From positions 472,150-536,149 of the forward strand of contig CAJXKD010000002.1 of assembly GCA_913055735.1 (NCBI GenBank): a DNA stretch of 64,000 nucleotides, written 5' to 3'. The stretch comes from an uncultured Rhodospirillales bacterium. GTDB lineage: Bacteria > Pseudomonadota > Alphaproteobacteria > Rhodospirillales > UBA2165. Below the pieces are notes generated by a model. That model searched no databases. It was not told the origin of the DNA and saw nothing but the letters and a program-made list of their open reading frames with translations. Shown here piece after piece: positions 1-64,000 of the stretch. The translations under genes and the position numbers were made by a program. Within the stretch, counting starts at the first letter, position 1. Each line of letters opens with the position of its first letter.

Positions 1-2
1 CA

Positions 3-1025
3 TTGGGTATCTTTGATGTTTGGTTGAACCAAAATAGTGTTGCTGGCGCGGCCCAGATTGCGTCCACGATGCTTGTGTTCGTGCTTTGCCTGATCCTCGC
101 GGAACGTTTCAGCCGGCGCCAACAGCGCTACCATGGCGCGGGCCGCCCGTCCCGGCGGCAGATCCGTATGGTGGCGTCGGGGCCTTTCGCCGCGTTTGTG
201 GTGATCGTATGCCTGATCCCGTTGTCGCTTGGGTTCGTGCTTCCCGTTGCCGTGTTACTGTCCGATGCAGTTTTCGCCGCGGACGCCGACCTCGTAGATT
301 CGTTTCTCCAGCCGGCCGCGAACAGTTTGTTCCTGTCCGGCGCGGCGGCTCTATTGGCTGTTGCAGTCGGGCTATTCCTTGCCTATGCAGTGCGACTGCG
401 TGGCAGCCGTCTTCTCAAGGTGCTGACACGTATTACCGGGCTCGGCTACGCTGTACCCGGGGCAGTTTTGGCCGTGGGGGTGATGATCCCGCTCGCTGCC
501 TTCGATAACTGGGTGGACGGCTATTTCCGACAGATTGCCGGCATTTCCACGGGCCTTTTGCTGAGCGGGACGGTGTTTGCGTTGATTTTTGGGTATGTCG
601 TGCGGTTTCTAGCCCTTTCCCAAGGGGCGATCGAAAGCAGCTTGGCGCGGATTACGCCGAGCATCGATGGTGCCGCCCGGACGCTTGGGGCAACGCCGGG
701 CCGCGTCTTGCGAGATATCCATTTGCCGCTCATTCGAGGCAGCATGCTTTCCGCTGCCATTCTCGTTTTCGTGGACGGTATGAAGGAACTTCCGATGACG
801 ATCGTCATGCGTCCCTTCAACTTCGACACGTTGGCGACGGAAGTCCACCAGTTTGCCGCGGCAGAGCAGTTCGCGGAAGCCTCTCCGGCAGCACTGGCCA
901 TCGTGCTCACGGGGATATTGCCGGTGATCATACTGGTGCGCGTTATGGATCGTGATGCTCGCAAACGCGAGGCGGCCGGAACAAGAATAACCGGCACAGG
1001 ATTGACCAGGACCGGCATAAAATGA
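3..1025 (+). CDS. ABC transporter permease, Fe(3+)/FbpB-like, C-terminal part (5' end lies outside window)
   Basis: Frame is open from the window edge. Multi-TM hydrophobic profile with a permease cytoplasmic loop (DGAARTLGATPGRVLRDIHLPLIRG). The stop overlaps the next ATG (ATGA at 1022-1025). Confidence 0.8.
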   Translation: MGIFDVWLNQNSVAGAAQIASTMLVFVLCLILAERFSRRQQRYHGAGRPSRRQIRMVASGPFAAFVVIVCLIPLSLGFVLPVAVLLSDAVFAADADLVDSFLQPAANSLFLSGAAALLAVAVGLFLAYAVRLRGSRLLKVLTRITGLGYAVPGAVLAVGVMIPLAAFDNWVDGYFRQIAGISTGLLLSGTVFALIFGYVVRFLALSQGAIESSLARITPSIDGAARTLGATPGRVLRDIHLPLIRGSMLSAAILVFVDGMKELPMTIVMRPFNFDTLATEVHQFAAAEQFAEASPAALAIVLTGILPVIILVRVMDRDARKREAAGTRITGTGLTRTGIK

Positions 1026-2083
1026 TCGGTTTAGAGGTCAAAAACCTGTCCCACGCCTTCGGCAGCCATAAGGTTATCGACGACGTCTCGTTGACCGTCG
1101 GGCCGGGCAAGATCATTTGCCTTTTAGGACCGTCAGGGTGCGGCAAAACGACGCTGCTTCGGTTGGCCGCTGGATTGGAACGGGTGCAATCGGGCACGAT
1201 CAAGGTAGACGGCGTGAAGGTTGCCGACCGCAAGCTGCACATACCGCCAGAACAGCGCCACGTGGGCCTGATGTTCCAGGACTACGCCCTGTTTCCGCAT
1301 TTAACCGTCGGTGAGAACGTCGCCTTTGGGCTGGAAGGCCGAAATGTCGGCGATAGAAAGAGCCGAATTGATGAGGTCTTGGGCCAAGTCAATATGCTCG
1401 ATTATCGGGACGCCTATCCGCATGTGCTGTCCGGCGGGCAGCAGCAGCGGGTGGCCTTAGCCCGCGCACTAGCGCCAAAACCGGGAGTCATGCTTCTTGA
1501 TGAACCTTTTTCCGGTTTGGACGAGGCGCTCCGCATCCAGATCCGTGAAGAGACGCTCAGTGTTCTGCGGGAGGCCGGCACCGCGGTATTGATGGTGACC
1601 CATAACCCCGAAGAAGCCTTGTTCATGTCGGACAGGATGCTGGTTATGGGGCCGGGTGGCAGGATTTTGCAGGCGGGCGCTCCCGACGATGTCTACGCAT
1701 GCCCCAAAGATCCCTTTGTCGCGACGTTCTTTGGCCGCACCAACCGGCTCATGGGTGTTGTTTCCGACGGCGTGGTCGCCACGCCGCTCGGGAAATTTCC
1801 GGCACCGCATTACAGCGAGGGGTGCAAGGTGCAGGTTATTTTCCGTACGCACAGCGTCCACCTGGAGATCAACGGCAGCAACGGTATCCCGGTAGATGTC
1901 GTGTCGGCTCGGCCGATGGGGCGGGATACGCGGGTTCAGTTCAAGGTGCCTGGGCGGGGTGACCTGCCGGTTTTCTTGAGCCGCGTTCGTGGCCGGTTTC
2001 CCGAAACGCCATCGGGAAAAGTCACGGCCCGGATCGTCCCTGAAGAGGCGTTCGTATTTCATCGGGACGGCGACGCTTCTTAG
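1022..2083 (+). CDS. ABC importer ATP-binding protein (FbpC/PotA type)
   Basis: Walker A GPSGCGKTT, signature LSGGQQQR, Walker B MLLDEPFSGLD, and a C-terminal TOBE-like extension. Confidence 0.9.
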   Translation: MIGLEVKNLSHAFGSHKVIDDVSLTVGPGKIICLLGPSGCGKTTLLRLAAGLERVQSGTIKVDGVKVADRKLHIPPEQRHVGLMFQDYALFPHLTVGENVAFGLEGRNVGDRKSRIDEVLGQVNMLDYRDAYPHVLSGGQQQRVALARALAPKPGVMLLDEPFSGLDEALRIQIREETLSVLREAGTAVLMVTHNPEEALFMSDRMLVMGPGGRILQAGAPDDVYACPKDPFVATFFGRTNRLMGVVSDGVVATPLGKFPAPHYSEGCKVQVIFRTHSVHLEINGSNGIPVDVVSARPMGRDTRVQFKVPGRGDLPVFLSRVRGRFPETPSGKVTARIVPEEAFVFHRDGDAS

Positions 2084-2224
2084 CGCGTCCAAATTTTCCC
2101 GGAATCCAACGTCTAAATAGGTCTGGGAATTCTGCAGTTTAACCAGTGTGAATTCGCCCTTCCCCCATCGCGGTATCGTGGCTTAGTATGCCCGGAAAGT
2201 GGCACAGAACAATGGGCGAGGGGG

Positions 2225-3457
2225 ATGCCAGGAAGACGCGATCATAAGCGCATCCTAATTTATAGTCATGACAGCTTCGGCTTGGGGCACTTGCGCCGAT
2301 GCCGCACTATCGCGCACGCGTTGGTGGGGGATAGCTCCGGTGTATCCGTTCTGATCCTATCGGGGTCACCGATCATCGGAAGCTTCGACTTCCGGGCGCG
2401 CGTCGATTTCGTTCGCATTCCGGGGGTAATCAAGCTGCGCAACGGCGAATACACGTCGTTGAAGTTGCACCTCGATATCGAGCAAACGCTGAATCTCCGA
2501 AGTTCGATCATTCAGCACACCGCCGACGTTTTTGATCCGGACCTGTTTATCGTCGATAAGGAGCCCTTGGGTCTTCACGGGGAGGTCGGCCCGACATTGG
2601 AGCTTCTGAAGGAGCGTGGCACGCCGCTCGTCCTGGGCCTGCGGGACGTCATGGACGAGCCGGGGCTTTTGGCCCCTGAATGGCAGCGCAAGAATGTGAT
2701 GCCGGCCCTTACCCATTTATATGACGAGATTTGGGTCTATGGACTGCCGCAGATTTACGACCCGCTCTCAGGAATGGAGGTGCCGGATTCCGTTCGCCGT
2801 AAAATGGTCTTCACCGGCTATCTCCGCTACGAAATGCCCGATTCCTTGCAGGCTCAGAAACCGACCACACTAGCGGTCGAAGAACCGTATCTATTGGTCA
2901 CTGCGGGTGGCGGAGGCGACGGCGAAGGGCTGATTGATTGGGTGCTTAAAGCGTACGAGACCGATCCCACTATTCCTTATTCGGCGATGATCGTCTTTGG
3001 CCCGTTCATGCAACCCGATGACCGGGAAGCTTTCTTGAGCCGGGTCGCCAAGCTCGATCGGGTAAAAGCGATAACATTCGATGCCCGGTTTGAGGCGTTG
3101 GTCGAGCGCGCCGTCGGTGTTGTCGCGATGGGCGGTTACAACACGTTTTGTGAAATCCTGTCCTTCGACAAACCGGGGCTGATTGTTCCCCGTAAGAGGC
3201 CGAGGCTGGAACAATTCATTCGGGCATCGCGCGCGCAGGAAATCGGTTTGTTGTCCATGTTGGAGGACGACGGCGTTCGGGATCCGAAGCAGATGGCGAC
3301 CGCGCTTCGTCAGCTGCCGCAACAGAAGCGTCCCTCGGAGTTCGTCGTTCCCGGCTTGTTGGATGGCCTGCCCAATATCTGCCGCCTGGTCGACAAGTGG
3401 GTCGACCGGGAGCGTGAGCGGCCGGGTGATTTGACGGTTGTGCGGGGGTCCGCCTGA
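2225..3457 (+). CDS. GT-B glycosyltransferase, MurG-like / COG4671-type (paralog 1)
   Basis: N-terminal YSHDSFGLGHLRRC motif, TAGGGGDG, and C-terminal MGGYNTFCEIL. Paralogous to 6480-7667. Confidence 0.75.
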   Translation: MPGRRDHKRILIYSHDSFGLGHLRRCRTIAHALVGDSSGVSVLILSGSPIIGSFDFRARVDFVRIPGVIKLRNGEYTSLKLHLDIEQTLNLRSSIIQHTADVFDPDLFIVDKEPLGLHGEVGPTLELLKERGTPLVLGLRDVMDEPGLLAPEWQRKNVMPALTHLYDEIWVYGLPQIYDPLSGMEVPDSVRRKMVFTGYLRYEMPDSLQAQKPTTLAVEEPYLLVTAGGGGDGEGLIDWVLKAYETDPTIPYSAMIVFGPFMQPDDREAFLSRVAKLDRVKAITFDARFEALVERAVGVVAMGGYNTFCEILSFDKPGLIVPRKRPRLEQFIRASRAQEIGLLSMLEDDGVRDPKQMATALRQLPQQKRPSEFVVPGLLDGLPNICRLVDKWVDRERERPGDLTVVRGSA

Positions 3458-3509
3458 CAGGCATGGGGCGCTCCAAGCAACTCCCCATAAAATTCTTCAG
3501 GCAACAACC

Positions 3510-4757
3510 ATGACCACAGCTATTGTCGTCAAAGGCTATCCGCGGCTTTCCGAAACGTTTATCGCGCAGGAGATCGAGGCGCTCGAACGGTCGGGTCTTG
3601 ATATCGTGATCGTGTCGTTGCGCCATCCCACGGACAAGGATGTTCATCCCGTTCACCGTCGGATCAAGGCGCCGGTCTTTTATCTTCCGGAATATTTGTT
3701 GCGAGAGCCGTTGCGGGTTTGGCGGGCTTGGCAGGCCGTGCGTAAATGGCCGGCCTACAAAAACGCCAAATTGGTGTGGCTGAGTGATTTGAGGCGCGAT
3801 CTTACCTCCAACCGCATTCGCCGATTCGGACAGGCTTTGGTGTTGGCCCATGAAATGGCCGATACCGTCGAGCGGCTCTACGCCCATTTTCTGCACACGC
3901 CGTCTTCGGTGGCGCGATATGCTTCCATTCTCCGCGAATTGCCATGGTCGGCGGCGGCGCACGCCGTGGATATCTGGACGACCCCCGAATGGGAGTTGCG
4001 GGAAAAGCTTGAGGACGTGGCTTGGGTGACGACCTGCACCGCGGCCAACCGCGACCGTTTGCAGGCGCTGTCGCCGGATCCATCCAAAGTTTCGCTCAAC
4101 TACCACGGACTGGATGTTGCGCGGTTCGAAACGGACGGCATGATCCCGTCGGAGCGGAAGGGCGATAAGGCGACCGACCCTGTTGTCATTTTGTCGGTCG
4201 GCCGCTTGGTTCCCAAGAAAGGCTATGACGATCTTTTGGCGGCGTTGGCGAAGTTGCCGCGCACCCTTCATTGGCGGTTCATCCACGTCGGCGGCGGTCC
4301 TTTGAAAGATCGCCTGACACAGCAGGCGCGCGGCCTCGGGATCGACGGGAATATCGATTGGCTTGGCGCCCAATCTCAGGAAAAGGTCCTCGATCAGTAC
4401 CGGCGTGCGGACCTGTTCGTCTTGACTAGCCGGATCGCAAAAAATGGCGACCGGGACGGATTGCCCAATGTCTTGATGGAGGCGCAGAGCGTTGGATTGC
4501 CCTGTGTGTCGACCCGCGCGTCCGCGATCCCGGAGCTAATCGTCGATGGCGAAACCGGGTTCCTCGTCGAGCCGGGCGATATCGAGGGAATCGAGCGGCA
4601 CTTGGCGCAACTCATCGGTGATCCGGCGCTGCGCCATCAGTTTGGTAAGGCGGGACAACAGTACGTGCGTGCCCATTTCGATTTTAAGCACTGCGTCGGC
4701 GGAATCCGGAAGCTGTTTGGGTTGAAAGACGGCGCGGCGGATACACAGGTCGCATGA
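3510..4757 (+). CDS. Glycosyltransferase family 4 (WcaL/AmsK-like)
   Basis: ATG at 3510 gives MTTAIVVKGYPRLSETFI, a typical N-terminus for this group. GT1-type C-terminal domain (SRIAKNGDRDGLPNVLMEAQSVGLPCVST, ETGFLV). Confidence 0.8.
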   Translation: MTTAIVVKGYPRLSETFIAQEIEALERSGLDIVIVSLRHPTDKDVHPVHRRIKAPVFYLPEYLLREPLRVWRAWQAVRKWPAYKNAKLVWLSDLRRDLTSNRIRRFGQALVLAHEMADTVERLYAHFLHTPSSVARYASILRELPWSAAAHAVDIWTTPEWELREKLEDVAWVTTCTAANRDRLQALSPDPSKVSLNYHGLDVARFETDGMIPSERKGDKATDPVVILSVGRLVPKKGYDDLLAALAKLPRTLHWRFIHVGGGPLKDRLTQQARGLGIDGNIDWLGAQSQEKVLDQYRRADLFVLTSRIAKNGDRDGLPNVLMEAQSVGLPCVSTRASAIPELIVDGETGFLVEPGDIEGIERHLAQLIGDPALRHQFGKAGQQYVRAHFDFKHCVGGIRKLFGLKDGAADTQVA

Positions 4758-5884
4758 ATATTGCCTTCTATGCACCGATGAAACATCCCGGTGCCTCCGT
4801 TCCCTCCGGGGACGTGGCGATTGCACGCGGAATAATCGCCGCACTGGAGCAGGCCGGGCATCAGGTCGACGTCGTCTCTCGATTGCGGACGTGGCAGGCC
4901 GACCCCGATCCAGAGCGGCAGCTGCGGCTGGCGAAAATAAGCCGCCTCATGGCGCAACGCCTGATGCGGCGTTTTCGTGCCCGTCCCGCCGCGTCACAAC
5001 CCGACCTATGGTTCACCTATCATCTGTATTACAAGGCACCCGATTGGCTGGGGCCGGAAGTAAGCCGGGTGTTGGATATTCCTTACGTGGTTGCCGAAGC
5101 GTCGCATGCGCCGAAACGTTTGGGCGGGCCTTGGGACGTAGGCCATCGTGCCGCGGAAGCGGCGATCAGGGCCGCCGATCGGGTGTTCGGGTTGAACTCG
5201 CTCGATGCCGCTTGTATCCGACCGCTTCTCGACGACCCCGCCAAGCTTGTTCAACTCAGGCCATTCATGGATATTCCGCCGATGATTGAGGTCGATCAAC
5301 GGAACGCGCGACGCGACGTGATTGCCGCTCGATACCGGGTGGACGGCGACGCCGTTTGGCTGTTGACGGTGGCGATGATGCGCGATGATGCAAAATTGGA
5401 GTCCTATAGGGTGTTGGCCGACGCCTACAGGCGGCTGACGCGCCGCGATACCACGTTGTTCGTTGTCGGCGATGGCGCGGCGCGGGAAAGGGTGGAAAAG
5501 GCTTTTGCCGATCAAAAGGTTGTCTTTACCGGGCGTTTGGAGGGGGAGTTGCTCGCTTCCTTGCTGGATACAGCCGACATCTATGTTTGGCCTGCCGTGA
5601 ATGAGGCATATGGGATGGCGCTGCTCGAGGCGCAGGCGCATGGATTGCCGGTGGTCGCGGGCAGGGCCGGCGGGGTTGCGGACATTGTCCGAGACGGTAA
5701 GACGGGCCTGCTGACCCCTGAAGGTGACGCTGCGGCGATGGCGGCGGCAATCGCCGGGTTGTGTGACGACCCGACGCGGCGCAATCAAATGGGAAAAGCG
5801 GCGCGGCACACCGTTGTCGCGGAACATAGTCTTACCGCCGCGACCGCAATCCTCGATGGGGCCCTGCGGGAGATTGCCGCATGA
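4754..5884 (+). CDS. Glycosyltransferase group 1
   Basis: EAYGMALLEAQAHGLPVVAGRAGGVADIVRDGKTGLL (E-x7-E type motif). The start overlaps the upstream stop (4754/4757). Confidence 0.8.
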   Translation: MNIAFYAPMKHPGASVPSGDVAIARGIIAALEQAGHQVDVVSRLRTWQADPDPERQLRLAKISRLMAQRLMRRFRARPAASQPDLWFTYHLYYKAPDWLGPEVSRVLDIPYVVAEASHAPKRLGGPWDVGHRAAEAAIRAADRVFGLNSLDAACIRPLLDDPAKLVQLRPFMDIPPMIEVDQRNARRDVIAARYRVDGDAVWLLTVAMMRDDAKLESYRVLADAYRRLTRRDTTLFVVGDGAARERVEKAFADQKVVFTGRLEGELLASLLDTADIYVWPAVNEAYGMALLEAQAHGLPVVAGRAGGVADIVRDGKTGLLTPEGDAAAMAAAIAGLCDDPTRRNQMGKAARHTVVAEHSLTAATAILDGALREIAA

Positions 5885-6483
5885 CGATCCTCGCGATGAT
5901 CCGGCATGGCGACACGGACTGGAACCGGCAAGGACTGATCCAGGGCCACAGTGATATCCCGCTTGGCGAAGAGGGGGAGCGGGATGTCCGCAGTTGGCGT
6001 TTGCCGCCCGACCTCGAAGAATTCGATTGGATCGCAAGCCCTCTGAAACGGGCTTTGGAAACGGCACGTCTCTTGGCGAAACGGGAACCCCGCATAGAAG
6101 AGCGGCTGACGGAAATGAGTTGGGGCGAATGGGAGGGCCGAACCCTCGCAGCACTGCGCGAGGAACTGGGCGATCTCATGCGCGCCTGGGAAGCCCGAGG
6201 TCTCGATTTTCGGGGGCCCGAAGGCGAAAGCCCCCGCGATGTCCAAGACCGCGTCCGGCCATTATTGGCGGAGTTGGCGCAGGCGGGCAAACCGACGGTT
6301 GCCGTTTGCCATCGCGGCGTCATTCGATCGGTCTATGCGATGGCAACGGGATGGGACATGGTGGAAAAGGCGCCGGTGAAATTGCGCGATGCGGCGGTCC
6401 ATTATTTCATTCTGACGTCGGATGGAACGCCTGCCGTCGATCGGCTCAACGTCAAACTCGGTGCCGATCTGGAGCCGCGATGA
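5881..6483 (+). CDS. Histidine phosphatase family protein (phosphoglycerate mutase-like)
   Basis: RHG motif at the N-terminus (MIRHGDTDWN) and a second His motif (VCHRGVIRS). Overlapping start/stop with both neighbours. Confidence 0.8.
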   Translation: MTILAMIRHGDTDWNRQGLIQGHSDIPLGEEGERDVRSWRLPPDLEEFDWIASPLKRALETARLLAKREPRIEERLTEMSWGEWEGRTLAALREELGDLMRAWEARGLDFRGPEGESPRDVQDRVRPLLAELAQAGKPTVAVCHRGVIRSVYAMATGWDMVEKAPVKLRDAAVHYFILTSDGTPAVDRLNVKLGADLEPR

Positions 6484-7667
6484 CGCGCAAAAATGTCTTT
6501 TTTTATGTCCAGCACCTGTTGGGGATCGGTCACCTCAAACGGGCGGCGACACTTGCGCGCGCCATGTCCGAGGAAGGACTGGACGTCACCGTGGTATCGG
6601 GGGGCGAGGAAGTCGACGTGCTTGACCAACACGGCATGACCTTCGTGCAACTTCCGCCGATCCGCACGCGCGATCGCACTTTCAGCGGACTGGTCGACGC
6701 TAGTGGAGAAGATGTCGGCGAAGACCTCAAGCAACGCCGCGCGGCCGTATTGATCGATGCGTTTACATCGGTCCGACCCGACGTGCTGATCGTCGAACTG
6801 TATCCTTTCGGGCGCCGGCAACTCCGCTTCGAGTTGGATCCGTTGCTCGATGCCGCGGACGCCATGCACCCGCGTCCGGTGATCGTGTCGTCGGTGCGCG
6901 ATATACTGGTTGAAAAGAACCGTCCGGAGCGGGACCGGCAGATGGTCGACACGGCCAAGGCCCGTTTCGATGCCGTCATGGTGCACGGCGATCCGGCGTT
7001 CATCCCCCTCGATGCGACGTTCCCGTTGGCCAAGGAAATCGCGGATATGATCCATTACACCGGCTACGTGGTGGAGAAAACGCTTGCCGATGCCGAGGGC
7101 GGAATACAGGGGGCGGGTGAGGTGATCGTTTCCTCCGGCAGCGGCGCGGTGGGCGAACTGTTGCTGAGGACCGCGATGGCGGCGCGGCCACGCACGGGCC
7201 TGTCGCAGGTGACGTGGCGTCTGTTGGCCGGTCCGAGTTTGCCAGACGACGTGTTTATGGATCTAAAGGCTGCGGCGCCGGATGGGGTCATCGTTGAACG
7301 GGCGCGGCGCGATTTCGTGACGTTGTTGAAGAACTGCCGGTTATCGATCTCGCAGGGCGGCTATAACACGGTCATGGAAATTCTGGCAACGGGGGCAAAG
7401 GGAATTGCCGTGCCCTATGCCGGGGGGCATGAAACCGAACAGACACTGCGGACCCGGTTGCTCGCCGAAAGAGGCGCAATTCTGCAGATTCCCGAATCGG
7501 AACTGAATATCGACCGTCTTATCGACATGATCGAGCGCGCGGAAGGCCTTCCCAAACCGAAACCTTATCCATTGGACATGAACGGCGCCGAAAAAGCGGC
7601 CAAATTGGTCGCAACCTGGGCAGCACACGGCCTTGAAAGCGGCATTGCGGCTAATCAATTGGATTAA
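6480..7667 (+). CDS. GT-B glycosyltransferase, MurG-like / COG4671-type (paralog 2)
   Basis: ATG at 6480 gives MTRKNVFFYVQHLLGIGHLKRA, with SQGGYNTVMEIL near the C-terminus. The longer ORF from 5994 overlaps the phosphatase gene out of frame and was trimmed. Confidence 0.75.
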   Translation: MTRKNVFFYVQHLLGIGHLKRAATLARAMSEEGLDVTVVSGGEEVDVLDQHGMTFVQLPPIRTRDRTFSGLVDASGEDVGEDLKQRRAAVLIDAFTSVRPDVLIVELYPFGRRQLRFELDPLLDAADAMHPRPVIVSSVRDILVEKNRPERDRQMVDTAKARFDAVMVHGDPAFIPLDATFPLAKEIADMIHYTGYVVEKTLADAEGGIQGAGEVIVSSGSGAVGELLLRTAMAARPRTGLSQVTWRLLAGPSLPDDVFMDLKAAAPDGVIVERARRDFVTLLKNCRLSISQGGYNTVMEILATGAKGIAVPYAGGHETEQTLRTRLLAERGAILQIPESELNIDRLIDMIERAEGLPKPKPYPLDMNGAEKAAKLVATWAAHGLESGIAANQLD

Positions 7668-7721
7668 GAACGTAATTTCGCTAGGCTAATTGGCGGCAGA
7701 CCCGCCAAAAACAACAGGGTC

Positions 7722-10700
7722 GTGTCTTTTCGGGGTCGGGCGACAGTATACGGGAAAGGGACCGCGGTGGAGCGGGGCGTCTTCAAATATATCCTGCGCT
7801 ATAGCAGGCCGCAGCAAATCTTGCTGCTGACCCTTTCGGTTCTCTCGTTCCCCGTTTATTACGCGTCTCTGCAGCTCCCCAAGATGATCGTCGATGACGG
7901 TATCGGTGCGGAAGATTTCCCCCGCACGTTCCTCGGCACCGAGTTCGAGCATATTCCTTTTTTGCTGTTTCTCTGCGGCATCTTTCTGGCGCTGGTCTTC
8001 TTCAACGGCGCGTTCAAATACGTCATCAACGTCTTTAAGGGATCGAGCGGCGAGCGCCTGTTGCGCCGTCTCAGATACCAACTTATCTCCCGCGTTCTTC
8101 GCTTCCCGCTGCCGCAGTTCCGGAAAGTGTCGCAAGGCGAATTGGTGTCCATGATCACTGCCGAAACGGAGCCGCTCGGCGGTTTCTTCGGCGAAGGCTT
8201 GGCGACGCCTGTTTATCAAGGCGGAATGTTAGTCACCCTGATGACATTCATGTTCGTGCAGGATTGGAAGCTGGGTCTTGCGGCGGTCGCCCTGTACCCG
8301 TTTCAGGCTTGGCTCATTCCCAAGTTGCAGCGTCAGGTAAATGCGCTCGGCAAGGAGCGGGTGCGAACCGTTCGGCAGTTGTCGGAACGGATTGGCGAGG
8401 CGGTGTCCGGCGCGAGCGAGATTCATGCGAATGATACCGCGCAGTACGAATTGGCCGACTTTTCGTCCCGGTTGGGGCGCATCTATGCCATTCGCTTCGA
8501 GATTTATCTCAAGAAGTTCTTCATCAAGTTCCTGAACAACTTTCTTGCCCAGCTGACACCGTTCTTTTTCTACTCCATTGGCGGCATCCTAGTCATCAAC
8601 GGGCAGATCACGATCGGGGCGCTGATCGCAATCCTTTCGGCTTACAAGGATGTCTTGGCGCCGTGGAAAATTCTGCTCAACTACTATCAGCAGAAAGAGG
8701 ACGCTCGGATCAAATACGAGCAGATCATTGAACGCTTCGAACCTACCGGTCTGCTCGATGAAAAGATGCAGGAGGAAGAGCCGGACGATCTGCCCCGCTT
8801 CGAAGGGCGGCTCGTCGCATCGAACGTCGGCTGGTCCGAGGACGATGGCTTGAAAGTTCTCGACGGGGCGTCGCTCGCCATTGATCTTCCCAAGCACGTC
8901 GCGTTGACCGGCCCGGCCGGCGGCGGGAAGGGGGAGTTCTCGCAACTCCTGGCGCGGCTTTTGGTGCCAAGCAGCGGCCGTATAACGATCGGCGACTCCA
9001 ACCTTATTGAGTTGCCGGAATCGGTAACGGGACGGCGCATCGCCTATGTCGGGCAAAGCCCGTATATGTTCAATGCATCGATCCGCGATAACCTTCTGTA
9101 CGGTCTAAAGCATCGGGTGTTGCAGGAACCCGAATACGACGCCGACGCCCGCAAGGAGCGCGAGAAGGAGATTCTCGAATCCCAAAGATCTGGCAATAGC
9201 GTCTACGATCCTTCAGCGATCTGGGTGGATGTCGGCTCCGCAGGGACTGAAGATGACGAAGCCTTGGCGCACCGGATAAACGAGGTGCTTCGAACGGTGG
9301 GGCTTCGCCGGGACGTCTATCAGATGGGATTGCGCCGGACCATAGACCCGGTGGAGCGGCGGGCCTTGGCCAAGCGGGTGCTTGAGGCGCGCGCCAAGCT
9401 GAGGGAGCGTTTGCTCGACCCTGAGCTCGCCCAATTCGTCGAGACTTTCGATCCGGAAAAATATAATAGCAACGCGTCGGTTGCCGAAAATATCCTGTTC
9501 GGCACGCCGGTCGGCGACCAATTGGCGATCGAGAAGCTCGGGGAAAACAGCTATATGCTGCGTGTTCTCGACGAGGTTGGTCTTGCCCAGGCGTTTCTGG
9601 AAAAGGGCTTGCGGCTCGCGGAGATCATGGTCGATCTGTTCCGCGGCCTGTCACCGGATCACGAGTTCTTCGAGCGGTTCAGCTTCATCAGCTCTGACGA
9701 TTTGCCGGACTTTCAAGCTATTGTACAGCGCGCGGCCCAAAGCGGGCTGGATAGTCTTCCCGAAGACGAGCGGGCGAGACTTCGGGCGTTGCCGTTCCTA
9801 CTGATCCCCGCCCGCCATCACCTGGACATTATCGACGAGCCTTTCCAGCGCCAGTTGTTGGATGCGCGCCGCGCCTTTCATGCCAGCCTCCCCAAGGAAT
9901 TGGCGTCGGCTGTCGAATTCTTCGATGTCGAGAAGTACAACTCCGCGAGTTCCATCCAGGACAATATTCTGTTCGGCAAGCTTGCCCGGGAACGGGCCGG
10001 AAGCGCCGAGAAAGTCGGCGTCTTGCTTGCGGAGGCCGTGGATGAAGTCGGACTTCGCCAGGACATCCTCGAGCTGGGTCTCGACGTCAATGTCGGCATC
10101 GGCGGCAGTCGCTTGTCGGCGCTTCAAAGGCAAAAACTGGCCATCGCCCGAGGCCTGATGAAATGTCCCGATATTTTCATCCTGAACGAAGCGTTGTCGG
10201 GACTCGATCCGGACAACCAATCGTTGTTGCTCGAGAGCGTGTTGCGTGAGCAAGAGGGTCGGTCGGTCGTTTATGTGAACGGACCAACGGCGTCGACGGA
10301 CCATTTCGATCAGGTCATTTCCATCGCCGGTGGGCGAGTGGTCGATCATGGTGTGGGCGCGGCGCCGCCGCTCGAGGAAGCGCCCGCGGTTCCCGCGGAA
10401 GAGGTCGCCGGCGGCGGTTTTGGAGGCGAAATCGATGTTCTGGCGTCGCTTCCCTTGTTTCGTGGCATCGACCGCTCGCGTCTCAAACTGCTGGCCTTCG
10501 CCAGCCAGCGCCACATTTATGACCCGGGTCAGTACGTTATCCGGCAGGGCGAGGTCGGGGAAAACGCCTATATCGTCATTGACGGTGAGGCCGAAATCCT
10601 GCTCGACACGGGAGATGAGTTGAAAAAACTCGCGACATTGAAGCGCAACGACTTGTTCGGCGAACTGGCGCTCCTTTGCGAGGCACCGCGGACCGCCTCG

Positions 10701-11387
10701 ATCGTCGCCTCGACGCCCCTGACGGTTATGAGCATTTCCAAGGACGTTTTCATCAAGCTGGTCGCCGAAGATGTCGAGATGTCGGCGCGGGTGACCCGGT
10801 CTATTGCTGATAGCTTGGTGCGCACGACCGAGGATTTGAGCGAGGCGGCCCGGGTTCACGATTCCACAACGGACCTGCCCGACGCGCGGCTGTTCAACGA
10901 CCGGCTCCGGTATGCGGTTGCGCGCGGACGGCGTTTCCAGGAGGCCGCCGCGATCATTACGTTCAATCTGGAGCGATTCTTCGATGCGGACAGCGGCTAT
11001 TCGGAGGCCGACCGCGATGCTTTGTTAAAAGTCATCGCCGTACGCATCCGCGATGCCATCCGCGAAACAGACATGGCGGCGCGCCTTGATGACCTCGAGT
11101 TCGGGGTTCTCTTAAGTCCGGTCGACGGCAGCCTTTCGCATCAGGATATGGCGCAGCGTATCGCCGACAGTCTGTCTGCGCCTATCGATTTGCCCGAACG
11201 GTCGGTCCGGTTGACTGAAGCATGCGCGTTCAAGTTCCTCCAACTCGACGGCCGGGACGCGGAGGATCAGTTGCGGTCTTGTCGCAAAGGCGAAGGAAAG
11301 GTCATTCAAGTTTCCGGACGGGGGCAGGCGCCGGAACCGCGGCCAAAGGGACAAAATGGTGCCGGTGCCGATCGCAGGTCCACTTAG
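7722..11387 (+). CDS. ABC exporter-type TMD + degenerate/expanded NBD + cNMP-binding domain + degenerate GGDEF domain (1221-aa fusion)
   Basis: Six-TM type I exporter region. NBD-like motifs GPAGGGKGE, LSALQRQ and IFILNEALSGLD. cNMP phosphate-binding cassette FGELALLCEAPRTASIVA. GGDEF-like region with RETD-MAARL-DDLEF. The exact start is uncertain. Confidence 0.8.
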   Translation: MSFRGRATVYGKGTAVERGVFKYILRYSRPQQILLLTLSVLSFPVYYASLQLPKMIVDDGIGAEDFPRTFLGTEFEHIPFLLFLCGIFLALVFFNGAFKYVINVFKGSSGERLLRRLRYQLISRVLRFPLPQFRKVSQGELVSMITAETEPLGGFFGEGLATPVYQGGMLVTLMTFMFVQDWKLGLAAVALYPFQAWLIPKLQRQVNALGKERVRTVRQLSERIGEAVSGASEIHANDTAQYELADFSSRLGRIYAIRFEIYLKKFFIKFLNNFLAQLTPFFFYSIGGILVINGQITIGALIAILSAYKDVLAPWKILLNYYQQKEDARIKYEQIIERFEPTGLLDEKMQEEEPDDLPRFEGRLVASNVGWSEDDGLKVLDGASLAIDLPKHVALTGPAGGGKGEFSQLLARLLVPSSGRITIGDSNLIELPESVTGRRIAYVGQSPYMFNASIRDNLLYGLKHRVLQEPEYDADARKEREKEILESQRSGNSVYDPSAIWVDVGSAGTEDDEALAHRINEVLRTVGLRRDVYQMGLRRTIDPVERRALAKRVLEARAKLRERLLDPELAQFVETFDPEKYNSNASVAENILFGTPVGDQLAIEKLGENSYMLRVLDEVGLAQAFLEKGLRLAEIMVDLFRGLSPDHEFFERFSFISSDDLPDFQAIVQRAAQSGLDSLPEDERARLRALPFLLIPARHHLDIIDEPFQRQLLDARRAFHASLPKELASAVEFFDVEKYNSASSIQDNILFGKLARERAGSAEKVGVLLAEAVDEVGLRQDILELGLDVNVGIGGSRLSALQRQKLAIARGLMKCPDIFILNEALSGLDPDNQSLLLESVLREQEGRSVVYVNGPTASTDHFDQVISIAGGRVVDHGVGAAPPLEEAPAVPAEEVAGGGFGGEIDVLASLPLFRGIDRSRLKLLAFASQRHIYDPGQYVIRQGEVGENAYIVIDGEAEILLDTGDELKKLATLKRNDLFGELALLCEAPRTASIVASTPLTVMSISKDVFIKLVAEDVEMSARVTRSIADSLVRTTEDLSEAARVHDSTTDLPDARLFNDRLRYAVARGRRFQEAAAIITFNLERFFDADSGYSEADRDALLKVIAVRIRDAIRETDMAARLDDLEFGVLLSPVDGSLSHQDMAQRIADSLSAPIDLPERSVRLTEACAFKFLQLDGRDAEDQLRSCRKGEGKVIQVSGRGQAPEPRPKGQNGAGADRRST

Positions 11388-11415
11388 AGGCGAACAGTCA
11401 GAAGATTGAACGAAA

Positions 11416-11907
11416 TTGATGACGCAACCGCATAGATATCCATTTGAGCATCTCCGTGCCGACTATCTACGGGCAGGGGGCGGCGTCGTGCTGTGTTTGG
11501 CCCCCTTTGCCGTCGGGATGCCGTTGTCGGGCGGCGCGTGGGTTCTGTTGGGATGTGCGGCATTGTTTTTGCTCTACGGTCTGCGGACGGGAATGCGCCA
11601 AATGACCCGTGTTTGGGTCACTGATGACGGCATCGTTTCCGACGGCCCCATCAAAACGCGCATTGCCTGGGAAACGCTTGAAGATGTTCGGCTTTCTTAT
11701 TTCTCCACACGCCGCGGATCGGCGTCGGGCTGGCTGCAGCTTCGCCTCAAAGGAGCCGGTGCGACGATCCGGCTGGAATCGACGTTGACCGGTTTCGACG
11801 ATGTCGTGCGGTGCGCACTTCGCAAGGCTGGGGAACGAAGCCTTGCGTTGAACGCCGCGACGCAAAACAATATTTCGGCAATGGGACTTGTGACGGCGGA
11901 TGGCTGA
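11416..11907 (+). CDS. Hypothetical membrane protein (two N-terminal TM segments plus soluble C-terminal domain)
   Basis: 163-aa ORF with hydrophobic N-terminus. Its 3' end overlaps the ATG of the following ABC ATPase by 8 nt (11900-11907). No family recognised. Confidence 0.5.
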   Translation: MMTQPHRYPFEHLRADYLRAGGGVVLCLAPFAVGMPLSGGAWVLLGCAALFLLYGLRTGMRQMTRVWVTDDGIVSDGPIKTRIAWETLEDVRLSYFSTRRGSASGWLQLRLKGAGATIRLESTLTGFDDVVRCALRKAGERSLALNAATQNNISAMGLVTADG

Positions 11908-13831
11908 ACTTTCACAAAAGAGCAACTTGCTTCGGGTCGAGAATCTGAAAGTCGAATTCAGAACGCAATCCGGCGTCGTTTCCGCCGTTGACGGCGTGTC
12001 ATTCGCCGTGGAGCCGGGCGCGACGGTGGCCATTGTTGGTGAGTCCGGATCAGGCAAGTCGACGGTCGCGCAAGCCATCATGGGGATTTTACCGAAAGTC
12101 GCGTCGATCACCGGCGGGCAAATTCTGTTCAACGATCCGGACCACCGGGAAGGCCGGTCGCAATCGATGCAATTCCCGGATGGCGTCGATATCGCCAAGC
12201 TGAAACCGAGTGGCCGTGAGATGCAGTGCATTCGCGGCGGTCGTATCTCCATGATCTTTCAGGAGCCGATGACCTCCTTGTCGCCGCTACATACCATCGG
12301 CAACCAGATCAGCGAAGCCAACATGCTCCATTGCGGAACGAGCAAGAAGGAAGCCCTTGAGGCAACAACCGAGATGTTGCGCCTCGTCGGGTTCCCCGAT
12401 CCTGAGAAGGCCGTTCACACCTACCCCTTCGAGCTTTCCGGCGGATTGCGCCAGCGGGCGATGATCGCGATGGCGTTGGTTTGCGACCCGGCCTTACTGA
12501 TCGCCGATGAGCCGACGACGGCGCTGGACGTGACCATCCAGGCGCAGATCTTGAAGCTGATCAGCGATTTGCAATACCGATTGAAGATGGCGGTGCTAAT
12601 TATCACGCACGATCTCGGTGTCGTGGCCAACGTCGCCGACAATGTGGTGGTTTTGTACAACGGCCAGGTGATGGAATCTGGGCCCGTTCAGGAGATATTC
12701 GAAAAACCTGAGCATCCGTATTTGAAATCGCTCTTCCGCGCGGTGCCGCATTTCGACATGAAACCAGGAGAGCGGTTGGTCCCCATTCGGGAAATCAAGC
12801 ACACCACGGGGCATTTGTTGGCGCCGAAGGAAGATGCAGTTGCCGGAGGGCAGGACGACGCGCCGCTGCTCAGCGTCAAGAACCTGAGTAAGTCGTTCAC
12901 GGTCCGTCAGGAAGGGTTGCTCGGCGGCGGTACGACCCGCATAAGGGCCGTTCAGGATGTCAGCTTCGATATCGCGCGCGGTGAGACTCTCGGACTGGTG
13001 GGGGAAAGCGGGTGCGGCAAAACCACCGTGAGCAAGATGATCATGCGGGCGGTCAACCCCGATGGCGGTCAAATTCTGTTCAGGGACGGCGGCAACGTGA
13101 TTGATCTGACGTCCTTGAGCCAACGGGAGCTCATCCCTTACCGGCGTAAGTTTCAATATGTTTTCCAGGATCCTTTCGGCTCGCTCAATCCGCGCATGAC
13201 GGTCTACGACATCATCAGCGAGCCGCTGATGATCCACGACATCGGGGATGCCGATTATAAGCGGGAGATGGTGAAGGAGCTCATGAACCTCGTGGGACTG
13301 GACCCGAGATTCCTCAATCGGTACCCGCACAGTTTCTCCGGCGGTCAACGGCAACGGATCAGTATCGCGCGGTCCCTGGCACTCAAACCGGAACTATTGC
13401 TGTGCGATGAGCCTGTCTCCGCATTGGATGTTTCCGTGCAAGCGCAAATCCTCAATCTTATGAAAGACTTACAAGAAGAACTTGGCCTTACTTATCTATT
13501 CGTTTCGCACAATTTGGCGGTTGTCGATTATGTTGCGGACCGGATCGCCGTCATGTGCGCGGGGCAAATGGTCGAGTTGGCGCGGCGTGAGGAATTATTT
13601 AAGAATCCCGTTCATCCTTATACGAAAGCCCTCTTGGCGGCGGTTCCGTTTCCCGATCTCGATCGGCGTCTCGACTTGACCGCGCTCATGGAAGGCAAGG
13701 CGTCGGTTCCGTCATTATGGCCCGAACCGTTCGCCGTAAAACCGGGGGTGAACCCGGTATTGGTGGATATCGGGAACGAACATTTTGTCAGGGTTTCAGG
13801 CGAAGCGTCTGATTTGAGGGAAGCATCATGA
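11900..13831 (+). CDS. Peptide/opine-type ABC importer ATPase with duplicated NBD (DppD-DppF fusion, YejF-like)
   Basis: Two full NBDs: GESGSGKST...LSGGLRQR...[11 protein letters not shown] and GESGCGKTT...FSGGQRQR...[11 protein letters not shown]. Confidence 0.9.
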
Positions 13832-15735
13832 GACGGTTAGCGGGCATTTTTCTTGCTGCGTGGGTGATTGCGGTCGGCGTTGGCGTCGCGCCGTTGGGCG
13901 CGATGACGTTCAAGGAAACGCCAAGCCTGGAAGACGCGGTCAAATCCGGGAAATTACCGCCCATCGCCGAGCGCCTTCCGGACAATCCGTCGGTGGTGAA
14001 GTTCACCCGCCCGGACCGCGGTCTGGGGACGCCTGGCGGTACGTTGAATACGTTGATGGGCGCCGAGAAAGACGTGCGCCAGATGGTCGTGTACGGCTAT
14101 GCGCGGCTCATCGGCTATGACGAAGACTTCGAATTGGTGCCGGACATCGCCGAAAAGATCGATGTGGAGGAGGGGCGGATTTTCACGTTCCACCTGCGCA
14201 AGGGGCACCGGTGGTCCGACGGGCACCCGTTTACTGCGGAAGATTTCCGGTATTGGTGGGAGGACATGGCCCTCAATCCGGATATATCCAAACTCGGCCC
14301 CCCCGCGTTCATGATGGCTGACGGCGAGCGGCCGAAATTCGAGGTCATCGATGAAACGACCGTGCGGTATAGCTGGTCACGGCCGCAGCCGGACTTTCTG
14401 ACACGGCTTGCCGGTGCGCGCCCGGAGTTCATCTATCGCCCGGCGCATTATATGAAGCAATTTCACGCCAAGTATCAGGATCCGGCGAAACTCGAACAAC
14501 TGGTCAAGGAAGAACACCGGCGCAATTGGGTCGCCCTCCATTTCTTCCACGATCGCCCGTACAAGAACGACAATCCGCATTTCCCGACGTTGCAGCCATG
14601 GATGCTGACCAACGAACCACCTGCCAAGCGCTTCGTTTTCAAGCGTAACCCGTATTATTACCGCGTCGACGAAGCCGGGCGGCAATTGCCTTACATCGAT
14701 GAGGTGATCGTGACGATCGCGAGCGCCAAACTGATCCCGCCCAAGACAGGTACCGGGGAAACCGATCTCCAGGCCCGTGGGCTGACGCTCAAGAATTTCC
14801 CGTTCCTCAAAAAAGCGGAGAAACGGAACGGCTACAGAATTTATCTTTGGCCGACGGCCAAAGGTTCCGAGATGGTTCTCTATCCCAATCTGAATCACAA
14901 CGATCCCGAATGGCGAAAACTGTTCCGCGACATTCGCTTCCGGCGCGCACTGTCGTTGGCAACCGACCGCGGGCAGATCAACAAGCTGATCTATTTCGGT
15001 TTGGCGTCCCCCTCCGCAAACGCGATCCTGCCGGAAAGCCCCTTGTACAAAGCGAAGTATGGGGAGCACTGGGCGGAGTACGATTTAAAGAAGGCCAACG
15101 CACTTTTGGACGAAATGGGCCTGACCAAGCGCAATGACAGCGGCATTCGCGTTTTGCCCGACGGGCGTCCGTTGGAAATCACGGTGGAAACCTCTGGCGA
15201 GAACCTGGAGCAAACGGATGTTCTCCAACTGGTGGCGGAAACCTGGAAAAAGGCCGGCGTAAAGATGTTTATCAAGCCGTCGCAGCGCGAGGTCCTGCGT
15301 AACCGGGTTTTCTCAGGCGAAACGCAAATGGCCGTGTGGTCGGGGCTCGAGAACGGCGTGCCGACGGCTGAATCGAGCCCCGCGGAACTGGCGCCCTTGA
15401 GTCAGCAGCATCTTCAATGGCCGAAATGGGGACAGTACCTGGAAACCAATGGCAAGGCCGGCGAGCCGATCGATATGCCCAAGGCTAAGCACCTCATGGA
15501 CCTCTACGATAATTGGACCATGGCAACCTCGACGGACGAGAAACGGAAAATCTGGCACGAGATGCTCGATATCTACACCGAGCAGGTCTACACGATTGGA
15601 TTGATTTCCCGCGTGCCGCAGCCGGTCGTCGTGAACTCCCGTCTTCGGAACGTTCCCGATAAGGCGATCTACAACTGGGATCCGGGTGCCCATTTCGGCA
15701 TCTACCATCCCGATACATTTTGGTTTGAGCAATAG
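13828..15735 (+). CDS. ABC transporter substrate-binding protein, family 5 (peptide/nickel/opine type)
   Basis: Signal peptide ([25 protein letters not shown]), 635 aa, family-5 SBP-like sequence. Start overlaps the upstream stop. Confidence 0.85.
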   Translation: MRRLAGIFLAAWVIAVGVGVAPLGAMTFKETPSLEDAVKSGKLPPIAERLPDNPSVVKFTRPDRGLGTPGGTLNTLMGAEKDVRQMVVYGYARLIGYDEDFELVPDIAEKIDVEEGRIFTFHLRKGHRWSDGHPFTAEDFRYWWEDMALNPDISKLGPPAFMMADGERPKFEVIDETTVRYSWSRPQPDFLTRLAGARPEFIYRPAHYMKQFHAKYQDPAKLEQLVKEEHRRNWVALHFFHDRPYKNDNPHFPTLQPWMLTNEPPAKRFVFKRNPYYYRVDEAGRQLPYIDEVIVTIASAKLIPPKTGTGETDLQARGLTLKNFPFLKKAEKRNGYRIYLWPTAKGSEMVLYPNLNHNDPEWRKLFRDIRFRRALSLATDRGQINKLIYFGLASPSANAILPESPLYKAKYGEHWAEYDLKKANALLDEMGLTKRNDSGIRVLPDGRPLEITVETSGENLEQTDVLQLVAETWKKAGVKMFIKPSQREVLRNRVFSGETQMAVWSGLENGVPTAESSPAELAPLSQQHLQWPKWGQYLETNGKAGEPIDMPKAKHLMDLYDNWTMATSTDEKRKIWHEMLDIYTEQVYTIGLISRVPQPVVVNSRLRNVPDKAIYNWDPGAHFGIYHPDTFWFEQ

Positions 15736-15771
15736 ACGGCTCCGGAGCGGGCGACGGAGAGCTGACCGTTC

Positions 15772-16767
15772 ATGTTGAATTATCTCGCACGCCGCATATT
15801 GGTGATGATCGTAACCTTGGCGATCATCAGCCTGATGGTGTTCGTGATCATTCAATTGCCGGAAGGTGATTTCCTCACCAGCTATATCACCGAGTTGCAA
15901 AGCCAGGGCGAGGCGGTCGACAAGCAGAAGATCGAATATCTACGGGCGCAATATGGCCTCGATCAACCCTTGTGGCAGCAATACCTCACCTGGGTCGGCG
16001 GATTGGTGCAAGGCGACCTCGGATATTCCTTCGAGTACGACCTGCCGGTGACGGTCGTTCTCGGTGACCGATTGCTCCTGACCATCGTCGTCAATTTCTT
16101 TTCTGTTCTGTTCATCTACATCATTGCGTTCCCCATCGGTGTCTATTCGGCGGTGCGCCAATACAGTTGGGGCGACTACGGCCTGACGCTGGTCGGATTC
16201 TTGGGGCTGGCGACGCCCAATTTTTTGCTGGCGCTGATCCTCATGTATCTCGCCAACCGCTATTTCGGCACCTCCATCGGCACGTTGATGGCACCCGAAT
16301 ACCTCGATCAACCCATGTCCTTCGGCAAGATGATTTCCATCCTCGAACATCTGGCGGTGCCGGTGATCATTATCGGCACGGCGGGCACGGCGGGGATGAT
16401 CCGCCGGCTGCGCGCCAATCTTCTCGACGAATTGTTCAAGCAGTATGTGGTGACAGCCCGCGCCAAAGGTCTGTCCGAGGGTAAGTTGCTGGTCAAATAC
16501 CCGCTGCGTATGGCGCTCAACCCGTTTATCGCCGACATCGGCAATTTGCTGCCGCAAGTGGTCTCGGGCTCGGTCATCGTGTCCATCGTCATGGGCCTGG
16601 AAACCGTCGGTCCGCCGCTGGTCAAGGCGTTGCAGAGCCAGGATTTCTTCCTCTCCGGGGCGGTGTTGATGTTTGTCGCGCTGCTCACCGTCATCGGCAT
16701 GTTCATTTCTGATCTGGCACTGGCGGTTCTCGATCCCCGTATCCGGTTGCAGGGGGGCGCGCGGTAA
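15772..16767 (+). CDS. ABC transporter permease (DppB/YejB-like)
   Basis: N-terminal MLNYLARRILVMIVTL motif typical of DppB-type permeases, and an EAA loop (ARAKGLSEGKLLVKYPLRMALNP). Confidence 0.9.
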   Translation: MLNYLARRILVMIVTLAIISLMVFVIIQLPEGDFLTSYITELQSQGEAVDKQKIEYLRAQYGLDQPLWQQYLTWVGGLVQGDLGYSFEYDLPVTVVLGDRLLLTIVVNFFSVLFIYIIAFPIGVYSAVRQYSWGDYGLTLVGFLGLATPNFLLALILMYLANRYFGTSIGTLMAPEYLDQPMSFGKMISILEHLAVPVIIIGTAGTAGMIRRLRANLLDELFKQYVVTARAKGLSEGKLLVKYPLRMALNPFIADIGNLLPQVVSGSVIVSIVMGLETVGPPLVKALQSQDFFLSGAVLMFVALLTVIGMFISDLALAVLDPRIRLQGGAR

Positions 16768-17921
16768 TGAGCGACCGCATGGATCATTTCGTTTCCACCG
16801 AGCCGTTCGACCCGCAGGCGATCGAGGCCCTTTCGCCCGAACAGGAACGCTATTACATGGCGTCCCAGTGGAAGATGATGTGGTGGCGTCTCCGCCGGCA
16901 TAAACTGGCGGTGATTTCAGGCTTCGTGCTGCTGGTGATGTACGTATCCGTGGTGATCACCGAGTTCCTGGCGCCCTACGAACTTTCTACCCGTAACGTC
17001 GATTATCTTTTCGCGCCGCCGCAGGGCATTCACCTGTTCCATGAGGGGCGGTTCGTCGGCCCGTTTACCTATGGGCTCGAGCAGACCTTGAACATGGAAA
17101 CGCTGCAGCGGGAATACGCGGTCGATGAAACCAATGTGCAGCCATTGCGCTTTTTCTGCAGCGGCGACCCTTACAGATTCTGGGGATTGTTCGAAGCCGA
17201 CCTCCATCTTGTTTGTCCGGCGGAGGACGGCACGCTGTTCCTATTGGGGACCGACCGGTTGGGTCGCGATATGTGGTCGCGCATTCTGTATGGGGCGCGG
17301 GTGTCGTTGACCGTCGGTTTGATCGGCATCACCTTGAGTTTTATCCTCGGCATCGTGATCGGCGGTGCTGCCGGGTACTTCGGCGGCTGGGTCGACAGCA
17401 TCGTCCAGCGGGTCATCGAAATTCTCCGTTCCTTGCCCGAACTGCCCTTGTGGATGGCACTATCGGCGGCCCTGCCGGCCCGGTGGAGCCCCATCGTGAT
17501 TTATTTCGGCATCACCATTATTTTGGCGCTCGTCGATTGGCCGGGGCTCGCGCGCGCGGTGCGATCGAAACTCCTGGCTCTGCGGGAAGAGGATTTCGCG
17601 ACGGCGGCGACCCTCATGGGTGCCCGACCGCGCCGCGTGATCGCCCGCCATCTCCTACCCAATTTCATGAGCCACCTGATCGCGTCCGCGACCCTTTCTA
17701 TTCCCAGCATGATCCTGGCGGAAACCGCGTTGAGCTTCCTGGGACTTGGTTTGCGCCCGCCGGTGACGAGTTGGGGCGTATTGTTGATCGAGGCGCAAAA
17801 TATCGAGGCGGTGACGCTGTTCCCATGGTTGATGACGCCGATGGTGCCGGTCATCATCACGGTGCTCGCTTTCAATTTCCTTGGGGACGGATTGCGCGAC
17901 GCCGCCGATCCTTACAAATAG
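16767..17921 (+). CDS. ABC transporter permease (DppC/YejE-like)
   Basis: GTDRLGRDMWSRILYGARVSL motif and an EAA-type loop (AATLMGARPRRVIARHLLPN). Confidence 0.9.
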   Translation: MSDRMDHFVSTEPFDPQAIEALSPEQERYYMASQWKMMWWRLRRHKLAVISGFVLLVMYVSVVITEFLAPYELSTRNVDYLFAPPQGIHLFHEGRFVGPFTYGLEQTLNMETLQREYAVDETNVQPLRFFCSGDPYRFWGLFEADLHLVCPAEDGTLFLLGTDRLGRDMWSRILYGARVSLTVGLIGITLSFILGIVIGGAAGYFGGWVDSIVQRVIEILRSLPELPLWMALSAALPARWSPIVIYFGITIILALVDWPGLARAVRSKLLALREEDFATAATLMGARPRRVIARHLLPNFMSHLIASATLSIPSMILAETALSFLGLGLRPPVTSWGVLLIEAQNIEAVTLFPWLMTPMVPVIITVLAFNFLGDGLRDAADPYK

Positions 17922-17928
17922 AAAACGG

Positions 17929-18642
17929 ATGAAGTTCGACGACGTCCGCAAAATCGTGGAGGGCGTGCCCTATCTCGGCATCGACGAAGGGTGGGAACTC
18001 TATCACTTCGTCCTCAACCACCGGCCGGAGCGCTGTCTGGAACTTGGCCATGCGCACGGGGTGTCGTCCCTCTATATCGCCGCCGGCTTGGATGAAATCG
18101 GGGGCGGTCATTTGGACACCGTCGATTTGATCGGCTCGGCCAACCGGGACCCCAATGTGGAAACGCTTCTCGACCAGGCAGGGCTGCAATCTTATGTGTC
18201 GGTCCATCGGGAGAAAAACTCGTACACCTGGTTCCTCAAGAAACAGATCGAGCGCCAAACACGAAACGGCGCCTGCACACCTTGTTACGATTTCTGTTTC
18301 ATTGACGGACCGAAGAACTGGACCATTGACGGCTTGGCCTTCTTCCTCGTCGACAAGCTGATGCGCGAGAGGGGATGGATCCTGTTCGACGACTATAAAT
18401 GGACCCACGGCAAGCACCCCGAGCGGGAGCAGACCGACGGGATCACCATCCGCAGCTTGTCCGACGAGGAGATCAACGAGCCCCACATCGAAGCCATTTT
18501 CAGGCTGCTGGTCATGCAGCATCCTGCCTACGGCAATTTCGAGGTCCAGGACGATTGGTGGGCCTGGGCGCAGAAGACGGCGGGTGCCGGTCAGGAGCTG
18601 AAAAAGACGCGGATGGCCTATCACCTCCGCGACGATGGTTAA
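17929..18642 (+). CDS. Class I SAM-dependent methyltransferase (Methyltransf_24 / O-MTase-like)
   Basis: ATG at 17929 (MKFDDV) lies just after the upstream stop. CLELGHAHGVSSLYIAAGL resembles a SAM motif I, and FIDGPKNW follows. Confidence 0.65.
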   Translation: MKFDDVRKIVEGVPYLGIDEGWELYHFVLNHRPERCLELGHAHGVSSLYIAAGLDEIGGGHLDTVDLIGSANRDPNVETLLDQAGLQSYVSVHREKNSYTWFLKKQIERQTRNGACTPCYDFCFIDGPKNWTIDGLAFFLVDKLMRERGWILFDDYKWTHGKHPEREQTDGITIRSLSDEEINEPHIEAIFRLLVMQHPAYGNFEVQDDWWAWAQKTAGAGQELKKTRMAYHLRDDG

Positions 18643-18667
18643 GAGAAGGGCGGCGGCCAGATTTTTT

Positions 18668-18681
18668 GGCTGAATTTGGCC
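18668..18681. repeat. Copy 1 of recurrent intergenic quasi-palindrome GGCTGAAT-type (ggctgaatttggcc) preceded by a T-run
   Basis: Read directly. Lies 26 nt after the stop at 18642. Confidence 0.5.
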
Positions 18682-18748
18682 GATTTCAGAAAATTTAAAT
18701 GGTTAACGTTCTCTTGTCCCGGTGCGTGGAAAAGCACATATTTAGGGT

Positions 18749-19195
18749 ATGACATCGCCAAAGACGCCAATTACGTCATTGCCGGATAACTGCCCGGTTC
18801 CCGTTGCGCGGCCGTATTTGCGGCCGTTGCTGATCGCCTTGGGGTTCACCTGTGTGGGGCTCGGCGCGGTGGGGGTCGTCGTGCCCGGCATGCCGACGAC
18901 GGTGTTCCTGATCATGGCGGCCTGGGCCTTCGCCCGGTCTTCCCAGCGGTTCCATACCTGGCTTTATAGCCGCCCGCGTTTTGGCCCGTTGCTCATCAAC
19001 TGGGAACAACACCGGGTGATCCCGATGCGGGCCAAGGTAATCGCGGTCGGTTGTATGACGCTCAGTTTTGTCTATGTGGCGGGGTTCGTCGCCCAGGATT
19101 GGGTGCTGCCCGCGACGTTGTTGGCGGTTATGGTGCCGGCCGCTATCTATATTTTGACACGCGCAAGCCGGGTTCCCAACTCAGAGCTTGCGTAG
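18749..19195 (+). CDS. ybaN: DUF454 / YbaN family inner-membrane protein
   Basis: PGMPTTVFLIMAAWAFARSSQRFHTWL...WEQHRVIPMRAK is the characteristic YbaN-family signature. Confidence 0.75.
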   Translation: MTSPKTPITSLPDNCPVPVARPYLRPLLIALGFTCVGLGAVGVVVPGMPTTVFLIMAAWAFARSSQRFHTWLYSRPRFGPLLINWEQHRVIPMRAKVIAVGCMTLSFVYVAGFVAQDWVLPATLLAVMVPAAIYILTRASRVPNSELA

Positions 19196-20026
19196 CCACA
19201 AGCTGCTTTCCGGCGCCTTGTCTCGGCCCGGCAACTTTCCCGCAACCGATCCAGCTACCTCATCCTTGAGCCGTGTCGCCACATAGTGGCTGGCGAAGAT
19301 GATGTCATAGCCGTCACCCTGGATCAGTGTCGAAACGCCCAGTTGTTCGTTATAGCCGCGCCAATCCCAATCGGCGGGATAGTCGTCCGGCAGGAAGATA
19401 TCGTGGATGTGGACGAACACGCCCGAGGCGAGGCGGGGCAGAACCCGGTTGAACAAGTGATCGACGTCGCTGCCCGGCATCAGGATATGGCTGGAATCGA
19501 TAAACAGGAAATCGCCATCCTCCAAGCTGTCGAACTCGGCCAACGGGATGCCGTGCACCAGCTTCTTCTGAATGCTGATCGGCAGCGTTTCGATGGTTGC
19601 GCGGGGCGCCGGGTCGATAGCGGTGATCTGAGTTTTTAGTTTTCCGTCCCGAACGGCGCGAGCGAAAAACCGGGTGGAATGGCCCGATCCCACTTCGATG
19701 ATCCGCTTTGGCGTCATCCAACGGGTCATGGCATAGGCGACGGCGCCATCGAGGCCCGGGAACCAAACCTGATCCCAGCGGGGCTCCGGCGGGTTGTCCC
19801 GCCCGATGGCCAGGAGGTCTCCGCTAAGGGAGGTGAGGGAGCCGAGAACCTCTGAAAACGATGCCCGGCGGCTGGCGAAGATGGCCTCCAGAGAGTCGTA
19901 TGCCGCCCGCTTGCCGGCCGACGGCAGATCGTCGGCATGGCGGTAAGGGATAAAGAAGCCTTGCCTACGGAACCCGAGTGCGGTGGAAAGGGCCATGCGA
20001 AATGACCGCCAGCGTGGTTTGCCCAT
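19181..20026 (-). CDS. Class I SAM-dependent methyltransferase (Methyltransf_24-like)
   Basis: IIEVGSGHSTRFFARAV (motif I) and FLFIDSSHILMPGSDV. Its 3' end overlaps ybaN convergently. Confidence 0.7.
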   Translation of the reverse strand: MGKPRWRSFRMALSTALGFRRQGFFIPYRHADDLPSAGKRAAYDSLEAIFASRRASFSEVLGSLTSLSGDLLAIGRDNPPEPRWDQVWFPGLDGAVAYAMTRWMTPKRIIEVGSGHSTRFFARAVRDGKLKTQITAIDPAPRATIETLPISIQKKLVHGIPLAEFDSLEDGDFLFIDSSHILMPGSDVDHLFNRVLPRLASGVFVHIHDIFLPDDYPADWDWRGYNEQLGVSTLIQGDGYDIIFASHYVATRLKDEVAGSVAGKLPGRDKAPESSLWLRKL

Positions 20027-20155
20027 CTTGTTATAAATGTCCTCTATCGTTGGGATTTTTCCCGCTTTTTCAATGCCCTGTCCGTCCCACGGAAGCGCGC
20101 CTGATTTTTGTTGTAAAGTGTTTTCCTGGCGAAAGGAACTGATATAGTCCGCGCC

Positions 20156-21820
20156 ATGACAAAACTATCTTTATCAGGGACACCGCTCGCGCCGATCACC
20201 GAGATCGGCGCGAAGCTCAATATACCGGCAGATGCGCTCAGCCTCTATGGCGCCGAGATGGCTAAACTGTCTTGGGCGTTCATGGACGGTCTGAAAGACC
20301 GGCCGGATGGCAAACTCATTTTGGTTTCGGCGATGACGCCGACCAAATTCGGCGAAGGCAAGACGACCACCAGCGTCGGTTTATCCGACGGCCTTTCCAG
20401 ATTGGGAAAAAAGGTCGGTCTGTGCTTGCGTGAACCGAGTCTCGGGCCGGTCTTCGGCATGAAGGGCGGCGGCACCGGCGGCGGTAAGTCGACCATGGAG
20501 CCGTCGAACGAGATCAATCTCCATTTCACCGGCGACCTGCACGCCATCACGTCGGCGCACAATCTGCTCGCCGCGGTTCTCGACAACCACATCTATTGGG
20601 GCAACGAGCTCGACATCGATATCCGCCGGGATATTTGGGGCCGTTCCATGGATATGAACGAGCGCGCGCTGCGTAGCGTCGTGATGAACCTGGGGGGCGT
20701 TGCCAATGGTTATCCCCGCCAAGGCGGTTTCGACATTACCGCCGCGTCCGAGGTCATGGCCATTCTGTGTCTCGCCGAGAACATCGACGATCTGAAAACG
20801 CGCTTGGGCGATATCGTCGTCGGCCGCAATAAGGGCCGCCAGCCGGTGGCGGCGCGCGAACTCAAGACCGAAGGCGCCATGGCGGCGCTTCTCGCCGAGG
20901 CGCTGCGCCCCAATCTGGTGCAGACCGCGGAAGGCACGCCGGCTTTCGCGCACGGCGGTCCCTTCGCCAATATCGCGCACGGCTGCAACTCGGTTATCGC
21001 CACCAAGACCATGCTGAAGCTGGCCGACTATGTGGTCACGGAGGCCGGGTTCGGCGCCGATCTCGGTGCCGAGAAGTTCCTCGACATCAAATGCCGCGTT
21101 GCGGGTCTTAACCCGTCGGCGGCGGTCATCGTTGCCACCATCCGGGCGCTCAAGTCGCATGGCGGTGTCGGCATGGACGATATCGAGAAAGAAAACGTCA
21201 AGGCGGTTGAAGAAGGTTTTGCAAACCTAGCCCGTCACGGCGAAAACATGAAGAACTTCGGATTGCCCGTTGTCGTCGCGCTCAATCAGTTCGGCACCGA
21301 CACGGACGCCGAAATCGCCACGGTGAAGCGTCTCTGCGAAGCGGGCGGCCTGTCGTTCGTGCCGTGCAGCCACTTTGCCGACGGCGGCGCGGGTGCCGAA
21401 AAGCTGGCGGAGCAAGTTGTCGATCTGGTTGCGGGCGATCCGCCGCAGATTAACTATACTTACGATTTGTCGGAGAAGATCACCGACAAGATCAAGGCCA
21501 TTGCCACAAAGATCTATCGCGCAGACGGCATTGAGATCAGTCCCAATGCCGGGCGTCAGATCGCCGAATTGCAAAGCGGCGGTTGGGGCGACCTCCCGGT
21601 CTGCATGGCAAAGACCCAGTATAGCTTCTCGGCCGATCCGGGCCTGTCGGCGGCGCCGACGGGATTCACGGTGCCCATCCGCGAAGTGCGGTTGAGCGCC
21701 GGGGCGCGGTTCGTGGTTGCGATCTGCGGCGACATGATGACCATGCCCGGATTGCCGCGTAAGCCGGCGGCCGAAACCATTTCGGTCGACGATAACGGCA
21801 ACATCACGGGCGTTTTCTAA
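20156..21820 (+). CDS. fhs: Formate--tetrahydrofolate ligase
   Basis: [16 protein letters not shown]-loop, 554 aa, recognisable full-length FTHFS sequence. Confidence 0.95.
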
Positions 21821-21831
21821 CCCGTATTTTT

Positions 21832-21845
21832 GGCTGAATTCAGCG
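21832..21845. repeat. Copy 2 of GGCTGAAT-type quasi-palindrome (ggctgaattcagcg)
   Basis: Sits exactly between the convergent stops of fhs (21820) and nadB (21846). Preceded by tattttt. Confidence 0.5.
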
Positions 21846-23465
21846 TTACGCTTTGGCAGCCGGCGGTGTCAGCACCGTCGGCTGCGGCGTTTTGGAATCG
21901 TCGTGTTCCGGATGATCCAGATTGTAGTGGATGCCCCGGCTTTCCTTGCGCGCCATGGCCGACTGGACGATCAGATCGGCGACGACCGCCAAGTTGCGCA
22001 GTTCCAGGAGATCGTTGGTGACGGTGAAGTTGCTGTAGTACTCGTTGATTTCCGACAGCAGCAAGTCGATCCGATGTTTTGCGCGTTCCAGGCGCTTGTC
22101 GGTGCGCACGATGCCCACATAGTCCCACATGAACCGGCGCAGTTCGTCCCAGTTGTGAGTAACGACGATTTGTTCGTCCGAATCCTCGACCCAGCTTTCG
22201 TCCCAAGGCGTCAGCTCGGGCGTTTCCGGTATCGAGGTCAGCCGGTCCCGAATGTCGTCGCCGGCGGCGCTCGACATCACCACACATTCCAGTAGCGAAT
22301 TGCTGGCGACGCGGTTGGCGCCGTGCAGGCCGGTGTAGGCGGCCTCACCGACAGCGTAGAGGTTTTCGATGTCGGTGTGGCCCGACAGGTCAGTCATGAT
22401 GCCGCCGCAGGTATAATGCGCGGCGGGCACGACGGGTAGGCGATCCCGGGTCATGTCGAAGCCGAACCGCAAACAGCGTGCATAGATCATGGGGAAATGG
22501 GATTCGATGAATTCAGGCGACATGTGGGTCGTGTCCAAATAGACACAATCGATGCCGAGGCGCTTCATTTCATGGTCTATGGCGCGGGCAACGATGTCGC
22601 GCGGTGCAAGCTCGGCACGTTTGTCGAACTTGGGCATGAAACGCGTGCCGTCGGGTAGCTGCAGGGTGGCGCCTTCGCCCCGTACCGCTTCGGAAATAAG
22701 GAAGGATTTGGCCTCGGGATGGTAGAGGCAGGTCGGGTGGAACTGGGTGAATTCCATATTGGCCATCCGGCATCCCGCGCGCCACGCCATGGCAATACCG
22801 TCGCCCGTGTTGCTATCGGGGTTGCTGGTATAGAGGTAAACCTTGCTGGCGCCGCCCGTCGCAACCACGACGACACGGGCGCGGAGGGCGCGGACGCGGT
22901 TGTGCTCCTGGTCGAAGACGTAAAACCCGACGCACCGCCCGCGGCGGTTGGCTTGGTCCTCGCGGATTAGGTCGATTGCCGTGAAACGTTCGAATACCGT
23001 GATGTTGGACCGCTCCGACACCCGCTCGGCCAAGGTCATCTCGACCGCGTGACCGGTCGAGTCGGCGGAATGCACGATGCGGCGATGTGAATGGCCGCCC
23101 TCGCGCGTGAGGTGATACCGGTTCGTACCCTGGGCATCGGGTTCACGGGTGAAATCGACGCCGAGGTTGGCAAGTTGCTCGATGGCCTCGGCGCCGTGCC
23201 CGACGATAAACCGGACGGCTTTTTCGTCACACAGGCCGGCGCCCGCGATCAGCGTGTCTTCGATGTGGGAGTCGACCGTATCGCCCTCGTCGAGAACCGC
23301 GGCAATACCGCCTTGCGCCCAATTGGTGCTGCCACCCTGCAGTTCGCCTTTGGACAGGATCGCGATCCGCGTATCGGGCGAGAGGTGAAGGGCAACGGTC
23401 AGGCCGGACGCACCGCTGCCGATAATGGCGACGTCGAAATCCAGATTTTCGCTTATGGGTGCCAC
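21846..23465 (-). CDS. nadB: L-aspartate oxidase
   Basis: FAD motif DVAIIGSGASGL and succinate DH/fumarate reductase flavoprotein-like body, 539 aa, adjacent to nadC. Confidence 0.95.
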   Translation of the reverse strand: MAPISENLDFDVAIIGSGASGLTVALHLSPDTRIAILSKGELQGGSTNWAQGGIAAVLDEGDTVDSHIEDTLIAGAGLCDEKAVRFIVGHGAEAIEQLANLGVDFTREPDAQGTNRYHLTREGGHSHRRIVHSADSTGHAVEMTLAERVSERSNITVFERFTAIDLIREDQANRRGRCVGFYVFDQEHNRVRALRARVVVVATGGASKVYLYTSNPDSNTGDGIAMAWRAGCRMANMEFTQFHPTCLYHPEAKSFLISEAVRGEGATLQLPDGTRFMPKFDKRAELAPRDIVARAIDHEMKRLGIDCVYLDTTHMSPEFIESHFPMIYARCLRFGFDMTRDRLPVVPAAHYTCGGIMTDLSGHTDIENLYAVGEAAYTGLHGANRVASNSLLECVVMSSAAGDDIRDRLTSIPETPELTPWDESWVEDSDEQIVVTHNWDELRRFMWDYVGIVRTDKRLERAKHRIDLLLSEINEYYSNFTVTNDLLELRNLAVVADLIVQSAMARKESRGIHYNLDHPEHDDSKTPQPTVLTPPAAKA

Positions 23466-23477
23466 GGACCGGTTCGC

Positions 23478-24359
23478 TCAGGCCCATGACCAGTCGAGGC
23501 CGATATTGGCGGCGGCGGCGGAGTGGGTGAGGCGCCCGACGGAGACGAAATCAACGCCCGTTTCTGCGATTTCCCGGATGGTTTCCAAGGTCACGTTGCC
23601 CGACGCCTCGAGCGGCACCTTCCCGCCGACCATGGAAACTGCCTCGCGCATCTTCGCGGGCGACATGTTGTCGAGGAGAATACGTTGCGCGCCGCTGGCC
23701 AGTGCCTCCGCGACCTGATCGAGGGTATCGCATTCCACTTCAACGTTCTGCAAACCGGCGTTCAAGGCCCGGTGCACGGCTTCGGTCAGGCTTCCGGCGA
23801 CGGCAATATGGTTGTCTTTGATGAGAACGCCGTCGCTCAACCCCATGCGGTGATTGGTCGCGCCGCCCATGCGCGTCGCATATTTGGCGAGTTTGCGCAG
23901 TCCGGGGATGGTCTTGCGGGTATCCAAGAGCACCGCGCCGGTTCCGGCGATTTCATCGGCATAGATCCGCGCCAGGGTGGCAATTCCGGACAGATGCTGG
24001 ACGAAGTTTATGGCCGTTCGCTCCGCGGCAAGCAATGCTACGGCCGGCCCCCGCACGAATGCAATTTCCGCACCTTTTTGCAGCCTGTCGCCGTCGGTGG
24101 CGCGGGCTTGGAACTCGATAGCCGGGTCGAATTTCTCGAACACCATTGCCGCGACCGGGAGACCCGCGACGACCATGGGCTCGCGCGCGGCCATGACGCC
24201 CTCGAAGTTTTCACTCTTGCCGATAACGGCAAGCGACGTGATATCGCCGTCACCGACATCTTCGGCAATTGCCCGGTCGACGATCTCCTGCAGATCGGTC
24301 AAATCCAACTCGGTGGAAGCGTTTGGCGCGGCCATGTGCGAGGCTCTTCGGTGGGTCAA
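23478..24359 (-). CDS. nadC: Nicotinate-nucleotide pyrophosphorylase (carboxylating)
   Basis: Typical QPRTase sequence (LLDTRKTIPGLRKLAKYA, KDNHI, LDNM). Confidence 0.95.
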   Translation of the reverse strand: MTHRRASHMAAPNASTELDLTDLQEIVDRAIAEDVGDGDITSLAVIGKSENFEGVMAAREPMVVAGLPVAAMVFEKFDPAIEFQARATDGDRLQKGAEIAFVRGPAVALLAAERTAINFVQHLSGIATLARIYADEIAGTGAVLLDTRKTIPGLRKLAKYATRMGGATNHRMGLSDGVLIKDNHIAVAGSLTEAVHRALNAGLQNVEVECDTLDQVAEALASGAQRILLDNMSPAKMREAVSMVGGKVPLEASGNVTLETIREIAETGVDFVSVGRLTHSAAAANIGLDWSWA

Positions 24360-24530
24360 AACAGCCGCCTCGGAGGCATGAATTCGATGCCGCCCCGTTG
24401 CGGAAAATAGGCGGAAAACATGGCTGAAAATATGGTCAAGTCAAGACGTGTTGCGGTTGAGCGACGGATCGGAATTCGCCACACTGAGGCAAGACGCGGG
24501 AAATCGTCTAAGCCCGTGGGAGGAGAGAAA

Positions 24531-25694
24531 ATGGCCCTGATCGACCGCATCCGTGATCTGTCATCCGAGGTCGCCGAATGGCGTCACGCGATCCATGCGC
24601 ACCCTGAGACTGCTTTTGAAGAGACCCGGACCGCCGATCTCGTCGCCGAGAAGCTGGCCGAGTTCGGGATCGACGTGGACCGGGGGCTCGCCAAGACCGG
24701 GGTCGTCGGGACGCTGACCAACGGTGACGGCCCCGCAATCGGCCTGCGCGCCGATATGGACGCCCTCAATATGGACGAGCATACCCAGCTTGATTACCGC
24801 TCCAAGGTGCCGGGGAAAATGCATGCCTGCGGCCATGATGGGCACACCGCGATGCTGCTTGGCGCGGCCAAATATCTGGCCGAGACCCGCAACTTCAACG
24901 GTACGGTCAGGTTCATTTTCCAGCCGGCCGAGGAAATGGCAGGCGGCGGCCGCGTAATGGTGGAGGAGGGCTTGTTCGACCGGTTCCCCGTGGACAGCGT
25001 CTACGGCATGCACAACTGGCCCGGTATGCCCGCGGGTATGTTGAGTATCGGCGCGGGCCCCGGCATGGCGGCGGCGGCATCCTTCGAGATCACGGTACGA
25101 GGGAGAGGCAGCCATGCTGCGGCACCTCATCAGGGAATCGATCCGATCGTTATCGGCGCGGAGATCGTCTCGGCGCTGCAAACCATCTCAAGCCGTCTGG
25201 TCAGTCCCATCGAGCCTGTCGTTGTGTCGGTCACCCAATTCCATGCGGGTGATGCCATGAATGTCATCCCGGACACGGCGGTACTCAAGGGAACTGCCCG
25301 GTCCTTCGCGGAGAAACCAGAAGAAACCATTGCCCCGGCCATGCGGAAGATCGCCGAAGGCATCGCCCATGCACATGGCGCGGAGATCGAATTTTCCTAC
25401 GACCAGCTCTATCCCGTTCTGATCAACAATGCGCCGGAAAGCGAGATAGCTCGCGCTGTCGCCAACGACGTGGTGGGGGCGGAAAACGTCGATCCGACCT
25501 ATCCGCCGACCATGGCATCGGAGGATTTTTCGTTCATGCTGAATGCGCGTCCCGGCTGTTTCGTCCGGATCGGTTCGGGATTTTCCGATCGCGAGAGCTT
25601 CCCGCTGCACAATTCAAAGTATGAATTCAACGACGTGATTCTGCCGATCGGCGCCTCTTTTTGGGCGAAGTTGGTGGAAACAGTACTGAAATAG
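24531..25694 (+). CDS. M20 family amidohydrolase (hippurate hydrolase / N-acyl-amino-acid amidohydrolase-like)
   Basis: ATG at 24531 preceded by ggaggagag. WRHAIHAHPETAFEE, MHACGHDGH and FQPAEE motifs. Confidence 0.85.
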   Translation: MALIDRIRDLSSEVAEWRHAIHAHPETAFEETRTADLVAEKLAEFGIDVDRGLAKTGVVGTLTNGDGPAIGLRADMDALNMDEHTQLDYRSKVPGKMHACGHDGHTAMLLGAAKYLAETRNFNGTVRFIFQPAEEMAGGGRVMVEEGLFDRFPVDSVYGMHNWPGMPAGMLSIGAGPGMAAAASFEITVRGRGSHAAAPHQGIDPIVIGAEIVSALQTISSRLVSPIEPVVVSVTQFHAGDAMNVIPDTAVLKGTARSFAEKPEETIAPAMRKIAEGIAHAHGAEIEFSYDQLYPVLINNAPESEIARAVANDVVGAENVDPTYPPTMASEDFSFMLNARPGCFVRIGSGFSDRESFPLHNSKYEFNDVILPIGASFWAKLVETVLK

Positions 25695-25873
25695 ATGGAT
25701 TCTAATATTTATCCGTTTTCTAAAGAAATCAGGGGTTTTTCCAACCGATTTGCGCGAATACCAATAAGGAAAACAAGCAAAATTTACATTCGATTTACGA
25801 ATCTATCCTCCACTATGTCCATATTTCGCGAATCAATCATCGTGAAACCAGGTCATTATGTTAGGAGGACTTG

Positions 25874-26113
25874 ATGGACTTTTTGAACGTTGCGAAGAAA
25901 TGGATCGCGCAGGTGACCCAAATCTTCCTCATTCTGGTACCGCTTGCGGTTGTACTGCAGGTCCTGTTCGGTGAAACCACGCAGATGTTCGGTTCCGTCG
26001 TTCAAAATCTGATCGGCCTGATCAGTGAGTTCAGCCGGCAAGGCCTTATCGGCCTTGTGGCGCTGGGTATCGTAGCTTGGATCTTTGGGCAGGCGCACAG
26101 CTCATCCCGTTAA
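25874..26113 (+). CDS. Small (79-aa) predicted two-TM membrane protein, no family recognised
   Basis: Strong RBS (taggagga) 5 nt upstream, two hydrophobic stretches, and an intrinsic terminator follows. Preceded by a 176-nt AT-rich spacer. Confidence 0.45.
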   Translation: MDFLNVAKKWIAQVTQIFLILVPLAVVLQVLFGETTQMFGSVVQNLIGLISEFSRQGLIGLVALGIVAWIFGQAHSSSR

Positions 26114-26155
26114 GGGTTGTGTGGCTTGGTAGCACCCACTTCAGGCTAGCAGAGG

Positions 26156-26184
26156 AACCGCCGGGAGACCGGCGGTTTCTTTTT
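26156..26184 (+). terminator. Rho-independent terminator
   Basis: 9-bp stem aaccgccgg/ccggcggtt, loop gaga, followed by tcttttt. Confidence 0.65.
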
Positions 26185-26189
26185 GTACG

Positions 26190-27194
26190 CTATTTAGCAG
26201 TTGGGGGTGGGCCAAACGGCGTCATGCGGGCGTCCTCGACCTTTTTCAGTAGCTTCTTGTCCGCTTCGTCCTGATCCTCTGAGGGAAACAGGCTATCGAG
26301 GAGTTCGATAAGGTCGTCGGTCTCGAACGGCTTACCGATCATCCCATCAACTCCGACGTCTTTCGCAATTGCCCGTGCCTGTTCCTTGGTTACATGGGCG
26401 CATTCCGGCGATATGCAGACAACACGCAGCTTCTTCTTCCGGTCGCGCATGACGTCCAGCGTCTCCTTGATCCCGCCAACTTCATTCTGGCTGGCGAAAT
26501 GAAGCTCCGACACGACGACATCGAAATTGATCTTGTCGAAGCCGAGAAGGGCGTCATTGAGGTCTGATCCGACCACGGTGTAATTGCTTTCGAAAAGCAG
26601 GGCAGTAACCTCGCCCACCATTTCCGAATCTTCGGATATTAAGAGGAGGCGGTGAGGCTTCTTCTGTTTCTTGCGACTTGCATCCCGCTCGGCTTCCCGA
26701 ACCGTGCGACGGCGGTCCGTCGCAACACCGTGTTGGCGGGAAAATTCGACCGTTTCCTTGCGAAGCTTATTCGTGCGCCCGGCCATCCGTTCGAGGCGGT
26801 GAAGTTGCCGCTCGGCCTCTTCCTTGTCTTCGATGGCGTGCATCTGCTGGCTATACCCGGCGTAAAGGACGATCGGCGGGCCGAATAGGATTCCGAGGAT
26901 GATGAGCCAGTTATTGAACTTTTGCCGCTCGGCGGCGCGCAACATGTCCGCGGCACACTCGGTCCGTTCCTGGAAGGTCCCCGAACATTCCCGCAATATC
27001 CGGTAGGACACCGCATCCTCGGGCTTTTGCGAGATGCCGCCGGCCGCAATCCGATCCCATTGCATCCAGCCGGCCCCGGCGATCCATAAGAGTGCGGCCA
27101 GGAGGCACAGCCATTTAACTATCGATTTGGATCGCTCTTGCATCGCGGAAAGACGCCAATTCGCGCCGGCCTTTCTAGAAATCCGGGCCGTCAA
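26190..27194 (-). CDS. Membrane-anchored receiver-like (REC) domain protein with Glu at the phospho-acceptor position
   Basis: Two TM segments and a Lys/Arg/Glu-rich linker. C-terminal REC fold: LLLISEDSEM...FDVVVSELHF...VVCISP...GKPF. Confidence 0.7.
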   Translation of the reverse strand: MTARISRKAGANWRLSAMQERSKSIVKWLCLLAALLWIAGAGWMQWDRIAAGGISQKPEDAVSYRILRECSGTFQERTECAADMLRAAERQKFNNWLIILGILFGPPIVLYAGYSQQMHAIEDKEEAERQLHRLERMAGRTNKLRKETVEFSRQHGVATDRRRTVREAERDASRKKQKKPHRLLLISEDSEMVGEVTALLFESNYTVVGSDLNDALLGFDKINFDVVVSELHFASQNEVGGIKETLDVMRDRKKKLRVVCISPECAHVTKEQARAIAKDVGVDGMIGKPFETDDLIELLDSLFPSEDQDEADKKLLKKVEDARMTPFGPPPTAK

Positions 27195-27238
27195 AAAAAT
27201 GGTCGGCCATCAAAAATATGGGCGATCCTTCCTCAAAC

Positions 27239-27258
27239 AGATTACGAATTTGTAATCT
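27239..27258. promoter_or_regulatory. Perfect 7-bp inverted repeat AGATTAC-N6-GTAATCT in divergent intergenic region (candidate operator)
   Basis: Read directly (agattacgaatttgtaatct). Lies between the receiver-like gene start and degP. Confidence 0.3.
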
Positions 27259-27379
27259 TTCGGAAAGCTTGCCGTTAGGTGCCCCTCCTTAGATTGGCAG
27301 CCAGATGAGGCGGTGAAAGACCTTCGCGATGGCGCAGAAACCCGCCGCCCAGGCTTTCGAACAATCTTGGAGGGATGAG

Positions 27380-28930
27380 ATGCCTAACAAAGTCTTTCGT
27401 TTCCCGGCGTCCAAATCCCTGAGGGCTCTGGCCGTGGTTGCCACCGTTGTCGGGGTCGGCGCCGCCGGTGTGGCCATGAAGCCGGTCCTCTTCTCCTCGA
27501 CGGCGCTGGCAACGCAGCCGGTTCAGGCAGTGCAAGCGGTTCCGGTGCCGGCGCTGCCCGTCAATATAGCGGACGTCGTGGAGAAAGTGACCCCGGCGGT
27601 CGTCACGATTAAGACCAGTTCTTCACAGCAAGGTCGGGGGCAAGGTCCGGCAGGTGCCCGGGAGGCCGTTCCGCCACAATTCAGAGAATTCTTCCAAAGA
27701 TTCTTCGGCCCCGACGCTCCCTGGCAGTTCGATGACCGTTCCGGCGGGCAACAGTCCGTTCCGGCACCTCATCCCCATGCCCGCGGACTGGGGTCGGGTT
27801 TCGTCATCGAAAAGGACGGTCTGATCGTGACCAATAACCATGTCATCGACGGTGCCGATACCATCACGGTCGAACTCAATGACGGCCGTGAAGTCGCCGC
27901 CAAGGTTATCGGTACGGATGACAAAACCGACTTGGCCCTTCTCAAAGTCGATGCCGGTAAGGATCTGCCGACGATCAAATTCGGGAATTCGGACCGGATG
28001 AGGGTCGGTGATTGGGTAATTGCCGTCGGCAATCCGTTCGGTGTGGGTAAAACGGCGACGGTCGGGATTATCTCTGCACGTCACCGTGATATCGGTGCCG
28101 GTCCGTTTGACGACTTCCTGCAGATCGATGCGCCCATCAATCAAGGGAATTCGGGAGGACCGGCCCTTAACCTCAACGGCGAGGTTGTCGGCATCAACGC
28201 CGCGATCTTTACGCCGTCCGGCGGCAACGTCGGCATCGGGTTTGCCATTCCTTCGACGATGGCGCAGGAGGTGATCGCGGACCTCAAAGACGACGGCGAG
28301 ATCGATCGCGGCTGGCTCGGGGTTCACATTCAGGGCCTTACCCCGGCAATCGCCGATAGTCTCAACCTCAAAAAGCCGGAAGGCGCCTTGGTTGCTAAAG
28401 TGAATGAGGACAGTCCGGCCGCCAAAGGCGGGCTACGCCAAGGTGACGTCATTCTGGCCGTTGACGGAAAGGACGTGACGCGGCTTCGCGATCTGCCCCG
28501 CTATATCGCCAGCCTGAATGCCGGCGACAAAGCCGAGATCGTTGTCTGGCGTGACGGCAAGAAACAGTCGCTCAAGGTGACCATCGGCGAAGCTCCCGCC
28601 AAACCGCAACTGCTCGCCTCTGCGGAACCGGACACCGTGAACGGGCTGGGGCTGGCATCCCTCGATCAAAGCAGCCGTCGGAACTTCGACATTGGCGCCG
28701 ATGTTTCGGGTGTGGTTATCACGGAGGTCGACCCACGGAGCCCCGCGGCTCAACAAGGTCTCCACCCAGGAGATGTGATCCTTGCCGTCGGCGGCAAGTC
28801 CGTCTCCACGCCGTCCGAGGTCAAGGGTGCTTTCCAACGGGCGCAAAGCCACAAAGCCCGAGCTGTACTGCTCTTGGTACAGCGGCAGTCCGTGGAACGG
28901 TTTGTCGCGCTCCCCCTTCGCGACGCCTAA
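27380..28930 (+). CDS. degP: Periplasmic serine endoprotease DegP/HtrA (Do) family with two PDZ domains
   Basis: Catalytic motifs TNNHV, D(K)TDLALLK and GNSGGPALN. ATG at 27380 preceded by ggaggga, then a signal peptide. Confidence 0.9.
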   Translation: MPNKVFRFPASKSLRALAVVATVVGVGAAGVAMKPVLFSSTALATQPVQAVQAVPVPALPVNIADVVEKVTPAVVTIKTSSSQQGRGQGPAGAREAVPPQFREFFQRFFGPDAPWQFDDRSGGQQSVPAPHPHARGLGSGFVIEKDGLIVTNNHVIDGADTITVELNDGREVAAKVIGTDDKTDLALLKVDAGKDLPTIKFGNSDRMRVGDWVIAVGNPFGVGKTATVGIISARHRDIGAGPFDDFLQIDAPINQGNSGGPALNLNGEVVGINAAIFTPSGGNVGIGFAIPSTMAQEVIADLKDDGEIDRGWLGVHIQGLTPAIADSLNLKKPEGALVAKVNEDSPAAKGGLRQGDVILAVDGKDVTRLRDLPRYIASLNAGDKAEIVVWRDGKKQSLKVTIGEAPAKPQLLASAEPDTVNGLGLASLDQSSRRNFDIGADVSGVVITEVDPRSPAAQQGLHPGDVILAVGGKSVSTPSEVKGAFQRAQSHKARAVLLLVQRQSVERFVALPLRDA

Positions 28931-28954
28931 ATCTCTGCCCGGGACGGCAGACCT

Positions 28955-28995
28955 GGCGCCCAGTGCCCGCAAACCGGGGCTGGGCGCCTTTTTTT
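28955..28995 (+). terminator. Rho-independent terminator
   Basis: 9-bp stem ggcgcccag/ctgggcgcc followed by a T7 run. Confidence 0.7.
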
Positions 28996-29031
28996 AGCCT
29001 AGGTGAAAATGCCGATGAAATGGGGTAACTA

Positions 29032-29715
29032 ATGAGCATGCGGGTGTTGGTTATCGAAGATGATCGGGAAGCGGCGGCCTATATGTGCCGTGGCCTTTCG
29101 GAAAGCGGTTACGTCGCCGATCAGGCATCCGACGGCGAAGAAGGTTATGCCATGGCGTCGAATGGCGGCTACGACGTTCTCGTCGTCGACCGGATGCTGC
29201 CGAAAATGGATGGCCTCAGCGTCGTTGAGCGTTTGCGTGGCGAAGGAGAGAAAACACCGATCCTGTTCCTCAGCGCCCTTGGCGATGTCGATGACCGGGT
29301 CAAGGGCCTCAAAGCCGGCGGCGACGACTATCTTGTCAAACCTTATGCCTTTGCCGAATTGCTCGCCCGCCTCGAGGCGCTGGTCCGCCGCCAAGCGCCC
29401 GATCAGGTCGAGGTTAATCTAAAGGTGGGCGACCTCGAAATGGATGTGCTGGCGCGCAGGGTGACCCGAGCCGGGAACGACATCCTCCTCCAACCGCGCG
29501 AGTTCCGCCTTCTCGAATATCTCATGCGTCATGCCGGGCAGACAGTGACACGCACGATGCTGCTGGAAAACGTGTGGGACTATCATTTCGATCCGCAGAC
29601 CAACGTGATCGACGTGCACATCAGCCGCTTGCGCGCCAAAATCGACAAAGGGTTCGAGCCGCCGCTTCTCCATACGGTGCGCGGTGCCGGATATTGTCTC
29701 CGTGCAGCTCCCTAG
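29032..29715 (+). CDS. OmpR-family response regulator
   Basis: REC (VLVIEDD...VVDRMLPKMDG...KPY) plus a winged-helix trans_reg_C domain (REFRLLEYLMRH...VRGAGY). Confidence 0.9.
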   Translation: MSMRVLVIEDDREAAAYMCRGLSESGYVADQASDGEEGYAMASNGGYDVLVVDRMLPKMDGLSVVERLRGEGEKTPILFLSALGDVDDRVKGLKAGGDDYLVKPYAFAELLARLEALVRRQAPDQVEVNLKVGDLEMDVLARRVTRAGNDILLQPREFRLLEYLMRHAGQTVTRTMLLENVWDYHFDPQTNVIDVHISRLRAKIDKGFEPPLLHTVRGAGYCLRAAP

Positions 29716-31075
29716 GCTCGTCCGCACCTCGACCTTTCGGCTGTCGCTGATCTACCTGTCGGTATTCGGCGTCTCTGTTCTGCTTCTGCTCGGCTTCATC
29801 TATTGGTCGACGACCCAATTGGCGATATTGCAGACCGAGGAAACCATCGAAGCGGAAATCACCGGGCTGGAAGAACAGTTCCGGCGCCGCGGGATGCTGG
29901 GGTTGACCGAGGTGGTGCGCGAGCGCAGCGCAAACCAGCGCCAAAGCCTCTATCTGTTGACCAATTCCGAACGTTTCGTCATTGCCGGCAATCTCAATGC
30001 CTGGCCTGAGGTGGAAACGGAAGTAGGCGGCTGGTTTGATTTTCCTTATCAGCGGCCGATCGGGGGCGAGGTCGAAACCCACGTCGCGCATGCACGTCAT
30101 ATCGTGGTGCCGGGCCAGTTTCAGCTTCTCGTTGGCCGTGACGTGCATGAACAGCGCGAGGTGACGAAATTCATCAAGACGTCGCTGCTGTGGGCCTTGG
30201 CGCTGACCTTGGCGCTCGGCTTGGCCGGCGGCGTGGTGATGAGCCGCAACCTGTTGCGCCGGGTGGAGAGCGTCAATCGGATCAGCCGGGCGGTGATGGA
30301 GGGTAATCTCGACCGCAGGGTGCCCATGACGGGCTCCAACGACGAGATGGACCGGCTGGCGCAAAACCTCAACGCCATGCTCGATCAGATCCAGCGGCTG
30401 ATCACCAGCATGCGCGAAGTGACCGACAACGTCGCCCACGATCTGCGCAGCCCGCTGAACAGGTTGCGCAGCCGTCTTGAGGTCACCTTAATGGGGCGTC
30501 CGACGGATGCGGAATTGCGGGAAGCGATCGAGCAAACCATTGGCGAAGCGGACGAACTGCTCGCCACCTTCAACGCGCTTCTCAATATCGCCAAGGCGGA
30601 GGCCGGAACGTTGGAGGTTGCCAGCGCGCCGATCGATGTCGCGCATATGGTGGCCGACATCGCGGAACTTTACGAACCGGCGGCGTCCGAGAAATCCATC
30701 ATGCTCGAGGTCGCCGTAAGTGATGGCTTGAATGTCGATGGCGACCGTCAGCTATTGTCCCAGGCGCTGGCCAATCTCGTCGATAACGCCATAAAATATG
30801 CGCCATCCAATGGCGTGGTAATGCTCCGCGGTGCGCGTGATGACGGTCAGGTGGAACTGTCGGTTACCGATTCAGGGCCGGGTATTCCGGAAATGGACCG
30901 CAAGCGAGTGGTCGAACGTTTCGTGCGTCTGGAAGCAAGCCGCAACAGCCCGGGCAGCGGTCTGGGGCTCAGCCTTGTCAGCGCGGTCGCGCACCTTCAT
31001 AAGGGTGAGTTGAGGCTGGAGGATGCGCGCCCCGGATTGCGGGCAGTGCTGCGGCTTCCCGTTGCGGCTGATTAG
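29684..31075 (+). CDS. Sensor histidine kinase (two TM, HAMP, HisKA, HATPase_c)
   Basis: H-box VAHDLRSPL, N-box LVDNAIKY, G-boxes DSGPGI and GSGLGL. Start position uncertain because it overlaps the RR gene. Confidence 0.9.
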   Translation: MPDIVSVQLPRLVRTSTFRLSLIYLSVFGVSVLLLLGFIYWSTTQLAILQTEETIEAEITGLEEQFRRRGMLGLTEVVRERSANQRQSLYLLTNSERFVIAGNLNAWPEVETEVGGWFDFPYQRPIGGEVETHVAHARHIVVPGQFQLLVGRDVHEQREVTKFIKTSLLWALALTLALGLAGGVVMSRNLLRRVESVNRISRAVMEGNLDRRVPMTGSNDEMDRLAQNLNAMLDQIQRLITSMREVTDNVAHDLRSPLNRLRSRLEVTLMGRPTDAELREAIEQTIGEADELLATFNALLNIAKAEAGTLEVASAPIDVAHMVADIAELYEPAASEKSIMLEVAVSDGLNVDGDRQLLSQALANLVDNAIKYAPSNGVVMLRGARDDGQVELSVTDSGPGIPEMDRKRVVERFVRLEASRNSPGSGLGLSLVSAVAHLHKGELRLEDARPGLRAVLRLPVAAD

Positions 31076-31087
31076 GATTTTATTTTC

Positions 31088-32005
31088 GTGGCAACCGTTG
31101 TTCCGCTGATCAAGGACTTCTCCTGCGAGTACGGGGTGATCGAAACCGTGTCGCCATTGATCCGGCGCATCGTGGCGCGCAATCCCGGGCCGTTCACCTT
31201 CAAGGGCACGGGAACCTACGTGATCGGCACGGGCCGTGTCGCGGTGATCGATCCCGGGCCCGATCTGGAGGAGCATGTCGAGGCCCTGCTTGGTGCGCTG
31301 AACGCCGAGGAGATCACCCATATTCCGGTAACCCACACCCATATCGATCATTCCCCGGCGAGCGGCCCGGTACGCGCGGCGAGCGGTGCGAAGACTTTTG
31401 CTTTTGGCCCGCATGGATCGGGCAAGGCGAGTGACGGCATCACCGTGGAGGAAGGCGGGGATCACGAATTCGTGCCTGACGTGGAGCTTCGCCACGGCGA
31501 TGTCATCGAGGGCGATGGCTGGACACTCGAATGCGTCTATACGCCGGGCCATACGTCCAACCACCTTTGCTACCGGCTAGCGGAGGAAAACGCCTTGTTT
31601 TCCGGCGATCACGTCATGGGATGGTCGACGACGGTGGTCTCGCCGCCCGATGGCGACATGGGTGAATATATGGCGAGCCTTCGCATGCTGCTTGATCGGG
31701 ACGAAGGGATTTATTGGCCGACCCACGGCGCACCGATCCGCGATCCCAAACCATTCCTGGCGGCGTTGATTGCGCACCGAGAGGAACGCGAGGAGCAGAT
31801 CGCCGATTGCATGGCGCGAGGCATCGTGCAAATTCCGGATATGGTCGCGGAGATGTACAAACCGCTCGATCCGCGACTTGTCCCTGCGGCCCGTCGCTCG
31901 GTTTTCGCACATATGATACATATGGTGGAAACCGACCGTGCGGCGTGTGATGGCACCCCCGCCGAAGACAGTCGGTACCGGCCGGCGAAACGATCTGGCA
32001 AGTAG
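31088..32005 (+). CDS. MBL-fold metallo-hydrolase
   Basis: THTHIDHSPA metal-binding motif and a later TPGHTSNH. Confidence 0.85.
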   Translation: MATVVPLIKDFSCEYGVIETVSPLIRRIVARNPGPFTFKGTGTYVIGTGRVAVIDPGPDLEEHVEALLGALNAEEITHIPVTHTHIDHSPASGPVRAASGAKTFAFGPHGSGKASDGITVEEGGDHEFVPDVELRHGDVIEGDGWTLECVYTPGHTSNHLCYRLAEENALFSGDHVMGWSTTVVSPPDGDMGEYMASLRMLLDRDEGIYWPTHGAPIRDPKPFLAALIAHREEREEQIADCMARGIVQIPDMVAEMYKPLDPRLVPAARRSVFAHMIHMVETDRAACDGTPAEDSRYRPAKRSGK

Positions 32006-32018
32006 GAAGGCGCACTTC

Positions 32019-32510
32019 ATGAAGAAAGTCATCATCGCGTTTCTGATCGGCGGCATCCTCGGGGGCGGCGCGGGGTTCGGTGCCGGTATCTTTCTGTTTC
32101 CCTTCCTGTTCCAATCCGACATCGTCGCCATCGAAGCGCCGCCGGAAGGCGGCACGATGGAGGTCGTGGCGACGGGCCGCTTCATCCATGCCGATCCGTC
32201 GGATTCGCTTCATTACGGCAAGGGTAAGCTGACGGTCTATGGCGATACCATCCATCTCGGTGCCGATTTCGAAGTGGGGCCGGGGCCCAAATACCGCGTG
32301 TATCTGGTCGACATCGCCGACATCAAAGAGTCCGACGATGTGAAGAATGCGAATTTCGTCGATATCGGTCCGTTGCGCGCTTTCAAGGGAAGTCAGAACT
32401 ATAAGATACCGGCCAATGTATCGCTCGGTGATTACAAGAGCGTGGTAATTTGGTGCGAGGCGTTCGGCGTACTGGTGTCGCCGGCCAATCTGGAATTCAC
32501 CGGTTCGTAA
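32019..32510 (+). CDS. DM13 domain-containing protein with N-terminal membrane anchor
   Basis: ATG at 32019 (MKKVIIAFLIGG...). GKGKLTVYGD...GPGPKYRVYL...VVIWCEAFGV resembles the DM13 pattern. Confidence 0.65.
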   Translation: MKKVIIAFLIGGILGGGAGFGAGIFLFPFLFQSDIVAIEAPPEGGTMEVVATGRFIHADPSDSLHYGKGKLTVYGDTIHLGADFEVGPGPKYRVYLVDIADIKESDDVKNANFVDIGPLRAFKGSQNYKIPANVSLGDYKSVVIWCEAFGVLVSPANLEFTGS

Positions 32511-32518
32511 CGTTTCGC

Positions 32519-33406
32519 ATGAAGTTCAACATCCTGCTTGCCAACCTGAAGCCGCATCTCTGGGAGATGGTCTCAGATACGGTGCACTTCGTACGCGGCG
32601 CGCTGGAGGCGTGCGGTGAAACGGTCACGGTTTCGACCAACCAGCTCGACCCCGACGCGATCAACCTGTTTATCGACCGTTTCTATGAGGAACCGGAGTT
32701 TCCGCTCAAACTGAAAGCGGGCGGGTATCGGTTCGGCCTCGTGTGCACGGAAGTAATCGGTGAGGACGGCAGTTGGAACTACGGCGCGGAGCAGGACGAT
32801 CCGAACGTATATGCGCTCTATCGCCTTGCTGCCGAGGCCGCGGAGTTCGTTTGGGTCCTGTTGGAAGAATCGCTTGCCGCGTGCCGCGCGATGAATCCCA
32901 ACAGCGCCGTTCTGCCCCTCGGATATCTGGACAGCATCGAAACGCTGCCGAAGACGCCGTGGGAAAGCCGGGATATCGATTTTCTCTTGTGCGGCTTTGG
33001 CTCGCCGCGCCGGGGCAAGGTGGTCCAGGCATTGGCGGAGGCCGGACACACGGTGGTTTATCCCGCGATCCCCGTGCCCGCCTACGTTCGCGATTCCCTG
33101 ATGGAGCGGACCAAGATCAATATGTCGGTTCAGAAGACGGACCGTCACGGGATCGTTTCGGCGACCCGGCTTTGCCATTCGATTATCAACCGGGTACCGG
33201 TATTGCTCGAATATAGCGGTGGGGCGACGCCCTATGACACCTATTGCCTGCGGGCGGAGCCCAAGACGTTGGTCGATGATTGTTTGGCCGCATTGGCGCG
33301 CGATGATCTCGAGGCCCATGCCGAGACCGCGTACCGCCGGTTCAAGGAAGACCGGCCGATGATGTCGATGATGCAACGCGTACTGACGGAAACCCTGAGG
33401 CAATGA
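32519..33406 (+). CDS. Hypothetical protein (possibly a GT-B/CgeB-like C-terminal half); function unknown
   Basis: 295-aa ORF from the ATG at 32519. Coding-like composition, and its 3' end overlaps the next gene start. No confident family assignment. Confidence 0.55.
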   Translation: MKFNILLANLKPHLWEMVSDTVHFVRGALEACGETVTVSTNQLDPDAINLFIDRFYEEPEFPLKLKAGGYRFGLVCTEVIGEDGSWNYGAEQDDPNVYALYRLAAEAAEFVWVLLEESLAACRAMNPNSAVLPLGYLDSIETLPKTPWESRDIDFLLCGFGSPRRGKVVQALAEAGHTVVYPAIPVPAYVRDSLMERTKINMSVQKTDRHGIVSATRLCHSIINRVPVLLEYSGGATPYDTYCLRAEPKTLVDDCLAALARDDLEAHAETAYRRFKEDRPMMSMMQRVLTETLRQ

Positions 33407-33852
33407 CCGAAAAAGACACGATGACGCAATTGACCGATCGCGCGGTCTATGTGACTTGGACGAAAGACCGGGTACGCTATAGCGATCTCGATCCCAACGG
33501 TCACGTGAACAACGGCGCCATCAATCAGTTCTTCGAAGACGGACGGGTGCATTTCCGCGAGGCCCGCATGAGCACCGGTGGGGCCGGCGTCATCTTGGCC
33601 GGCTTTGTCGTCGTCCGCTTTGCCTGCGTATACCACGCCGAGCTTGGGTATCCCGGTGAGGTCGAGATCGGTACCGTCATCCTCAGGGTCGGCAACAGTT
33701 CCTATACGCTGGGGCAGGGCGTTTTCGCCGGCGATACCTGCATTGCCACAGCGGAAGTGGTCACCGTTTGCGTCGATCCGGCGACGAAGAAAACCAAGCC
33801 GATCGAGGGGAAATTGCGCGACGCTCTGGAAAGCAGTCTGCTTAAGGCGTAG
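33403..33852 (+). CDS. Acyl-CoA thioesterase, hotdog fold (YbgC/4HBT-like)
   Basis: VRYSDLDPNGHVNNGAINQFFE is the typical catalytic Asp region. Confidence 0.8.
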   Translation: MTEKDTMTQLTDRAVYVTWTKDRVRYSDLDPNGHVNNGAINQFFEDGRVHFREARMSTGGAGVILAGFVVVRFACVYHAELGYPGEVEIGTVILRVGNSSYTLGQGVFAGDTCIATAEVVTVCVDPATKKTKPIEGKLRDALESSLLKA

Positions 33853-33858
33853 TGGTGG

Positions 33859-34641
33859 TTACCGGGTGCCGTTGCGGCGCCTAGCCCGTTCGCGAGCGGC
33901 CTCGCCGAATTTCTTATAGAGTATGCGCGACAGATCGTGGTTCTCGGGGTACCACTCGCAATGCCATTGGACGCCCACGGCGAAACTTTTGGCGCCGTTC
34001 ACGGTGATCGCTTCAATCACGCCGTCGGGCGAAACGGCTTCGACGTCGAGGCCGTCGGCAAGGCGGTCGATGCCCTGTCCGTGCAATGAATTCACCATTA
34101 ACTCGTCAACCCCCATCATTTCCTCGAATTGGCCGCCGGGGGACAGCTTGATCGGATGGCGGAGCGCGAATATCTCTTCGGCCGTCGCCTCGGGATCGCG
34201 CGGCATACGGTGGTCCATTTTTCCCGGCAAGAGATGGATGCGGTAGTGCAACGAGCCGCCCAGGGCGACGTTGATTTCCTGAATGCCGCGGCAGCTGCCG
34301 AGAATGGGCACGCCTTCGTCGAGACAGGCGCGGACGAGCGGTAGCACGCAGGCGTCGCGGTCGGGATCGATGGGTTCGTCGTCGGGGAAGGGTGGTCCGC
34401 CGTAATGGTGGGGCTCGACATTCGCGCGTCCGCCGGTGAGCAGAAGCCCGTCGATGCGGCGCACCGTGTCCTTCACATCCGCCGCGCCTGGGAAGGAGGG
34501 CAGCAAGACGGGGGTGACCTCGGAAAACTCCACCAGCGTTTCCACGTACCGGGTTCCGGACGTGTGGCTCATATGGCGGCGTTCGGTAATTTGCATGACG
34601 CTGGTCGGAATGCCGACCACCGGCCTGGACTTTTCAGACAT
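33859..34641 (-). CDS. Gamma-glutamyl-GABA hydrolase-like class I glutamine amidotransferase (peptidase C26, PuuD-like)
   Basis: Nucleophile elbow GSCRGIQ and a later QWHCEW (His of the triad). Confidence 0.85.
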   Translation of the reverse strand: MSEKSRPVVGIPTSVMQITERRHMSHTSGTRYVETLVEFSEVTPVLLPSFPGAADVKDTVRRIDGLLLTGGRANVEPHHYGGPPFPDDEPIDPDRDACVLPLVRACLDEGVPILGSCRGIQEINVALGGSLHYRIHLLPGKMDHRMPRDPEATAEEIFALRHPIKLSPGGQFEEMMGVDELMVNSLHGQGIDRLADGLDVEAVSPDGVIEAITVNGAKSFAVGVQWHCEWYPENHDLSRILYKKFGEAARERARRRNGTR

Positions 34642-34696
34642 GTTTCTTGGCTATCACGTTCGCCGGGGTGCGGCAAGCAACCTCGGGACTCGCTAT

Positions 34697-35485
34697 TTAG
34701 GCTGGTGTCATAATGGTTTCAATGGGGCCTTCGGCGCGGCTGTGGATGAACTGATCGACGTAGGGATTGCCGGTTTCCTCCACCTCGTCGGCGGGTCCGG
34801 TCCAGATGATCTTACCGCCATGGAGCATGGCGATCCGGTCGGCGATCTTGCGCGCGCCGTCCATGTTGCTGGTGATGGACAGCACTGTGGCGCCCAGCCG
34901 ATGGACACCGTCGAGGATCAGTTCATTGATGATGTTGGTCATGATGGGGTCGAGCCCCGCCGTCGGTTCATCGAGGAAGATGATCTCCGGATCCCCGGCG
35001 ATGGCACGCGCGAATCCGACCCGTTTCTGCATGCCGCCGGAGAGATCGGCGGGCAGAAGATTCGCCACCTCCGCATCCATACCGACATCGGCCAACTTCT
35101 GAATGGCGACCTGTTTTGCGTCGCGGCGGGACATTGCCCCGTTCCGGCCCCGGTTCTGCATCAGCCGGAAGGCGACGTTTTCCCAAACCGTGAGGCTGTC
35201 AAACAACGCGGACTGCTGAAAAAGCATACCGGTACGGCGCAGGAGTTCTTCGCGGTCCGCCGGGGGAAGCCCCACTGTCTCCTGACCGTCGATCTTGATG
35301 CTGCCGGAATCCGGTGGGATGAGGCCGAGGATGCATTTGAACAAAAGCGTCTTGCCGCAGGCGGACGGGCCCACCAGCACGACCGATTCCCCGTTGGCAA
35401 CGTCGAGATCGACCCCGGTGAGCACATGCTCGTTCCCGAAGCTTTTGGTGACGCCCCTTAGACTGATCTTCGGTGTGCCGGTCAC
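34697..35485 (-). CDS. Orphan ABC ATP-binding protein (MlaF-like)
   Basis: GTG start. Walker A GPSACGKT, signature LSGGMQKR, Walker B IIFLDEPTAGLD. No cognate permease gene is adjacent. Confidence 0.85.
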   Translation of the reverse strand: MTGTPKISLRGVTKSFGNEHVLTGVDLDVANGESVVLVGPSACGKTLLFKCILGLIPPDSGSIKIDGQETVGLPPADREELLRRTGMLFQQSALFDSLTVWENVAFRLMQNRGRNGAMSRRDAKQVAIQKLADVGMDAEVANLLPADLSGGMQKRVGFARAIAGDPEIIFLDEPTAGLDPIMTNIINELILDGVHRLGATVLSITSNMDGARKIADRIAMLHGGKIIWTGPADEVEETGNPYVDQFIHSRAEGPIETIMTPA

Positions 35486-35814
35486 TGGCTATTTTCCAAC
35501 AAATAATCGACCGCGTGCTTGAAATCTTCGTCGGTATAGCCGCGCCGCCCGCGCCGCGCTGTCATGTGCTGCAGGCCGTTGAGAACCGAATCGTACAATG
35601 CCTCGCGACCCTTGGCGATACGCGGCGCCCAAGCCGTCTTGTCGCCGAATTTTGGCGCGCCGACGGTGCCTTCATCGTGGCAAAAAGAACAGGTTTTCTT
35701 ATAAACCGTACCACCGTTCCCGGGCAGGTCCTTGTCGAACGGCGTCTGGGCGTAAGCGGGGAAGGCCAGCAGCGACGCGCAAAAAAGACCGGCAACGAAC
35801 TTCGGTTTGATCAT
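35482..35814 (-). CDS. Class I c-type cytochrome (cytochrome c5-like), periplasmic
   Basis: Signal peptide and haem motif CSFCH. The stop overlaps the GTG of the ABC ATPase (GTGA). Confidence 0.85.
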   Translation of the reverse strand: MIKPKFVAGLFCASLLAFPAYAQTPFDKDLPGNGGTVYKKTCSFCHDEGTVGAPKFGDKTAWAPRIAKGREALYDSVLNGLQHMTARRGRRGYTDEDFKHAVDYLLENSQ

Positions 35815-35956
35815 GAAATGAGCCTAGCGGGCTTTTGCCTTTTCGTACAGAGGCCCGCCATAGGTACAAACCCGATAGTATGTTGGAATTCAATGGAAAC
35901 ATCGGTGCGGGCCGATATGATGGCGTCAACACGACGAAACCAATAAGGAGGAAGAT

Positions 35957-36604
35957 GTGAGCCTCGCAGAAAAACTTGCCGAAATCGCCGAAGCCGGCAA
36001 GCAGCGCATGCCCGAACAGGTACGCAATACGCTCGGCCAATTCGTACAGTCGCTACGTGATTCCGGCATCATGGAACGCGCCATCAAGGTGGGCGATCCA
36101 TTGCCGGCTTTTTCGTTGCCCAACGCCAACGGCGAGATGGTCAATTCCGCCGACCTTTTGGCCAAGGGACCGCTTGTTGTTACCGTCTTCCGCGGCCATT
36201 GGTGACCCTACTGTAATGCAGAGCTGTATGCTTTGCAGGACGCTGTCGGAGACCTGAACGACTTAGGGGCGACCCTGGTGGCGATCACGCCGCAACTTCC
36301 CGAAAAAAGCCGGGAACTGATCGAAAAGCACAATATTTCGTTCGAGATGCTGAGCGATAAGGGCAATGCCTATATCGAAGAGCTCGGGATCAAGTTCGAG
36401 TTGTCGCCCGAGGTCAAAAAAATCTATGCCGGTGGCGGTATCGATCTGCTGGCGACCAATGGTGACGACAGCTGGACCCTGCCAATGCCCGCGCGATTGG
36501 TGGTGGATACCAGCGGCATCGTCCGTGCCGCCGACATCGATCCCAACTACGGCCAACGGCCGGAACCGGAAAAGACCATCGCCGACGTCAAAGCTCTCGG
36601 CTGA
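35957..36604 (+). CDS. Peroxiredoxin-like (AhpC/TSA, thioredoxin-fold) protein with in-frame UGA at 36203-36205, predicted selenocysteine (W-U-P-Y-C)
   Basis: The ORFs 35957-36205 and 36233-36604 share one frame, and the 27 nt between them are open. The UGA sits where family members have the first Cys of WCPYC. RBS aaggagg precedes the GTG at 35957. Confidence 0.7.
36217..36237 (+). promoter_or_regulatory. Candidate bacterial SECIS hairpin
   Basis: 8-bp stem tgcagagc/gctttgca (one G-U), 5-nt loop ugUau containing GU. Starts 11 nt after the UGA codon. Confidence 0.5.
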
Positions 36605-36639
36605 CGTTTCGAGCGATATCCTGAAATTGGCGGTTCACC

Positions 36640-36659
36640 GGCGGGTGGGCCGCCTTTTT
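36640..36659 (+). terminator. Possible weak intrinsic terminator
   Basis: GC-only 5-bp stem ggcgg/ccgcc with a 5-nt loop, followed by T5, 36 nt after the stop. Confidence 0.4.
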
Positions 36660-36768
36660 CATGTTCGGGTCCCATCAAGCTGTCTACAATGGTCTCGTTT
36701 GGGGCCTTGTTTGGCCCACCCGATCGGCTATCTAGAAGGCCGAACAAGAACCACAGGAGAAGGATCCC

Positions 36769-37056
36769 ATGGCGAACGAAGGCTACCACGAACCCCTCGA
36801 AGAACTGTCGGACGAAACCCGGGACATGCACCGGGCGATCGTTTCTTTGATGGAGGAACTGGAAGCGGTCGACTGGTATAACCAGCGCGTCGACGCGTGC
36901 AAGGACGAGGAATTGAAGGCCATCCTCGCGCACAACCGCGATGAGGAAAAAGAGCACGCCGCCATGGTTCTCGAATGGATCCGCCGCCAGGATCCGACCT
37001 TCGACAAGGAGCTGAAGGACTACCTGTTCACGACGAAATCCCTAAAGCACGACTAA
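36769..37056 (+). CDS. Encapsulated-ferritin-like (EncFtn family) protein lacking an obvious C-terminal targeting extension
   Basis: HEPLEELS...MEELEAVDWYNQRVDA...ILAHNRDEEKEHAAMVLEWIRR closely resembles my recollection of Rhodospirillum rubrum EncFtn. Only 95 aa. RBS aggagaagg. Confidence 0.8.
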   Translation: MANEGYHEPLEELSDETRDMHRAIVSLMEELEAVDWYNQRVDACKDEELKAILAHNRDEEKEHAAMVLEWIRRQDPTFDKELKDYLFTTKSLKHD

Positions 37057-37070
37057 GTCAAAACGGCGGG

Positions 37071-37616
37071 TTAGGCGGATCTCACCAGCTTGAGGTCCGC
37101 GCTGCTGCCTTCCAGCGACCATTTGTACCGTTTGGCGTAGCGTTGCACGTCGAAAACCTGCCAGGCCTTGGCGATTTCATCGGCGGGAATGTCGGTGTTT
37201 GCGGTGATCTCGTCGGCGCTCAGTTCGTTTTTGTCCGAATGGCGAATGAGCCAGCACAGCGCTTCCCATCCAGACCGGTTGCCGCGCGGCGAGGGAACTG
37301 ACTCTACCAAGCCGCGCCCTTCCGGCGCGCCGCTCACCTCAACCTCACCGTAGAAGGCGACGCGGTCTTTGATCACGGCCGCCTCTTCGTAGGGCTCCGC
37401 GTAATACCAGGCGCCACCTTCAAACACCTTGCCGCCAACACGGATGTCGTAGTAATCGGCGAAGCCCTTCCAATGACAATAGGTGCGGTCGGTTCCGGTG
37501 CTTTCGCTGAACAGATCCTTGTTTAACGAGTCCACCGGGAAATACGCGTTGCCTTCGACCAGCGCGATATCGTCGCTTTCGGCAAGCGTTGCGCCGTTCC
37601 AAACTGCCTTGGCCAT
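37071..37616 (-). CDS. DUF427 domain protein with ~80-aa C-terminal extension
   Basis: MAKAVWNGATLAESDD...VEGNAYFP...YCHWKG.A.YY is the characteristic DUF427 N-terminal pattern. Confidence 0.7.
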   Translation of the reverse strand: MAKAVWNGATLAESDDIALVEGNAYFPVDSLNKDLFSESTGTDRTYCHWKGFADYYDIRVGGKVFEGGAWYYAEPYEEAAVIKDRVAFYGEVEVSGAPEGRGLVESVPSPRGNRSGWEALCWLIRHSDKNELSADEITANTDIPADEIAKAWQVFDVQRYAKRYKWSLEGSSADLKLVRSA

Positions 37617-37631
37617 ATCAACCCTCCTCGG

Positions 37632-38633
37632 TTAGGGGATCATCACCACCGCGCCAGTGGTTTTGCGCGCTTCGGCATCCTTGTGCACCTGTACCGCGTC
37701 GCGGAGACGGTAGGTGTGTCCTATCTTAACCTTGACCGCGCCCGATTTCATCATCCGGAATAGGTGGCGCGTGCTTGCCCTTTCGATCTCGGGCGAGGTC
37801 ATGTAATTGACCGTGGTTGCGCGCGTGAAATAGGCCGATGTCTTGACCCCGTCGGCGGCGATATCCAAAGGCGGCGGCGGGCCCGACGCACTGCCGAAAC
37901 TGACCACCAGCCCCAAACGGCGGACGCATTTGATGGAGCCGTTCCAGGTATCCTTGCCAACGGAATCGTAGACGACGTCAACGCCCTTATTCTTGGTGAA
38001 GCGCATGACTTCCGAGACGAAATCCTGTTTGCGGTAATTGATGACGTGTTTGGCGCCGTACCGTTTGGCGAGGCGGCATTTCTCGTCGGTACCGGCGGTG
38101 CCGATCAAAGTGGCGCCCACCGCCTTCGCCCATTGACAGGCGATCAAGCCGACGCCGCCCGCGGCGGCGTGGAACAGGATGGTGTCGCCGCGTTTGAGCT
38201 TGTGCGTGCGGTTGAATAGATACTGCACGGTGCGGCCCTTGGAGAGGGCGGCTGCTGCCGTCTCGTCGTCGAGCCAGGCCGGAATCTTGCTCAAATGGAC
38301 TGCGTCGATCACGCGTGCCTCGGCATAAGCACCCAATGGACCGCCGGCGTAAACGACCCGGTTGCCGGGTTTGAAGCCCTCGACGCCCGGGCCGACCGCT
38401 TCGATCACGCCGGCGGCTTCGAGGCCGGCGCCCATGGGCATCGGATCGCGCGGCGGATAGAGACCTTTGCGGAAATAGGTCTCGACCATGTTGAAGCCGA
38501 TGGCGGTATGACGGATCAGCACTTGGCCTTTCTTGGGCTTCGGCAGGTCGACCTCTTCCCATTTCATCACGTCGGGACCGCCGGTCTCATGAACGCGAAA
38601 GGCGTGCGTTTTCATTGGCATTTTGGCGGGCAT
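37632..38633 (-). CDS. NADPH:quinone oxidoreductase (zeta-crystallin / MDR family)
   Basis: MDR fold with the nucleotide motif AAAGGVGL, 333 aa. Confidence 0.85.
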   Translation of the reverse strand: MPAKMPMKTHAFRVHETGGPDVMKWEEVDLPKPKKGQVLIRHTAIGFNMVETYFRKGLYPPRDPMPMGAGLEAAGVIEAVGPGVEGFKPGNRVVYAGGPLGAYAEARVIDAVHLSKIPAWLDDETAAAALSKGRTVQYLFNRTHKLKRGDTILFHAAAGGVGLIACQWAKAVGATLIGTAGTDEKCRLAKRYGAKHVINYRKQDFVSEVMRFTKNKGVDVVYDSVGKDTWNGSIKCVRRLGLVVSFGSASGPPPPLDIAADGVKTSAYFTRATTVNYMTSPEIERASTRHLFRMMKSGAVKVKIGHTYRLRDAVQVHKDAEARKTTGAVVMIP

Positions 38634-38646
38634 GGAAGCTCGGTTC

Positions 38647-39675
38647 CTAGCGGACGGCGGCAGGGCTTTCCTGAAACTCCGGCATGATCTCGCGGGCGAA
38701 AATGCGCAGCGTTTCGATGTCGTCCGGGAACAGGATCAGCATATACTCGAAGCCCATGTCACGGAACTGGCGAACTCGTGCCGCGACCTGTTCCGGAGAG
38801 CCGATGATCGCCGCATCTTCCATGGCGAGATTGGCGTCCGCATAAGTTTCCGGCTGTACGGGGCCGTCTTTCTTTTCAAGGCCGGGCAGGGCGCCATAGC
38901 TTTTGAACATGCTGCTCACGCGCTTGAGCCGTTGTTCGACCGCTGCTTCGTATTCTGCGTCGCTCGTCGTGATGGTCATGCCGCGCGCAAGGGCGACCTC
39001 CATGGGATTGAACGGCCGGTCCACCTGTTTGCAGGCGGTTCGCCAGACATCCAGCCGTTCCTTTGTGCGCTGCGGCGAGCCGAAATGATCGAGCAGCAAA
39101 TTAAATCCGGTGCCCGCGACCCGCGTGATCGACTCGTCGGTGCCCGCCGCCGTCCAGAGAGGCGGATGGGGTTTCTGGATGCAAGGCGGCTCGACGACGA
39201 TGTCCTTGAAGTTCCAGAAGCGGCCTTCGTGGCTGAAACGTTCCTCGGAAACCCAGGATTTGACGATCAGGTCAACCGACTCCTCGTAGCGGGGCAGGGC
39301 CTCTTCCTTGGGGACGCAAAAGGCATCGAACTCGACGTCGCGATACCCCTTGCCGACGCCGAAGTCGAGGCGCCCGCCCGACAAGAGATCGAGCGTTGCC
39401 GCCTGTTCGGCGATCAGTACGGGGTTGTGCCAGGGGAGCACCGTCACCGCGGTTCCCAGGCGCATGTTTTTGGTGAGCGCCGCGATATAGGTGAGCAGGT
39501 TCAGCGACGCCGAGATCTGACCGGAGCCGGAGAAATGGTGCTCGACGAGGAAAATGCTGTGAAAGCCCAAATCCTCGGCTTCCAGCGCCATGTCGAGCAT
39601 GCCTTTGTAGCCCTGGCTGTCGGCGGTGGCGTCCCCCCGTTTGGCGACCGCGCCGCCGAATACGCCGAATTTCAT
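38647..39675 (-). CDS. LLM-class (luciferase-like) flavin-dependent oxidoreductase
   Basis: MKFGVF...EDLGFHSIFLVEHHF is a typical LLM N-terminus. Confidence 0.85.
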   Translation of the reverse strand: MKFGVFGGAVAKRGDATADSQGYKGMLDMALEAEDLGFHSIFLVEHHFSGSGQISASLNLLTYIAALTKNMRLGTAVTVLPWHNPVLIAEQAATLDLLSGGRLDFGVGKGYRDVEFDAFCVPKEEALPRYEESVDLIVKSWVSEERFSHEGRFWNFKDIVVEPPCIQKPHPPLWTAAGTDESITRVAGTGFNLLLDHFGSPQRTKERLDVWRTACKQVDRPFNPMEVALARGMTITTSDAEYEAAVEQRLKRVSSMFKSYGALPGLEKKDGPVQPETYADANLAMEDAAIIGSPEQVAARVRQFRDMGFEYMLILFPDDIETLRIFAREIMPEFQESPAAVR

Positions 39676-39708
39676 GATGCGTGTGTCCCCTGTTTGTAAG
39701 CGATTTTC

Positions 39709-40554
39709 TTAGTCGTTGAAGAAGGCGAAGGTGCGCACTTCGATACTTTCGCGCGGCGGCACGCCGGCGGGTTGATCGGCAAGTTCCGCCGCGCCATGGG
39801 CGTTGAAGCGGGTGCGGCCGTCGGTGGCGGAATCGTAGCACTTGATCAACACCGCCTCGTCCGGCGTCATGTCGGAAAAGTAGTACCACTGCTGCCCGTC
39901 GCTATAGGCGACGCGGTAGGTCTCGCCACGGCGGTTGTGATAGATATGCGCGGCGGCGATAAAGTCGTCAGGGCCCATGGTGGTGGCATCGCACAGCGCG
40001 AGGGGCGCCGTTTTGACTGGCCCGTGCAGCGGCCGCCACACGTTGATGCTGGTGAAATGGCGTTGGAGCCGCGCGTCGGCTTCTTCCGGCGGATAAAGAT
40101 CGCGGATGCGCTTCTTACCCGACCAGTCGGTGAAATCGTTATGCACGGTCGGAACCGGCCCGCGAACGTCCTTGGCGGCACGCTTATCACGGTCCTCGAC
40201 GCGGATGGTATGGTCGAACACCATCACCTCGTCCGCACCCGTGAGTTTTTTCACCAATTCGATGCATTCCGGGTAATAGATACGTCTGACTTCGTCGTCG
40301 TCGTAGAAATCGGTGACGGCGGTTTCGTCGTCGACAAGGATGAACCCTTCGCGGTCGAGACTGAACCGGTCCCGTATCGTGCGGCCGTCGCGCAGCGTTA
40401 CCGTGCGCGTCTCGTACTTGCCGACGTTGCGCGTGGGATCGTCTACATCCCGCTCGGGATAGGTTTCTATCTTTTCGCCCGTGTCGACGGCGAAGGTGAG
40501 GCTTCCTTCGATAACGTCCGCTTCCAGCATCTCGGGCATAGCGCTCTCTGTCAC
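39709..40554 (-). CDS. CmcJ/NvfI/AsaB-like oxidoreductase (hydroxylase/desaturase family)
   Basis: Family-like features: FDHTIR, VHNDFT and INVWRPL motifs. Confidence 0.65.
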   Translation of the reverse strand: MTESAMPEMLEADVIEGSLTFAVDTGEKIETYPERDVDDPTRNVGKYETRTVTLRDGRTIRDRFSLDREGFILVDDETAVTDFYDDDEVRRIYYPECIELVKKLTGADEVMVFDHTIRVEDRDKRAAKDVRGPVPTVHNDFTDWSGKKRIRDLYPPEEADARLQRHFTSINVWRPLHGPVKTAPLALCDATTMGPDDFIAAAHIYHNRRGETYRVAYSDGQQWYYFSDMTPDEAVLIKCYDSATDGRTRFNAHGAAELADQPAGVPPRESIEVRTFAFFND

Positions 40555-40651
40555 TCGTGGCCTATCTTATTCGTTCCAGTCTTATAGAAGATTAGCGCCC
40601 AAATTCGGCTGCGTACAGACCATCGACGAGAGGGTGTCACCGGCGGCCGAT

Positions 40652-41257
40652 TTACCGGCTCAGCGGTTTGCCGTCGAGCCAATCCTTGCCGTGGGCGTAC
40701 AGTTTCTCGACCTCGGGTCCTTTCAGACCCGGCATATCCTTTTTGACGTCGTAGCCGAGCTTGAATTGCAGATAGGCAAGGTGTTTGTAACCCACCGGGT
40801 ATTGATCGAGGATGTTCTGATCCAGTTTGAGGGTCACCGACGGATCGATGGGGGCGATCCAGTCCTTCTCGTAGATGGGTTGGCGCAGGACGAAACCCCA
40901 CTTGCCGTTACGCTTTTCGAGGAAATCGTAGAAGCGCCCGAGGCACACGACGTCACACCACACGCCGTCCACGGGCGCACGCTGGTTGATGGTCATTTTG
41001 GTCATGGCGATGGCGCGGTTTCCGGCGAGGTCGATGGTGGTTCCGAGCAACGTGTGAATGATGCTGACGTCGCTTTCGAACACTTTCTTGCTGCCGGCGA
41101 TGAAGGTATCGGGATCGGCCTGCAGCCAAGTGGCCATCATGCGTCCGTCGTCGTGCCATACGGTGCGGAAGCGTTCCCACATGCCGGAATCGCGCCACAA
41201 CGCCCAGTTCTCGACCAGGTCACGGATCGCCAAACGTTCAAGGATTTCCTCATTCAT
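40652..41257 (-). CDS. NTF2-like / SnoaL-like family protein
   Basis: ATG at 41257 with ggagg upstream. ERLAIRDLVENWALWRD is a typical NTF2-like N-terminus. The longer ORF to 42067 overlaps the TRAP permease out of frame. Confidence 0.6.
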   Translation of the reverse strand: MNEEILERLAIRDLVENWALWRDSGMWERFRTVWHDDGRMMATWLQADPDTFIAGSKKVFESDVSIIHTLLGTTIDLAGNRAIAMTKMTINQRAPVDGVWCDVVCLGRFYDFLEKRNGKWGFVLRQPIYEKDWIAPIDPSVTLKLDQNILDQYPVGYKHLAYLQFKLGYDVKKDMPGLKGPEVEKLYAHGKDWLDGKPLSR

Positions 41258-41337
41258 CGTGGGCAGCCTCCCCCCCATGCGTGTTTTGACGTTTATTGGG
41301 ACGAAAATGTCCTCTGGGGGTGGTTTTGTCCAGCCCG

Positions 41338-43293
41338 TTAGCCGCGCTGCGCGGAAGTGCTCCAGCGGGCGATGAAATCCCGGCCGAAGAGGAGCCCGAT
41401 GAATATTACGCCGGCGATATCTGTGAAAACGGCGCCAGGGAACATGCCCGCCGGAATCAGCAGAGCGAGGCCGCCGACGATAATGATCGCGCGCGCGAGA
41501 GTGCTGAGGTTGGTGCGGAAATAACCGATCAATCCGGCCGAGACCATCCACACGCCGATGACAGCGGTGCCGACATCGTGCACCAACGTTAGGGGATCGC
41601 CGTCGAGCAGCAGGCTCGGCGAGAACACGAACAGCACTGGCACCACGAAGGCCGACCAGCCGAAGCGGGTCGCGGCCCAGCCCGTACTCATTGGATGACT
41701 TTCCGCGAGTTTCGCCGCCGCGAAGGCGGCGATTGCAATGGGCGGGGTAATGAAAGATAGCATGCCGAAATAGAGGACATACATGTGCGCGGCCATGGGT
41801 GTGACGCCGACCTCGATCATCGCCGGTGCGACGAGGGCTGATACCAGGACATAAACGCCGATGGTCGGCATGCCCATGCCGAGGATAATGCAAACGACGG
41901 CGGCGAGGATCAGCAGCAGCACGAAATTGCCGTCGCCCAGTTGCGACAGCACCAGGGTGAGGGCGAAGCCGAGACCCGATTTGGCGAGGATGCCGATGAT
42001 CATGCCGACGGCGGTACCGATCATCACGAGGTCGATGATCAATACGCCCGTTTCGGCGACCGCCCAAAAGATGTCCTTGAGGGTCATGCGCCGACCCTTA
42101 TAGCCGAAGGCCATACCAAGCACGATTAGGGCCAAGCAAGCGTCGAGCGCGGCCTCTTCCGGTTCGTAGTTGAGCCAGAACAGCCCGACAATGAGAATGG
42201 CGAAGGGGATCAGAAAGATCCAGCCTTGCTTGAGGACCGTCCATAGATTGGGGATCAGTTCCTCGGGGACACGGCTGATGCCTTCCTTAGCGGCTTCCAG
42301 GTCGGCCTGTACGAACAAGCCGGCGTAATAGAGGAACGATGGCACCAGCGCTGCGATGGCGACGTATTTGTATTCGGTGTTCAAGTCCTCGGCCATGAGA
42401 AAGGCGACCGCGCCCATGACCGGCGGCATCAGTTGGCCGCCGGTGGAAGCGACGGCCTCGATGGCGCCCGCCGACACGGGCCTGTAGCCGCCGCGCTTCA
42501 TCAACGGGATGGTGATGGCGCCGGTCGACATGACGTTGGAAACGGTGGAGCCGGAGATAGAGCCGAACAGGCTCGATGCGGTGATGGCGACTTTGGCGGC
42601 GCCGCCGCGGTAACGCCCCATTAGGGCGATAGCAACGTCGTTGAGGAATTCGCCGGCGCCGGAGCGCTGCATCAATGCCGCCATCAACAGGAAGGCGACG
42701 ACGACGGTGGTGACGATCTTGGTCGGCAGGCCCATGAGGGCATTGGTGTCGAAGGTGAGGTAAGTGACGAGATCGCCGAACTCGATCTTCTGGCCCTGCA
42801 GCGAGCCGGGCACATATTGACCGGCAACGCCGAACAGGATGAAAAATACCAGCACCGACAGCAGCACCATACCGACCGTGCGGCGCAAGCCTTCGGCGCA
42901 CAGCAAGAGGATAATGGAGCCGCAAATGACCGCGTCGAGCGGTTGGTAGGCCACTTCATCGGCCAAGCGGGCGTAGTTCACCGATAGATAGGAACAGGTG
43001 AGAAGCCCCGCGAGGCCCGCCAGCCAGTCATACCACGGCACCGGTCCGGCGCGTTTGCCGTAACTCGCCGGCACATGGACGTATGTGAGCAGCAATCCGA
43101 TCCCGATCATCGGGAACAGGAACTGCTGATCGTAGAGCTGTAATTGCAGCAGTTCGCGATAAAGGTCGAGGGATTTGAAAATGGAGGCGATGACCAACAG
43201 CACCCCGAGGCCGATGATAAAGGCCCGGAGGCGCGGCGGCGCGGGGGAAATCCGTTCCGCTTCGTTGCTATGGAGCGAACTGGTCAAACTCAT
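41338..43293 (-). CDS. TRAP transporter fused 4TM/12TM permease (TAXI-type)
   Basis: 651 aa, highly hydrophobic throughout, adjacent to a TAXI binding protein. Confidence 0.9.
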   Translation of the reverse strand: MSLTSSLHSNEAERISPAPPRLRAFIIGLGVLLVIASIFKSLDLYRELLQLQLYDQQFLFPMIGIGLLLTYVHVPASYGKRAGPVPWYDWLAGLAGLLTCSYLSVNYARLADEVAYQPLDAVICGSIILLLCAEGLRRTVGMVLLSVLVFFILFGVAGQYVPGSLQGQKIEFGDLVTYLTFDTNALMGLPTKIVTTVVVAFLLMAALMQRSGAGEFLNDVAIALMGRYRGGAAKVAITASSLFGSISGSTVSNVMSTGAITIPLMKRGGYRPVSAGAIEAVASTGGQLMPPVMGAVAFLMAEDLNTEYKYVAIAALVPSFLYYAGLFVQADLEAAKEGISRVPEELIPNLWTVLKQGWIFLIPFAILIVGLFWLNYEPEEAALDACLALIVLGMAFGYKGRRMTLKDIFWAVAETGVLIIDLVMIGTAVGMIIGILAKSGLGFALTLVLSQLGDGNFVLLLILAAVVCIILGMGMPTIGVYVLVSALVAPAMIEVGVTPMAAHMYVLYFGMLSFITPPIAIAAFAAAKLAESHPMSTGWAATRFGWSAFVVPVLFVFSPSLLLDGDPLTLVHDVGTAVIGVWMVSAGLIGYFRTNLSTLARAIIIVGGLALLIPAGMFPGAVFTDIAGVIFIGLLFGRDFIARWSTSAQRG

Positions 43294-43386
43294 CTCAGAG
43301 CCTCACCCAAGAAGATTGTTGGTAGGCAGAATTGGGGGACGACCGCAGCCGGAACGTCACCGGCTGCGGTCTATCCTCAGCGGTTG

Positions 43387-44349
43387 TTAACTGCCGCCCT
43401 GTGTCAGGCCCATTTCCTTGTAGAACTTCATCGCACCCGGATGGATATCGACCCCCGGGATTTTGACGAGCATATTCTTCGGATTGAAGGAGCGGAACAC
43501 CGGCGAGACTTTGACCAGCCCGTCCTTGCCTTCGTAGAGAGCCTTGACCGACTTATAGACGACGTCTTCCGGCGTCTTGGTGGAGGTCATCAGTACCATG
43601 TCGAAAGCCATGGTCCAGGTTTCCCCTTCAACGCCCGGAGTCTTCTCGTCGAGCTTGACGAGATAAGAGCCCGGATATTCCTTCTGCATGGCGGCGACAC
43701 CTTCAGCAGAATTATCCATCTTGAGGATGCGAATGCCGCCGACCTTGGCTGCCGCGTTACGCAAGCGCGCGCCGCCGAGCGACGAAGGTGTGCCTTCGAT
43801 GTTGCCCTTGAGGAACAGTTCGGTTCCCGCCGACGTGTTGGGTACGTTCACGCAATCAAGCTCGTTCTCGGACATCTTGGCGTTGGCGAGATAGGCATCG
43901 AGAATGACCTTCACGGTCTTATGTGCCGTGAAGCCGCAGGCGTACTTCTTGCCTTTCATGTCGGCCAGTGTCTTGTAAGGCGAGTCGGCGCGTACCAGCG
44001 TGCCTACGGGCAGCGGCACGAGGCGGCTGGCGATGACCCAATCCTTGGAGACCGGATGGCCTTCGAATGCATTTCGGCCGGCGAGGGCGTCGTTGATGTC
44101 TCCGGTGGAGCTGACGCCGAAGGTGATGTTGCCTTTTTCGACGAGTGGCGTGTGATGGGCGTTGGAGGTGTGGGGCACGGCGCGCGTGTTGAGCCCGGCA
44201 CCGTCGGCGATGACCTTGGCAACGCCGGAACCGAGCCGGTTGGTTAGGGACGCCTGCGGGCCCGTGCCGACGCCGATGGATTGCGCCGAGGCGGCACCGG
44301 TGATGAAAAGCGCCGCAACCGCGGTCGCAACGAACGCAAATCTGTTCAT
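43387..44349 (-). CDS. TAXI-family TRAP transporter solute-binding protein
   Basis: Signal peptide MNRFAFVATAVAALFITGAASA. C-terminal HPGAMKFYKEMG is typical of TAXI (Imp-like) SBPs. Confidence 0.85.
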   Translation of the reverse strand: MNRFAFVATAVAALFITGAASAQSIGVGTGPQASLTNRLGSGVAKVIADGAGLNTRAVPHTSNAHHTPLVEKGNITFGVSSTGDINDALAGRNAFEGHPVSKDWVIASRLVPLPVGTLVRADSPYKTLADMKGKKYACGFTAHKTVKVILDAYLANAKMSENELDCVNVPNTSAGTELFLKGNIEGTPSSLGGARLRNAAAKVGGIRILKMDNSAEGVAAMQKEYPGSYLVKLDEKTPGVEGETWTMAFDMVLMTSTKTPEDVVYKSVKALYEGKDGLVKVSPVFRSFNPKNMLVKIPGVDIHPGAMKFYKEMGLTQGGS

Positions 44350-44472
44350 AAGAAGTCTCCCAGTTGGCATATGTATCTGGCGTTTTTTCCAGAGGCCAAT
44401 TCAATTGATTTGATTTTGTAGGCCAGCCAATACGATAGCGTGTTCCCGTTTCGCGGCCAAACGGTAACGGCT

Positions 44473-44500
44473 CAAAAAAGAGTTTGTCCGAAATCGGACC
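44473..44500 (-). terminator. Possible weak terminator of gcdH
   Basis: On the minus strand: gtccg-attt-cggac hairpin, then aaactctttttt. Confidence 0.3.
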
Positions 44501-44523
44501 GGGGAGTGGGAAAAGTCCCTAAA

Positions 44524-45717
44524 TTACGCAGTAAACGCCTGAATGCCGGTCTGGGCGCGGCCGAGGATGAGGGCATGAACGTCGTGGGTGCCCTCATAGG
44601 TGTTGACGGTTTCCAGGTTCATCAAATGACGGATGACGTGGAACTCGTCGACGATGCCGTTGCCGCCGTGCATGTCGCGCGCCAGACGGGCGATGTCGAG
44701 GGCCTTGCCCGCGTTGTTGCGCTTCATGATGGAGATGATCTCGGGGGCGCATTTGCCTTCGTCCATCAGGCGCGCCATGCGCAAGACGCCTTGCAGACCG
44801 AGAGTGATCTCGGTCTGCATGTCGGCGAGTTTCTTTTGGATCAATTGATTGGCGGCGAGGGGGCGGCCGAACTGGATACGGTCGAGGGTATATTGCCGCG
44901 CTGCGTGCCAGCAGAATTCCGCCGCGCCCATTGTGCCCCAGGCGATGCCGAAGCGCGCCTTGTTAAGGCAACCAAACGGCCCGCCGAGGCCGCTGATACC
45001 GGGGAGCAGGTTCTCTTCCGGCACTTCGACCCCGTCCATGACGATCTCGCCGGTGGCCGAGGCGCGCAGGCTGAACTTGCCTTCGATCTTGGGCGCTGAC
45101 AGGCCCTTCATGCCTTTTTCGAGAATGAAGCCGTGGATACGCCCGTCGAGCTTGGCCCAGACGACGAATACGTCGGCATGGGGCGCGTTGGAGATCCACA
45201 TCTTGTTGCCGGTGAGTTTGTAGCCGCCGTCGATCTTCTCGGCGCGGGTGTTCATGGAGCCAGGATCGGAGCCGTGATCGGGTTCCGTCAGGCCGAAGCA
45301 GCCGATCAGTTCGCCCTTGGCGAGACCGGGCAGGTATTTCTTGCGCTGCTCATCGGAGCCGTAGGTGTTGATGGGATGAATGACGAGGGAGGTTTGCACG
45401 CTCATGGTCGAGCGGTACGCGCTATCGACGCGCTCCACCTCGCGGTTCACCAAGCCGTAGCACACGTGGTTCATGGCGGAACCGCCGAATTCCTCGGGCA
45501 GCAGAATGCCGAACAGGCCAAGTTCGCCCATCTCGCCGAACATATCCCGGTCGAAGCTTTCGTTGCGGTGGGCTTCGAGAATGCGCGGCATCAGCTTGTC
45601 CTGCGCATAATCGCGGGCCGTGTCGCGGACCATCCGCTCTTCCTCATTCAACTGTTCCTCGAACAGGAAGGGATCGTCCCATTGGAAGCTTGCTTGCTTG
45701 GTCATTTGCCCATCCAT
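44524..45717 (-). CDS. gcdH: Glutaryl-CoA dehydrogenase (acyl-CoA dehydrogenase family)
   Basis: [30 protein letters not shown]-terminus and full ACAD architecture, consistent with GCDH. Confidence 0.8.
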
Positions 45718-45749
45718 GATTTGCCTCCGGTATTCTATCTTACTTTTCT

Positions 45750-46184
45750 TTATCCGTTATCTGGGATCACGGCGGTCGCTTCAAGTTCGATCACCGCCTC
45801 GTCTTCCAAAAGGGCGCTGACGAACACAAGGCTCATGGCCGGATAGTGACGCCCCATATGTTCGCGCCATACTGGGCCCAGTTCCTTGCGTCCGGCAAGA
45901 TAGGCGGCCTTGTCCGTGCAGAAAGCCGTAATCCGGCAGACATGTTCCGGCTTGCCGCCCGCCTTTTCGACCACCGCCACGAGGTTTTTCAGTGCCTGAC
46001 CGAACTGGGAAACCAAATCCTTTGCCTCGAATACCTCGTCGGCATTCCAGCCGATCATGCCGCCGACAAACACTACGCGCCCTTGCGGCGCCAAAATACC
46101 GTTGGCGTAGCCGACAGGATCTTTCCAACCATCGGGGAGGAGGGCCAAGGATTGTCCGTGCGCGGTATTCGGGGAAGAGGTCAT
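45750..46184 (-). CDS. RidA/YjgF family protein
   Basis: RITAFCTD...[17 protein letters not shown] is a typical RidA C-terminus. Confidence 0.8.
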
Positions 46185-46273
46185 GTGGGAGGTCCGTCAC
46201 TGTCAAAAAAGCGAGGGACCGTACCCCGTGGACCGCGCGGGGTAAAGTGCCGTTAGCCGTTAGGCCGAACTTC

Positions 46274-46540
46274 TCAAAACATGCGGATTTTGGGTAAATC
46301 CGCCGTTCCGAAGCTGCGCGTAACACATACCGCTGAAAACAGGAAATAGGCACCGCTCACACCCAAGAGCGCGATATGACCTGCGGTCATGTGCGCGCCT
46401 AAACCGTCATAGATGTAAAGGGGGATACAGAACAGGGCGAAGTTGCCGAAGATGCCGATCACCCAATAGGTGAAGGCGGCGCTGATCTGCCCCGTCCATA
46501 GATAGAAAACAAAGGATACGACGTTCTGGGTTGTGCGCAT
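46274..46540 (-). CDS. Hypothetical small membrane protein
   Basis: Three hydrophobic segments. Start chosen at MRTTQNV. No family recognised. Confidence 0.4.
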   Translation of the reverse strand: MRTTQNVVSFVFYLWTGQISAAFTYWVIGIFGNFALFCIPLYIYDGLGAHMTAGHIALLGVSGAYFLFSAVCVTRSFGTADLPKIRMF

Positions 46541-46659
46541 GTCCGTCTGCCTTTCTGCCCGGGACCTCGCGGCACCCGGATCGGTGAAACAGTTTCGGAC
46601 CACACGTCTCCCAGCAGTGTGTCAGCTAGAAGATTAGAGGAATTGCATAGACGGGAGTC

Positions 46660-46696
46660 CCCTCATTTCCGAAACCCAGCCGTTCGGAAATGAGGG
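46660..46696. repeat. Perfect 14-bp inverted repeat / hairpin (9-nt loop), no U-tract on either strand
   Basis: ccctcatttccgaa-acccagccg-ttcggaaatgaggg, read and paired by hand. Confidence 0.6.
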
Positions 46697-46725
46697 ATGT
46701 GAGAGAAATCTAATATTGAGAAATT

Positions 46726-46739
46726 GGCTGAATTGAGCC
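46726..46739. repeat. Copy 3 of GGCTGAAT-type quasi-palindrome (ggctgaattgagcc)
   Basis: Lies 2 nt from the stop codon of the minus-strand FAD-subunit gene. Confidence 0.5.
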
Positions 46740-46741
46740 GT

Positions 46742-47719
46742 TTACCCGGCCAATTGCGCGGTGAGCCTGCGAGCAAGGGCGCCGACCACCCGGCGGCGGT
46801 ACCAGGGTGCGACCGTGGTCGTCCGCATGGGCTTGGCCTGCTTACGCACGTTCTCGCGCAGGGCATCGAGGGCATCCTCGTCGAGGGGCTTGCCGATAGC
46901 GGTATCGGCGCCCTTGACCACCTGCGGGTAGGGGTTCACGCCGGTGAGCGCGATCTTGATGTTGGCGACCTTACCGCCGTCCATCACCAGGCGCACGGCG
47001 GCCCCCGCCAGCGGGAAATCGATGGAGCCCCGGATGCGGGCCTTCTCATAGGCCGACGGTTGCTCCGCGAGGGACTTCGGTAGATGTACCGCCGTCACCA
47101 GATCGCCCGGCTCGAGGGTCAGATGGTTGAGGCCGTCATTGCGGTAAAGCTCGGTCAGCGGCTGGCGGCGCAACTCTCCGTTTGCGCCCAGGATGTCGAT
47201 CTCCGCATCGTAGACCAGCATGGCCGGCGCGACGTCGCCCGAAAAGGCGGCGAAGCAGCGCTTGCCTCCCGGCGCCACGTGGCAAATCTCGCCGCGCTCC
47301 TTGAGGCAATAGTCGTTCGATTGCCGCCACCATTCGCTTTGGTTGTAGAACAGGCAGCGCGTATCGAGGCAAAGATTGCCGCCGACGGTGCCGTAGTCCT
47401 GGTGGGTGGGGCCGGCAACGGCGCGCGCGGCCTGGGCGACCGCCGGATAATCCCGTTGCACCAGCTCGTTCGTGGCGAGATCGCGGAGCGTCACGCCCGC
47501 GCCGATATGCAGGCCGTCCTCGTCCTCAGCGATCGATTTGATATCGTCGATAGCGGTGACGTCGATCAGTGCCTTGGGCTGTTCGATACCGCGCCGAACG
47601 TTGACCAGCATGTCGGTGCCGCCGGCCACGAACAGGGCATCCTCGGTGTCGGCACGCAACTTGGCCGCCTCGGCGGCGGTGGCCGGGCGATGGAGTTTGA
47701 AATCGGGCATGAACTCCAT
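46742..47719 (-). CDS. hcrB: Xanthine-dehydrogenase-family FAD-binding subunit with Cys-rich insertion (4-hydroxybenzoyl-CoA reductase beta-type)
   Basis: FAD_binding_5 motif (FVAGGTDMLV). Insertion CLDTRCLFYNQSEWWRQSNDYCLKERGEICHVAPGGKRCFAAFSGD carries four spaced Cys residues. Confidence 0.7.
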   Translation of the reverse strand: MEFMPDFKLHRPATAAEAAKLRADTEDALFVAGGTDMLVNVRRGIEQPKALIDVTAIDDIKSIAEDEDGLHIGAGVTLRDLATNELVQRDYPAVAQAARAVAGPTHQDYGTVGGNLCLDTRCLFYNQSEWWRQSNDYCLKERGEICHVAPGGKRCFAAFSGDVAPAMLVYDAEIDILGANGELRRQPLTELYRNDGLNHLTLEPGDLVTAVHLPKSLAEQPSAYEKARIRGSIDFPLAGAAVRLVMDGGKVANIKIALTGVNPYPQVVKGADTAIGKPLDEDALDALRENVRKQAKPMRTTTVAPWYRRRVVGALARRLTAQLAG

Positions 47720-50103
47720 CAGGCCATTTCCTCTTCTTCTTGGGCGGCGGCAACCCGTGCATCTGTTTCCTGTTTCTCGATCAACTCCATCAAGCGATCG
47801 GGCGTCACCGGCAGATCGATGGGCCGGACGCCGAGCGCGTTGGCGATGGCGTTGACATAGGCCGGGATGAACGCGGCGAGGGAGGTTTCTCCAGCCTCCT
47901 TGGCACCGAATGGCCCGTGCGGATCGACGCTTTCGACGATGTGCGTTTCGATGGGTGGGGATTCGACGATGGACGGCACCCGGTAGTCGAGCATGTTGCC
48001 GGTGATCGGCAGGCCGTTGTGGAAGCGCGTGCCTTCGCAGAAGGCCTGCCCCATGCCCATCCAGACGGAGCCCTGGATCTGCCCTTCAACCGACAGGGGA
48101 TTCAGCGCCCGGCCGACGTCCTGTGCGGCCCAGACACGCTCCACCGTCACTTCGGCGGTGTCGGGATCGATGCACACCTCCACCACCTCGGCGGCATAGG
48201 CATAGGCCATGGAGCCGCCGACGGCGCCGCCGCGGTACTTCTTGGTGCCGTGCGATTCGGGCAGGGTATCGAAATTGCCTTTCACGGTGATGGTACCGGT
48301 GCCCTCGAGAGCGGCCATCACCACTTCCTGGAAGCTAAGGCCTTTGTCCTGGCTGGCGGCACGATAGACCTCGCCCAGGCATTCGATGTCCTCGGGTTTG
48401 GCGTCTAGCTTGCGCGCCGCCGCTTCGATGAGCACGTTCTTCAAATTTTCGGCGGCCTGAATGGCGGCATTGCCGACCATGTAGGTGATCCGCGATGAAT
48501 AGGCGCCGTTGTCTTTGGGGACCAGCTTGCTGTCGCCGGTGTGGACGCGGAAACGCGACATATCGAGGCCGAGGGTTTCGGCAGCACATTGGGTAATGAC
48601 AGTCGACGAACCTTGGCCGATTTCGGGCGCCCCGGTGAGGAGCGTGATATTGCCGTCCCAGTCGAGCTTGAGGTTCACGGTGGCGTGGGGCTCGCCCGTC
48701 CAGTTCACCGGCTTCGAGGCGCCGCACGGATAGTGCGCGCAGCCGAGGCCCAGGCCACGCAGCTTGCCGTCCTTATCCCGGTTCTTGGGGCCCATCTTGG
48801 CAAGGCGCTTCTTCCAGCCGCTTTCCTTCTCGATCCAATCGAGGCATTCGCCGAGGCCGTAGCTGTTGATCAGCAGGTCATTGATGGTGGTTGTCGGCGC
48901 CTTCAACAGGTTCTTGCGGCGCACCTCGAAGGGATCGAGGCCCAATTCACCGGCCATCTCGTCCAGTAAGGATTCGAAGCCGTAGCGCACGTCGACCGTG
49001 CCGTGGCCGCGCATGGCGCCGGGCGGCGGCGTGTTGGTCAGAACACGCAGACCTTTGTAGCGGGCATGATCAAACTTGTAGATGCCATTGATCAGCGAGC
49101 CGGCATAGAGAATGGTGACGATGCCGTAGCCGCCATAGGCGCCGCCGCGCTGCGTCGCGGTGCAATCGACGGCGAGGATGGTGCCGTCCTTCTTCATGCC
49201 GATCTTCACCCGCACGTCGGTTTCGGGCCGGCCGCGATGGGTGATGAAGGTTTCCTCGCGGCTGACCACTAAACGCACCGTGCCTTCGGCCTTGCGGGCG
49301 AGGAGGGCAGCAATGAGTTCTACGTTCAAGCACTCGGTACGGCAGCCGAAGCCGCCGCCGATGTAGGGTTTGATTACCCGGATGCGTGACTGGTCCATCT
49401 TCAGGGTCTTGGCCAGCATGAGATGGACGTAGAACGGCACCTGGGTGGAGGCGCGCACTGTCATTTCGCCGCGTTCGGCATCGTATTCGGCGACGGCGGC
49501 GTGGGGCTCGGTCTGAACCTGGCAAATTTCGGCGCAGTTGTAGGTGCGCTCCATCACCAGATCGGCAGCCACCATGTTTTCATCGACCTCGCCGAGGTCG
49601 TAATCCACTTCGCGTTCCAGGTTGCCGGGACGGTCCTCGTGGATCAGCGCCGCGCCGGGCTCCATTGCCTCGGCGGCGGTGAAATAGGCAGGCAGTTCGT
49701 TGTAGTGGAAATCAATGAGATCGAGTGCCTTCTGCGCGGTCTCCACATCACGGGCGGCAACGGCGGCGACCGGTTCACCGCGATAGCGGACTTTGCCGCG
49801 GGCGAGGGGATACTCGTACCTGGCGATGGGTAGGACGCCGAAGCCTTCGTCACAGTCGTCGCCGGTAACGACGGAATAGACGCCGTCGAGAGCGAGCGCC
49901 TTCGACACGTCAACTTTGACGATCTCGGCATGGGCGACGGGACTGCGGAAGATGCGCCCGACATAATGGTCGTGCGGGATGTAGTCGGCGGTGTAGTCGG
50001 CCTTGCCCGAGACCTTCTCCGGGCCGTCGACCAACGGCATCGGAACGCCGATCATTTTTACTGGTTTATCAATGGGTTGCGGCGATTTCTTCATCTCGTT
50101 CAT
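47719..50103 (-). CDS. hcrA: Xanthine-dehydrogenase-family molybdopterin-binding large subunit (HcrA-type)
   Basis: 794 aa with aldehyde oxidase/XDH a/b-hammerhead and MoCo domains (GGGFG, GEPH..., FGAKEAGE). Confidence 0.75.
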
Positions 50104-50606
50104 GCCGCAGCTCCCGTCTTTTCATTCTTGAGTTCGGCAGCGGCGAATTGAACGGCTTCGATAATTTTGACATAGCCGGTGCAGCGGCAAATGTTGGCTG
50201 CCAGCCCTTGCCGGATATCGTCCTCGGTGGGATCGGGATTGTCGCGCAACAGGCCTTCGGCGGCCATGATCATGCCCGGCGTGCAGAAGCCGCATTGGGC
50301 GCCGAGCTTTTCGTTGAAACCCCGCTGCAGTGCGTTCAGACGGCCACTGCGATCCAGGGCTTCGATGGTTTCGATGTCGGTGCCGTTACACACGGCAGCG
50401 AGGGTGAGGCAGGCATGACGCGGACGCCCATCGACCAACACAGTGCAACAGCCACATTCGCCGCCGTCACAGCCGATCTTAGTACCGGTCAGTCCGATGT
50501 GCTCACGCAGATAGTCGACGAGCAACATGTTGTCCGGAACCACATCATCACGGCGTCGGCCGTTGACGGAGCAACTCACGATGGTGCGGTGGTCGGTGTC
50601 GGTCAT
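50100..50606 (-). CDS. hcrC: (2Fe-2S)-binding small subunit (HcrC/CoxS-type)
   Basis: Plant-type C-x4-C-x2-C (CDGGECGCC) and a second cluster motif (CGFCTPG...CRCTGY). Confidence 0.8.
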
Positions 50607-50879
50607 CCGGTGGTCCTTGTCATTTTCGGTCCTGGCTCAGCCTTGGCCCAGATCTGCTTTTTTGGTGTGTGTATGTTGGCTTGGTATTGCTTTTGGCGGC
50701 CGCACTCGGTCCTATGGGCCGCTTCTTGTTGGCCTGTTCGCCTTCGCAAAAATGTTTGGTAGACGAACAGTTCGGTGGGCATCATATTCAGGTGTCGAAT
50801 TCGGGACAACAAGAATCGTTCTTAATTGTGTGAAAAACCCGGTTTTTGTGCGGTTTTTCGAGCCTAAGAAAAGGAAAAA

Positions 50880-51320
50880 ATGACCGAAAATTCCATGCCC
50901 TACCGCCATCACCGGATTGTTCGCTGGGGAGAATGCGATCCAGAGGGGGTGATCTATACCCCGCGCGCCTTCGACTATCTCATGGAAGCCATCGAATCCT
51001 GGCACGAAGAGATCCTTGGCGTCCGCTGGATCGACCTCAAGCACAAGCGCAACATGGGTTCACCCACCGTCCGCACCGAATGTGAGTTTCTGGACGTGCT
51101 GCGTGCCGGGATGGAGGTCGATGTGGTGGTCCGGGTCGCCAAGCTTGGCAACGCCTCTGTGACGTTCAACATCGAGGTCGTCGATGCGAGCGGCCACCAC
51201 TATTTGCGGTTCAGCCATGTCAGCTGCTACATCACATTGGATGGGTTCAAGTCGATGACCGCCCCCGATGATTTCCGGGAACGGATCGAAGCCTATCAGC
51301 GCGCGTGCGGCGACGCCTAA
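50880..51320 (+). CDS. Hotdog-fold acyl-CoA thioesterase (4HBT/YbgC-like)
   Basis: RWGECDPEGVIYTPRAFDY is a catalytic Asp region typical of 4HBT-class thioesterases. Confidence 0.75.
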   Translation: MTENSMPYRHHRIVRWGECDPEGVIYTPRAFDYLMEAIESWHEEILGVRWIDLKHKRNMGSPTVRTECEFLDVLRAGMEVDVVVRVAKLGNASVTFNIEVVDASGHHYLRFSHVSCYITLDGFKSMTAPDDFRERIEAYQRACGDA

Positions 51321-51337
51321 CGGGAGGAGGATGCAAT

Positions 51338-51793
51338 ATGTCAAAAGAAGAATTTCAGTCGCTCATTCAGGAAGTGACCGGGGTGATTGCCGGAAAGCCG
51401 GTGGATGGCGCCTTGGCTGACGAATTGAACAGCAAATTTCCCGCCGGCGGCGACACGCTTAATGCGATCCGCTCGGCGTGCGAAACGGGCGTTGCCGAAG
51501 GCTGGATGTGCGAGAATGAGCACGGCGGCATCAAATTCGGCCGCGTGATCAAGGATGTCGACGGATTCAGCGTCGACGTCGTTCACATGGACAACATCGT
51601 TGGGCCGCACCACCGCCATCCCAACGGCGAGATCGACCTGATCATGCCGATTTCGCCGGACGCCAAGTTCGACGGCCACGGCGCGGGCTGGATGGTCTAT
51701 GGCCCGGACACGGCGCACAAGCCCACGGTATCGGATGGCGAGGCCTACGTGCTGTATCTGCTCCCGGGCGGCGCGATAGAGTTCACCCGTTAG
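51338..51793 (+). CDS. DUF4863 family protein (4-hydroxylaminobenzoate lyase-like)
   Basis: ATG at 51338 after gggaggagg. HHRHPNGEIDLIMP is a metal-binding-like motif. Family recalled from memory, not searched. Confidence 0.55.
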   Translation: MSKEEFQSLIQEVTGVIAGKPVDGALADELNSKFPAGGDTLNAIRSACETGVAEGWMCENEHGGIKFGRVIKDVDGFSVDVVHMDNIVGPHHRHPNGEIDLIMPISPDAKFDGHGAGWMVYGPDTAHKPTVSDGEAYVLYLLPGGAIEFTR

Positions 51794-51811
51794 GGCTATC
51801 GGGATAGGCGA

Positions 51812-51851
51812 GGCAGGCGAGTAAGGCCCCTCCGGCCGACTTTCGCCTGCC
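51812..51851 (+). other. Extended GC-rich stem-loop (9-bp outer plus 4-bp inner stem) without U-tract
   Basis: ggcaggcga...tcgcctgcc with inner ggcc/ggcc, 19 nt after the stop at 51793. Confidence 0.35.
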
Positions 51852-51882
51852 GCATTCAGGTCTTAATTGCCAGAATATATTT

Positions 51883-51904
51883 GGCTCAAATCAGCCCATT
51901 ATTA
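51883..51904. repeat. Copy 4 of quasi-palindrome (ggctcaaatcagcc) plus attatt tail; near-identical to the copy at 60413
   Basis: 19 of 21 positions identical to 60413-60433 by hand alignment. Confidence 0.5.
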
Positions 51905-52077
51905 GCGTGCGCGTGGCCGTGGCGGCCGCAGCCTCCTCGAACAACCTGAACGAAAACATCGGTTAACGTTTCAGCGGTAAATTTACAAGCCGTCGTCGGC
52001 GGCTGTCACGGGCGGCGTCTCGAGATTTGGCCGTTGGCCCGGAATCGTAGCCGCATGGTATTTGCAGGTTGTTCCGA

Positions 52078-52632
52078 ATGCCGCATTTCGAGCCTCAGGG
52101 GAGGGAGTATCCGACGGGCGTGTTGTACTGGCTTACCGGGCTTGCCGGTGCCGGGAAAACCACCCTGGGACACCTTCTTTTCGAGGAAATCCGTACCCGC
52201 AGGCCGCAGTCAGTGTTTCTGGACGGCGACGTGCTGCGCAAAGTGTTCGATATCGAAGGGGGCACAAAGCCGGCCGAACGGCTGCAGCTTGCGATGCGCT
52301 ACGCGCGGCTTTGCCGTGATTTGACGGCGCAGGACATCGATGTCGTCTGCTGCACGATTTCTCTTTTTCCAGAAGTGTGGAACTGGAACCGGGAAAATAT
52401 CCCCAGCTATCGGGAAATCTACGTCCGTGTTCCGATGGACGTGCTGAAGCAGCGTGACAAGAAAGGCCTCTATTCGTCAGCCGAATCGGGGGAGGTCCAA
52501 AATGTCGTCGGTGTGGATCTGCCTTTTAACGAACCAGTCAATCCCGATCTAATCGTCGACAACGACGGAACCTCCGATCCGGCAACGGTCGTATCGGGGA
52601 TCGTCTCGGCTTTAGGAGCCTGTCGGCCATGA
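52078..52632 (+). CDS. APS-kinase-family P-loop kinase; predicted cytidine diphosphoramidate 3'-kinase (Cj1415-like)
   Basis: GLAGAGKTTLG P-loop and LDGD motif, ~185 aa. Translationally coupled to the three partner enzymes. Confidence 0.7.
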   Translation: MPHFEPQGREYPTGVLYWLTGLAGAGKTTLGHLLFEEIRTRRPQSVFLDGDVLRKVFDIEGGTKPAERLQLAMRYARLCRDLTAQDIDVVCCTISLFPEVWNWNRENIPSYREIYVRVPMDVLKQRDKKGLYSSAESGEVQNVVGVDLPFNEPVNPDLIVDNDGTSDPATVVSGIVSALGACRP

Positions 52633-55019
52633 ATTTCTTCCCGCCGGTATTCGGAACCAAGGCCGAAACCCTTGCCGCATTGGGGCGCCATACGCATGAC
52701 TTCCGGGTTCCGGACACGTATTTCTTTACGGTCTCGGATTGGACACGGGATTCCGCTGACATCATACGAACAATCGGCACGCGATTTGCCGACCGCGTCG
52801 CCGTGAGAAGCAGCGCGGTGTCGGAGGATGGCAATACCGCCTCGCTGGCGGGTAAATACGTCAGCCGTTTAAATATCAACGCGCAATGCCCGGATGACTG
52901 TACCGACGCCATCGAGTGTGTCATCGCGTCCTATGACGGAAACGCCAGCGATCAAATTTTGATCCAGGAAATGGTCGGAGACGTAGAGGTTGCCGGTGTC
53001 ATCATGTCCCACAATTTGGATGACGGCGCTCCGTACTACGTGTTCGGTTACGATGATGAGTCTGGGCGGACCGATGCTGTCACCGGCGGGTTCGGCGTGC
53101 ATAAAACTGTACTCGTTCATCATGAGGCTGATGAGCGCCATATACGGTCGGTTCGAATCCAAAAGATGCATGCGCTGATACGTAATCTGGAGACCGTCTT
53201 CGGCCGGCGCCCCATGGACGTGGAGTTTGCGATAGACCGGTCGGGCGTTGCCCATGTCTTTCAGGTCCGGCCGATAACCACGTCGGAGAAGTGGTCGGCG
53301 GCGACCACTCGTTGCGTCAACCGAGAGCTTCCTCGTATGGAAAGTATTCTCAAACGTTACGCGGCACGCCGGCCGGGTCTTGCCGGGAGAACAAACATCC
53401 TTGGCAATATGCCCGACTGGAATCCGGCGGAAATCATCGGCTCCTCACCGAGACCATTGGCAACATCGCTATATCGGCATCTTGTCACCAAGGATGTCTG
53501 GCACATAGCACGTGCCGCGATGGGGTACCGGAAGCTGCCGGGTGTAGAACTGCTGGTGGAGATGGCCGGCCGGCCCTTCATCGATGTCCGCGCCAGCTTT
53601 AACTCGTTCTTGCCGAACGCGACGGATGCGGGCACGGCGGAAAAGTTGGTGGACAGCTGGTTGTCGCGGCTCGACCGGCATCCGGAATTTCACGATAAGA
53701 TTGAGTTCGAAATTGCCAGCACGGCGTACGACTTTCTTTTCGAACAAAACCAATCTGAACGCTATCCCGGCGTTCTCTCCACGGAGGCGTTGGCGGCCTA
53801 TAGAAACGACCTAAAGGCCCTAACCGCACGCAACCTTGCCTTAGATCGCAAAAGTTTTCTCGGAACTGCCGAGCGTCAGCTGGAGACGTTGCGATCACGG
53901 CGAACGATTTACGAGAAAGAGAACAAAGCCGATCCTGTGAACCTCCTCGGTCAGGTGGTGCTGCTGTTGAACGATTGCCGCCGCCTCGGCACTCAACCTT
54001 TTGCCGTTATTGCGCGCCAGGCGTTTATTGCAGAGGCGCTATTGCGGTCCGCCGTGGCCCGTGGCGCCATTTGCGATAACCGGGTTCTGGAGCTCAAAAG
54101 ATCTATAAACACGGTTTCGCGTGATATCTCACGCGATCTGAATTCAGTGTGCAAAGGCGCGTTGGATAAGTCCGTGTTTTGGCTCAACTATGGCCATCTC
54201 CGACCGGGATCTTACGACATTACCTCGCCCCGATATTCGGATCGGAAGAATCTGTTTGAGAATGGCGTTACCGCCGCCGATGCGCCGGAGACGGGGCCGT
54301 TTGTTTTGAACCCAGCAGAGGCGAGGGGCCTCGATGGGCTGTTGAAAGAGTCAGGATTGGACCACCTCACCGCGGCACAGCTTATCGAGTATGCCGGACG
54401 GGCGATACGGGGGCGAGAATACGGTAAGCTGATCTTTACCTGGAATTTGTCCGCTGCATTGGAAAACATTGCCGAATGGGGGAAGCTTCTCGGTCTCAGC
54501 CGAGACGACGTCTCGTTTCTCCCGGTTGACGAAATTCTTTCAATGGGGCGTCCGAGTTCCCTCGAAGATCGGGCCAGAGCTTTTGTGGATCAGATAGCGG
54601 CGGCCCGTGAGGACTTTGCTGATTCTCATGCGGTGAAACTGGGATATTTGATCCGGGACGTACACGATCTTTATGTCCTGCCTGTCCACCGAAGTGCGCC
54701 GAATTTTGTTACCAGCAAGCGAACAGAGGGCCGCGTGGCTCATTTAGAAAACAGAACCTCGGCGGCGGCCGATTTACGCGGTGCAATTGCATGCATCGAA
54801 AATGCGGATCCAGGATTCGACTGGATTTTTGCAAAGGGTATTTCCGGCTTGATTACCAAATTCGGTGGAATGAATTCACACATGGCTGTTCGTTGCGCGG
54901 AATTTGGGTTGCCCGCCGCGATCGGGTGCGGTGAAGATTTGTTCGACCGGATCGTCGGCGGCCCGTCAGCCGTGCTGGATTGCGCAAATAAAACGCTCGT
55001 TTCGGCAGATGAATACTGA
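52629..55019 (+). CDS. PPDK/PEP-synthase-like ATP-grasp plus swivelling phosphohistidine-domain enzyme; predicted L-glutamine kinase (Cj1418-like)
   Basis: N-terminal PPDK_N-like region (VRSSAVSEDGNTASLAGKY) and C-terminal PEP-utilizer motif GGMNSHMAVRCAEFGLPA, 796 aa. Confidence 0.7.
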   Translation: MNFFPPVFGTKAETLAALGRHTHDFRVPDTYFFTVSDWTRDSADIIRTIGTRFADRVAVRSSAVSEDGNTASLAGKYVSRLNINAQCPDDCTDAIECVIASYDGNASDQILIQEMVGDVEVAGVIMSHNLDDGAPYYVFGYDDESGRTDAVTGGFGVHKTVLVHHEADERHIRSVRIQKMHALIRNLETVFGRRPMDVEFAIDRSGVAHVFQVRPITTSEKWSAATTRCVNRELPRMESILKRYAARRPGLAGRTNILGNMPDWNPAEIIGSSPRPLATSLYRHLVTKDVWHIARAAMGYRKLPGVELLVEMAGRPFIDVRASFNSFLPNATDAGTAEKLVDSWLSRLDRHPEFHDKIEFEIASTAYDFLFEQNQSERYPGVLSTEALAAYRNDLKALTARNLALDRKSFLGTAERQLETLRSRRTIYEKENKADPVNLLGQVVLLLNDCRRLGTQPFAVIARQAFIAEALLRSAVARGAICDNRVLELKRSINTVSRDISRDLNSVCKGALDKSVFWLNYGHLRPGSYDITSPRYSDRKNLFENGVTAADAPETGPFVLNPAEARGLDGLLKESGLDHLTAAQLIEYAGRAIRGREYGKLIFTWNLSAALENIAEWGKLLGLSRDDVSFLPVDEILSMGRPSSLEDRARAFVDQIAAAREDFADSHAVKLGYLIRDVHDLYVLPVHRSAPNFVTSKRTEGRVAHLENRTSAAADLRGAIACIENADPGFDWIFAKGISGLITKFGGMNSHMAVRCAEFGLPAAIGCGEDLFDRIVGGPSAVLDCANKTLVSADEY

Positions 55020-55671
55020 AGAAAACGGCCTTCGTATCGGCGTAACCATGCGTGTAGCTGAGGCCTCGTCCTATCGCGAGACGCGGGATCTCTTGGCGCG
55101 GGATTGGGGAAAGTTTCTCGCGGCCGCTCTGCCGTCAGTGCCGTGGATGCCGATTCCCAATCGGGAAAACGACGTTCATACCATCGTTCGCGATTGGGGC
55201 TTGAACGGCTTTATCCTTACAGGTGGCGATGACTGGGGAACAACACCGGTACGTGATCGGACGGAAGAGACAATTCTGCAGATTGCCGAAGAGAATTCGT
55301 TTCCCTTGCTGGGCGTTTGCCGTGGCCTGCAAGCGATGCAAATTCGTTCGGGTGGCCGACTTGCCGCATGTCCCTGCGACGCCCATGTCGCGACCCAACA
55401 CACCGTCAGATTTGTTCGCCCGGTGGGCGGCTCCCGTTTCGGCGATGGTGAAATGACCGTCAACTCGTTCCATGCCAATGGCATTCTGGAAGGGGAATTG
55501 GCCGACGACCTTGAAGCCATTGCAATAAGTGCAGACGGATTTATCGAGGCTGCCTCCCACGGGAGATATCCCCAGCTGGGCGTCATGTGGCACCCGGAAC
55601 GAGCGCGAGCCTTTCACCCAACAGACGTCGGGCTGTTGCGCTCCTTGTTCGGTTTTAAAGAAACGCCATGA
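55009..55671 (+). CDS. Class I glutamine-amidotransferase-like hydrolase; predicted gamma-glutamyl-CDP-amidate hydrolase (Cj1417-like)
   Basis: Nucleophile elbow GVCRGLQ and a later MWHPE (His-Glu of the triad). Overlaps both neighbours. Confidence 0.7.
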   Translation: MNTEENGLRIGVTMRVAEASSYRETRDLLARDWGKFLAAALPSVPWMPIPNRENDVHTIVRDWGLNGFILTGGDDWGTTPVRDRTEETILQIAEENSFPLLGVCRGLQAMQIRSGGRLAACPCDAHVATQHTVRFVRPVGGSRFGDGEMTVNSFHANGILEGELADDLEAIAISADGFIEAASHGRYPQLGVMWHPERARAFHPTDVGLLRSLFGFKETP

Positions 55672-56423
55672 AGGGGATAATTCTTGCCGCGGGGCGAGGC
55701 AGCCGCATGGGGAGCGCGACCGATGACAGGCCCAAATGCTTTGCCAAGATAGACGGCCGCCGGCTCATCGACTGGCAAATTGCTGCACTTCGTGACGCGG
55801 CGCTCGACGACATCACAATCGTTGGCGGGTATCGACGGGAAATGCTTGCGCCATACGCGGATCAAGTTCTTGCGAACTGCCATTGGGCGGAGACCAACAT
55901 GGTCACCAGTTTGGTGTGTGCCGCCGACATTCTGCGAAGTCACGATTGCATCGTTTCGTATTCCGATATCCTTTACCACCCGGATATCGTACGCGCTCTC
56001 TCGGCGTCGAATGCGGATATCGCGATATCTTTCGATGAAGACTGGAGGTCGCTCTGGTCGGACCGTTTCACCGATCCGCGGAATGACGCCGAGGGTTTCG
56101 AGGCCAAAGACGGTTATCTCGTTTCAATCGGCGATCGGCCAGAAGACCTCGATGACGTTCGGGGGCAATATATGGGGCTTTTGAGAATTTCGCCGCGCGG
56201 TTGGCAAGAGATCGAGGGCTATTTGTCGACGCTCGACGGCGCGAGACGTGATTGTCTCGATATGACGGGGCTGCTCGCGGCCTTGTTGGATAAGGGCGTC
56301 GGAATTGAAACCATTGCCATTACGGGTAAATGGTGTGAAGTGGACAGCGCAGACGATTTGACCCTTTATCGCCATAGAATTTCGGAAGCGGCGGCGTGGT
56401 CCCATGATTGGCGGTGGAAGTAG
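55668..56423 (+). CDS. Nucleotidyltransferase (LicC-like); predicted CTP:phosphoglutamine cytidylyltransferase (Cj1416-like)
   Basis: GIILAAGRGSRMG...PKCF signature of sugar/small-molecule NTP transferases, 251 aa. Confidence 0.7.
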   Translation: MKGIILAAGRGSRMGSATDDRPKCFAKIDGRRLIDWQIAALRDAALDDITIVGGYRREMLAPYADQVLANCHWAETNMVTSLVCAADILRSHDCIVSYSDILYHPDIVRALSASNADIAISFDEDWRSLWSDRFTDPRNDAEGFEAKDGYLVSIGDRPEDLDDVRGQYMGLLRISPRGWQEIEGYLSTLDGARRDCLDMTGLLAALLDKGVGIETIAITGKWCEVDSADDLTLYRHRISEAAAWSHDWRWK

Positions 56424-56485
56424 GACGAGACGCGTGGCGGCTCATTCTCATGACAACTTAGATGAGTGAACCGCTCAGAGGCCGC

Positions 56486-57733
56486 TTAACGTTTCCAGCC
56501 GCAATCTTCAAGTATCCGGTCCGGCGTTAAATCCTGAATTTTCTTCTGTTGTGACGGCGTTAGACCGGTGCGCCAGGCATCGAGGCTGCCCTTCAACACT
56601 TCGTTGCTATGATGCTCATATTGGAGCTGCCGATCGTTTTTTAGCAGTTTCTCGTCAAAGCCGAAAAAATCTGCGATTTCCGCGAAATATCCTTCTGGAT
56701 CGGTCTTGAACTTTTCGAAGGTTACCAGCTTAACCTCCATACCGGAGGCGGGTGATCGTGCGAATTCATTCCAACCTGCTACCCAATCAGCCCATAAAGG
56801 TTCGTAGGCGTTGTCTATGTTCCAATCGATTTTCTTTTCGATGGGAAGGTCCTCATATCCGCGCGGCAGATGTTCGTAATACATGTGGCGGAGCTGCCAT
56901 GTCTGGTGCTCCAAATGATAAAAGAATGAAAAGAATGCTTGCCGAGGGTCGCGGAGATGGACCAGCATTTTCGACAGGTGAGACCGCGATAGGGTGTTCA
57001 GGTTGGCGTCGCTGGGCAGCGGGTGGCTCGTGCTCACCGCGGCGCCGCGCTGAAAATCGTCAAGTAGAACCGGAGCAAAAATGGACCGCGGAAAATTGTT
57101 CAACGTGGTCGGAAATATGCAGACGTCCAAACCGCATGCCATATAGTAAAGGATGTATTGTGAGGCCGCGCTCGGCATGGAGACCATAAGTATGGGCGGA
57201 ATACCGGCAGTGATCGCCGCCTCGCGCTTTTCTATTTGTTCGGGTAGGTTCTGGTAATTCAGACTAAGGAAGTCTTTGGGGCTGTAACTTCGTGCACCGT
57301 TCGCCGGACTCGATTTCGCCGATGACGAAAGGCCGTTACATTGGTCAACGAGGTGGTTTCGCAGTTTCTCATAAAGTTGCGCGTTGCTCTCGCCCCTAAG
57401 AAGCCTATCAAGGGTAAGTGCCTGATTGATACAATTGACGCTCAAATCCGGGCGGTCTGCTTTTAGTAGGCACAACGACTGCAAGAAAAATAGATAGTCG
57501 TTTGACTGATGTGTTTGCAGGAGCTTTTCCAGGATCCCGCTAAGGCTTCCGAAATTTCGGCTCGTAATCAGGTGGCGCAGGATCTCAGAGATATTTTCCG
57601 GAATATCTTCCAGGGGATTACCTGCTTCGAGAATGTCATGCGCCATTTCTTCAAAGGCTGATATCTCAAAATCGGGCATCATTGGCACAGAACTTTCGGA
57701 AGCCGGCAACCGAGAACAGGGGAATCGGGACAA
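56486..57733 (-). CDS. Sulfotransferase-fold protein with helical N-terminal domain; candidate phosphoramidate transferase
   Basis: ILMVSMPSAASQYIL (5'-PSB-like loop lacking Lys), MLVHLRDPRQAFFSFFYH (3'-PB motif), VTFEKFKTDPEGYFAEIADFFGF, KGSLDAWRTGLT. About 50% GC. Confidence 0.65.
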   Translation of the reverse strand: MSRFPCSRLPASESSVPMMPDFEISAFEEMAHDILEAGNPLEDIPENISEILRHLITSRNFGSLSGILEKLLQTHQSNDYLFFLQSLCLLKADRPDLSVNCINQALTLDRLLRGESNAQLYEKLRNHLVDQCNGLSSSAKSSPANGARSYSPKDFLSLNYQNLPEQIEKREAAITAGIPPILMVSMPSAASQYILYYMACGLDVCIFPTTLNNFPRSIFAPVLLDDFQRGAAVSTSHPLPSDANLNTLSRSHLSKMLVHLRDPRQAFFSFFYHLEHQTWQLRHMYYEHLPRGYEDLPIEKKIDWNIDNAYEPLWADWVAGWNEFARSPASGMEVKLVTFEKFKTDPEGYFAEIADFFGFDEKLLKNDRQLQYEHHSNEVLKGSLDAWRTGLTPSQQKKIQDLTPDRILEDCGWKR

Positions 57734-57792
57734 ACGGACTTATGATCAAACGCGGCCAGAAATAGGCTAGAAAGCGATTGTAAATATTATGT

Positions 57793-58566
57793 TTATTGCT
57801 TTCTCGCGCTCCAAGCACGGGTGAGGTAGCTGCAGGAAATGGTGCCCGATTTGGCTGTTTTCTCCTCAACGAAGCTCAGGAATTTCTTGAATTCCGACTC
57901 GCCGAGTTGTGCACGCACGTCATTAACGGATTTCCACACCCCGACGTAGCGTTCGGGGGACATTTCGATGGTGTGAGGCCCCTCCAAGAAAACGACGTCG
58001 TCAAAAAATCCGCATGATTGGAGACGCTCACTCAAACCTTCGGTGATCCCGCCTTTCCCTGAAGACTTCCGTTGAAGCCCGGGCTTCAAACTGTAAAGAA
58101 ATGCTTCGATCTCCTCCAACATGGGGTTGTCTTGGATGTGTCTCGGATTCCAGAGGCACACAAATCGCCCGCCCGGCTTTAAAATTCTATTGAATTCATT
58201 TACTGCCGCATCGAAATCCGCCCAGTGAAATGAGGAAGCCATGCTGACCCAATCGTACGTAGCGTCGGGCAGGCCCGTCTCCTCCGCGCGTCCAGTCAGC
58301 CATGTCACGGGAGTTGAAATGGACTGGGCTTTTCCGACCCGGCGCATGTCATCGTTTGGTTCAATGGCCGTAATCCGGCGAACGCCGAAATCGGCAAGCA
58401 TCGCGGTGAATATTCCGGTGCCGGCGCCGACATCGACCGCTTGGACTTCCTCTATTGGCCGATCAAGGAGTGCCAGTGTCGCTAAGACAACCGAGTGCGA
58501 ATAATCCGGCCTAAAACGCGCGTATGCATCGGCAAGCCCAGAAAAATCACCCAGGGGTAAGCTCAT
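57793..58566 (-). CDS. Class I SAM-dependent methyltransferase (Methyltransf_11-like)
   Basis: ATG at 58566 after gggaga. Motif I VDVGAGTGIF, then LKPGGRFV. Confidence 0.8.
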   Translation of the reverse strand: MSLPLGDFSGLADAYARFRPDYSHSVVLATLALLDRPIEEVQAVDVGAGTGIFTAMLADFGVRRITAIEPNDDMRRVGKAQSISTPVTWLTGRAEETGLPDATYDWVSMASSFHWADFDAAVNEFNRILKPGGRFVCLWNPRHIQDNPMLEEIEAFLYSLKPGLQRKSSGKGGITEGLSERLQSCGFFDDVVFLEGPHTIEMSPERYVGVWKSVNDVRAQLGESEFKKFLSFVEEKTAKSGTISCSYLTRAWSARKQ

Positions 58567-58777
58567 TTTTCTCCCACGCATCGACAGCCAAGACAACCGG
58601 GTATCCGCTAACAAATAGGGTGCTGTAGTTGAAAATTCGTAACTATTCGCCAGTGGATGAAAATTGCGGTGAGGCTGAGGATTTTTCCCACTGCGCGTTC
58701 GCTACGAGGCTGAATCCCCATACCTTCATGCGCGATTCCGGTATCTGTAGTGGACTCGTCCCGGACGGGACCACAAT

Positions 58778-60406
58778 ATGGCCGCCATGCAAAACTCTTC
58801 TTCAATGCCTGGCGAGTTCGATTACGTCATCGTCGGCGCCGGGTCGGCCGGATGCGTTCTCGCCAACCGGTTGTCTGCCGATCCATCGGTCAAGGTTCTG
58901 TTGCTCGAAGCGGGTGGCAAGGACGATTACTTCTGGATCAAAGTGCCCATGGGGCTGTCGAAGGTTCTTGGCAATTCCCGCGTCGACTGGTGTCTGCAAA
59001 GCGAGCCCGAGCCGTATCTGAACAACCGCATCGTTCCCTTGCCGCGCGGCAAGACTCTCGGCGGTAGCTCGTCTATCAACGGCATGGTCTATGTCCGGGG
59101 AATTGCGCGCGACTACGACGATTGGGCGCAGCGCGGCAATCGCGGCTGGGGCTGGGACGACGTTCTGCCCTATTTCAAGAAAAGCGAAGACTTCCAATCC
59201 GGTGCCAATGATTTCCATGGAGCGGGAGGTGAATTGGGGGTGTGCGATCCGGGCATCCGGTGGGAAATCCTGGACGCGTTCCGAGAGGCGGCCGGTCAGT
59301 CGGGTGTCCCCTTGACCGACGATTACAATACCGGGGAAGGCGAGGGCATTCAGTATTTCCAAGCGACCATCAGGGACGGCATGCGCGCATCGACAGCGCG
59401 GTCTTTCCTTCGGTCCGCCGAGAACCGGTCCAACCTGAAGATCGTCACGGGCGCGACAGTGCGCCGGATTCTCGTCAAGGATAAGCGGGCGAACGGCGTT
59501 GAGTTCTGGCGCGGCAACGAGCTGACGACCGCGACGGCAAAGGCCGAAGTGATTTTGGCCAGCGGCGCTTATGCCTCGCCGCAGCTCCTGCAGCTTTCGG
59601 GCATCGGGCCCGGCGATCTGTTGCGGCAACATGGCATCGATGTCGTCCACGACCTGCCGGGCGTCGGCGAGAACCTGCACGACCATTGGCAGGTGCGCAT
59701 GCAATACCGCGTACAGAACACCACCACGCTGAACGCCTGGGTGAACAACCCGGTGCGCAAGATGGCGATGGGCCTGAACTATCTTCTGTTCCGCAAGGGC
59801 CCTATGAGCGCGCAACCGCCGCTCCTGGCGGCGTTCGCCAAGACCAAGCCGTCGTTGGACGTTCCCGATATCCAATTCCACGTTACCGCCGCAAGCTACG
59901 ACAAGGTCGGTGGGCCGTTGGATGACTTCGCCGGGTTCACCAACGGGGTCTGCATCCTGCGGCCAACCAGCCGCGGGCATGTGCGCATCAAGTCGAGCGA
60001 CCCGCGCCAGCCTCCGGCCATGCTGCACAACTACCTTGAAACGCCCGAGGACCAGCAGATTGCCATCGACTGCGTCCGCTTTGCCCGCAAGATCGCAAAA
60101 TCGCCAGTGCTTGCCCGCTTCCATCCCGAGGAAACCAAGCCCGGGGCGCGCTACGAAAGCGATGAAGACCTGCTCGATTATGCCCGCGATGTCGCCACGA
60201 CCGTCTTCCATCCCGTCGGTACGTGCAAGATGGGGCAGGACCCCTTGGCGGTCGTGGACGACCGGCTGCGGGTAAGGGGGCTAGAGGGGCTCCGGGTGGT
60301 CGATGCCTCGATCATGCCCGCAATTCCGTCGGGCAATACCAACGCGCCCACGATCATGATCGCGGAGAAAGCCTCGGACATGATCCGCGAGGATCGAAGG
60401 GCCTAA
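58778..60406 (+). CDS. GMC-family FAD oxidoreductase (choline/alcohol dehydrogenase-like)
   Basis: [20 protein letters not shown]...LLLEAGG, and C-terminal HPVGTCKMG and [13 protein letters not shown]. Confidence 0.9.
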
Positions 60407-60412
60407 AAAACA

Positions 60413-60433
60413 GGCTAAAATCAGCCTATTATT
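60413..60433. repeat. Copy 5 of quasi-palindrome (ggctaaaatcagcc) plus attatt tail
   Basis: Lies 7 nt after the GMC stop. aggct/agcct 5-bp stem possible. Confidence 0.5.
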
Positions 60434-60508
60434 GCATTATCCAGTGGTGTATCATTACAAAGTTCTATAAAGTTATAGAAACAAGCACTCACGGGGAGAC
60501 ATCTTGTT

Positions 60509-61696
60509 ATGCTCAGAAAAACCTTGATGGCCGCATCGGCCTTCGCGCTGATGGCGGCGACGTCCGTTGCCCAGGCGGCGGAGATCAAAGTCGGCTTTAT
60601 TACGACGCTCACCACCGGTGCCGCCGTTATCGGCAACGATATGAAAAAGGCGGTCGATCTCGCCGTCGAACATATGGGCGGCAAAATGGGGCCGCTGGAC
60701 CTCGAAGTCATCTATGCCGATGACGAATTCAATCCGCAGAAAGGCAAGCAGGCGACCGAGCGCCTCGTCAAACGTGACGATGTCGATATCGTGGCGGGTT
60801 ATATCTGGTCGCACGTCCTACTCGCGTCCAAGAACGTGGTGCTTGATGAAGGTAAGTTCCTGCTCAGCGCCAACGCCGGACCGTCGCCGATGGCCGGGGA
60901 ACAATGCCACAAGAACTTCTTCAGCTTCTCCTGGCAGAACGACCAGACACCTATGGCCATGGGTGAATTGCTCAACCAACGGGGCGTCAAGTCGTTGTAC
61001 GTCATCGCGCCGAACTACGCCGCCGGCCAGGACATGGTCGCGGGCGCGGAGCGGACCTTCAAAGGCAAGATCGTCGGCAAGGACATGACGGCTTGGCCGA
61101 CCCAGAAGGACTGGGCCGCCGAGTTCACCAAGGTGAAGGCCGCCAATCCGGACGGTGTGTTCACGTTCTATCCGGGCGGTCACGGACCGGCCTTTTTGAA
61201 GCAGTACGAGCAAGCCGGCCTGACGGGCAAGGTACCGCTTTATTCGGTCTTTACGCTCGATGCCATCAGTCTGCCGCTGTTGCAAAAGGCGGGCATGAAG
61301 AGCGCCATGGGCACCTACATGACCCAATTCTGGGTGCAGGATCTCGACAATGCCCAGAACAAGCGTTTCGTCGCTGATTTCAAAAAGAAGTACGGTTCCT
61401 ATCCGTCCTTCTATGCGGCGCAATCCTATGATGCCATGTTCGCGATCAAAGCGGCCGTCGAGGCGGTCAACGGCGATCTGAAGAACATGGACGGCATGCG
61501 CAAGGCATTCGAAAGCGCCGATTTCCCGTCGGTGCGCGGTTCCTTCAAGATGGGGCCCAACCACTTCCCGATCCAGAACTTCTATGCGCGTGAAGTGGTT
61601 GCCGACGCAGACGGAAGCTGGACGACGGTGAACCGCGGCGTCGTGCTCGCCAATCACCAGGATTCGTATGCTAGCAAGTGCAACATGAAAATGTAG
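60509..61696 (+). CDS. Branched-chain amino acid-type ABC substrate-binding protein (LivJ/K family)
   Basis: Signal peptide and a type I periplasmic binding fold pattern (IKVGFITTLTTGAAVIGND...), 395 aa. Confidence 0.9.
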   Translation: MLRKTLMAASAFALMAATSVAQAAEIKVGFITTLTTGAAVIGNDMKKAVDLAVEHMGGKMGPLDLEVIYADDEFNPQKGKQATERLVKRDDVDIVAGYIWSHVLLASKNVVLDEGKFLLSANAGPSPMAGEQCHKNFFSFSWQNDQTPMAMGELLNQRGVKSLYVIAPNYAAGQDMVAGAERTFKGKIVGKDMTAWPTQKDWAAEFTKVKAANPDGVFTFYPGGHGPAFLKQYEQAGLTGKVPLYSVFTLDAISLPLLQKAGMKSAMGTYMTQFWVQDLDNAQNKRFVADFKKKYGSYPSFYAAQSYDAMFAIKAAVEAVNGDLKNMDGMRKAFESADFPSVRGSFKMGPNHFPIQNFYAREVVADADGSWTTVNRGVVLANHQDSYASKCNMKM

Positions 61697-61750
61697 AAAC
61701 AGCGCTCCGCTGTTTCTAAGGCTAAGGCGGGGATGCGTGTGCATCCCCGC
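61696..61750 (+). terminator. Two tandem hairpins after the SBP gene (attenuator/partial terminator)
   Basis: gaaacagcg-ctc-cgctgtttc (9 bp) and gcggggatgc-gtgt-gcatccccgc (10 bp), followed by ttccacttt. Confidence 0.5.
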
Positions 61751-61809
61751 TTCCACTTTCCAAGACCGGCCAGCTTCGACATTCGTGCCGAAGATTGGTA
61801 TCCAATGCG

Positions 61810-62736
61810 ATGAACTACGTCCTATTCGCCGAACAATTTCTCAACGGTTTTCAGCTGGGGATGATCCTGTTCCTGCTGGCGGCCGGGCTGACCCTGGTGT
61901 TCGGTATCATGGACTTGGTCAATCTGGCGCACGGCTCGCTCTATATGCTGGGAGCCTATTTCGCCGCCACCTTTTCCCATCTGACGGGTTCGTTCGTTTG
62001 GGCCATCCTCCTCGCCGTACCGGCGATGGTGGCGGCGGGCATCATCATCGAGATGATCGCGCTCAGAACGCTTTATGCGCGCGACCATCTGGATCAGGTG
62101 CTCGCGACCTTCGGCTTGATCCTGTTTTTCAATGAATTGACACGCATCGTGTGGGGCCCGGAAGGGCAAGTTATACCGCTGCCCGCTTACCTCGACGGCA
62201 GCGTCGCGCTACCCCTGGGGATCGACTATCCGGTCTATCGCCTGGTGATCATCGGCTGCGGTCTCGCGGTTGCGCTCGGCTTGTGGGTGCTCGTTTCCAA
62301 GACGCGGATCGGCATGCTCATCCGGGCCGGTTCGTCGAACCGCGAGATGGCCGGGGCGCTCGGCGTCAACATCGCCACGCTATTCACCGTGGTGTTTGGG
62401 ATCGGCGCCGCACTTGCTGGCTTTGGCGGCATGATCATCACGCCCATCACCCAGGCTGAGGTAGGGATGGGGGAGATCATCCTCATTCAGGCCTTCGTCG
62501 TCGTGGTGATCGGCGGTATCGGCTCCATCAAGGGGGCATTCATTGCCGCCATTCTGATCGGCGTGATCGATACCATGGGCCGCTCGTTCCTGGATCTCCT
62601 GCTTCTGTTCATTCTACCTGCCAACGCGGCGGAGGCGGCGGGGCCCGCGTTGTCTTCCATGCTGATCTTCATCCTGATGGCGGGCATCCTGTTCTTCCGG
62701 CCGCAGGGCCTGTTTCCGCCCAAGGGCGCGCGGTAG
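61810..62736 (+). CDS. Branched-chain amino acid ABC permease (LivH-like)
   Basis: FAEQFLNGFQLGMILFLLAAGLTLVFG is a typical LivH N-terminus. Hydrophobic throughout. Confidence 0.9.
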   Translation: MNYVLFAEQFLNGFQLGMILFLLAAGLTLVFGIMDLVNLAHGSLYMLGAYFAATFSHLTGSFVWAILLAVPAMVAAGIIIEMIALRTLYARDHLDQVLATFGLILFFNELTRIVWGPEGQVIPLPAYLDGSVALPLGIDYPVYRLVIIGCGLAVALGLWVLVSKTRIGMLIRAGSSNREMAGALGVNIATLFTVVFGIGAALAGFGGMIITPITQAEVGMGEIILIQAFVVVVIGGIGSIKGAFIAAILIGVIDTMGRSFLDLLLLFILPANAAEAAGPALSSMLIFILMAGILFFRPQGLFPPKGAR

Positions 62737-62747
62737 AGGGAAGAGGG

Positions 62748-63743
62748 ATGAAGGTGCTGCTCGACATTCAGGCCTTGAAGACGCCGCGTGGAATCGTTGC
62801 CACCATCGTCGTTCTGCTGTGTGGCCTGATGCCTATTATCGCGCCGGCCATCGGCGAAAGCTTTTATGTCGACGTGTTCGCCCGCACCATGATCTGGGCG
62901 ATTGCCGCGGTGAGCCTCAACCTGATCATGGGGTATGGCGGCATGATCAGCTTCGGGCACGCGGCCTTCTTCGGTATCGGCGCCTATACCATCGGCATTT
63001 TAGCGTTCCACGGCGTTACCAGCGCCTGGGTACAGTGGCCCGTCGCTTTGATCCTGTCGGCGCTCGTGGGACTGGTGTTCGGTGCCATCAGTCTGCGCAC
63101 CAAAGGCGTTTATTTCATCATGATTACCCTGGCACTGGCTCAAATGCTGTATTTTCTTAGTGTCAGTGCGCAGCGCTACGGTAGTGATGACGGTTTAACC
63201 ATTAACGACCGTAGCGATTTCGGCATCGGGTTCTTCAACCTCGATGATGACCTCACCCTCTATTATCTCATCTTCGCGGTCTTGCTCCTCTGCGTTTATG
63301 TCTCGTGGCGGATCGTCAACTCGCCCTTCGGTATGGTAGTGCGCGGCGCCAAGTCCAATGATAACCGCATGCAGGCTTTGGGGTATCCGACCACGCGCTA
63401 CAAACTGACCGCTTTCGTCATCGCCGGCGTGATGTGCGGCATGGCCGGGGTTCTCGATGCCAATCTCGAGGAATTCGTCAGTCCCGATGCGCTCAACTGG
63501 CCGCGCTCGGGCGAGATGATCTTCATGGTCGTCCTCGGCGGTATGGGCAGCCTGTTCGGGCCGGTGACCGGCGCCGTGGTGTTCTGGCTGTTGCAGGACT
63601 TCCTTGCCAATTGGCGCGGGTTCATCGGCGATCACTGGGCGATCATTTTCGGGCCTTTCCTGATCCTAGTCGTGCTTTTCGCGCGCGGCGGTATCCATGG
63701 TCTCGTCGATAGGCTGTTTTCGCGAAAAGGGGGCGCCCAATGA
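62748..63743 (+). CDS. Branched-chain amino acid ABC permease (LivM-like)
   Basis: LNLIMGYGGMISFGHAAFFGIGAY motif typical of LivM. Confidence 0.9.
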   Translation: MKVLLDIQALKTPRGIVATIVVLLCGLMPIIAPAIGESFYVDVFARTMIWAIAAVSLNLIMGYGGMISFGHAAFFGIGAYTIGILAFHGVTSAWVQWPVALILSALVGLVFGAISLRTKGVYFIMITLALAQMLYFLSVSAQRYGSDDGLTINDRSDFGIGFFNLDDDLTLYYLIFAVLLLCVYVSWRIVNSPFGMVVRGAKSNDNRMQALGYPTTRYKLTAFVIAGVMCGMAGVLDANLEEFVSPDALNWPRSGEMIFMVVLGGMGSLFGPVTGAVVFWLLQDFLANWRGFIGDHWAIIFGPFLILVVLFARGGIHGLVDRLFSRKGGAQ

Positions 63744-64000
63744 CCGGCGTACAAGATCCCCTGGCCTCGATGTTGTCCGCTGAGAGCCTGATCAAGAATT
63801 TCGGCGGAATTGTCGCGACCGACTCCTTGAGTTTCGATGTCGCCCAGGGAGAGATTCACGCGATCATCGGGCCCAACGGTGCGGGTAAGACGACACTTAT
63901 CTCGCAATTGTCGGGTACCCTAATGCCCGACGGCGGACAAATCCGCTTCGACGGGAGCGATATCACACGGATGACGGCGCCGCAGCGGGCGCGCCGCGGC
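63740..64000 (+). CDS. ABC ATP-binding protein (LivG-like), 3' end outside window
   Basis: My own translation from the ATG at 63740: MTGVQDPLASMLSAESLIKNFGGIVATDSLSFDVAQGEIHAIIGPNGAGKTTLISQL. Walker A is present and the frame is open to the window end. Confidence 0.85.
   Translation, partial: MTGVQDPLASMLSAESLIKNFGGIVATDSLSFDVAQGEIHAIIGPNGAGKTTLISQLSGTLMPDGGQIRFDGSDITRMTAPQRARRG

What the first reader, a model, noticed from the sequence alone, without database searches (positions are those of the whole stretch)
52078..58566. Complete Campylobacter-type phosphoramidate (MeOPN) donor pathway in a low-GC island of a high-GC genome
Four plus-strand genes are translationally coupled, with overlaps at 52629-52632, 55009-55019 and 55668-55671. 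In order they encode an APS-kinase-family P-loop kinase (GLAGAGKTT) and a 796-aa enzyme with a PPDK-like ATP-grasp N-terminus and a swivelling phosphohistidine domain (GGMNSHMAVRCAEFGLPA). They also encode a class I amidotransferase-like hydrolase (GVCRGLQ...MWHPE) and a LicC-like nucleotidyltransferase (GIILAAGRGSRMG). This is the enzyme set characterised in Campylobacter jejuni: Cj1418 L-glutamine kinase, Cj1416 CTP:phosphoglutamine cytidylyltransferase, Cj1417 gamma-glutamyl-CDP-amidate hydrolase and Cj1415 cytidine diphosphoramidate 3'-kinase. That set builds 3'-phospho-cytidine-5'-diphosphoramidate, the donor for O-methyl phosphoramidate on capsule sugars. A convergent minus-strand pair supplies a SAM methyltransferase (a role analogous to Cj1419/Cj1420) and a transferase candidate. 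To my knowledge this P-N bond pathway has only been characterised in Campylobacter. Here it sits in an alphaproteobacterial-type background with no capsule genes adjacent, so the acceptor is unknown.
Basis: partly seen in the sequence, partly recalled or inferred. Interest (0 to 1): 0.88.

Follow-up and report, generated by a model that had tools for sequence, protein, structure and literature searches.

The report
Phosphoramidate donor pathway with sulfotransferase-like partner
A six-gene island encodes the four enzymes that Campylobacter uses to build its phosphorus-nitrogen sugar decoration, plus a methyltransferase and a modified sulfotransferase-like protein that may attach the group; the four-gene set is widespread in bacteria, so the partner protein is the interesting part.

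Summary
Four overlapping plus-strand genes and a convergent minus-strand pair lie at 52078-58566, in the most GC-poor 7 kb of the window.

- The 796-aa protein scores 869 bits on NCBIfam NF004508, against 58 bits or less on PEP synthase and rifampicin phosphotransferase models.
- The kinase passes only the NF004041 APS-kinase subfamily cut-off.
- The hydrolase's best model is gamma-glutamyl-CDP-amidate hydrolase, but below its cut-off.
- In the best 80 of at least 585 species genomes carrying the big enzyme, the hydrolase and cytidylyltransferase are present in 70 and the kinase in 60.

The pathway is therefore not Campylobacter-specific, although papers and genome annotation still treat it so.

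The new point concerns the partner genes. The methyltransferase is a regular cassette member. The 398-aa protein has a sulfotransferase fold that keeps the 3'-phosphate-binding motifs but has lost the catalytic lysine. A second organism carries the same module. An unrelated sulfotransferase subfamily, also without the lysine, flanks the cassette in 4 of 5 sampled contigs and is once fused to the cassette kinase.

I propose these proteins transfer phosphoramidate from the PAPS-like donor. This is inferred and untested. The acceptor is unknown. Campylobacter sequences could not be obtained for direct comparison.

The parts
52078..52632 (+). A: APS-kinase-family P-loop kinase (184 aa). Predicted cytidine diphosphoramidate 3'-kinase, the Cj1415 role.
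   Evidence: Pfam APS_kinase at 4.5e-30. NCBIfam NF004041 scores 176.9 bits against a cut-off of 127, while the protein is below cut-off on TIGR00455, NF002059 and NF003013. It overlaps B by ATGA. Homologues lie within 10 kb of B in 60 of 80 loci.
52629..55019 (+). B: 796-aa PPDK_N ATP-grasp plus swivelling phosphohistidine enzyme. Predicted L-glutamine kinase, the Cj1418 role.
   Evidence: NCBIfam NF004508 scores 869 bits against a cut-off of 501. PEP synthase models score 58 bits or less and Rph 50.6 bits. Pfam finds PPDK_N and PEP-utilizers. His751 in GGMNSHM is invariant in 13 diverse homologues.
55009..55671 (+). C: class I amidotransferase-fold hydrolase (220 aa). Predicted gamma-glutamyl-CDP-amidate hydrolase, the Cj1417 role.
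   Evidence: Pfam Peptidase_C26 at 2.4e-22. The best NCBIfam model is NF045546 at 4.6e-27 and 95 bits, below its cut-off of 250. Cassette hydrolases from four other loci score the same, 94-102 bits. The Cys (GVCRGLQ) and His-Glu (WHPE) are present. It follows B directly in most loci.
55668..56423 (+). D: LicC-like nucleotidyltransferase (251 aa). Predicted CTP:phosphoglutamine cytidylyltransferase, the Cj1416 role.
   Evidence: Pfam NTP_transf_3 at 1.1e-17. The best solved relative is CTP:phosphocholine cytidylyltransferase 1jyk. It overlaps C by ATGA. It is present in 70 of 80 loci, usually right after C.
56486..57682 (-). E: 398-aa protein with an N-terminal helical TPR-like domain and a C-terminal sulfotransferase fold. 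Candidate phosphoramidate transferase.
   Evidence: Pfam Sulfotransfer_1 matches the C-terminal part only, at 5.4e-07. The AF2 model has pLDDT 85. The top Foldseek PDB hits are SULT1C1, SULT7A1, Teg12, StaL and CurM-ST. RDPRQ..S, KGxxDxWR and His220 are conserved. The PSB-loop Lys is replaced by Ser (MPSAAS); 72 of 78 family members have Lys or Arg there. The 45%-identical homologue in L090 lies next to F, D and C homologues.
57793..58566 (-). F: class I SAM methyltransferase (257 aa), upstream of E in the same minus-strand unit. Predicted O-methylase of the phosphoramidate, the Cj1419/Cj1420 role.
   Evidence: Pfam Methyltransf_11 at 1.1e-18. Homologues are found in 19 of 80 cassette loci, often as B-C-D-MT-A. 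It is 51-55% identical to the methyltransferase inside the A-MT-B-C-D operons of L171-L174 and 68% identical to the one in L090. The best solved relative is HvrF, 9e72, at 5.9e-17.
51794..58777 (.). Compositionally distinct island that holds the six genes.
   Evidence: GC is 0.549 against 0.596 for the rest, the lowest 7-kb stretch in the window. GC3 is 0.58-0.67 against 0.69-0.80 in the flanking genes.
56424..56485 (.). 62-bp gap between the convergent 3' ends of D and E.
   Evidence: Sequence read. No terminator-like site was called there.

Best explanation
The island is a self-contained six-gene module. It makes an activated phosphoramidate and probably transfers it, O-methylated, onto an unknown acceptor.

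Steps inferred by homology to the characterised Campylobacter enzymes:
1. [quoted passage not shown]
2. D condenses that product with CTP to give CDP-L-glutamine.
3. C, with a Cys-His-Glu triad, cleaves off glutamate and leaves cytidine diphosphoramidate.
4. A phosphorylates the 3'-hydroxyl. The product, 3'-phospho-cytidine-5'-diphosphoramidate, has the same layout as the sulfate donor PAPS.

Steps inferred from context only:
5. E is a sulfotransferase-fold protein that keeps the 3'-phosphate-binding motifs and the catalytic histidine but lacks the lysine that normally contacts the phosphosulfate. It binds this PAPS-like donor and passes the phosphoramidate to a hydroxyl of the acceptor, releasing cytidine 3',5'-bisphosphate.
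6. F methylates the phosphoramidate oxygen, before or after transfer.

The acceptor is not encoded nearby. It may be a glycan made elsewhere in the genome or a small molecule.
For: B is at 869 bits on NF004508, A passes only NF004041, and C's best model is NF045546.

Co-occurrence and fixed order appear in the best 80 of at least 585 species genomes. Gene fusions (A-B in Vibrio; B-C in L027) point to one pathway.

F is a regular cassette member.

Linkage of E to the cassette:
- The only other organism with a close E homologue and enough flanking DNA (L090) has E, F, D and C together, at 45-68% identity.
- E has a sulfotransferase fold with the 3'-phosphate motifs kept and the PSB lysine lost, unlike 72 of 78 relatives.
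- An independent sulfotransferase subfamily, with Asn at the aligned position in most members (NLPNxGxS; the Azospirillum copy reads NLFYSGSS), is cassette-adjacent in L003, L035 and Azospirillum, and in 4 of 5 sampled contigs.
- That subfamily includes one fusion to the cassette kinase (L035). A different sulfotransferase subfamily includes one fusion to a methyltransferase (L014).

The pathway chemistry is taken from the Taylor/Raushel work as summarised in PMC6429109 and PMC11924219.
Against: - No direct comparison with Cj1415-Cj1418 or Cj1421/Cj1422 was possible.
- C scores below the curated equivalog cut-off (95 vs 250 bits).
- There is no dedicated model for the Cj1416 role in the libraries.
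- E could be an ordinary PAPS-dependent sulfotransferase. APS kinases and sulfotransferases are natural partners.
- Two cassette-adjacent sulfotransferases (L007, L073) keep a canonical basic residue.
- One Vibrio plasmid has cysDN beside the cassette.
- 22 of 80 loci carry TagF-like CDP-glycerol-type phosphotransferases, which are an equally logical transferase for a CDP-linked donor.
- More distant E relatives (29-32% identity) are not next to a cassette.
- No biochemistry exists for any non-Campylobacter member.
Confidence: 0.7

Rival explanations
1. E is an ordinary PAPS-dependent sulfotransferase and A is, or doubles as, an APS kinase that supplies PAPS. The E-F pair then sulfates and methylates some metabolite independently of B-C-D.
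For: E has the sulfotransferase fold with PAP-binding motifs. A is in the APS_kinase family. The Vibrio alfacsensis plasmid has cysD-cysN next to an A-B fusion. The cassette-adjacent sulfotransferases in L007 and L073 have canonical basic P-loops.
Against: A is translationally coupled to B and fails the canonical CysC model cut-offs. A-type kinases accompany the cassette in 60 of 80 loci, most of which have no sulfotransferase. E has lost the PSB lysine that 72 of 78 relatives keep as Lys or Arg. The unrelated cassette-linked subfamily has also lost it. F, E's operon partner, is a regular cassette gene.
Confidence: 0.15
2. The donor is made as proposed, but E is not the transferase. The phosphoramidate is transferred by an enzyme encoded elsewhere, for example a TagF-like CDP-alcohol-type phosphotransferase or a Cj1421/Cj1422 homologue. 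E has another role, such as binding or recycling the 3'-phospho-nucleotide.
For: TagF-like (Glyphos_transf) genes are the commonest extra neighbour, with 39 members in 22 of 80 loci. One follows D directly on the Vibrio plasmid. L172 has both a TagF-like gene and sulfotransferases.
Against: The window has no TagF-like gene in the island. E keeps the catalytic His and both 3'-phosphate motifs. The six-gene module recurs without a TagF-like gene in L173, and L090 shows none in the 6.1 kb recovered.
Confidence: 0.25
3. B, D, C and A act on a different substrate. They would make another CDP-activated amino-acid phosphate, as in the CDP-threonine route of Clostridioides difficile flagellin glycans, rather than a phosphoramidate.
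For: CDP-amino-acid donors other than CDP-glutamine now exist (bioRxiv 10.64898/2026.02.12.704994). C is below the equivalog cut-off. The substrate of B cannot be read from sequence.
Against: A glutamine-amidotransferase-fold hydrolase, whose best model by 16 orders of magnitude is the CDP-amidate hydrolase, is fixed between B and D in most loci. This makes sense only if a gamma-glutamyl amide is cleaved. The 3'-kinase is also part of the set.
Confidence: 0.07
4. B is a PEP synthase, a pyruvate phosphate dikinase or a rifampicin-type antibiotic phosphotransferase, and the gene neighbourhood is coincidental.
For: It shares PPDK_N and PEP-utilizers domains. Public annotation calls its homologues 'pyruvate, phosphate dikinase' or 'PEP-utilizing enzyme'.
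Against: It scores 869 bits on NF004508 against 58 bits or less on every PEP synthase, PPDK or Rph model. PDB hits to PEP synthase cover only the swivel domain. Synteny with C, D and A is conserved.
Confidence: 0.01

Closest known systems
Campylobacter jejuni MeOPN biosynthesis genes Cj1415-Cj1418, with the methyltransferases Cj1419/Cj1420 and the transferases Cj1421/Cj1422 (HS1.01-HS1.07 in serotype HS:1)
   Same: It has the same four enzyme families, with the catalytic motifs and operon-level coupling. A SAM methyltransferase and one further transferase-like protein are also present, giving a gene count close to the seven Campylobacter genes (PMC11924219, PMC3907429).
   Different: - It is not in a capsule (kps) locus.
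- It has one methyltransferase instead of two.
- The candidate transferase is a 398-aa TPR plus sulfotransferase-fold protein. Whether Cj1421/Cj1422 share that fold could not be tested here.
- The hydrolase is too divergent to pass the Campylobacter-centred NCBIfam model (95 vs 250 bits).
- The acceptor is unknown.
The uncharacterised A-MT-B-C-D cassette spread through many bacterial phyla, some archaea and plasmids
   Same: The window's genes are 35-55% identical to these, and 57-68% identical to the C, D and F homologues in L090. They share the gene set and most of the order, and in a subset they have sulfotransferase-fold neighbours.
   Different: In the window the methyltransferase has moved out of the cassette operon and pairs with E on the opposite strand. 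E belongs to a rare subfamily, with 4 clusters found by the word-indexed search, distinct from the commoner NLPNxGxS type. Most other loci lie among polysaccharide, nonulosonic-acid or lipid A genes; this one does not.
PAPS-dependent sulfotransferases (SULT1/2, Teg12, StaL, CurM ST domain)
   Same: The fold, the catalytic histidine, and the RDP..S and (R)KGxxGxW 3'-phosphate-binding motifs are shared.
   Different: The 5'-phosphosulfate-binding loop reads MPSAAS instead of PKSGS/T, so the catalytic lysine is absent. There is an extra N-terminal helical repeat domain. The genomic partner makes a cytidine-based diphosphoramidate, not PAPS.
APS kinase CysC / PAPS synthase
   Same: A has the same fold and P-loop, and performs 3'-phosphorylation of a nucleoside 5'-diphospho-type compound.
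   Different: A passes only the NF004041 subfamily model and fails the canonical CysC models. It is coupled to B-C-D rather than to cysDN.

Membership tests
L-glutamine kinase (Cj1418 type, EC 2.7.3.13) | N-terminal PPDK-type ATP-grasp plus C-terminal swivelling PEP-utilizers domain with the phospho-accepting histidine | tested here: met
   Pfam finds PPDK_N at 4.7e-18 and PEP-utilizers at 7.7e-11. His751 in GGMNSHM is invariant in 13 homologues.
L-glutamine kinase (Cj1418 type, EC 2.7.3.13) | Belongs to the dedicated full-length family rather than to PEP synthase, PPDK or Rph | tested here: met
   NF004508 scores 869 bits (cut-off 501) over residues 7-790. PEP synthase models score 58 bits or less and Rph 50.6 bits. 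That NF004508 contains Cj1418 is my recollection and was not checked here.
L-glutamine kinase (Cj1418 type, EC 2.7.3.13) | Direct sequence or phylogenetic grouping with Cj1418; phosphorylation of the amide N of L-Gln | not testable with these tools
   The Cj1418 sequence is not retrievable (papers not held; no PDB entry). No assay is possible.
gamma-glutamyl-CDP-amidate hydrolase (Cj1417 type) | Class I amidotransferase fold with a Cys-His-Glu triad | tested here: met
   Pfam finds Peptidase_C26 and GATase. GVCRGLQ and WHPE are present.
gamma-glutamyl-CDP-amidate hydrolase (Cj1417 type) | Reaches the curated NCBIfam equivalog score (NF045546, 250 bits) | tested here: not met
   It scores 95.4 bits at E = 4.6e-27. 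This is the best hit by about 16 orders of magnitude but is below the cut-off. Four other cassette hydrolases score 94-102 bits, so the model appears to be tuned to Campylobacter.
CTP:phosphoglutamine cytidylyltransferase (Cj1416 type) | LicC/MobA-like nucleotidyltransferase with the N-terminal GxGxR motif, encoded beside the kinase and the hydrolase | tested here: met
   Pfam finds NTP_transf_3 at 1.1e-17. The motif is LAAGRGSRMG. The best solved relative is 1jyk LicC. It follows C in 70 of 80 loci.
CTP:phosphoglutamine cytidylyltransferase (Cj1416 type) | Specific family model or substrate specificity | not testable with these tools
   No dedicated model appeared among the 25 of 34 NCBIfam matches listed.
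Cytidine diphosphoramidate 3'-kinase (Cj1415 type) | APS-kinase fold in a subfamily separate from canonical CysC | tested here: met
   NF004041 scores 176.9 bits against a cut-off of 127. The protein is below cut-off on TIGR00455 (108.6 vs 138.7), NF002059 (106.8 vs 244) and NF003013 (79.7 vs 163). The same pattern holds in three of four other cassette kinases; the fourth, a 130-aa fragment, scores 125.6 bits, just under the cut-off.
MeOPN gene cluster as a system | The four biosynthetic genes co-occur and are co-oriented | tested here: met
   In the 80 loci, C is present in 70, D in 70 and A in 60. Most gaps are at contig ends. The overlapping stop/start codons in the window are shown.
MeOPN gene cluster as a system | Embedded in a capsule (kps) polysaccharide locus with a defined sugar acceptor | tested here: not met
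   The flanks are catabolic and transport genes. The nearest glycosyltransferases are about 44 kb away.
MeOPN transferases Cj1421/Cj1422 | Homology of E to Cj1421/Cj1422 | not testable with these tools
No Campylobacter names appear among the 120 listed relatives of the cassette-linked sulfotransferase subfamily.
PAPS-dependent sulfotransferase (for E) | Sulfotransferase fold with 3'-phosphate-binding motifs and a catalytic His | tested here: met
   The AF2 model and Foldseek give SULT, Teg12 and StaL at probability 1.00. RDPRQ..S, KGxxDxWR and H220 are conserved.
PAPS-dependent sulfotransferase (for E) | 5'-phosphosulfate-binding loop P-K-x-G-S/T with the catalytic lysine | tested here: not met
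   E has MPSAAS and its L090 homologue has MPSAGS. In the family alignment, 63 of 78 members have Lys and 9 have Arg at this position.

The most novel reading that the evidence does not exclude
Sulfotransferase-fold proteins that have lost the phosphosulfate-contacting lysine are the missing phosphoramidate transferases. They would use 3'-phospho-cytidine-5'-diphosphoramidate as a PAPS look-alike. This would explain why the pathway ends with a 3'-phosphorylation by an APS-kinase homologue.

The window's E, the NLPNxGxS subfamily and a third cassette-linked type would be independent recruitments of this fold. The six-gene module (kinase, methyltransferase, glutamine kinase, hydrolase, cytidylyltransferase, sulfotransferase-like) would be a widespread and so far unrecognised system. 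It would put (methyl) phosphoramidate on glycans, lipid A or small molecules far beyond Campylobacter.
Probability: 0.45. Interest if true: 0.8.

Novelty: new variant of a known kind. Interest (0 to 1): 0.66.

Why it matters
The P-N-bond pathway to O-methyl phosphoramidate is known biochemically only from Campylobacter. A 2022 review still calls the glutamine kinase C. jejuni-specific (PMC9561416), and NCBI annotation names the homologues PEP-utilizing enzyme, GABA-hydrolase family, phosphocholine cytidylyltransferase family and adenylyl-sulfate kinase.

This work shows that the cassette occurs in hundreds of species. It also isolates a compact six-gene version of it. Together these make two open questions directly testable:
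- How the phosphoramidate leaves its nucleotide carrier. A 2025 Campylobacter paper still lists elucidating the methyl phosphoramidate decoration of the capsule as future work (PMC12409886).
- What phosphoramidate decorates outside Campylobacter.

If the sulfotransferase-fold proposal is right, it adds a new chemistry to a very well studied fold. It also gives a sequence signature, loss of the PSB lysine together with cassette linkage, for finding such enzymes.

Tried and rejected
- **Campylobacter sequences.** I tried to read the four Taylor/Raushel papers for sequences and homologue statements. None is held. No Cj1415-Cj1418 structure is in the PDB by sequence search. Direct alignment with the Campylobacter proteins was therefore impossible.
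- **Fold libraries.** The afdb50 library, which could have shown whether E resembles Cj1421/Cj1422, was not available.
- **E in the first 80 loci.** tblastn, phmmer and a four-sequence HMM of E found nothing convincing. E looked like an orphan until the metagenome scan found L090.
- **PEP synthase or Rph reading of B.** Rejected on scores.
- **Mobile-element origin.** I found no tRNA, integrase or flanking repeats, and no promoter or terminator signal above shuffled controls. Only composition suggests horizontal transfer.
- **Taxonomy.** Cluster look-ups returned no names. A plasmid tblastn of a flanking gene gave only 34-35% identity. 'Alphaproteobacterial' stays unverified.
- **Literature.** Searches for a published link between glutamine kinase and sulfotransferases, and for PRK05849, found nothing.
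- **Upstream PnbB and 4HBT genes.** I considered and set aside the idea that they belong to the module. Their GC3 matches the host and they have no counterpart in other loci.

Full report
**1. What is in the sequence**

The region holds six real genes. They match the public gene calls for the same contig, a JGI metagenome scaffold of 223 kb.

| Gene | Coordinates | Strand | Length |
|---|---|---|---|
| A | 52078-52632 | + | 184 aa |
| B | 52629-55019 | + | 796 aa |
| C | 55009-55671 | + | 220 aa |
| D | 55668-56423 | + | 251 aa |
| E | 56486-57682 | - | 398 aa |
| F | 57793-58566 | - | 257 aa |

So are all the quoted motifs.
- The island 51794-58777 has GC 0.549 against 0.596 for the rest of the window, the lowest 7-kb stretch. 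GC3 is 0.58-0.67 in the six genes against 0.69-0.80 in the neighbours. The composition is distinct, but only modestly so.
- There are no tRNA genes. No flanking repeats, promoters or terminators stand out from shuffled controls.
- The flanks encode a xanthine-dehydrogenase-type enzyme, a thioesterase, a PnbB-like lyase, a GMC oxidoreductase and amino-acid ABC transporters.
- The nearest glycosyltransferases are at 2225-7667.

**2. The four plus-strand genes**

- **B** scores 869 bits on NCBIfam NF004508 over its whole length (cut-off 501). It scores at most 58 bits on PEP synthase models and 50.6 bits on rifamycin phosphotransferase. PDB matches to PEP synthase cover only the swivelling domain. 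The histidine of GGMNSHM (His751) is invariant in 13 homologues of 45-50% identity.
- **A** is an APS-kinase-fold protein. It passes only the NF004041 subfamily cut-off (176.9 vs 127) and fails the canonical CysC models.
- **C** is a class I amidotransferase-fold hydrolase. Its best model is NF045546, gamma-glutamyl-CDP-amidate hydrolase, at E = 4.6e-27, with the next family at 4e-11. Its 95 bits are below the curated 250.
- **D** is a LicC-like nucleotidyltransferase.
- Four cassette kinases and four cassette hydrolases from other organisms behave the same way. The sub-threshold score of C is therefore typical of the family outside Campylobacter, not a peculiarity of this gene.

**3. Co-occurrence**

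The genomes include Desulfovibrio, Pseudomonas, Aeromonas, Alteromonas, Methyloversatilis, Thalassobaculum, Rubricella, Cohnella, Verrucomicrobia, Planctomycetota, Acidobacteriota, candidate phyla and archaea.
- In the best 80 loci, homologues of C and D are each present in 70 and a homologue of A in 60. The usual order is B-C-D, and most absences are at contig ends.
- Fourteen plasmids also carry a full-length B. Examples are Azospirillum lipoferum 4B AZO_p6 and Vibrio alfacsensis.
- The literature I could read treats the pathway as a Campylobacter trait (PMC3907429, PMC6429109). One review calls the kinase 'C. jejuni-specific' (PMC9561416). The only extension I found is a structural prediction for Borg elements (bioRxiv 10.1101/2024.11.05.622173).
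- NCBI annotation gives the non-Campylobacter genes generic names.
- The presence of the pathway here is thus ordinary for the family, but the family's breadth is poorly recognised.

**4. The minus-strand pair**

F:
- It is a Methyltransf_11 enzyme.
- Homologues lie inside the cassette operon in 19 of 80 loci, typically as B-C-D-MT-A or A-MT-B-C-D.
- It is 51-55% identical to the methyltransferases of four further cassettes. F therefore belongs to the system.

E:
- It has only four relatives in the word-indexed search of 5.8 billion proteins. Full HMMER finds 1081 representatives for its C-terminal 250 residues.
- The AlphaFold model (pLDDT 85) shows an N-terminal helical repeat domain and a sulfotransferase fold. 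The closest solved structures are small-molecule sulfotransferases.
- E keeps the catalytic histidine and both 3'-phosphate-binding motifs, RDPRQ..S and KGxxDxWR.
- The 5'-phosphosulfate-binding loop reads MPSAAS. In an alignment of 78 family members, that position is Lys in 63 and Arg in 9. Only E and its closest homologue have Ser.
- That homologue lies on a 6.1-kb marine contig (L090). It sits next to homologues of F (68% identity), D (66%) and C (57%), convergent as in the window. The E-F-cassette module is therefore conserved in a second organism.
- More distant relatives (29-32% identity, Arg in the loop) show no cassette nearby.

**5. Other sulfotransferase-fold partners of the cassette**

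- Sulfotransferase-domain genes lie beside the cassette in L001, L003, L007, L014, L035 and L070, about 8 kb from it in L073, and twice on the Azospirillum plasmid.
- In L035 the cassette's own kinase is fused to a sulfotransferase domain. In L014 a sulfotransferase domain is fused to a methyltransferase domain.
- One subfamily (L003, both L035 copies, the short Azospirillum protein) has NLPN[AS]G[AS]S in most members, with the Lys replaced by Asn; the Azospirillum copy reads NLFYSGSS. A profile-profile comparison aligns this loop with E's MPSAAS.
- Searched on its own, this subfamily forms a tight group of about 45 clusters, separated by a score gap from generic sulfotransferases.
- Of five members sampled for context, four lie next to a full A-MT-B-C-D cassette. 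The fifth contig ends beside an F-like methyltransferase.
  - In L172 the gene follows D directly.
  - In L173 it converges on D and lies next to lpxD-fabZ-lpxA-lpxI-lpxB.
  - L174 has a second sulfotransferase of the longer type.
- Two cassette-adjacent sulfotransferases (L007, L073) keep a canonical basic loop. The pattern is therefore strong but not absolute.

**6. Proposed mechanism**

Steps 1-4 follow from homology to the characterised Campylobacter enzymes, with the chemistry as summarised in PMC6429109 and PMC11924219:
1. Glutamine is phosphorylated on its amide nitrogen.
2. The product is cytidylylated to CDP-glutamine.
3. Glutamate is cleaved off to leave cytidine diphosphoramidate.
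4. The 3'-hydroxyl is phosphorylated.

The product resembles PAPS in layout. My recollection is that the original authors noted this analogy. I could not re-read the paper.

Step 5 is my inference. A sulfotransferase-fold protein that still binds a 3'-phosphonucleotide, but has given up the lysine tuned to a phosphosulfate, is a logical phosphoramidate transferase. Its recurrent linkage and fusions with the cassette kinase and methyltransferase support this.

Step 6, O-methylation by F, is by analogy with Cj1419/Cj1420.

The acceptor is unknown. E's structural neighbours are small-molecule sulfotransferases, and the island has no glycan genes, so a non-polysaccharide acceptor cannot be excluded.

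**7. Rivals**

- E could be an ordinary sulfotransferase fed by A acting as an APS kinase.
- The real transferase could be a TagF-like enzyme, the commonest extra neighbour of the cassette, or a Cj1421/Cj1422 homologue encoded elsewhere.
- The cassette could activate another amino acid, as in the newly described CDP-threonine route. The fixed amidotransferase-fold hydrolase argues against that.
- The PEP synthase or Rph reading of B is excluded.

**8. Verdict**

- The finding is a new variant of a known kind: the known donor pathway in a compact, horizontally acquired six-gene module.
- The module's sulfotransferase-like member suggests how the phosphoramidate is transferred.
- The main gaps are the missing direct comparison with the Campylobacter proteins, especially Cj1421/Cj1422, and the absence of any biochemistry.

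Noticed in passing
window 2225-7667: This is a group of glycosyltransferase genes: a Glyco_tran_28_C-like gene, two GT4 genes and another Glyco_tran_28_C gene, with a histidine-phosphatase gene among them. It is followed by an ABC-membrane/cNMP-binding/GGDEF protein. It lies about 44 kb from the island and is the only glycan-related gene set in the window. A histidine phosphatase also sits among the sulfotransferase genes of the Azospirillum cassette.
   Followed up: partly
window 33859-34641 (-): This is a second Peptidase_C26/GATase-family protein (260 aa) next to a 4HBT thioesterase, about 18 kb upstream of the island. It is probably an ordinary PuuD-like hydrolase.
   Followed up: no
L035 9834-11279; L014 5880-7271: These are gene fusions in other cassette loci. 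In a Verrucomicrobia genome the cassette's APS-kinase-like domain is fused to a sulfotransferase domain. In a gammaproteobacterial MAG a sulfotransferase domain is fused to a Methyltransf_11 domain.
   Followed up: partly
L173 5195-15853 (GCA_945871425.1): The A-MT-B-C-D cassette and its convergent sulfotransferase-fold gene lie directly after lpxD-fabZ-lpxA-lpxI-lpxB. This hints that lipid A or LPS could be the acceptor in that organism.
   Followed up: no
L086 (Azospirillum lipoferum 4B plasmid AZO_p6, 27861-40465) and L171: The cassette has an 846-aa kinase fusion, a methyltransferase, two sulfotransferase-domain genes, a histidine phosphatase, and secreted-looking Lcl_C (DUF1566) and C1q-domain proteins. 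Much of this arrangement (kinase fusion, methyltransferase, cassette, Lcl_C and C1q genes, one sulfotransferase) recurs in a metagenome contig. A. lipoferum 4B is a cultured strain in which the module could be tested.
   Followed up: partly
L087 (Vibrio alfacsensis plasmid pYa108): A and B are fused into one 966-aa protein. cysD-cysN lie divergently upstream, and a CDP-glycerol glycerophosphotransferase-family gene follows D, within an exopolysaccharide glycosyltransferase cluster.
   Followed up: no
L167 7281-10157 (IMG/VR GVMAG-M-3300009496-9): A contig binned as a giant-virus MAG encodes homologues of B (32% identity) and D (36%). I could not tell whether this is viral or a binning artefact.
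   Followed up: no
window 57793-58566 (F): F's closest solved structure is HvrF (9e72). This is the methyltransferase of the Pantoea ananatis HiVir cluster, which makes the phosphonate toxin pantaphos. It is another organophosphorus pathway.
   Followed up: no
L071, L013, L020, L029, L069 (Pseudomonas, Alteromonas, Aeromonas, Cohnella loci), about 8100-10000: In this group the kinase is followed by a conserved roughly 190-aa protein with no Pfam hit and a roughly 244-aa formyltransferase-like protein, just before B. TagF-like genes lie upstream. This is a different accessory set from the methyltransferase and sulfotransferase type.
   Followed up: no
L081 (JGI Ga0589686_0003504): A 33%-identical E relative, with Arg in the loop, sits among methyltransferases, a radical SAM/SPASM enzyme, an aminotransferase and a GHMP kinase. 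No cassette lies within 10 kb. It is possibly a natural-product cluster.
   Followed up: no

What the first reader, a model, noticed from the sequence alone, without database searches (positions are those of the whole stretch)
56486..57733. Sulfotransferase-fold protein as candidate phosphoramidate transferase using a PAPS-like cytidine donor
The 415-aa protein has clear sulfotransferase-fold landmarks. These are a strand-loop-helix at ILMVSMPSAASQYIL (about 57158-57178) and the 3'-phosphate-binding motif MLVHLRDPRQAFFSFFYH (about 56922-56968). VTFEKFKTDPEGYFAEIADFFGF and the C-terminal KGSLDAWRTGLT are also present. The pathway product, 3'-phospho-CDP-amidate, is a structural analogue of PAPS: a 3'-phosphonucleoside with an activated 5' group. 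A sulfotransferase scaffold is therefore a logical catalyst for phosphoramidate transfer. The 3'-phosphate motif (Arg...Ser) is intact. The 5'-PSB loop lacks the conserved Lys (PSAASQ where sulfotransferases typically have PKSGTT), consistent with a different leaving group and nucleobase. As far as I know the C. jejuni MeOPN transferases (Cj1421/Cj1422) are not of this fold, so this would be a new transferase type. The helical N-terminal ~170 aa may select the acceptor.
Basis: inference. Interest (0 to 1): 0.78.

Follow-up and report, generated by a model that had tools for sequence, protein, structure and literature searches.

The report
Sulfotransferase-fold gene inside phosphoramidate cassette
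A sulfotransferase-like enzyme that has lost the key sulfate-donor-binding lysine sits inside an imported six-gene cassette for making a PAPS-like cytidine phosphoramidate cofactor. Comparison with other genomes suggests such enzymes attach the phosphoramidate group to its target, a step never shown biochemically.

Summary
Window 56486-57733 (-) encodes a TPR + sulfotransferase-fold protein (probably 398 aa from ATG 57682). It passes Pfam Sulfotransfer_1, and its AF2 model (pLDDT 86.7) matches SULT1C1, SULT7A1 and StaL. The catalytic His220 and the 3'-phosphate Arg244/Ser252 are kept. The 5'-PSB Lys is Ser171, and the Arg of the RKG motif is Leu363.

The gene lies inside a low-GC3 island of six genes (52069-58614): Cj1415-, Cj1418-, Cj1417- and Cj1416-like genes plus a cluster-specific methyltransferase.

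The protein's own family is rare and gives mixed co-occurrence. A 45%-identical ortholog keeps the methyltransferase neighbour. The sister subclade and four Lys-containing relatives show no phosphoramidate genes. None of 80 other Cj1418 loci carries this family.

Other sulfotransferase-fold clades do sit beside phosphoramidate cores in five phyla or classes. One clade has Asn at the Lys position and is linked to these genes in 17 of 19 loci, against 0 of 60 for Lys/Arg relatives (p = 2e-15). It is repeatedly fused to the Cj1415-type kinase.

Best reading (about 0.55): a phosphoramidate/MeOPN transferase using 3'-phospho-CDP-amidate. No biochemistry exists. The fold of Cj1421/1422 could not be checked.

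The parts
56486..57733 (-). Candidate gene: TPR + sulfotransferase-fold protein. The ORF runs from TTG 57733 (415 aa). The likely true start is ATG 57682 (398 aa, equal to P0001).
57332..57682 (-). N-terminal helical TPR-like domain (P0001 residues 1-117), followed by a disordered linker (118-145).
   Evidence: AF2 secondary structure and pLDDT. TPR matches of the family profile. Foldseek TPR/OGT hits.
57155..57181 (-). Degenerate 5'-PSB loop, S-M-P-S171-A-A-S-Q-Y. Canonical relatives have T-L-P-K-S-G-S-x-Y.
57023..57025 (-). His220, invariant in all 45 aligned family members. By position it is the sulfotransferase catalytic base.
   Evidence: The role is inferred from sulfotransferase enzymology.
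56918..56959 (-). 3'-phosphate-binding motif H-L-R244-D-P-R-Q-A-F-F-S252-F-F-Y. Arg244 and Ser252 are invariant. W253 and H255 of canonical members are replaced by F and Y.
56570..56596 (-). Remnant of the RKGxxGDW-type motif: L363-K-G365-S-L-D-A369-W370-R. Canonical members have R-K-G-x-x-D-E-W-R.
57793..58614 (-). Methyltransf_11 SAM methyltransferase directly upstream on the same strand. It belongs to the family found inside phosphoramidate clusters elsewhere. Its pairing with the ST is conserved in L002.
52069..52632 (+). Cj1415-type kinase (APS-kinase fold). NF004041/PRK05541 scores 177 bits against a cutoff of 127. apsK is below its cutoff.
52629..55019 (+). Cj1418-type L-glutamine kinase homolog (PPDK_N + PEP-utilizers). 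NF004508/PRK05849 scores 869 bits.
55009..55671 (+). Cj1417-type Peptidase_C26/GATase hydrolase. The best NCBIfam hit is gamma-glutamyl-CDP-amidate hydrolase, below its cutoff. The ORF can extend to 54904.
55668..56423 (+). Cj1416-type NTP_transf_3 nucleotidyltransferase. It is convergent with the ST gene, with a 62-nt gap.
52069..58614 (.). Six-gene island with GC3 of 0.58-0.67, against 0.69-0.81 in flanking genes. The ST and MT share the foreign composition of the four biosynthetic genes.

Best explanation
The protein is most likely the group-transfer enzyme of a horizontally acquired phosphoramidate (MeOPN-type) cassette. The four + strand genes would make 3'-phospho-cytidine-5'-diphosphoramidate, as Cj1418, Cj1417, Cj1416 and Cj1415 do in C. 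jejuni. The sulfotransferase-fold domain would bind this PAPS look-alike. Arg244, Ser252 and Lys364-Gly365 would hold the 3'-phosphate. His220 would deprotonate an acceptor hydroxyl, which would attack the terminal phosphorus and release cytidine 3',5'-bisphosphate, the counterpart of PAP. The adjacent methyltransferase would add the O-methyl group, either on the cofactor before transfer or on the product afterwards. The TPR domain would recruit the acceptor or a partner. What is shown: the fold, the motif pattern, the gene context, the island composition, and the comparative linkage of sulfotransferase-fold genes with phosphoramidate genes. What is inferred: the donor, the chemistry, the order of methylation and the acceptor.
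For: (1) Fold and retained catalytic core. (2) The gene sits between the Cj1416-like gene and the cluster-type methyltransferase. All six genes share a low GC3 of 0.58-0.67, against 0.69-0.81 in the flanks. (3) The 45%-identical ortholog P0002 is followed by a gene 58% identical to the window methyltransferase. That gene also matches methyltransferases inside clusters L007, L011, L016, L017 and L042. (4) Differences from 39 Lys-containing relatives concentrate in the donor-binding motifs: K171S, S172A, W253F, H255Y, R363L and E369A. His220, Arg244 and Ser252 stay invariant. (5) In 78 Cj1418 loci from other species, 7 sulfotransferase-fold ORFs lie within 2 kb of the core, 6 of them within about 600 bp. 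Only 1 lies in the remaining 707 kb of flanks. Their loops read PNSGAS, PNAGSS, PRSGAL, TARGGTG or have no loop motif. (6) The Asn-loop clade is linked to Cj1415-1418 or cluster-methyltransferase genes in 17 of 19 metagenome loci. The figure is 0 of 60 for more distant relatives, whose aligned loops carry Lys or Arg. Fisher p = 2e-15. (7) Recurrent 476-494-aa fusions join a Cj1415-type kinase to a sulfotransferase-fold domain. They are also called as single genes by JGI. Their kinase domain passes NF004041/PRK05541 but not apsK. A canonical sulfotransferase in L128 sits beside a true Sat/CysC enzyme. (8) Four Lys-containing relatives of the window protein have no phosphoramidate neighbours. 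(9) The two families are homologous, and their loops align Ser171 with Asn and with Lys. (10) The transfer step is not biochemically defined even in C. jejuni (PMC12409886, PMC11800397).
Against: There is no biochemical evidence. The protein's own clade is tiny, and only two genomes link it to the cassette. The sister ARxxS subclade (P0003, P0126, P0127) shows other conserved neighbours, and no phosphoramidate genes appear in 10 kb on one side of P0003. None of 80 other Cj1418 loci holds this family. Most phosphoramidate clusters have no sulfotransferase-fold gene nearby, so other transferase types must exist. The window clade and the Asn clade changed different residues apart from the Lys. 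Losing the Lys, and the Arg of RKG, could also mean loss of activity. No acceptor-pathway genes lie nearby.
Confidence: 0.55

Rival explanations
1. It is an ordinary PAPS-dependent sulfotransferase that decorates the same or another molecule and happens to travel with the phosphoramidate genes.
For: The fold, the catalytic His and the Arg/Ser 3'-PB motif are intact. Hundreds of close relatives have the complete PAPS motif set. The sister subclade carries Arg at the Lys position and is not seen with phosphoramidate genes. From established knowledge, Arg at that position is tolerated in several sulfotransferase families.
Against: Ser replaces the PSB Lys and Leu replaces the Arg of RKG. No Sat-type ATP sulfurylase was found in the window or in any phosphoramidate locus. 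Canonical relatives in L128 and L136 do have one nearby. The island's only APS-kinase-like gene is Cj1415-type. Lys-less sulfotransferase-fold genes, including kinase fusions, recur in phosphoramidate clusters.
Confidence: 0.2
2. It is a catalytically dead or non-transferase member. It could be a TPR scaffold, a cofactor-binding or sensor protein, or a hydrolase that recycles or destroys the cofactor.
For: Two donor-binding motifs are degenerate. A TPR domain suggests protein-protein contacts. The family is very rare.
Against: His220, Arg244, Asp245, Pro246, Arg247, Ser252, Gly365 and Trp370 are invariant across 45 sequences that are 21-46% identical to the window protein. That argues for a maintained active site. 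The Asn-loop clade shows the same kind of change under clear conservation, and in fusion with the kinase.
Confidence: 0.12
3. It uses the cytidine cofactor but transfers to a non-glycan acceptor, such as a protein side chain, a lipid or a small metabolite. The product would not be a MeOPN-decorated polysaccharide as in Campylobacter.
For: No glycosyltransferase or capsule genes lie within 10 kb on either side. The island holds only six genes. The TPR domain is typical of protein or peptide recognition.
Against: Nothing argues directly against it. This is a variant of the best explanation, and its probability is largely contained in that explanation. The acceptor cannot be determined from sequence.
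Confidence: 0.25

Closest known systems
Cytosolic and natural-product PAPS sulfotransferases (Pfam PF00685; SULT1C1, SULT7A1, SULT1A1, StaL, Teg12/14)
   Same: Same fold: Foldseek E 3e-6 to 1e-4, TM up to 0.63 on the target. Same catalytic His position. Same 3'-PB Arg/Ser motif. The donor nucleotide would also carry a 3'-phosphate.
   Different: The PSB Lys is Ser and the Arg of RKG is Leu. An N-terminal TPR domain is added. The gene context is phosphoramidate rather than sulfate activation. The proposed donor is cytidine-based with a P-N group.
TPR-sulfotransferase subfamily with LPKSGS / HVRDPRQA / FRKGxxDEWR motifs (P0004, P0128-P0170; uncharacterised)
   Same: These are the closest sequence relatives, 21-30% identical. 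The profile gives E down to 1e-73 and 520 proteins below 1e-30. Many share the TPR N-terminus.
   Different: They keep all the PAPS-type residues. In the four contexts examined they have no phosphoramidate genes.
Asn-loop sulfotransferase-fold clade of phosphoramidate clusters
   Same: Sulfotransferase fold with the PSB Lys lost. It sits next to the Cj1416/Cj1415 genes and the same methyltransferase family. It is homologous to the window family by hhalign (93.8% probability, E 1.7e-7).
   Different: It is a separate clade, with no phmmer hit to the window protein at E below 0.01. It keeps RKGISGDW, has no TPR domain, is often fused to the Cj1415-type kinase, and is often present in two or three copies.
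C. jejuni MeOPN transferases Cj1421/Cj1422 (CJJ81176_1421 and _1435)
   Same: They have the same proposed role: transfer of the (methyl)phosphoramidate from the Cj1415-1418 product to an acceptor. They are assigned by knockouts (PMC11800397, PMC3907429). They too sit beside two methyltransferase genes.
   Different: They are 592-603 aa (PMC13317227), against 398 aa here. My recollection that they are DUF563/GT61-like comes from memory only.

Membership tests
Sulfotransferase fold / Pfam Sulfotransfer_1 (PF00685) | Score above the Pfam gathering threshold | tested here: met
   29.7 bits against a cutoff of 22, E 5.4e-7. The match covers only profile positions 91-243.
Sulfotransferase fold / Pfam Sulfotransfer_1 (PF00685) | Three-dimensional fold like solved PAPS sulfotransferases | tested here: met
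   AF2 pLDDT 86.7, above 90 in most of the catalytic domain. 52 PDB matches at E <= 0.001; all 50 listed are sulfotransferases.
Sulfotransferase fold / Pfam Sulfotransfer_1 (PF00685) | 5'-phosphosulfate-binding loop with Lys (PKSGTT type) | tested here: not met
   The loop reads MPSAASQ, with Ser171 at the Lys column. 97% of canonical relatives have Lys.
Sulfotransferase fold / Pfam Sulfotransfer_1 (PF00685) | 3'-phosphate-binding Arg...Ser motif | tested here: met
   R244 and S252 are invariant in 45 sequences.
Sulfotransferase fold / Pfam Sulfotransfer_1 (PF00685) | Catalytic base His | tested here: met
   H220 is invariant. Its catalytic role is inferred from position.
Sulfotransferase fold / Pfam Sulfotransfer_1 (PF00685) | C-terminal RKGxxGDW-type motif | tested here: inconclusive
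   The window has LKGSLDAWR. Lys, Gly and Trp are kept. Arg (100% in canonical members) is Leu and Glu is Ala.
Sulfotransferase fold / Pfam Sulfotransfer_1 (PF00685) | PAPS-dependent sulfuryl transfer | not testable with these tools
   This needs an enzyme assay.
Phosphoramidate (MeOPN-type) biosynthesis cassette, Cj1415-Cj1418 | All four cofactor genes present and adjacent | tested here: met
   PRK05849 scores 869 bits and PRK05541 scores 177 bits, both above cutoff. The C26 hydrolase's best hit is gamma-glutamyl-CDP-amidate hydrolase, at 94.7 bits against a cutoff of 250. An NTP_transf_3 gene is present. The same gene order recurs in about 70 loci.
Phosphoramidate (MeOPN-type) biosynthesis cassette, Cj1415-Cj1418 | The candidate gene belongs to the same unit | tested here: met
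   It lies between the Cj1416-like and methyltransferase genes and shares their GC3. The methyltransferase partner is conserved in L002.
Phosphoramidate (MeOPN-type) biosynthesis cassette, Cj1415-Cj1418 | The candidate's own family co-occurs with the cassette in other genomes | tested here: inconclusive
   The PSAxS subclade shows it in 2 of 2 contexts, one of them only a partial methyltransferase. The ARxxS subclade shows it in 0 of 3, on short contigs. The family is absent from 80 other Cj1418 loci.
Cj1421/Cj1422 MeOPN transferase family | Sequence or fold similarity to Cj1421/Cj1422 | not tested
Asn-loop sulfotransferase-fold clade linked to phosphoramidate clusters | Close sequence membership (NLPN[AS]G[AS]S loop, RKGISGDW) | tested here: not met
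   There is no phmmer hit at E below 0.01. Only profile-level homology was found. The window protein is a separate clade with an analogous change.

The most novel reading that the evidence does not exclude
Sulfotransferase-fold enzymes have been recruited several times, in at least three or four separate clades with Ser, Asn, Tyr/His or no loop residue at the Lys position. They would act as phosphoramidyl or methyl-phosphoramidyl transferases that use 3'-phospho-CDP-amidate exactly as sulfotransferases use PAPS. If so, MeOPN-like P-N decorations exist far beyond Campylobacter, in Alphaproteobacteria, Gammaproteobacteria, Verrucomicrobia, Desulfovibrio and Dehalococcoidia. The window protein would be one TPR-bearing version acting on an unknown, possibly non-glycan, acceptor.
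Probability: 0.5. Interest if true: 0.85.

Novelty: new variant of a known kind. Interest (0 to 1): 0.72.

Why it matters
The enzyme chemistry that attaches the phosphoramidate group is still undefined, even in C. jejuni; there the step is assigned only by knockouts (PMC11800397, PMC12409886). A 2019 review states the modification is known only from Campylobacter (PMC6429109). Yet more than 3000 Cj1418-type kinases exist across bacteria and archaea.

A soluble ~400-aa sulfotransferase-fold candidate would make the step directly testable in vitro. So would the natural kinase-transferase fusions. If confirmed, the sulfotransferase fold would gain a new reaction, P-N phosphoryl-type transfer from a cytidine analogue of PAPS. 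The loss of the PSB lysine would then serve as a sequence marker for finding such enzymes and the molecules they modify.

Tried and rejected
- The word-index homolog search found only 4 relatives. The exhaustive profile search was needed to see the family.
- I searched 80 Cj1418 loci for the candidate's own family and found none.
- I asked whether the commonest extra genes in those clusters could be hidden sulfotransferase folds. The 405-430-aa family is not one (hhalign probability 0.04). The Formyl_trans_N-like and sulfatase-like families are different folds by Pfam.
- L077's sulfotransferase lies 6 kb from the core and was treated as background.
- Contexts of P0125 and P0126 were too short to be informative.
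- The terminator and promoter scans showed nothing above the shuffled expectation.
- Three Raushel-lab papers on Cj1415, Cj1416 and Cj1418 are not held.
- No paper links the sulfotransferase fold with phosphoramidate transfer.
- I could not obtain Cj1421/1422 sequences, so the claim of a different fold is untested.
- No docking was possible, because model coordinates are not exposed.
Full report
**Observation.** The minus-strand ORF 56486-57733 is real. It can start at TTG 57733 (415 aa). Public gene calls, and the ATG-ATG at 57682, give 398 aa (P0001). I use P0001 numbering below.

Pfam Sulfotransfer_1 is passed (29.7 bits against 22, E 5.4e-7), but the match covers only the C-terminal two thirds of the domain. 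Sulfotransfer_3 is sub-threshold and NCBIfam has nothing. An AF2 model from 4 sequences reached pLDDT 73.8. A model from 45 sequences reached 86.7, with values above 90 in most of the catalytic domain. All 50 listed Foldseek PDB hits are PAPS sulfotransferases: SULT1C1, SULT7A1, SULT1A1, SULT1D1, StaL and Teg12/14. Residues 1-117 are helical and TPR-like. Residues 118-145 are disordered.

**Surroundings.** The candidate lies inside a compact set of six genes:
- 52069-52632 (+) is an APS-kinase-fold protein. It passes NF004041/PRK05541 (177 bits against 127) but not the true APS-kinase model TIGR00455.
- 52629-55019 (+) passes NF004508/PRK05849 (869 bits) and has PPDK_N and PEP-utilizer domains.
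- ~55009-55671 (+) is a Peptidase_C26 protein. Its best NCBIfam hit is gamma-glutamyl-CDP-amidate hydrolase, below that model's cutoff.
- 55668-56423 (+) is an NTP_transf_3 nucleotidyltransferase.

These are the counterparts of Cj1415, Cj1418, Cj1417 and Cj1416, which in C. jejuni make CDP-phosphoramidate 3'-phosphate (PMC11800397). On the other strand, convergent with the Cj1416-like gene, lie a Methyltransf_11 gene (57793-58614) and then the candidate.

All six genes have GC3 of 0.58-0.67. The genes on both sides have 0.69-0.81. So 52069-58614 looks like one imported unit that includes the sulfotransferase-fold gene. No glycosyltransferase or capsule genes lie within 10 kb on either side. 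The large ORFs I scanned in the rest of the window are unrelated housekeeping genes.

**The protein's own family.** The word-index search found four relatives. An exhaustive profile search found 1731, of which 520 scored below 1e-30. Almost all share only the catalytic domain, and many have their own TPR N-terminus.

The relatives read in full carry a complete sulfotransferase motif set: T-L-P-K-S-G-S, an invariant His, H-V-R-D-P-R-Q-A-x-L-S-W and F-R-K-G-x-x-D-E-W-R. The window protein belongs to a tiny clade of about eight proteins with a changed loop. The window and P0002 (45% identical) have P-S-A-A/G-S. P0003, P0125, P0126, P0127 and P0129 have A-R-A/S-A/G-S.

I looked at the 37 positions that are at least 80% conserved in 39 canonical members. 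The clade differs at K171, S172, F197, W253, H255, R363 and E369. These fall in the PSB loop, the residues just after the 3'-PB motif, and the RKG...EW motif. His220, Arg244, Asp245, Pro246, Arg247, Ser252, Gly365 and Trp370 stay invariant.

I add that the Arg of RKG is also lost. The changes concentrate in the donor pocket while the catalytic core is preserved. That fits a changed donor better than simple decay.

**Co-occurrence of this family.**
- P0002's 2.5-kb contig shows the gene followed by a partial ORF 58% identical to the window methyltransferase. That ORF also matches the methyltransferases embedded in phosphoramidate clusters L007, L011, L016, L017 and L042. The ST-MT pair is therefore conserved.
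- The A-R-x-x-S subclade has other conserved neighbours: a GT9/41-like protein and an unknown ~210-aa protein. No phosphoramidate genes appear in the 10 kb visible beside P0003.
- Four Lys-containing relatives (P0004, P0128, P0132, P0137) have unrelated neighbours.
- Among 80 Cj1418 loci from other species, none has this family.

On its own, this is a weak and mixed result.

**Other sulfotransferase folds in phosphoramidate clusters.** A broader family HMM plus Pfam found sulfotransferase-fold ORFs immediately beside the conserved core in six of those loci:
- L006 (Desulfovibrio), 25 bp upstream of the kinase.
- L008 (a gammaproteobacterium), 69 bp from the Cj1415-like gene.
- L011 (Dehalococcoidia), 79 bp upstream.
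- L075 (Rhodospirillales), 63 bp after the Cj1416-like gene.
- L017 (a gammaproteobacterium), 1.7 kb away, a single ORF joining a sulfotransferase and a Methyltransf_11 domain.
- L040 (a Verrucomicrobia single cell), with two copies, one fused to the Cj1415-like kinase.

Seven such ORFs lie within 2 kb of the cores (268 kb searched). One lies in the remaining 707 kb of flanks. Their loops read L-P-N-S-G-A-S, L-P-N-A-G-S-S, S-P-R-S-G-A-L or T-A-R-G-G-T-G, or have no recognisable loop.

**Reciprocal test.** I scanned metagenome contigs with the L008/L040 alignment.
- The 19 closest loci all have Asn at the Lys column, with Tyr in L093 and His in one copy in L100. In 17 of the 19 they are flanked by Cj1416-, Cj1415-, Cj1418- or Cj1417-like genes or cluster-type methyltransferase genes. 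The two exceptions are contigs under 2.1 kb.
- The 60 more distant loci show 0 of 60; where their loop could be aligned it carries Lys or Arg. Fisher p = 2e-15.
- Fusions of 476-494 aa joining the kinase and the sulfotransferase-fold domain recur in seven of these loci. JGI calls them as single genes, named 'adenylylsulfate kinase-like enzyme'.
- Their kinase domains pass PRK05541 but not apsK, like the window kinase. A canonical sulfotransferase in L128 sits next to a true bifunctional sulfate adenylyltransferase/APS kinase.
- Some loci carry two methyltransferases and two or three sulfotransferase-fold copies (L094, L100). This echoes the two methyltransferases and two MeOPN transferases of C. 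jejuni.
- hhalign shows the window family and this clade are homologous. It aligns Ser171 with Asn and with the canonical Lys.

**Interpretation.** The kinase that makes the PAPS-like cofactor is physically fused to a sulfotransferase-fold domain whose sulfate-specific Lys is gone. This happens in clusters that have no sulfate-activation genes. The most economical reading is that these domains use the kinase's product, 3'-phospho-CDP-amidate, as their donor.

The window protein is an independent clade. It shows the same context and the same kind of change, with Ser in place of Lys. I therefore favour it as the transferase of its cassette, at about 0.55. In this model His220 is the base, Arg244, Ser252 and Lys364-Gly365 hold the 3'-phosphate, and cytidine 3',5'-bisphosphate is the leaving group.

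The tight pairing with the methyltransferase suggests a transfer-plus-methylation module. I speculate that methylating the cofactor first would make the transferred group uncharged, like the sulfuryl group. The order cannot be decided here. The acceptor is unknown. The TPR domain and the absence of glycan genes leave a protein or small-molecule target open.

**Rivals.** The protein could be an ordinary PAPS sulfotransferase (about 0.2), or a non-catalytic or other-function member (about 0.12). Neither is excluded, because nothing here measures chemistry.

**Comparison with what is known.** In fold it is a sulfotransferase. As a family member it fails the defining PSB-Lys feature and only partly keeps RKG. 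In proposed role it parallels Cj1421/Cj1422. Those proteins are 592-603 aa (PMC13317227) and are assigned by knockouts only (PMC11800397, PMC3907429). Their fold could not be compared here.

I found no paper connecting the sulfotransferase fold to phosphoramidate transfer. As of August 2025 the decoration step was still described as yet to be elucidated (PMC12409886).

I rate this a new variant of a known kind: a known fold and a known pathway, with a new pairing and probably a new reaction. Interest is fairly high because the hypothesis is now directly testable with soluble proteins.

Noticed in passing
L040:9834-11279; L094:413-1843; L095:791-2224; L096:4754-6184; L097:93-1565; L100:3517-4998; L103:1634-3118: Natural fusions of a Cj1415-type kinase (APS_kinase fold, passing PRK05541) with a Sulfotransfer_1 domain that has Asn at the PSB-Lys position. 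They sit inside phosphoramidate clusters of marine Verrucomicrobia-like contigs. JGI names them only 'adenylylsulfate kinase-like enzyme'.
   Followed up: yes
L089:2297-4504; L090:2240-4468; L092:675-2639; L094 (three copies): Tandem double sulfotransferase-fold proteins of 654-742 aa. Some clusters hold up to three ST copies plus two methyltransferases, reminiscent of Cj1419/1420 plus Cj1421/1422.
   Followed up: partly
L017:5880-7271 (-): A single 463-aa ORF combines a Lys-less Sulfotransfer_1 domain (residues 91-242) and a Methyltransf_11 domain (residues 321-371). It lies 1.7 kb from a phosphoramidate core in a 4.7-Mb gammaproteobacterial MAG.
   Followed up: partly
e.g. L025:8675-9987, L030:8682-9991, L035:8723-10004, L074:8690-9966, L078:8698-9992: A pair of Formyl_trans_N-like genes (~190 and ~244 aa) sits between the Cj1415- and Cj1418-like genes. 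The family occurs in 26 of the loci (Pseudomonas, Alteromonas, Aeromonas, Cohnella and others), often with DegT and FdtA/WxcM sugar genes. It is the commonest extra gene in these clusters, and its role is unknown.
   Followed up: partly
L038:14338-15633, L050:14297-15553, L060:12896-14113, L064:12901-14118, L066:15965-17179, L081:15995-17227 and others (alignment A5): A conserved 405-430-aa family lies directly after the Cj1415-like gene in 9 loci. It has only a weak GDSL/SGNH Pfam hit and is not sulfotransferase-like (hhalign probability 0.04). It could be another candidate transferase or modifying enzyme.
   Followed up: partly
L066:13679-15463, L081:13640-15484, L067:3966-5711, L038:16424-18196: Sulfatase/EptA-like ~590-614-aa genes (PF00884) lie inside or beside some phosphoramidate clusters. 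In the two Rhodospirillaceae/Rhodospirillales loci (L066, L081) they lie between the Cj1416- and Cj1415-like genes.
   Followed up: no
L001:434-2020 and 11203-11760; L087:1302-1421; L088:2296-3033 with L001:5557-6186: The A-R-x-x-S sister subclade of the candidate has its own conserved neighbours: a GT9/41-like protein and an unknown ~210-245-aa protein. In L001 they sit in a cluster with radical SAM/SPASM, a class III aminotransferase, a GHMP kinase and two methyltransferases. No phosphoramidate genes are visible.
   Followed up: partly
window 52069-58614: The six cluster genes have GC3 of 0.58-0.67, against 0.69-0.81 for flanking genes. The ST gene has the lowest GC (0.50). This points to a horizontally acquired island.
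   Followed up: yes
window 7722-11387 (+): A 1221-aa ORF joins an ABC exporter (ABC_membrane + ABC_tran) to a cNMP-binding domain and a GGDEF diguanylate cyclase domain. This is an unusual architecture.
   Followed up: no
window 50880-51793 (+): A 4HBT thioesterase and a PnbB-like 4-hydroxylaminobenzoate lyase lie directly upstream of the cassette on the same strand. Their GC3 is host-like, so they are probably not part of the island.
   Followed up: partly
L071, L084, L085; P0084: Cj1418-type kinases with Cj1417/1416-like neighbours also occur in archaea (Woesearchaeota and Micrarchaeia MAGs, and Methanocalculus). More than 3183 homologs exist overall, although the modification is reported only from Campylobacter.
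   Followed up: no
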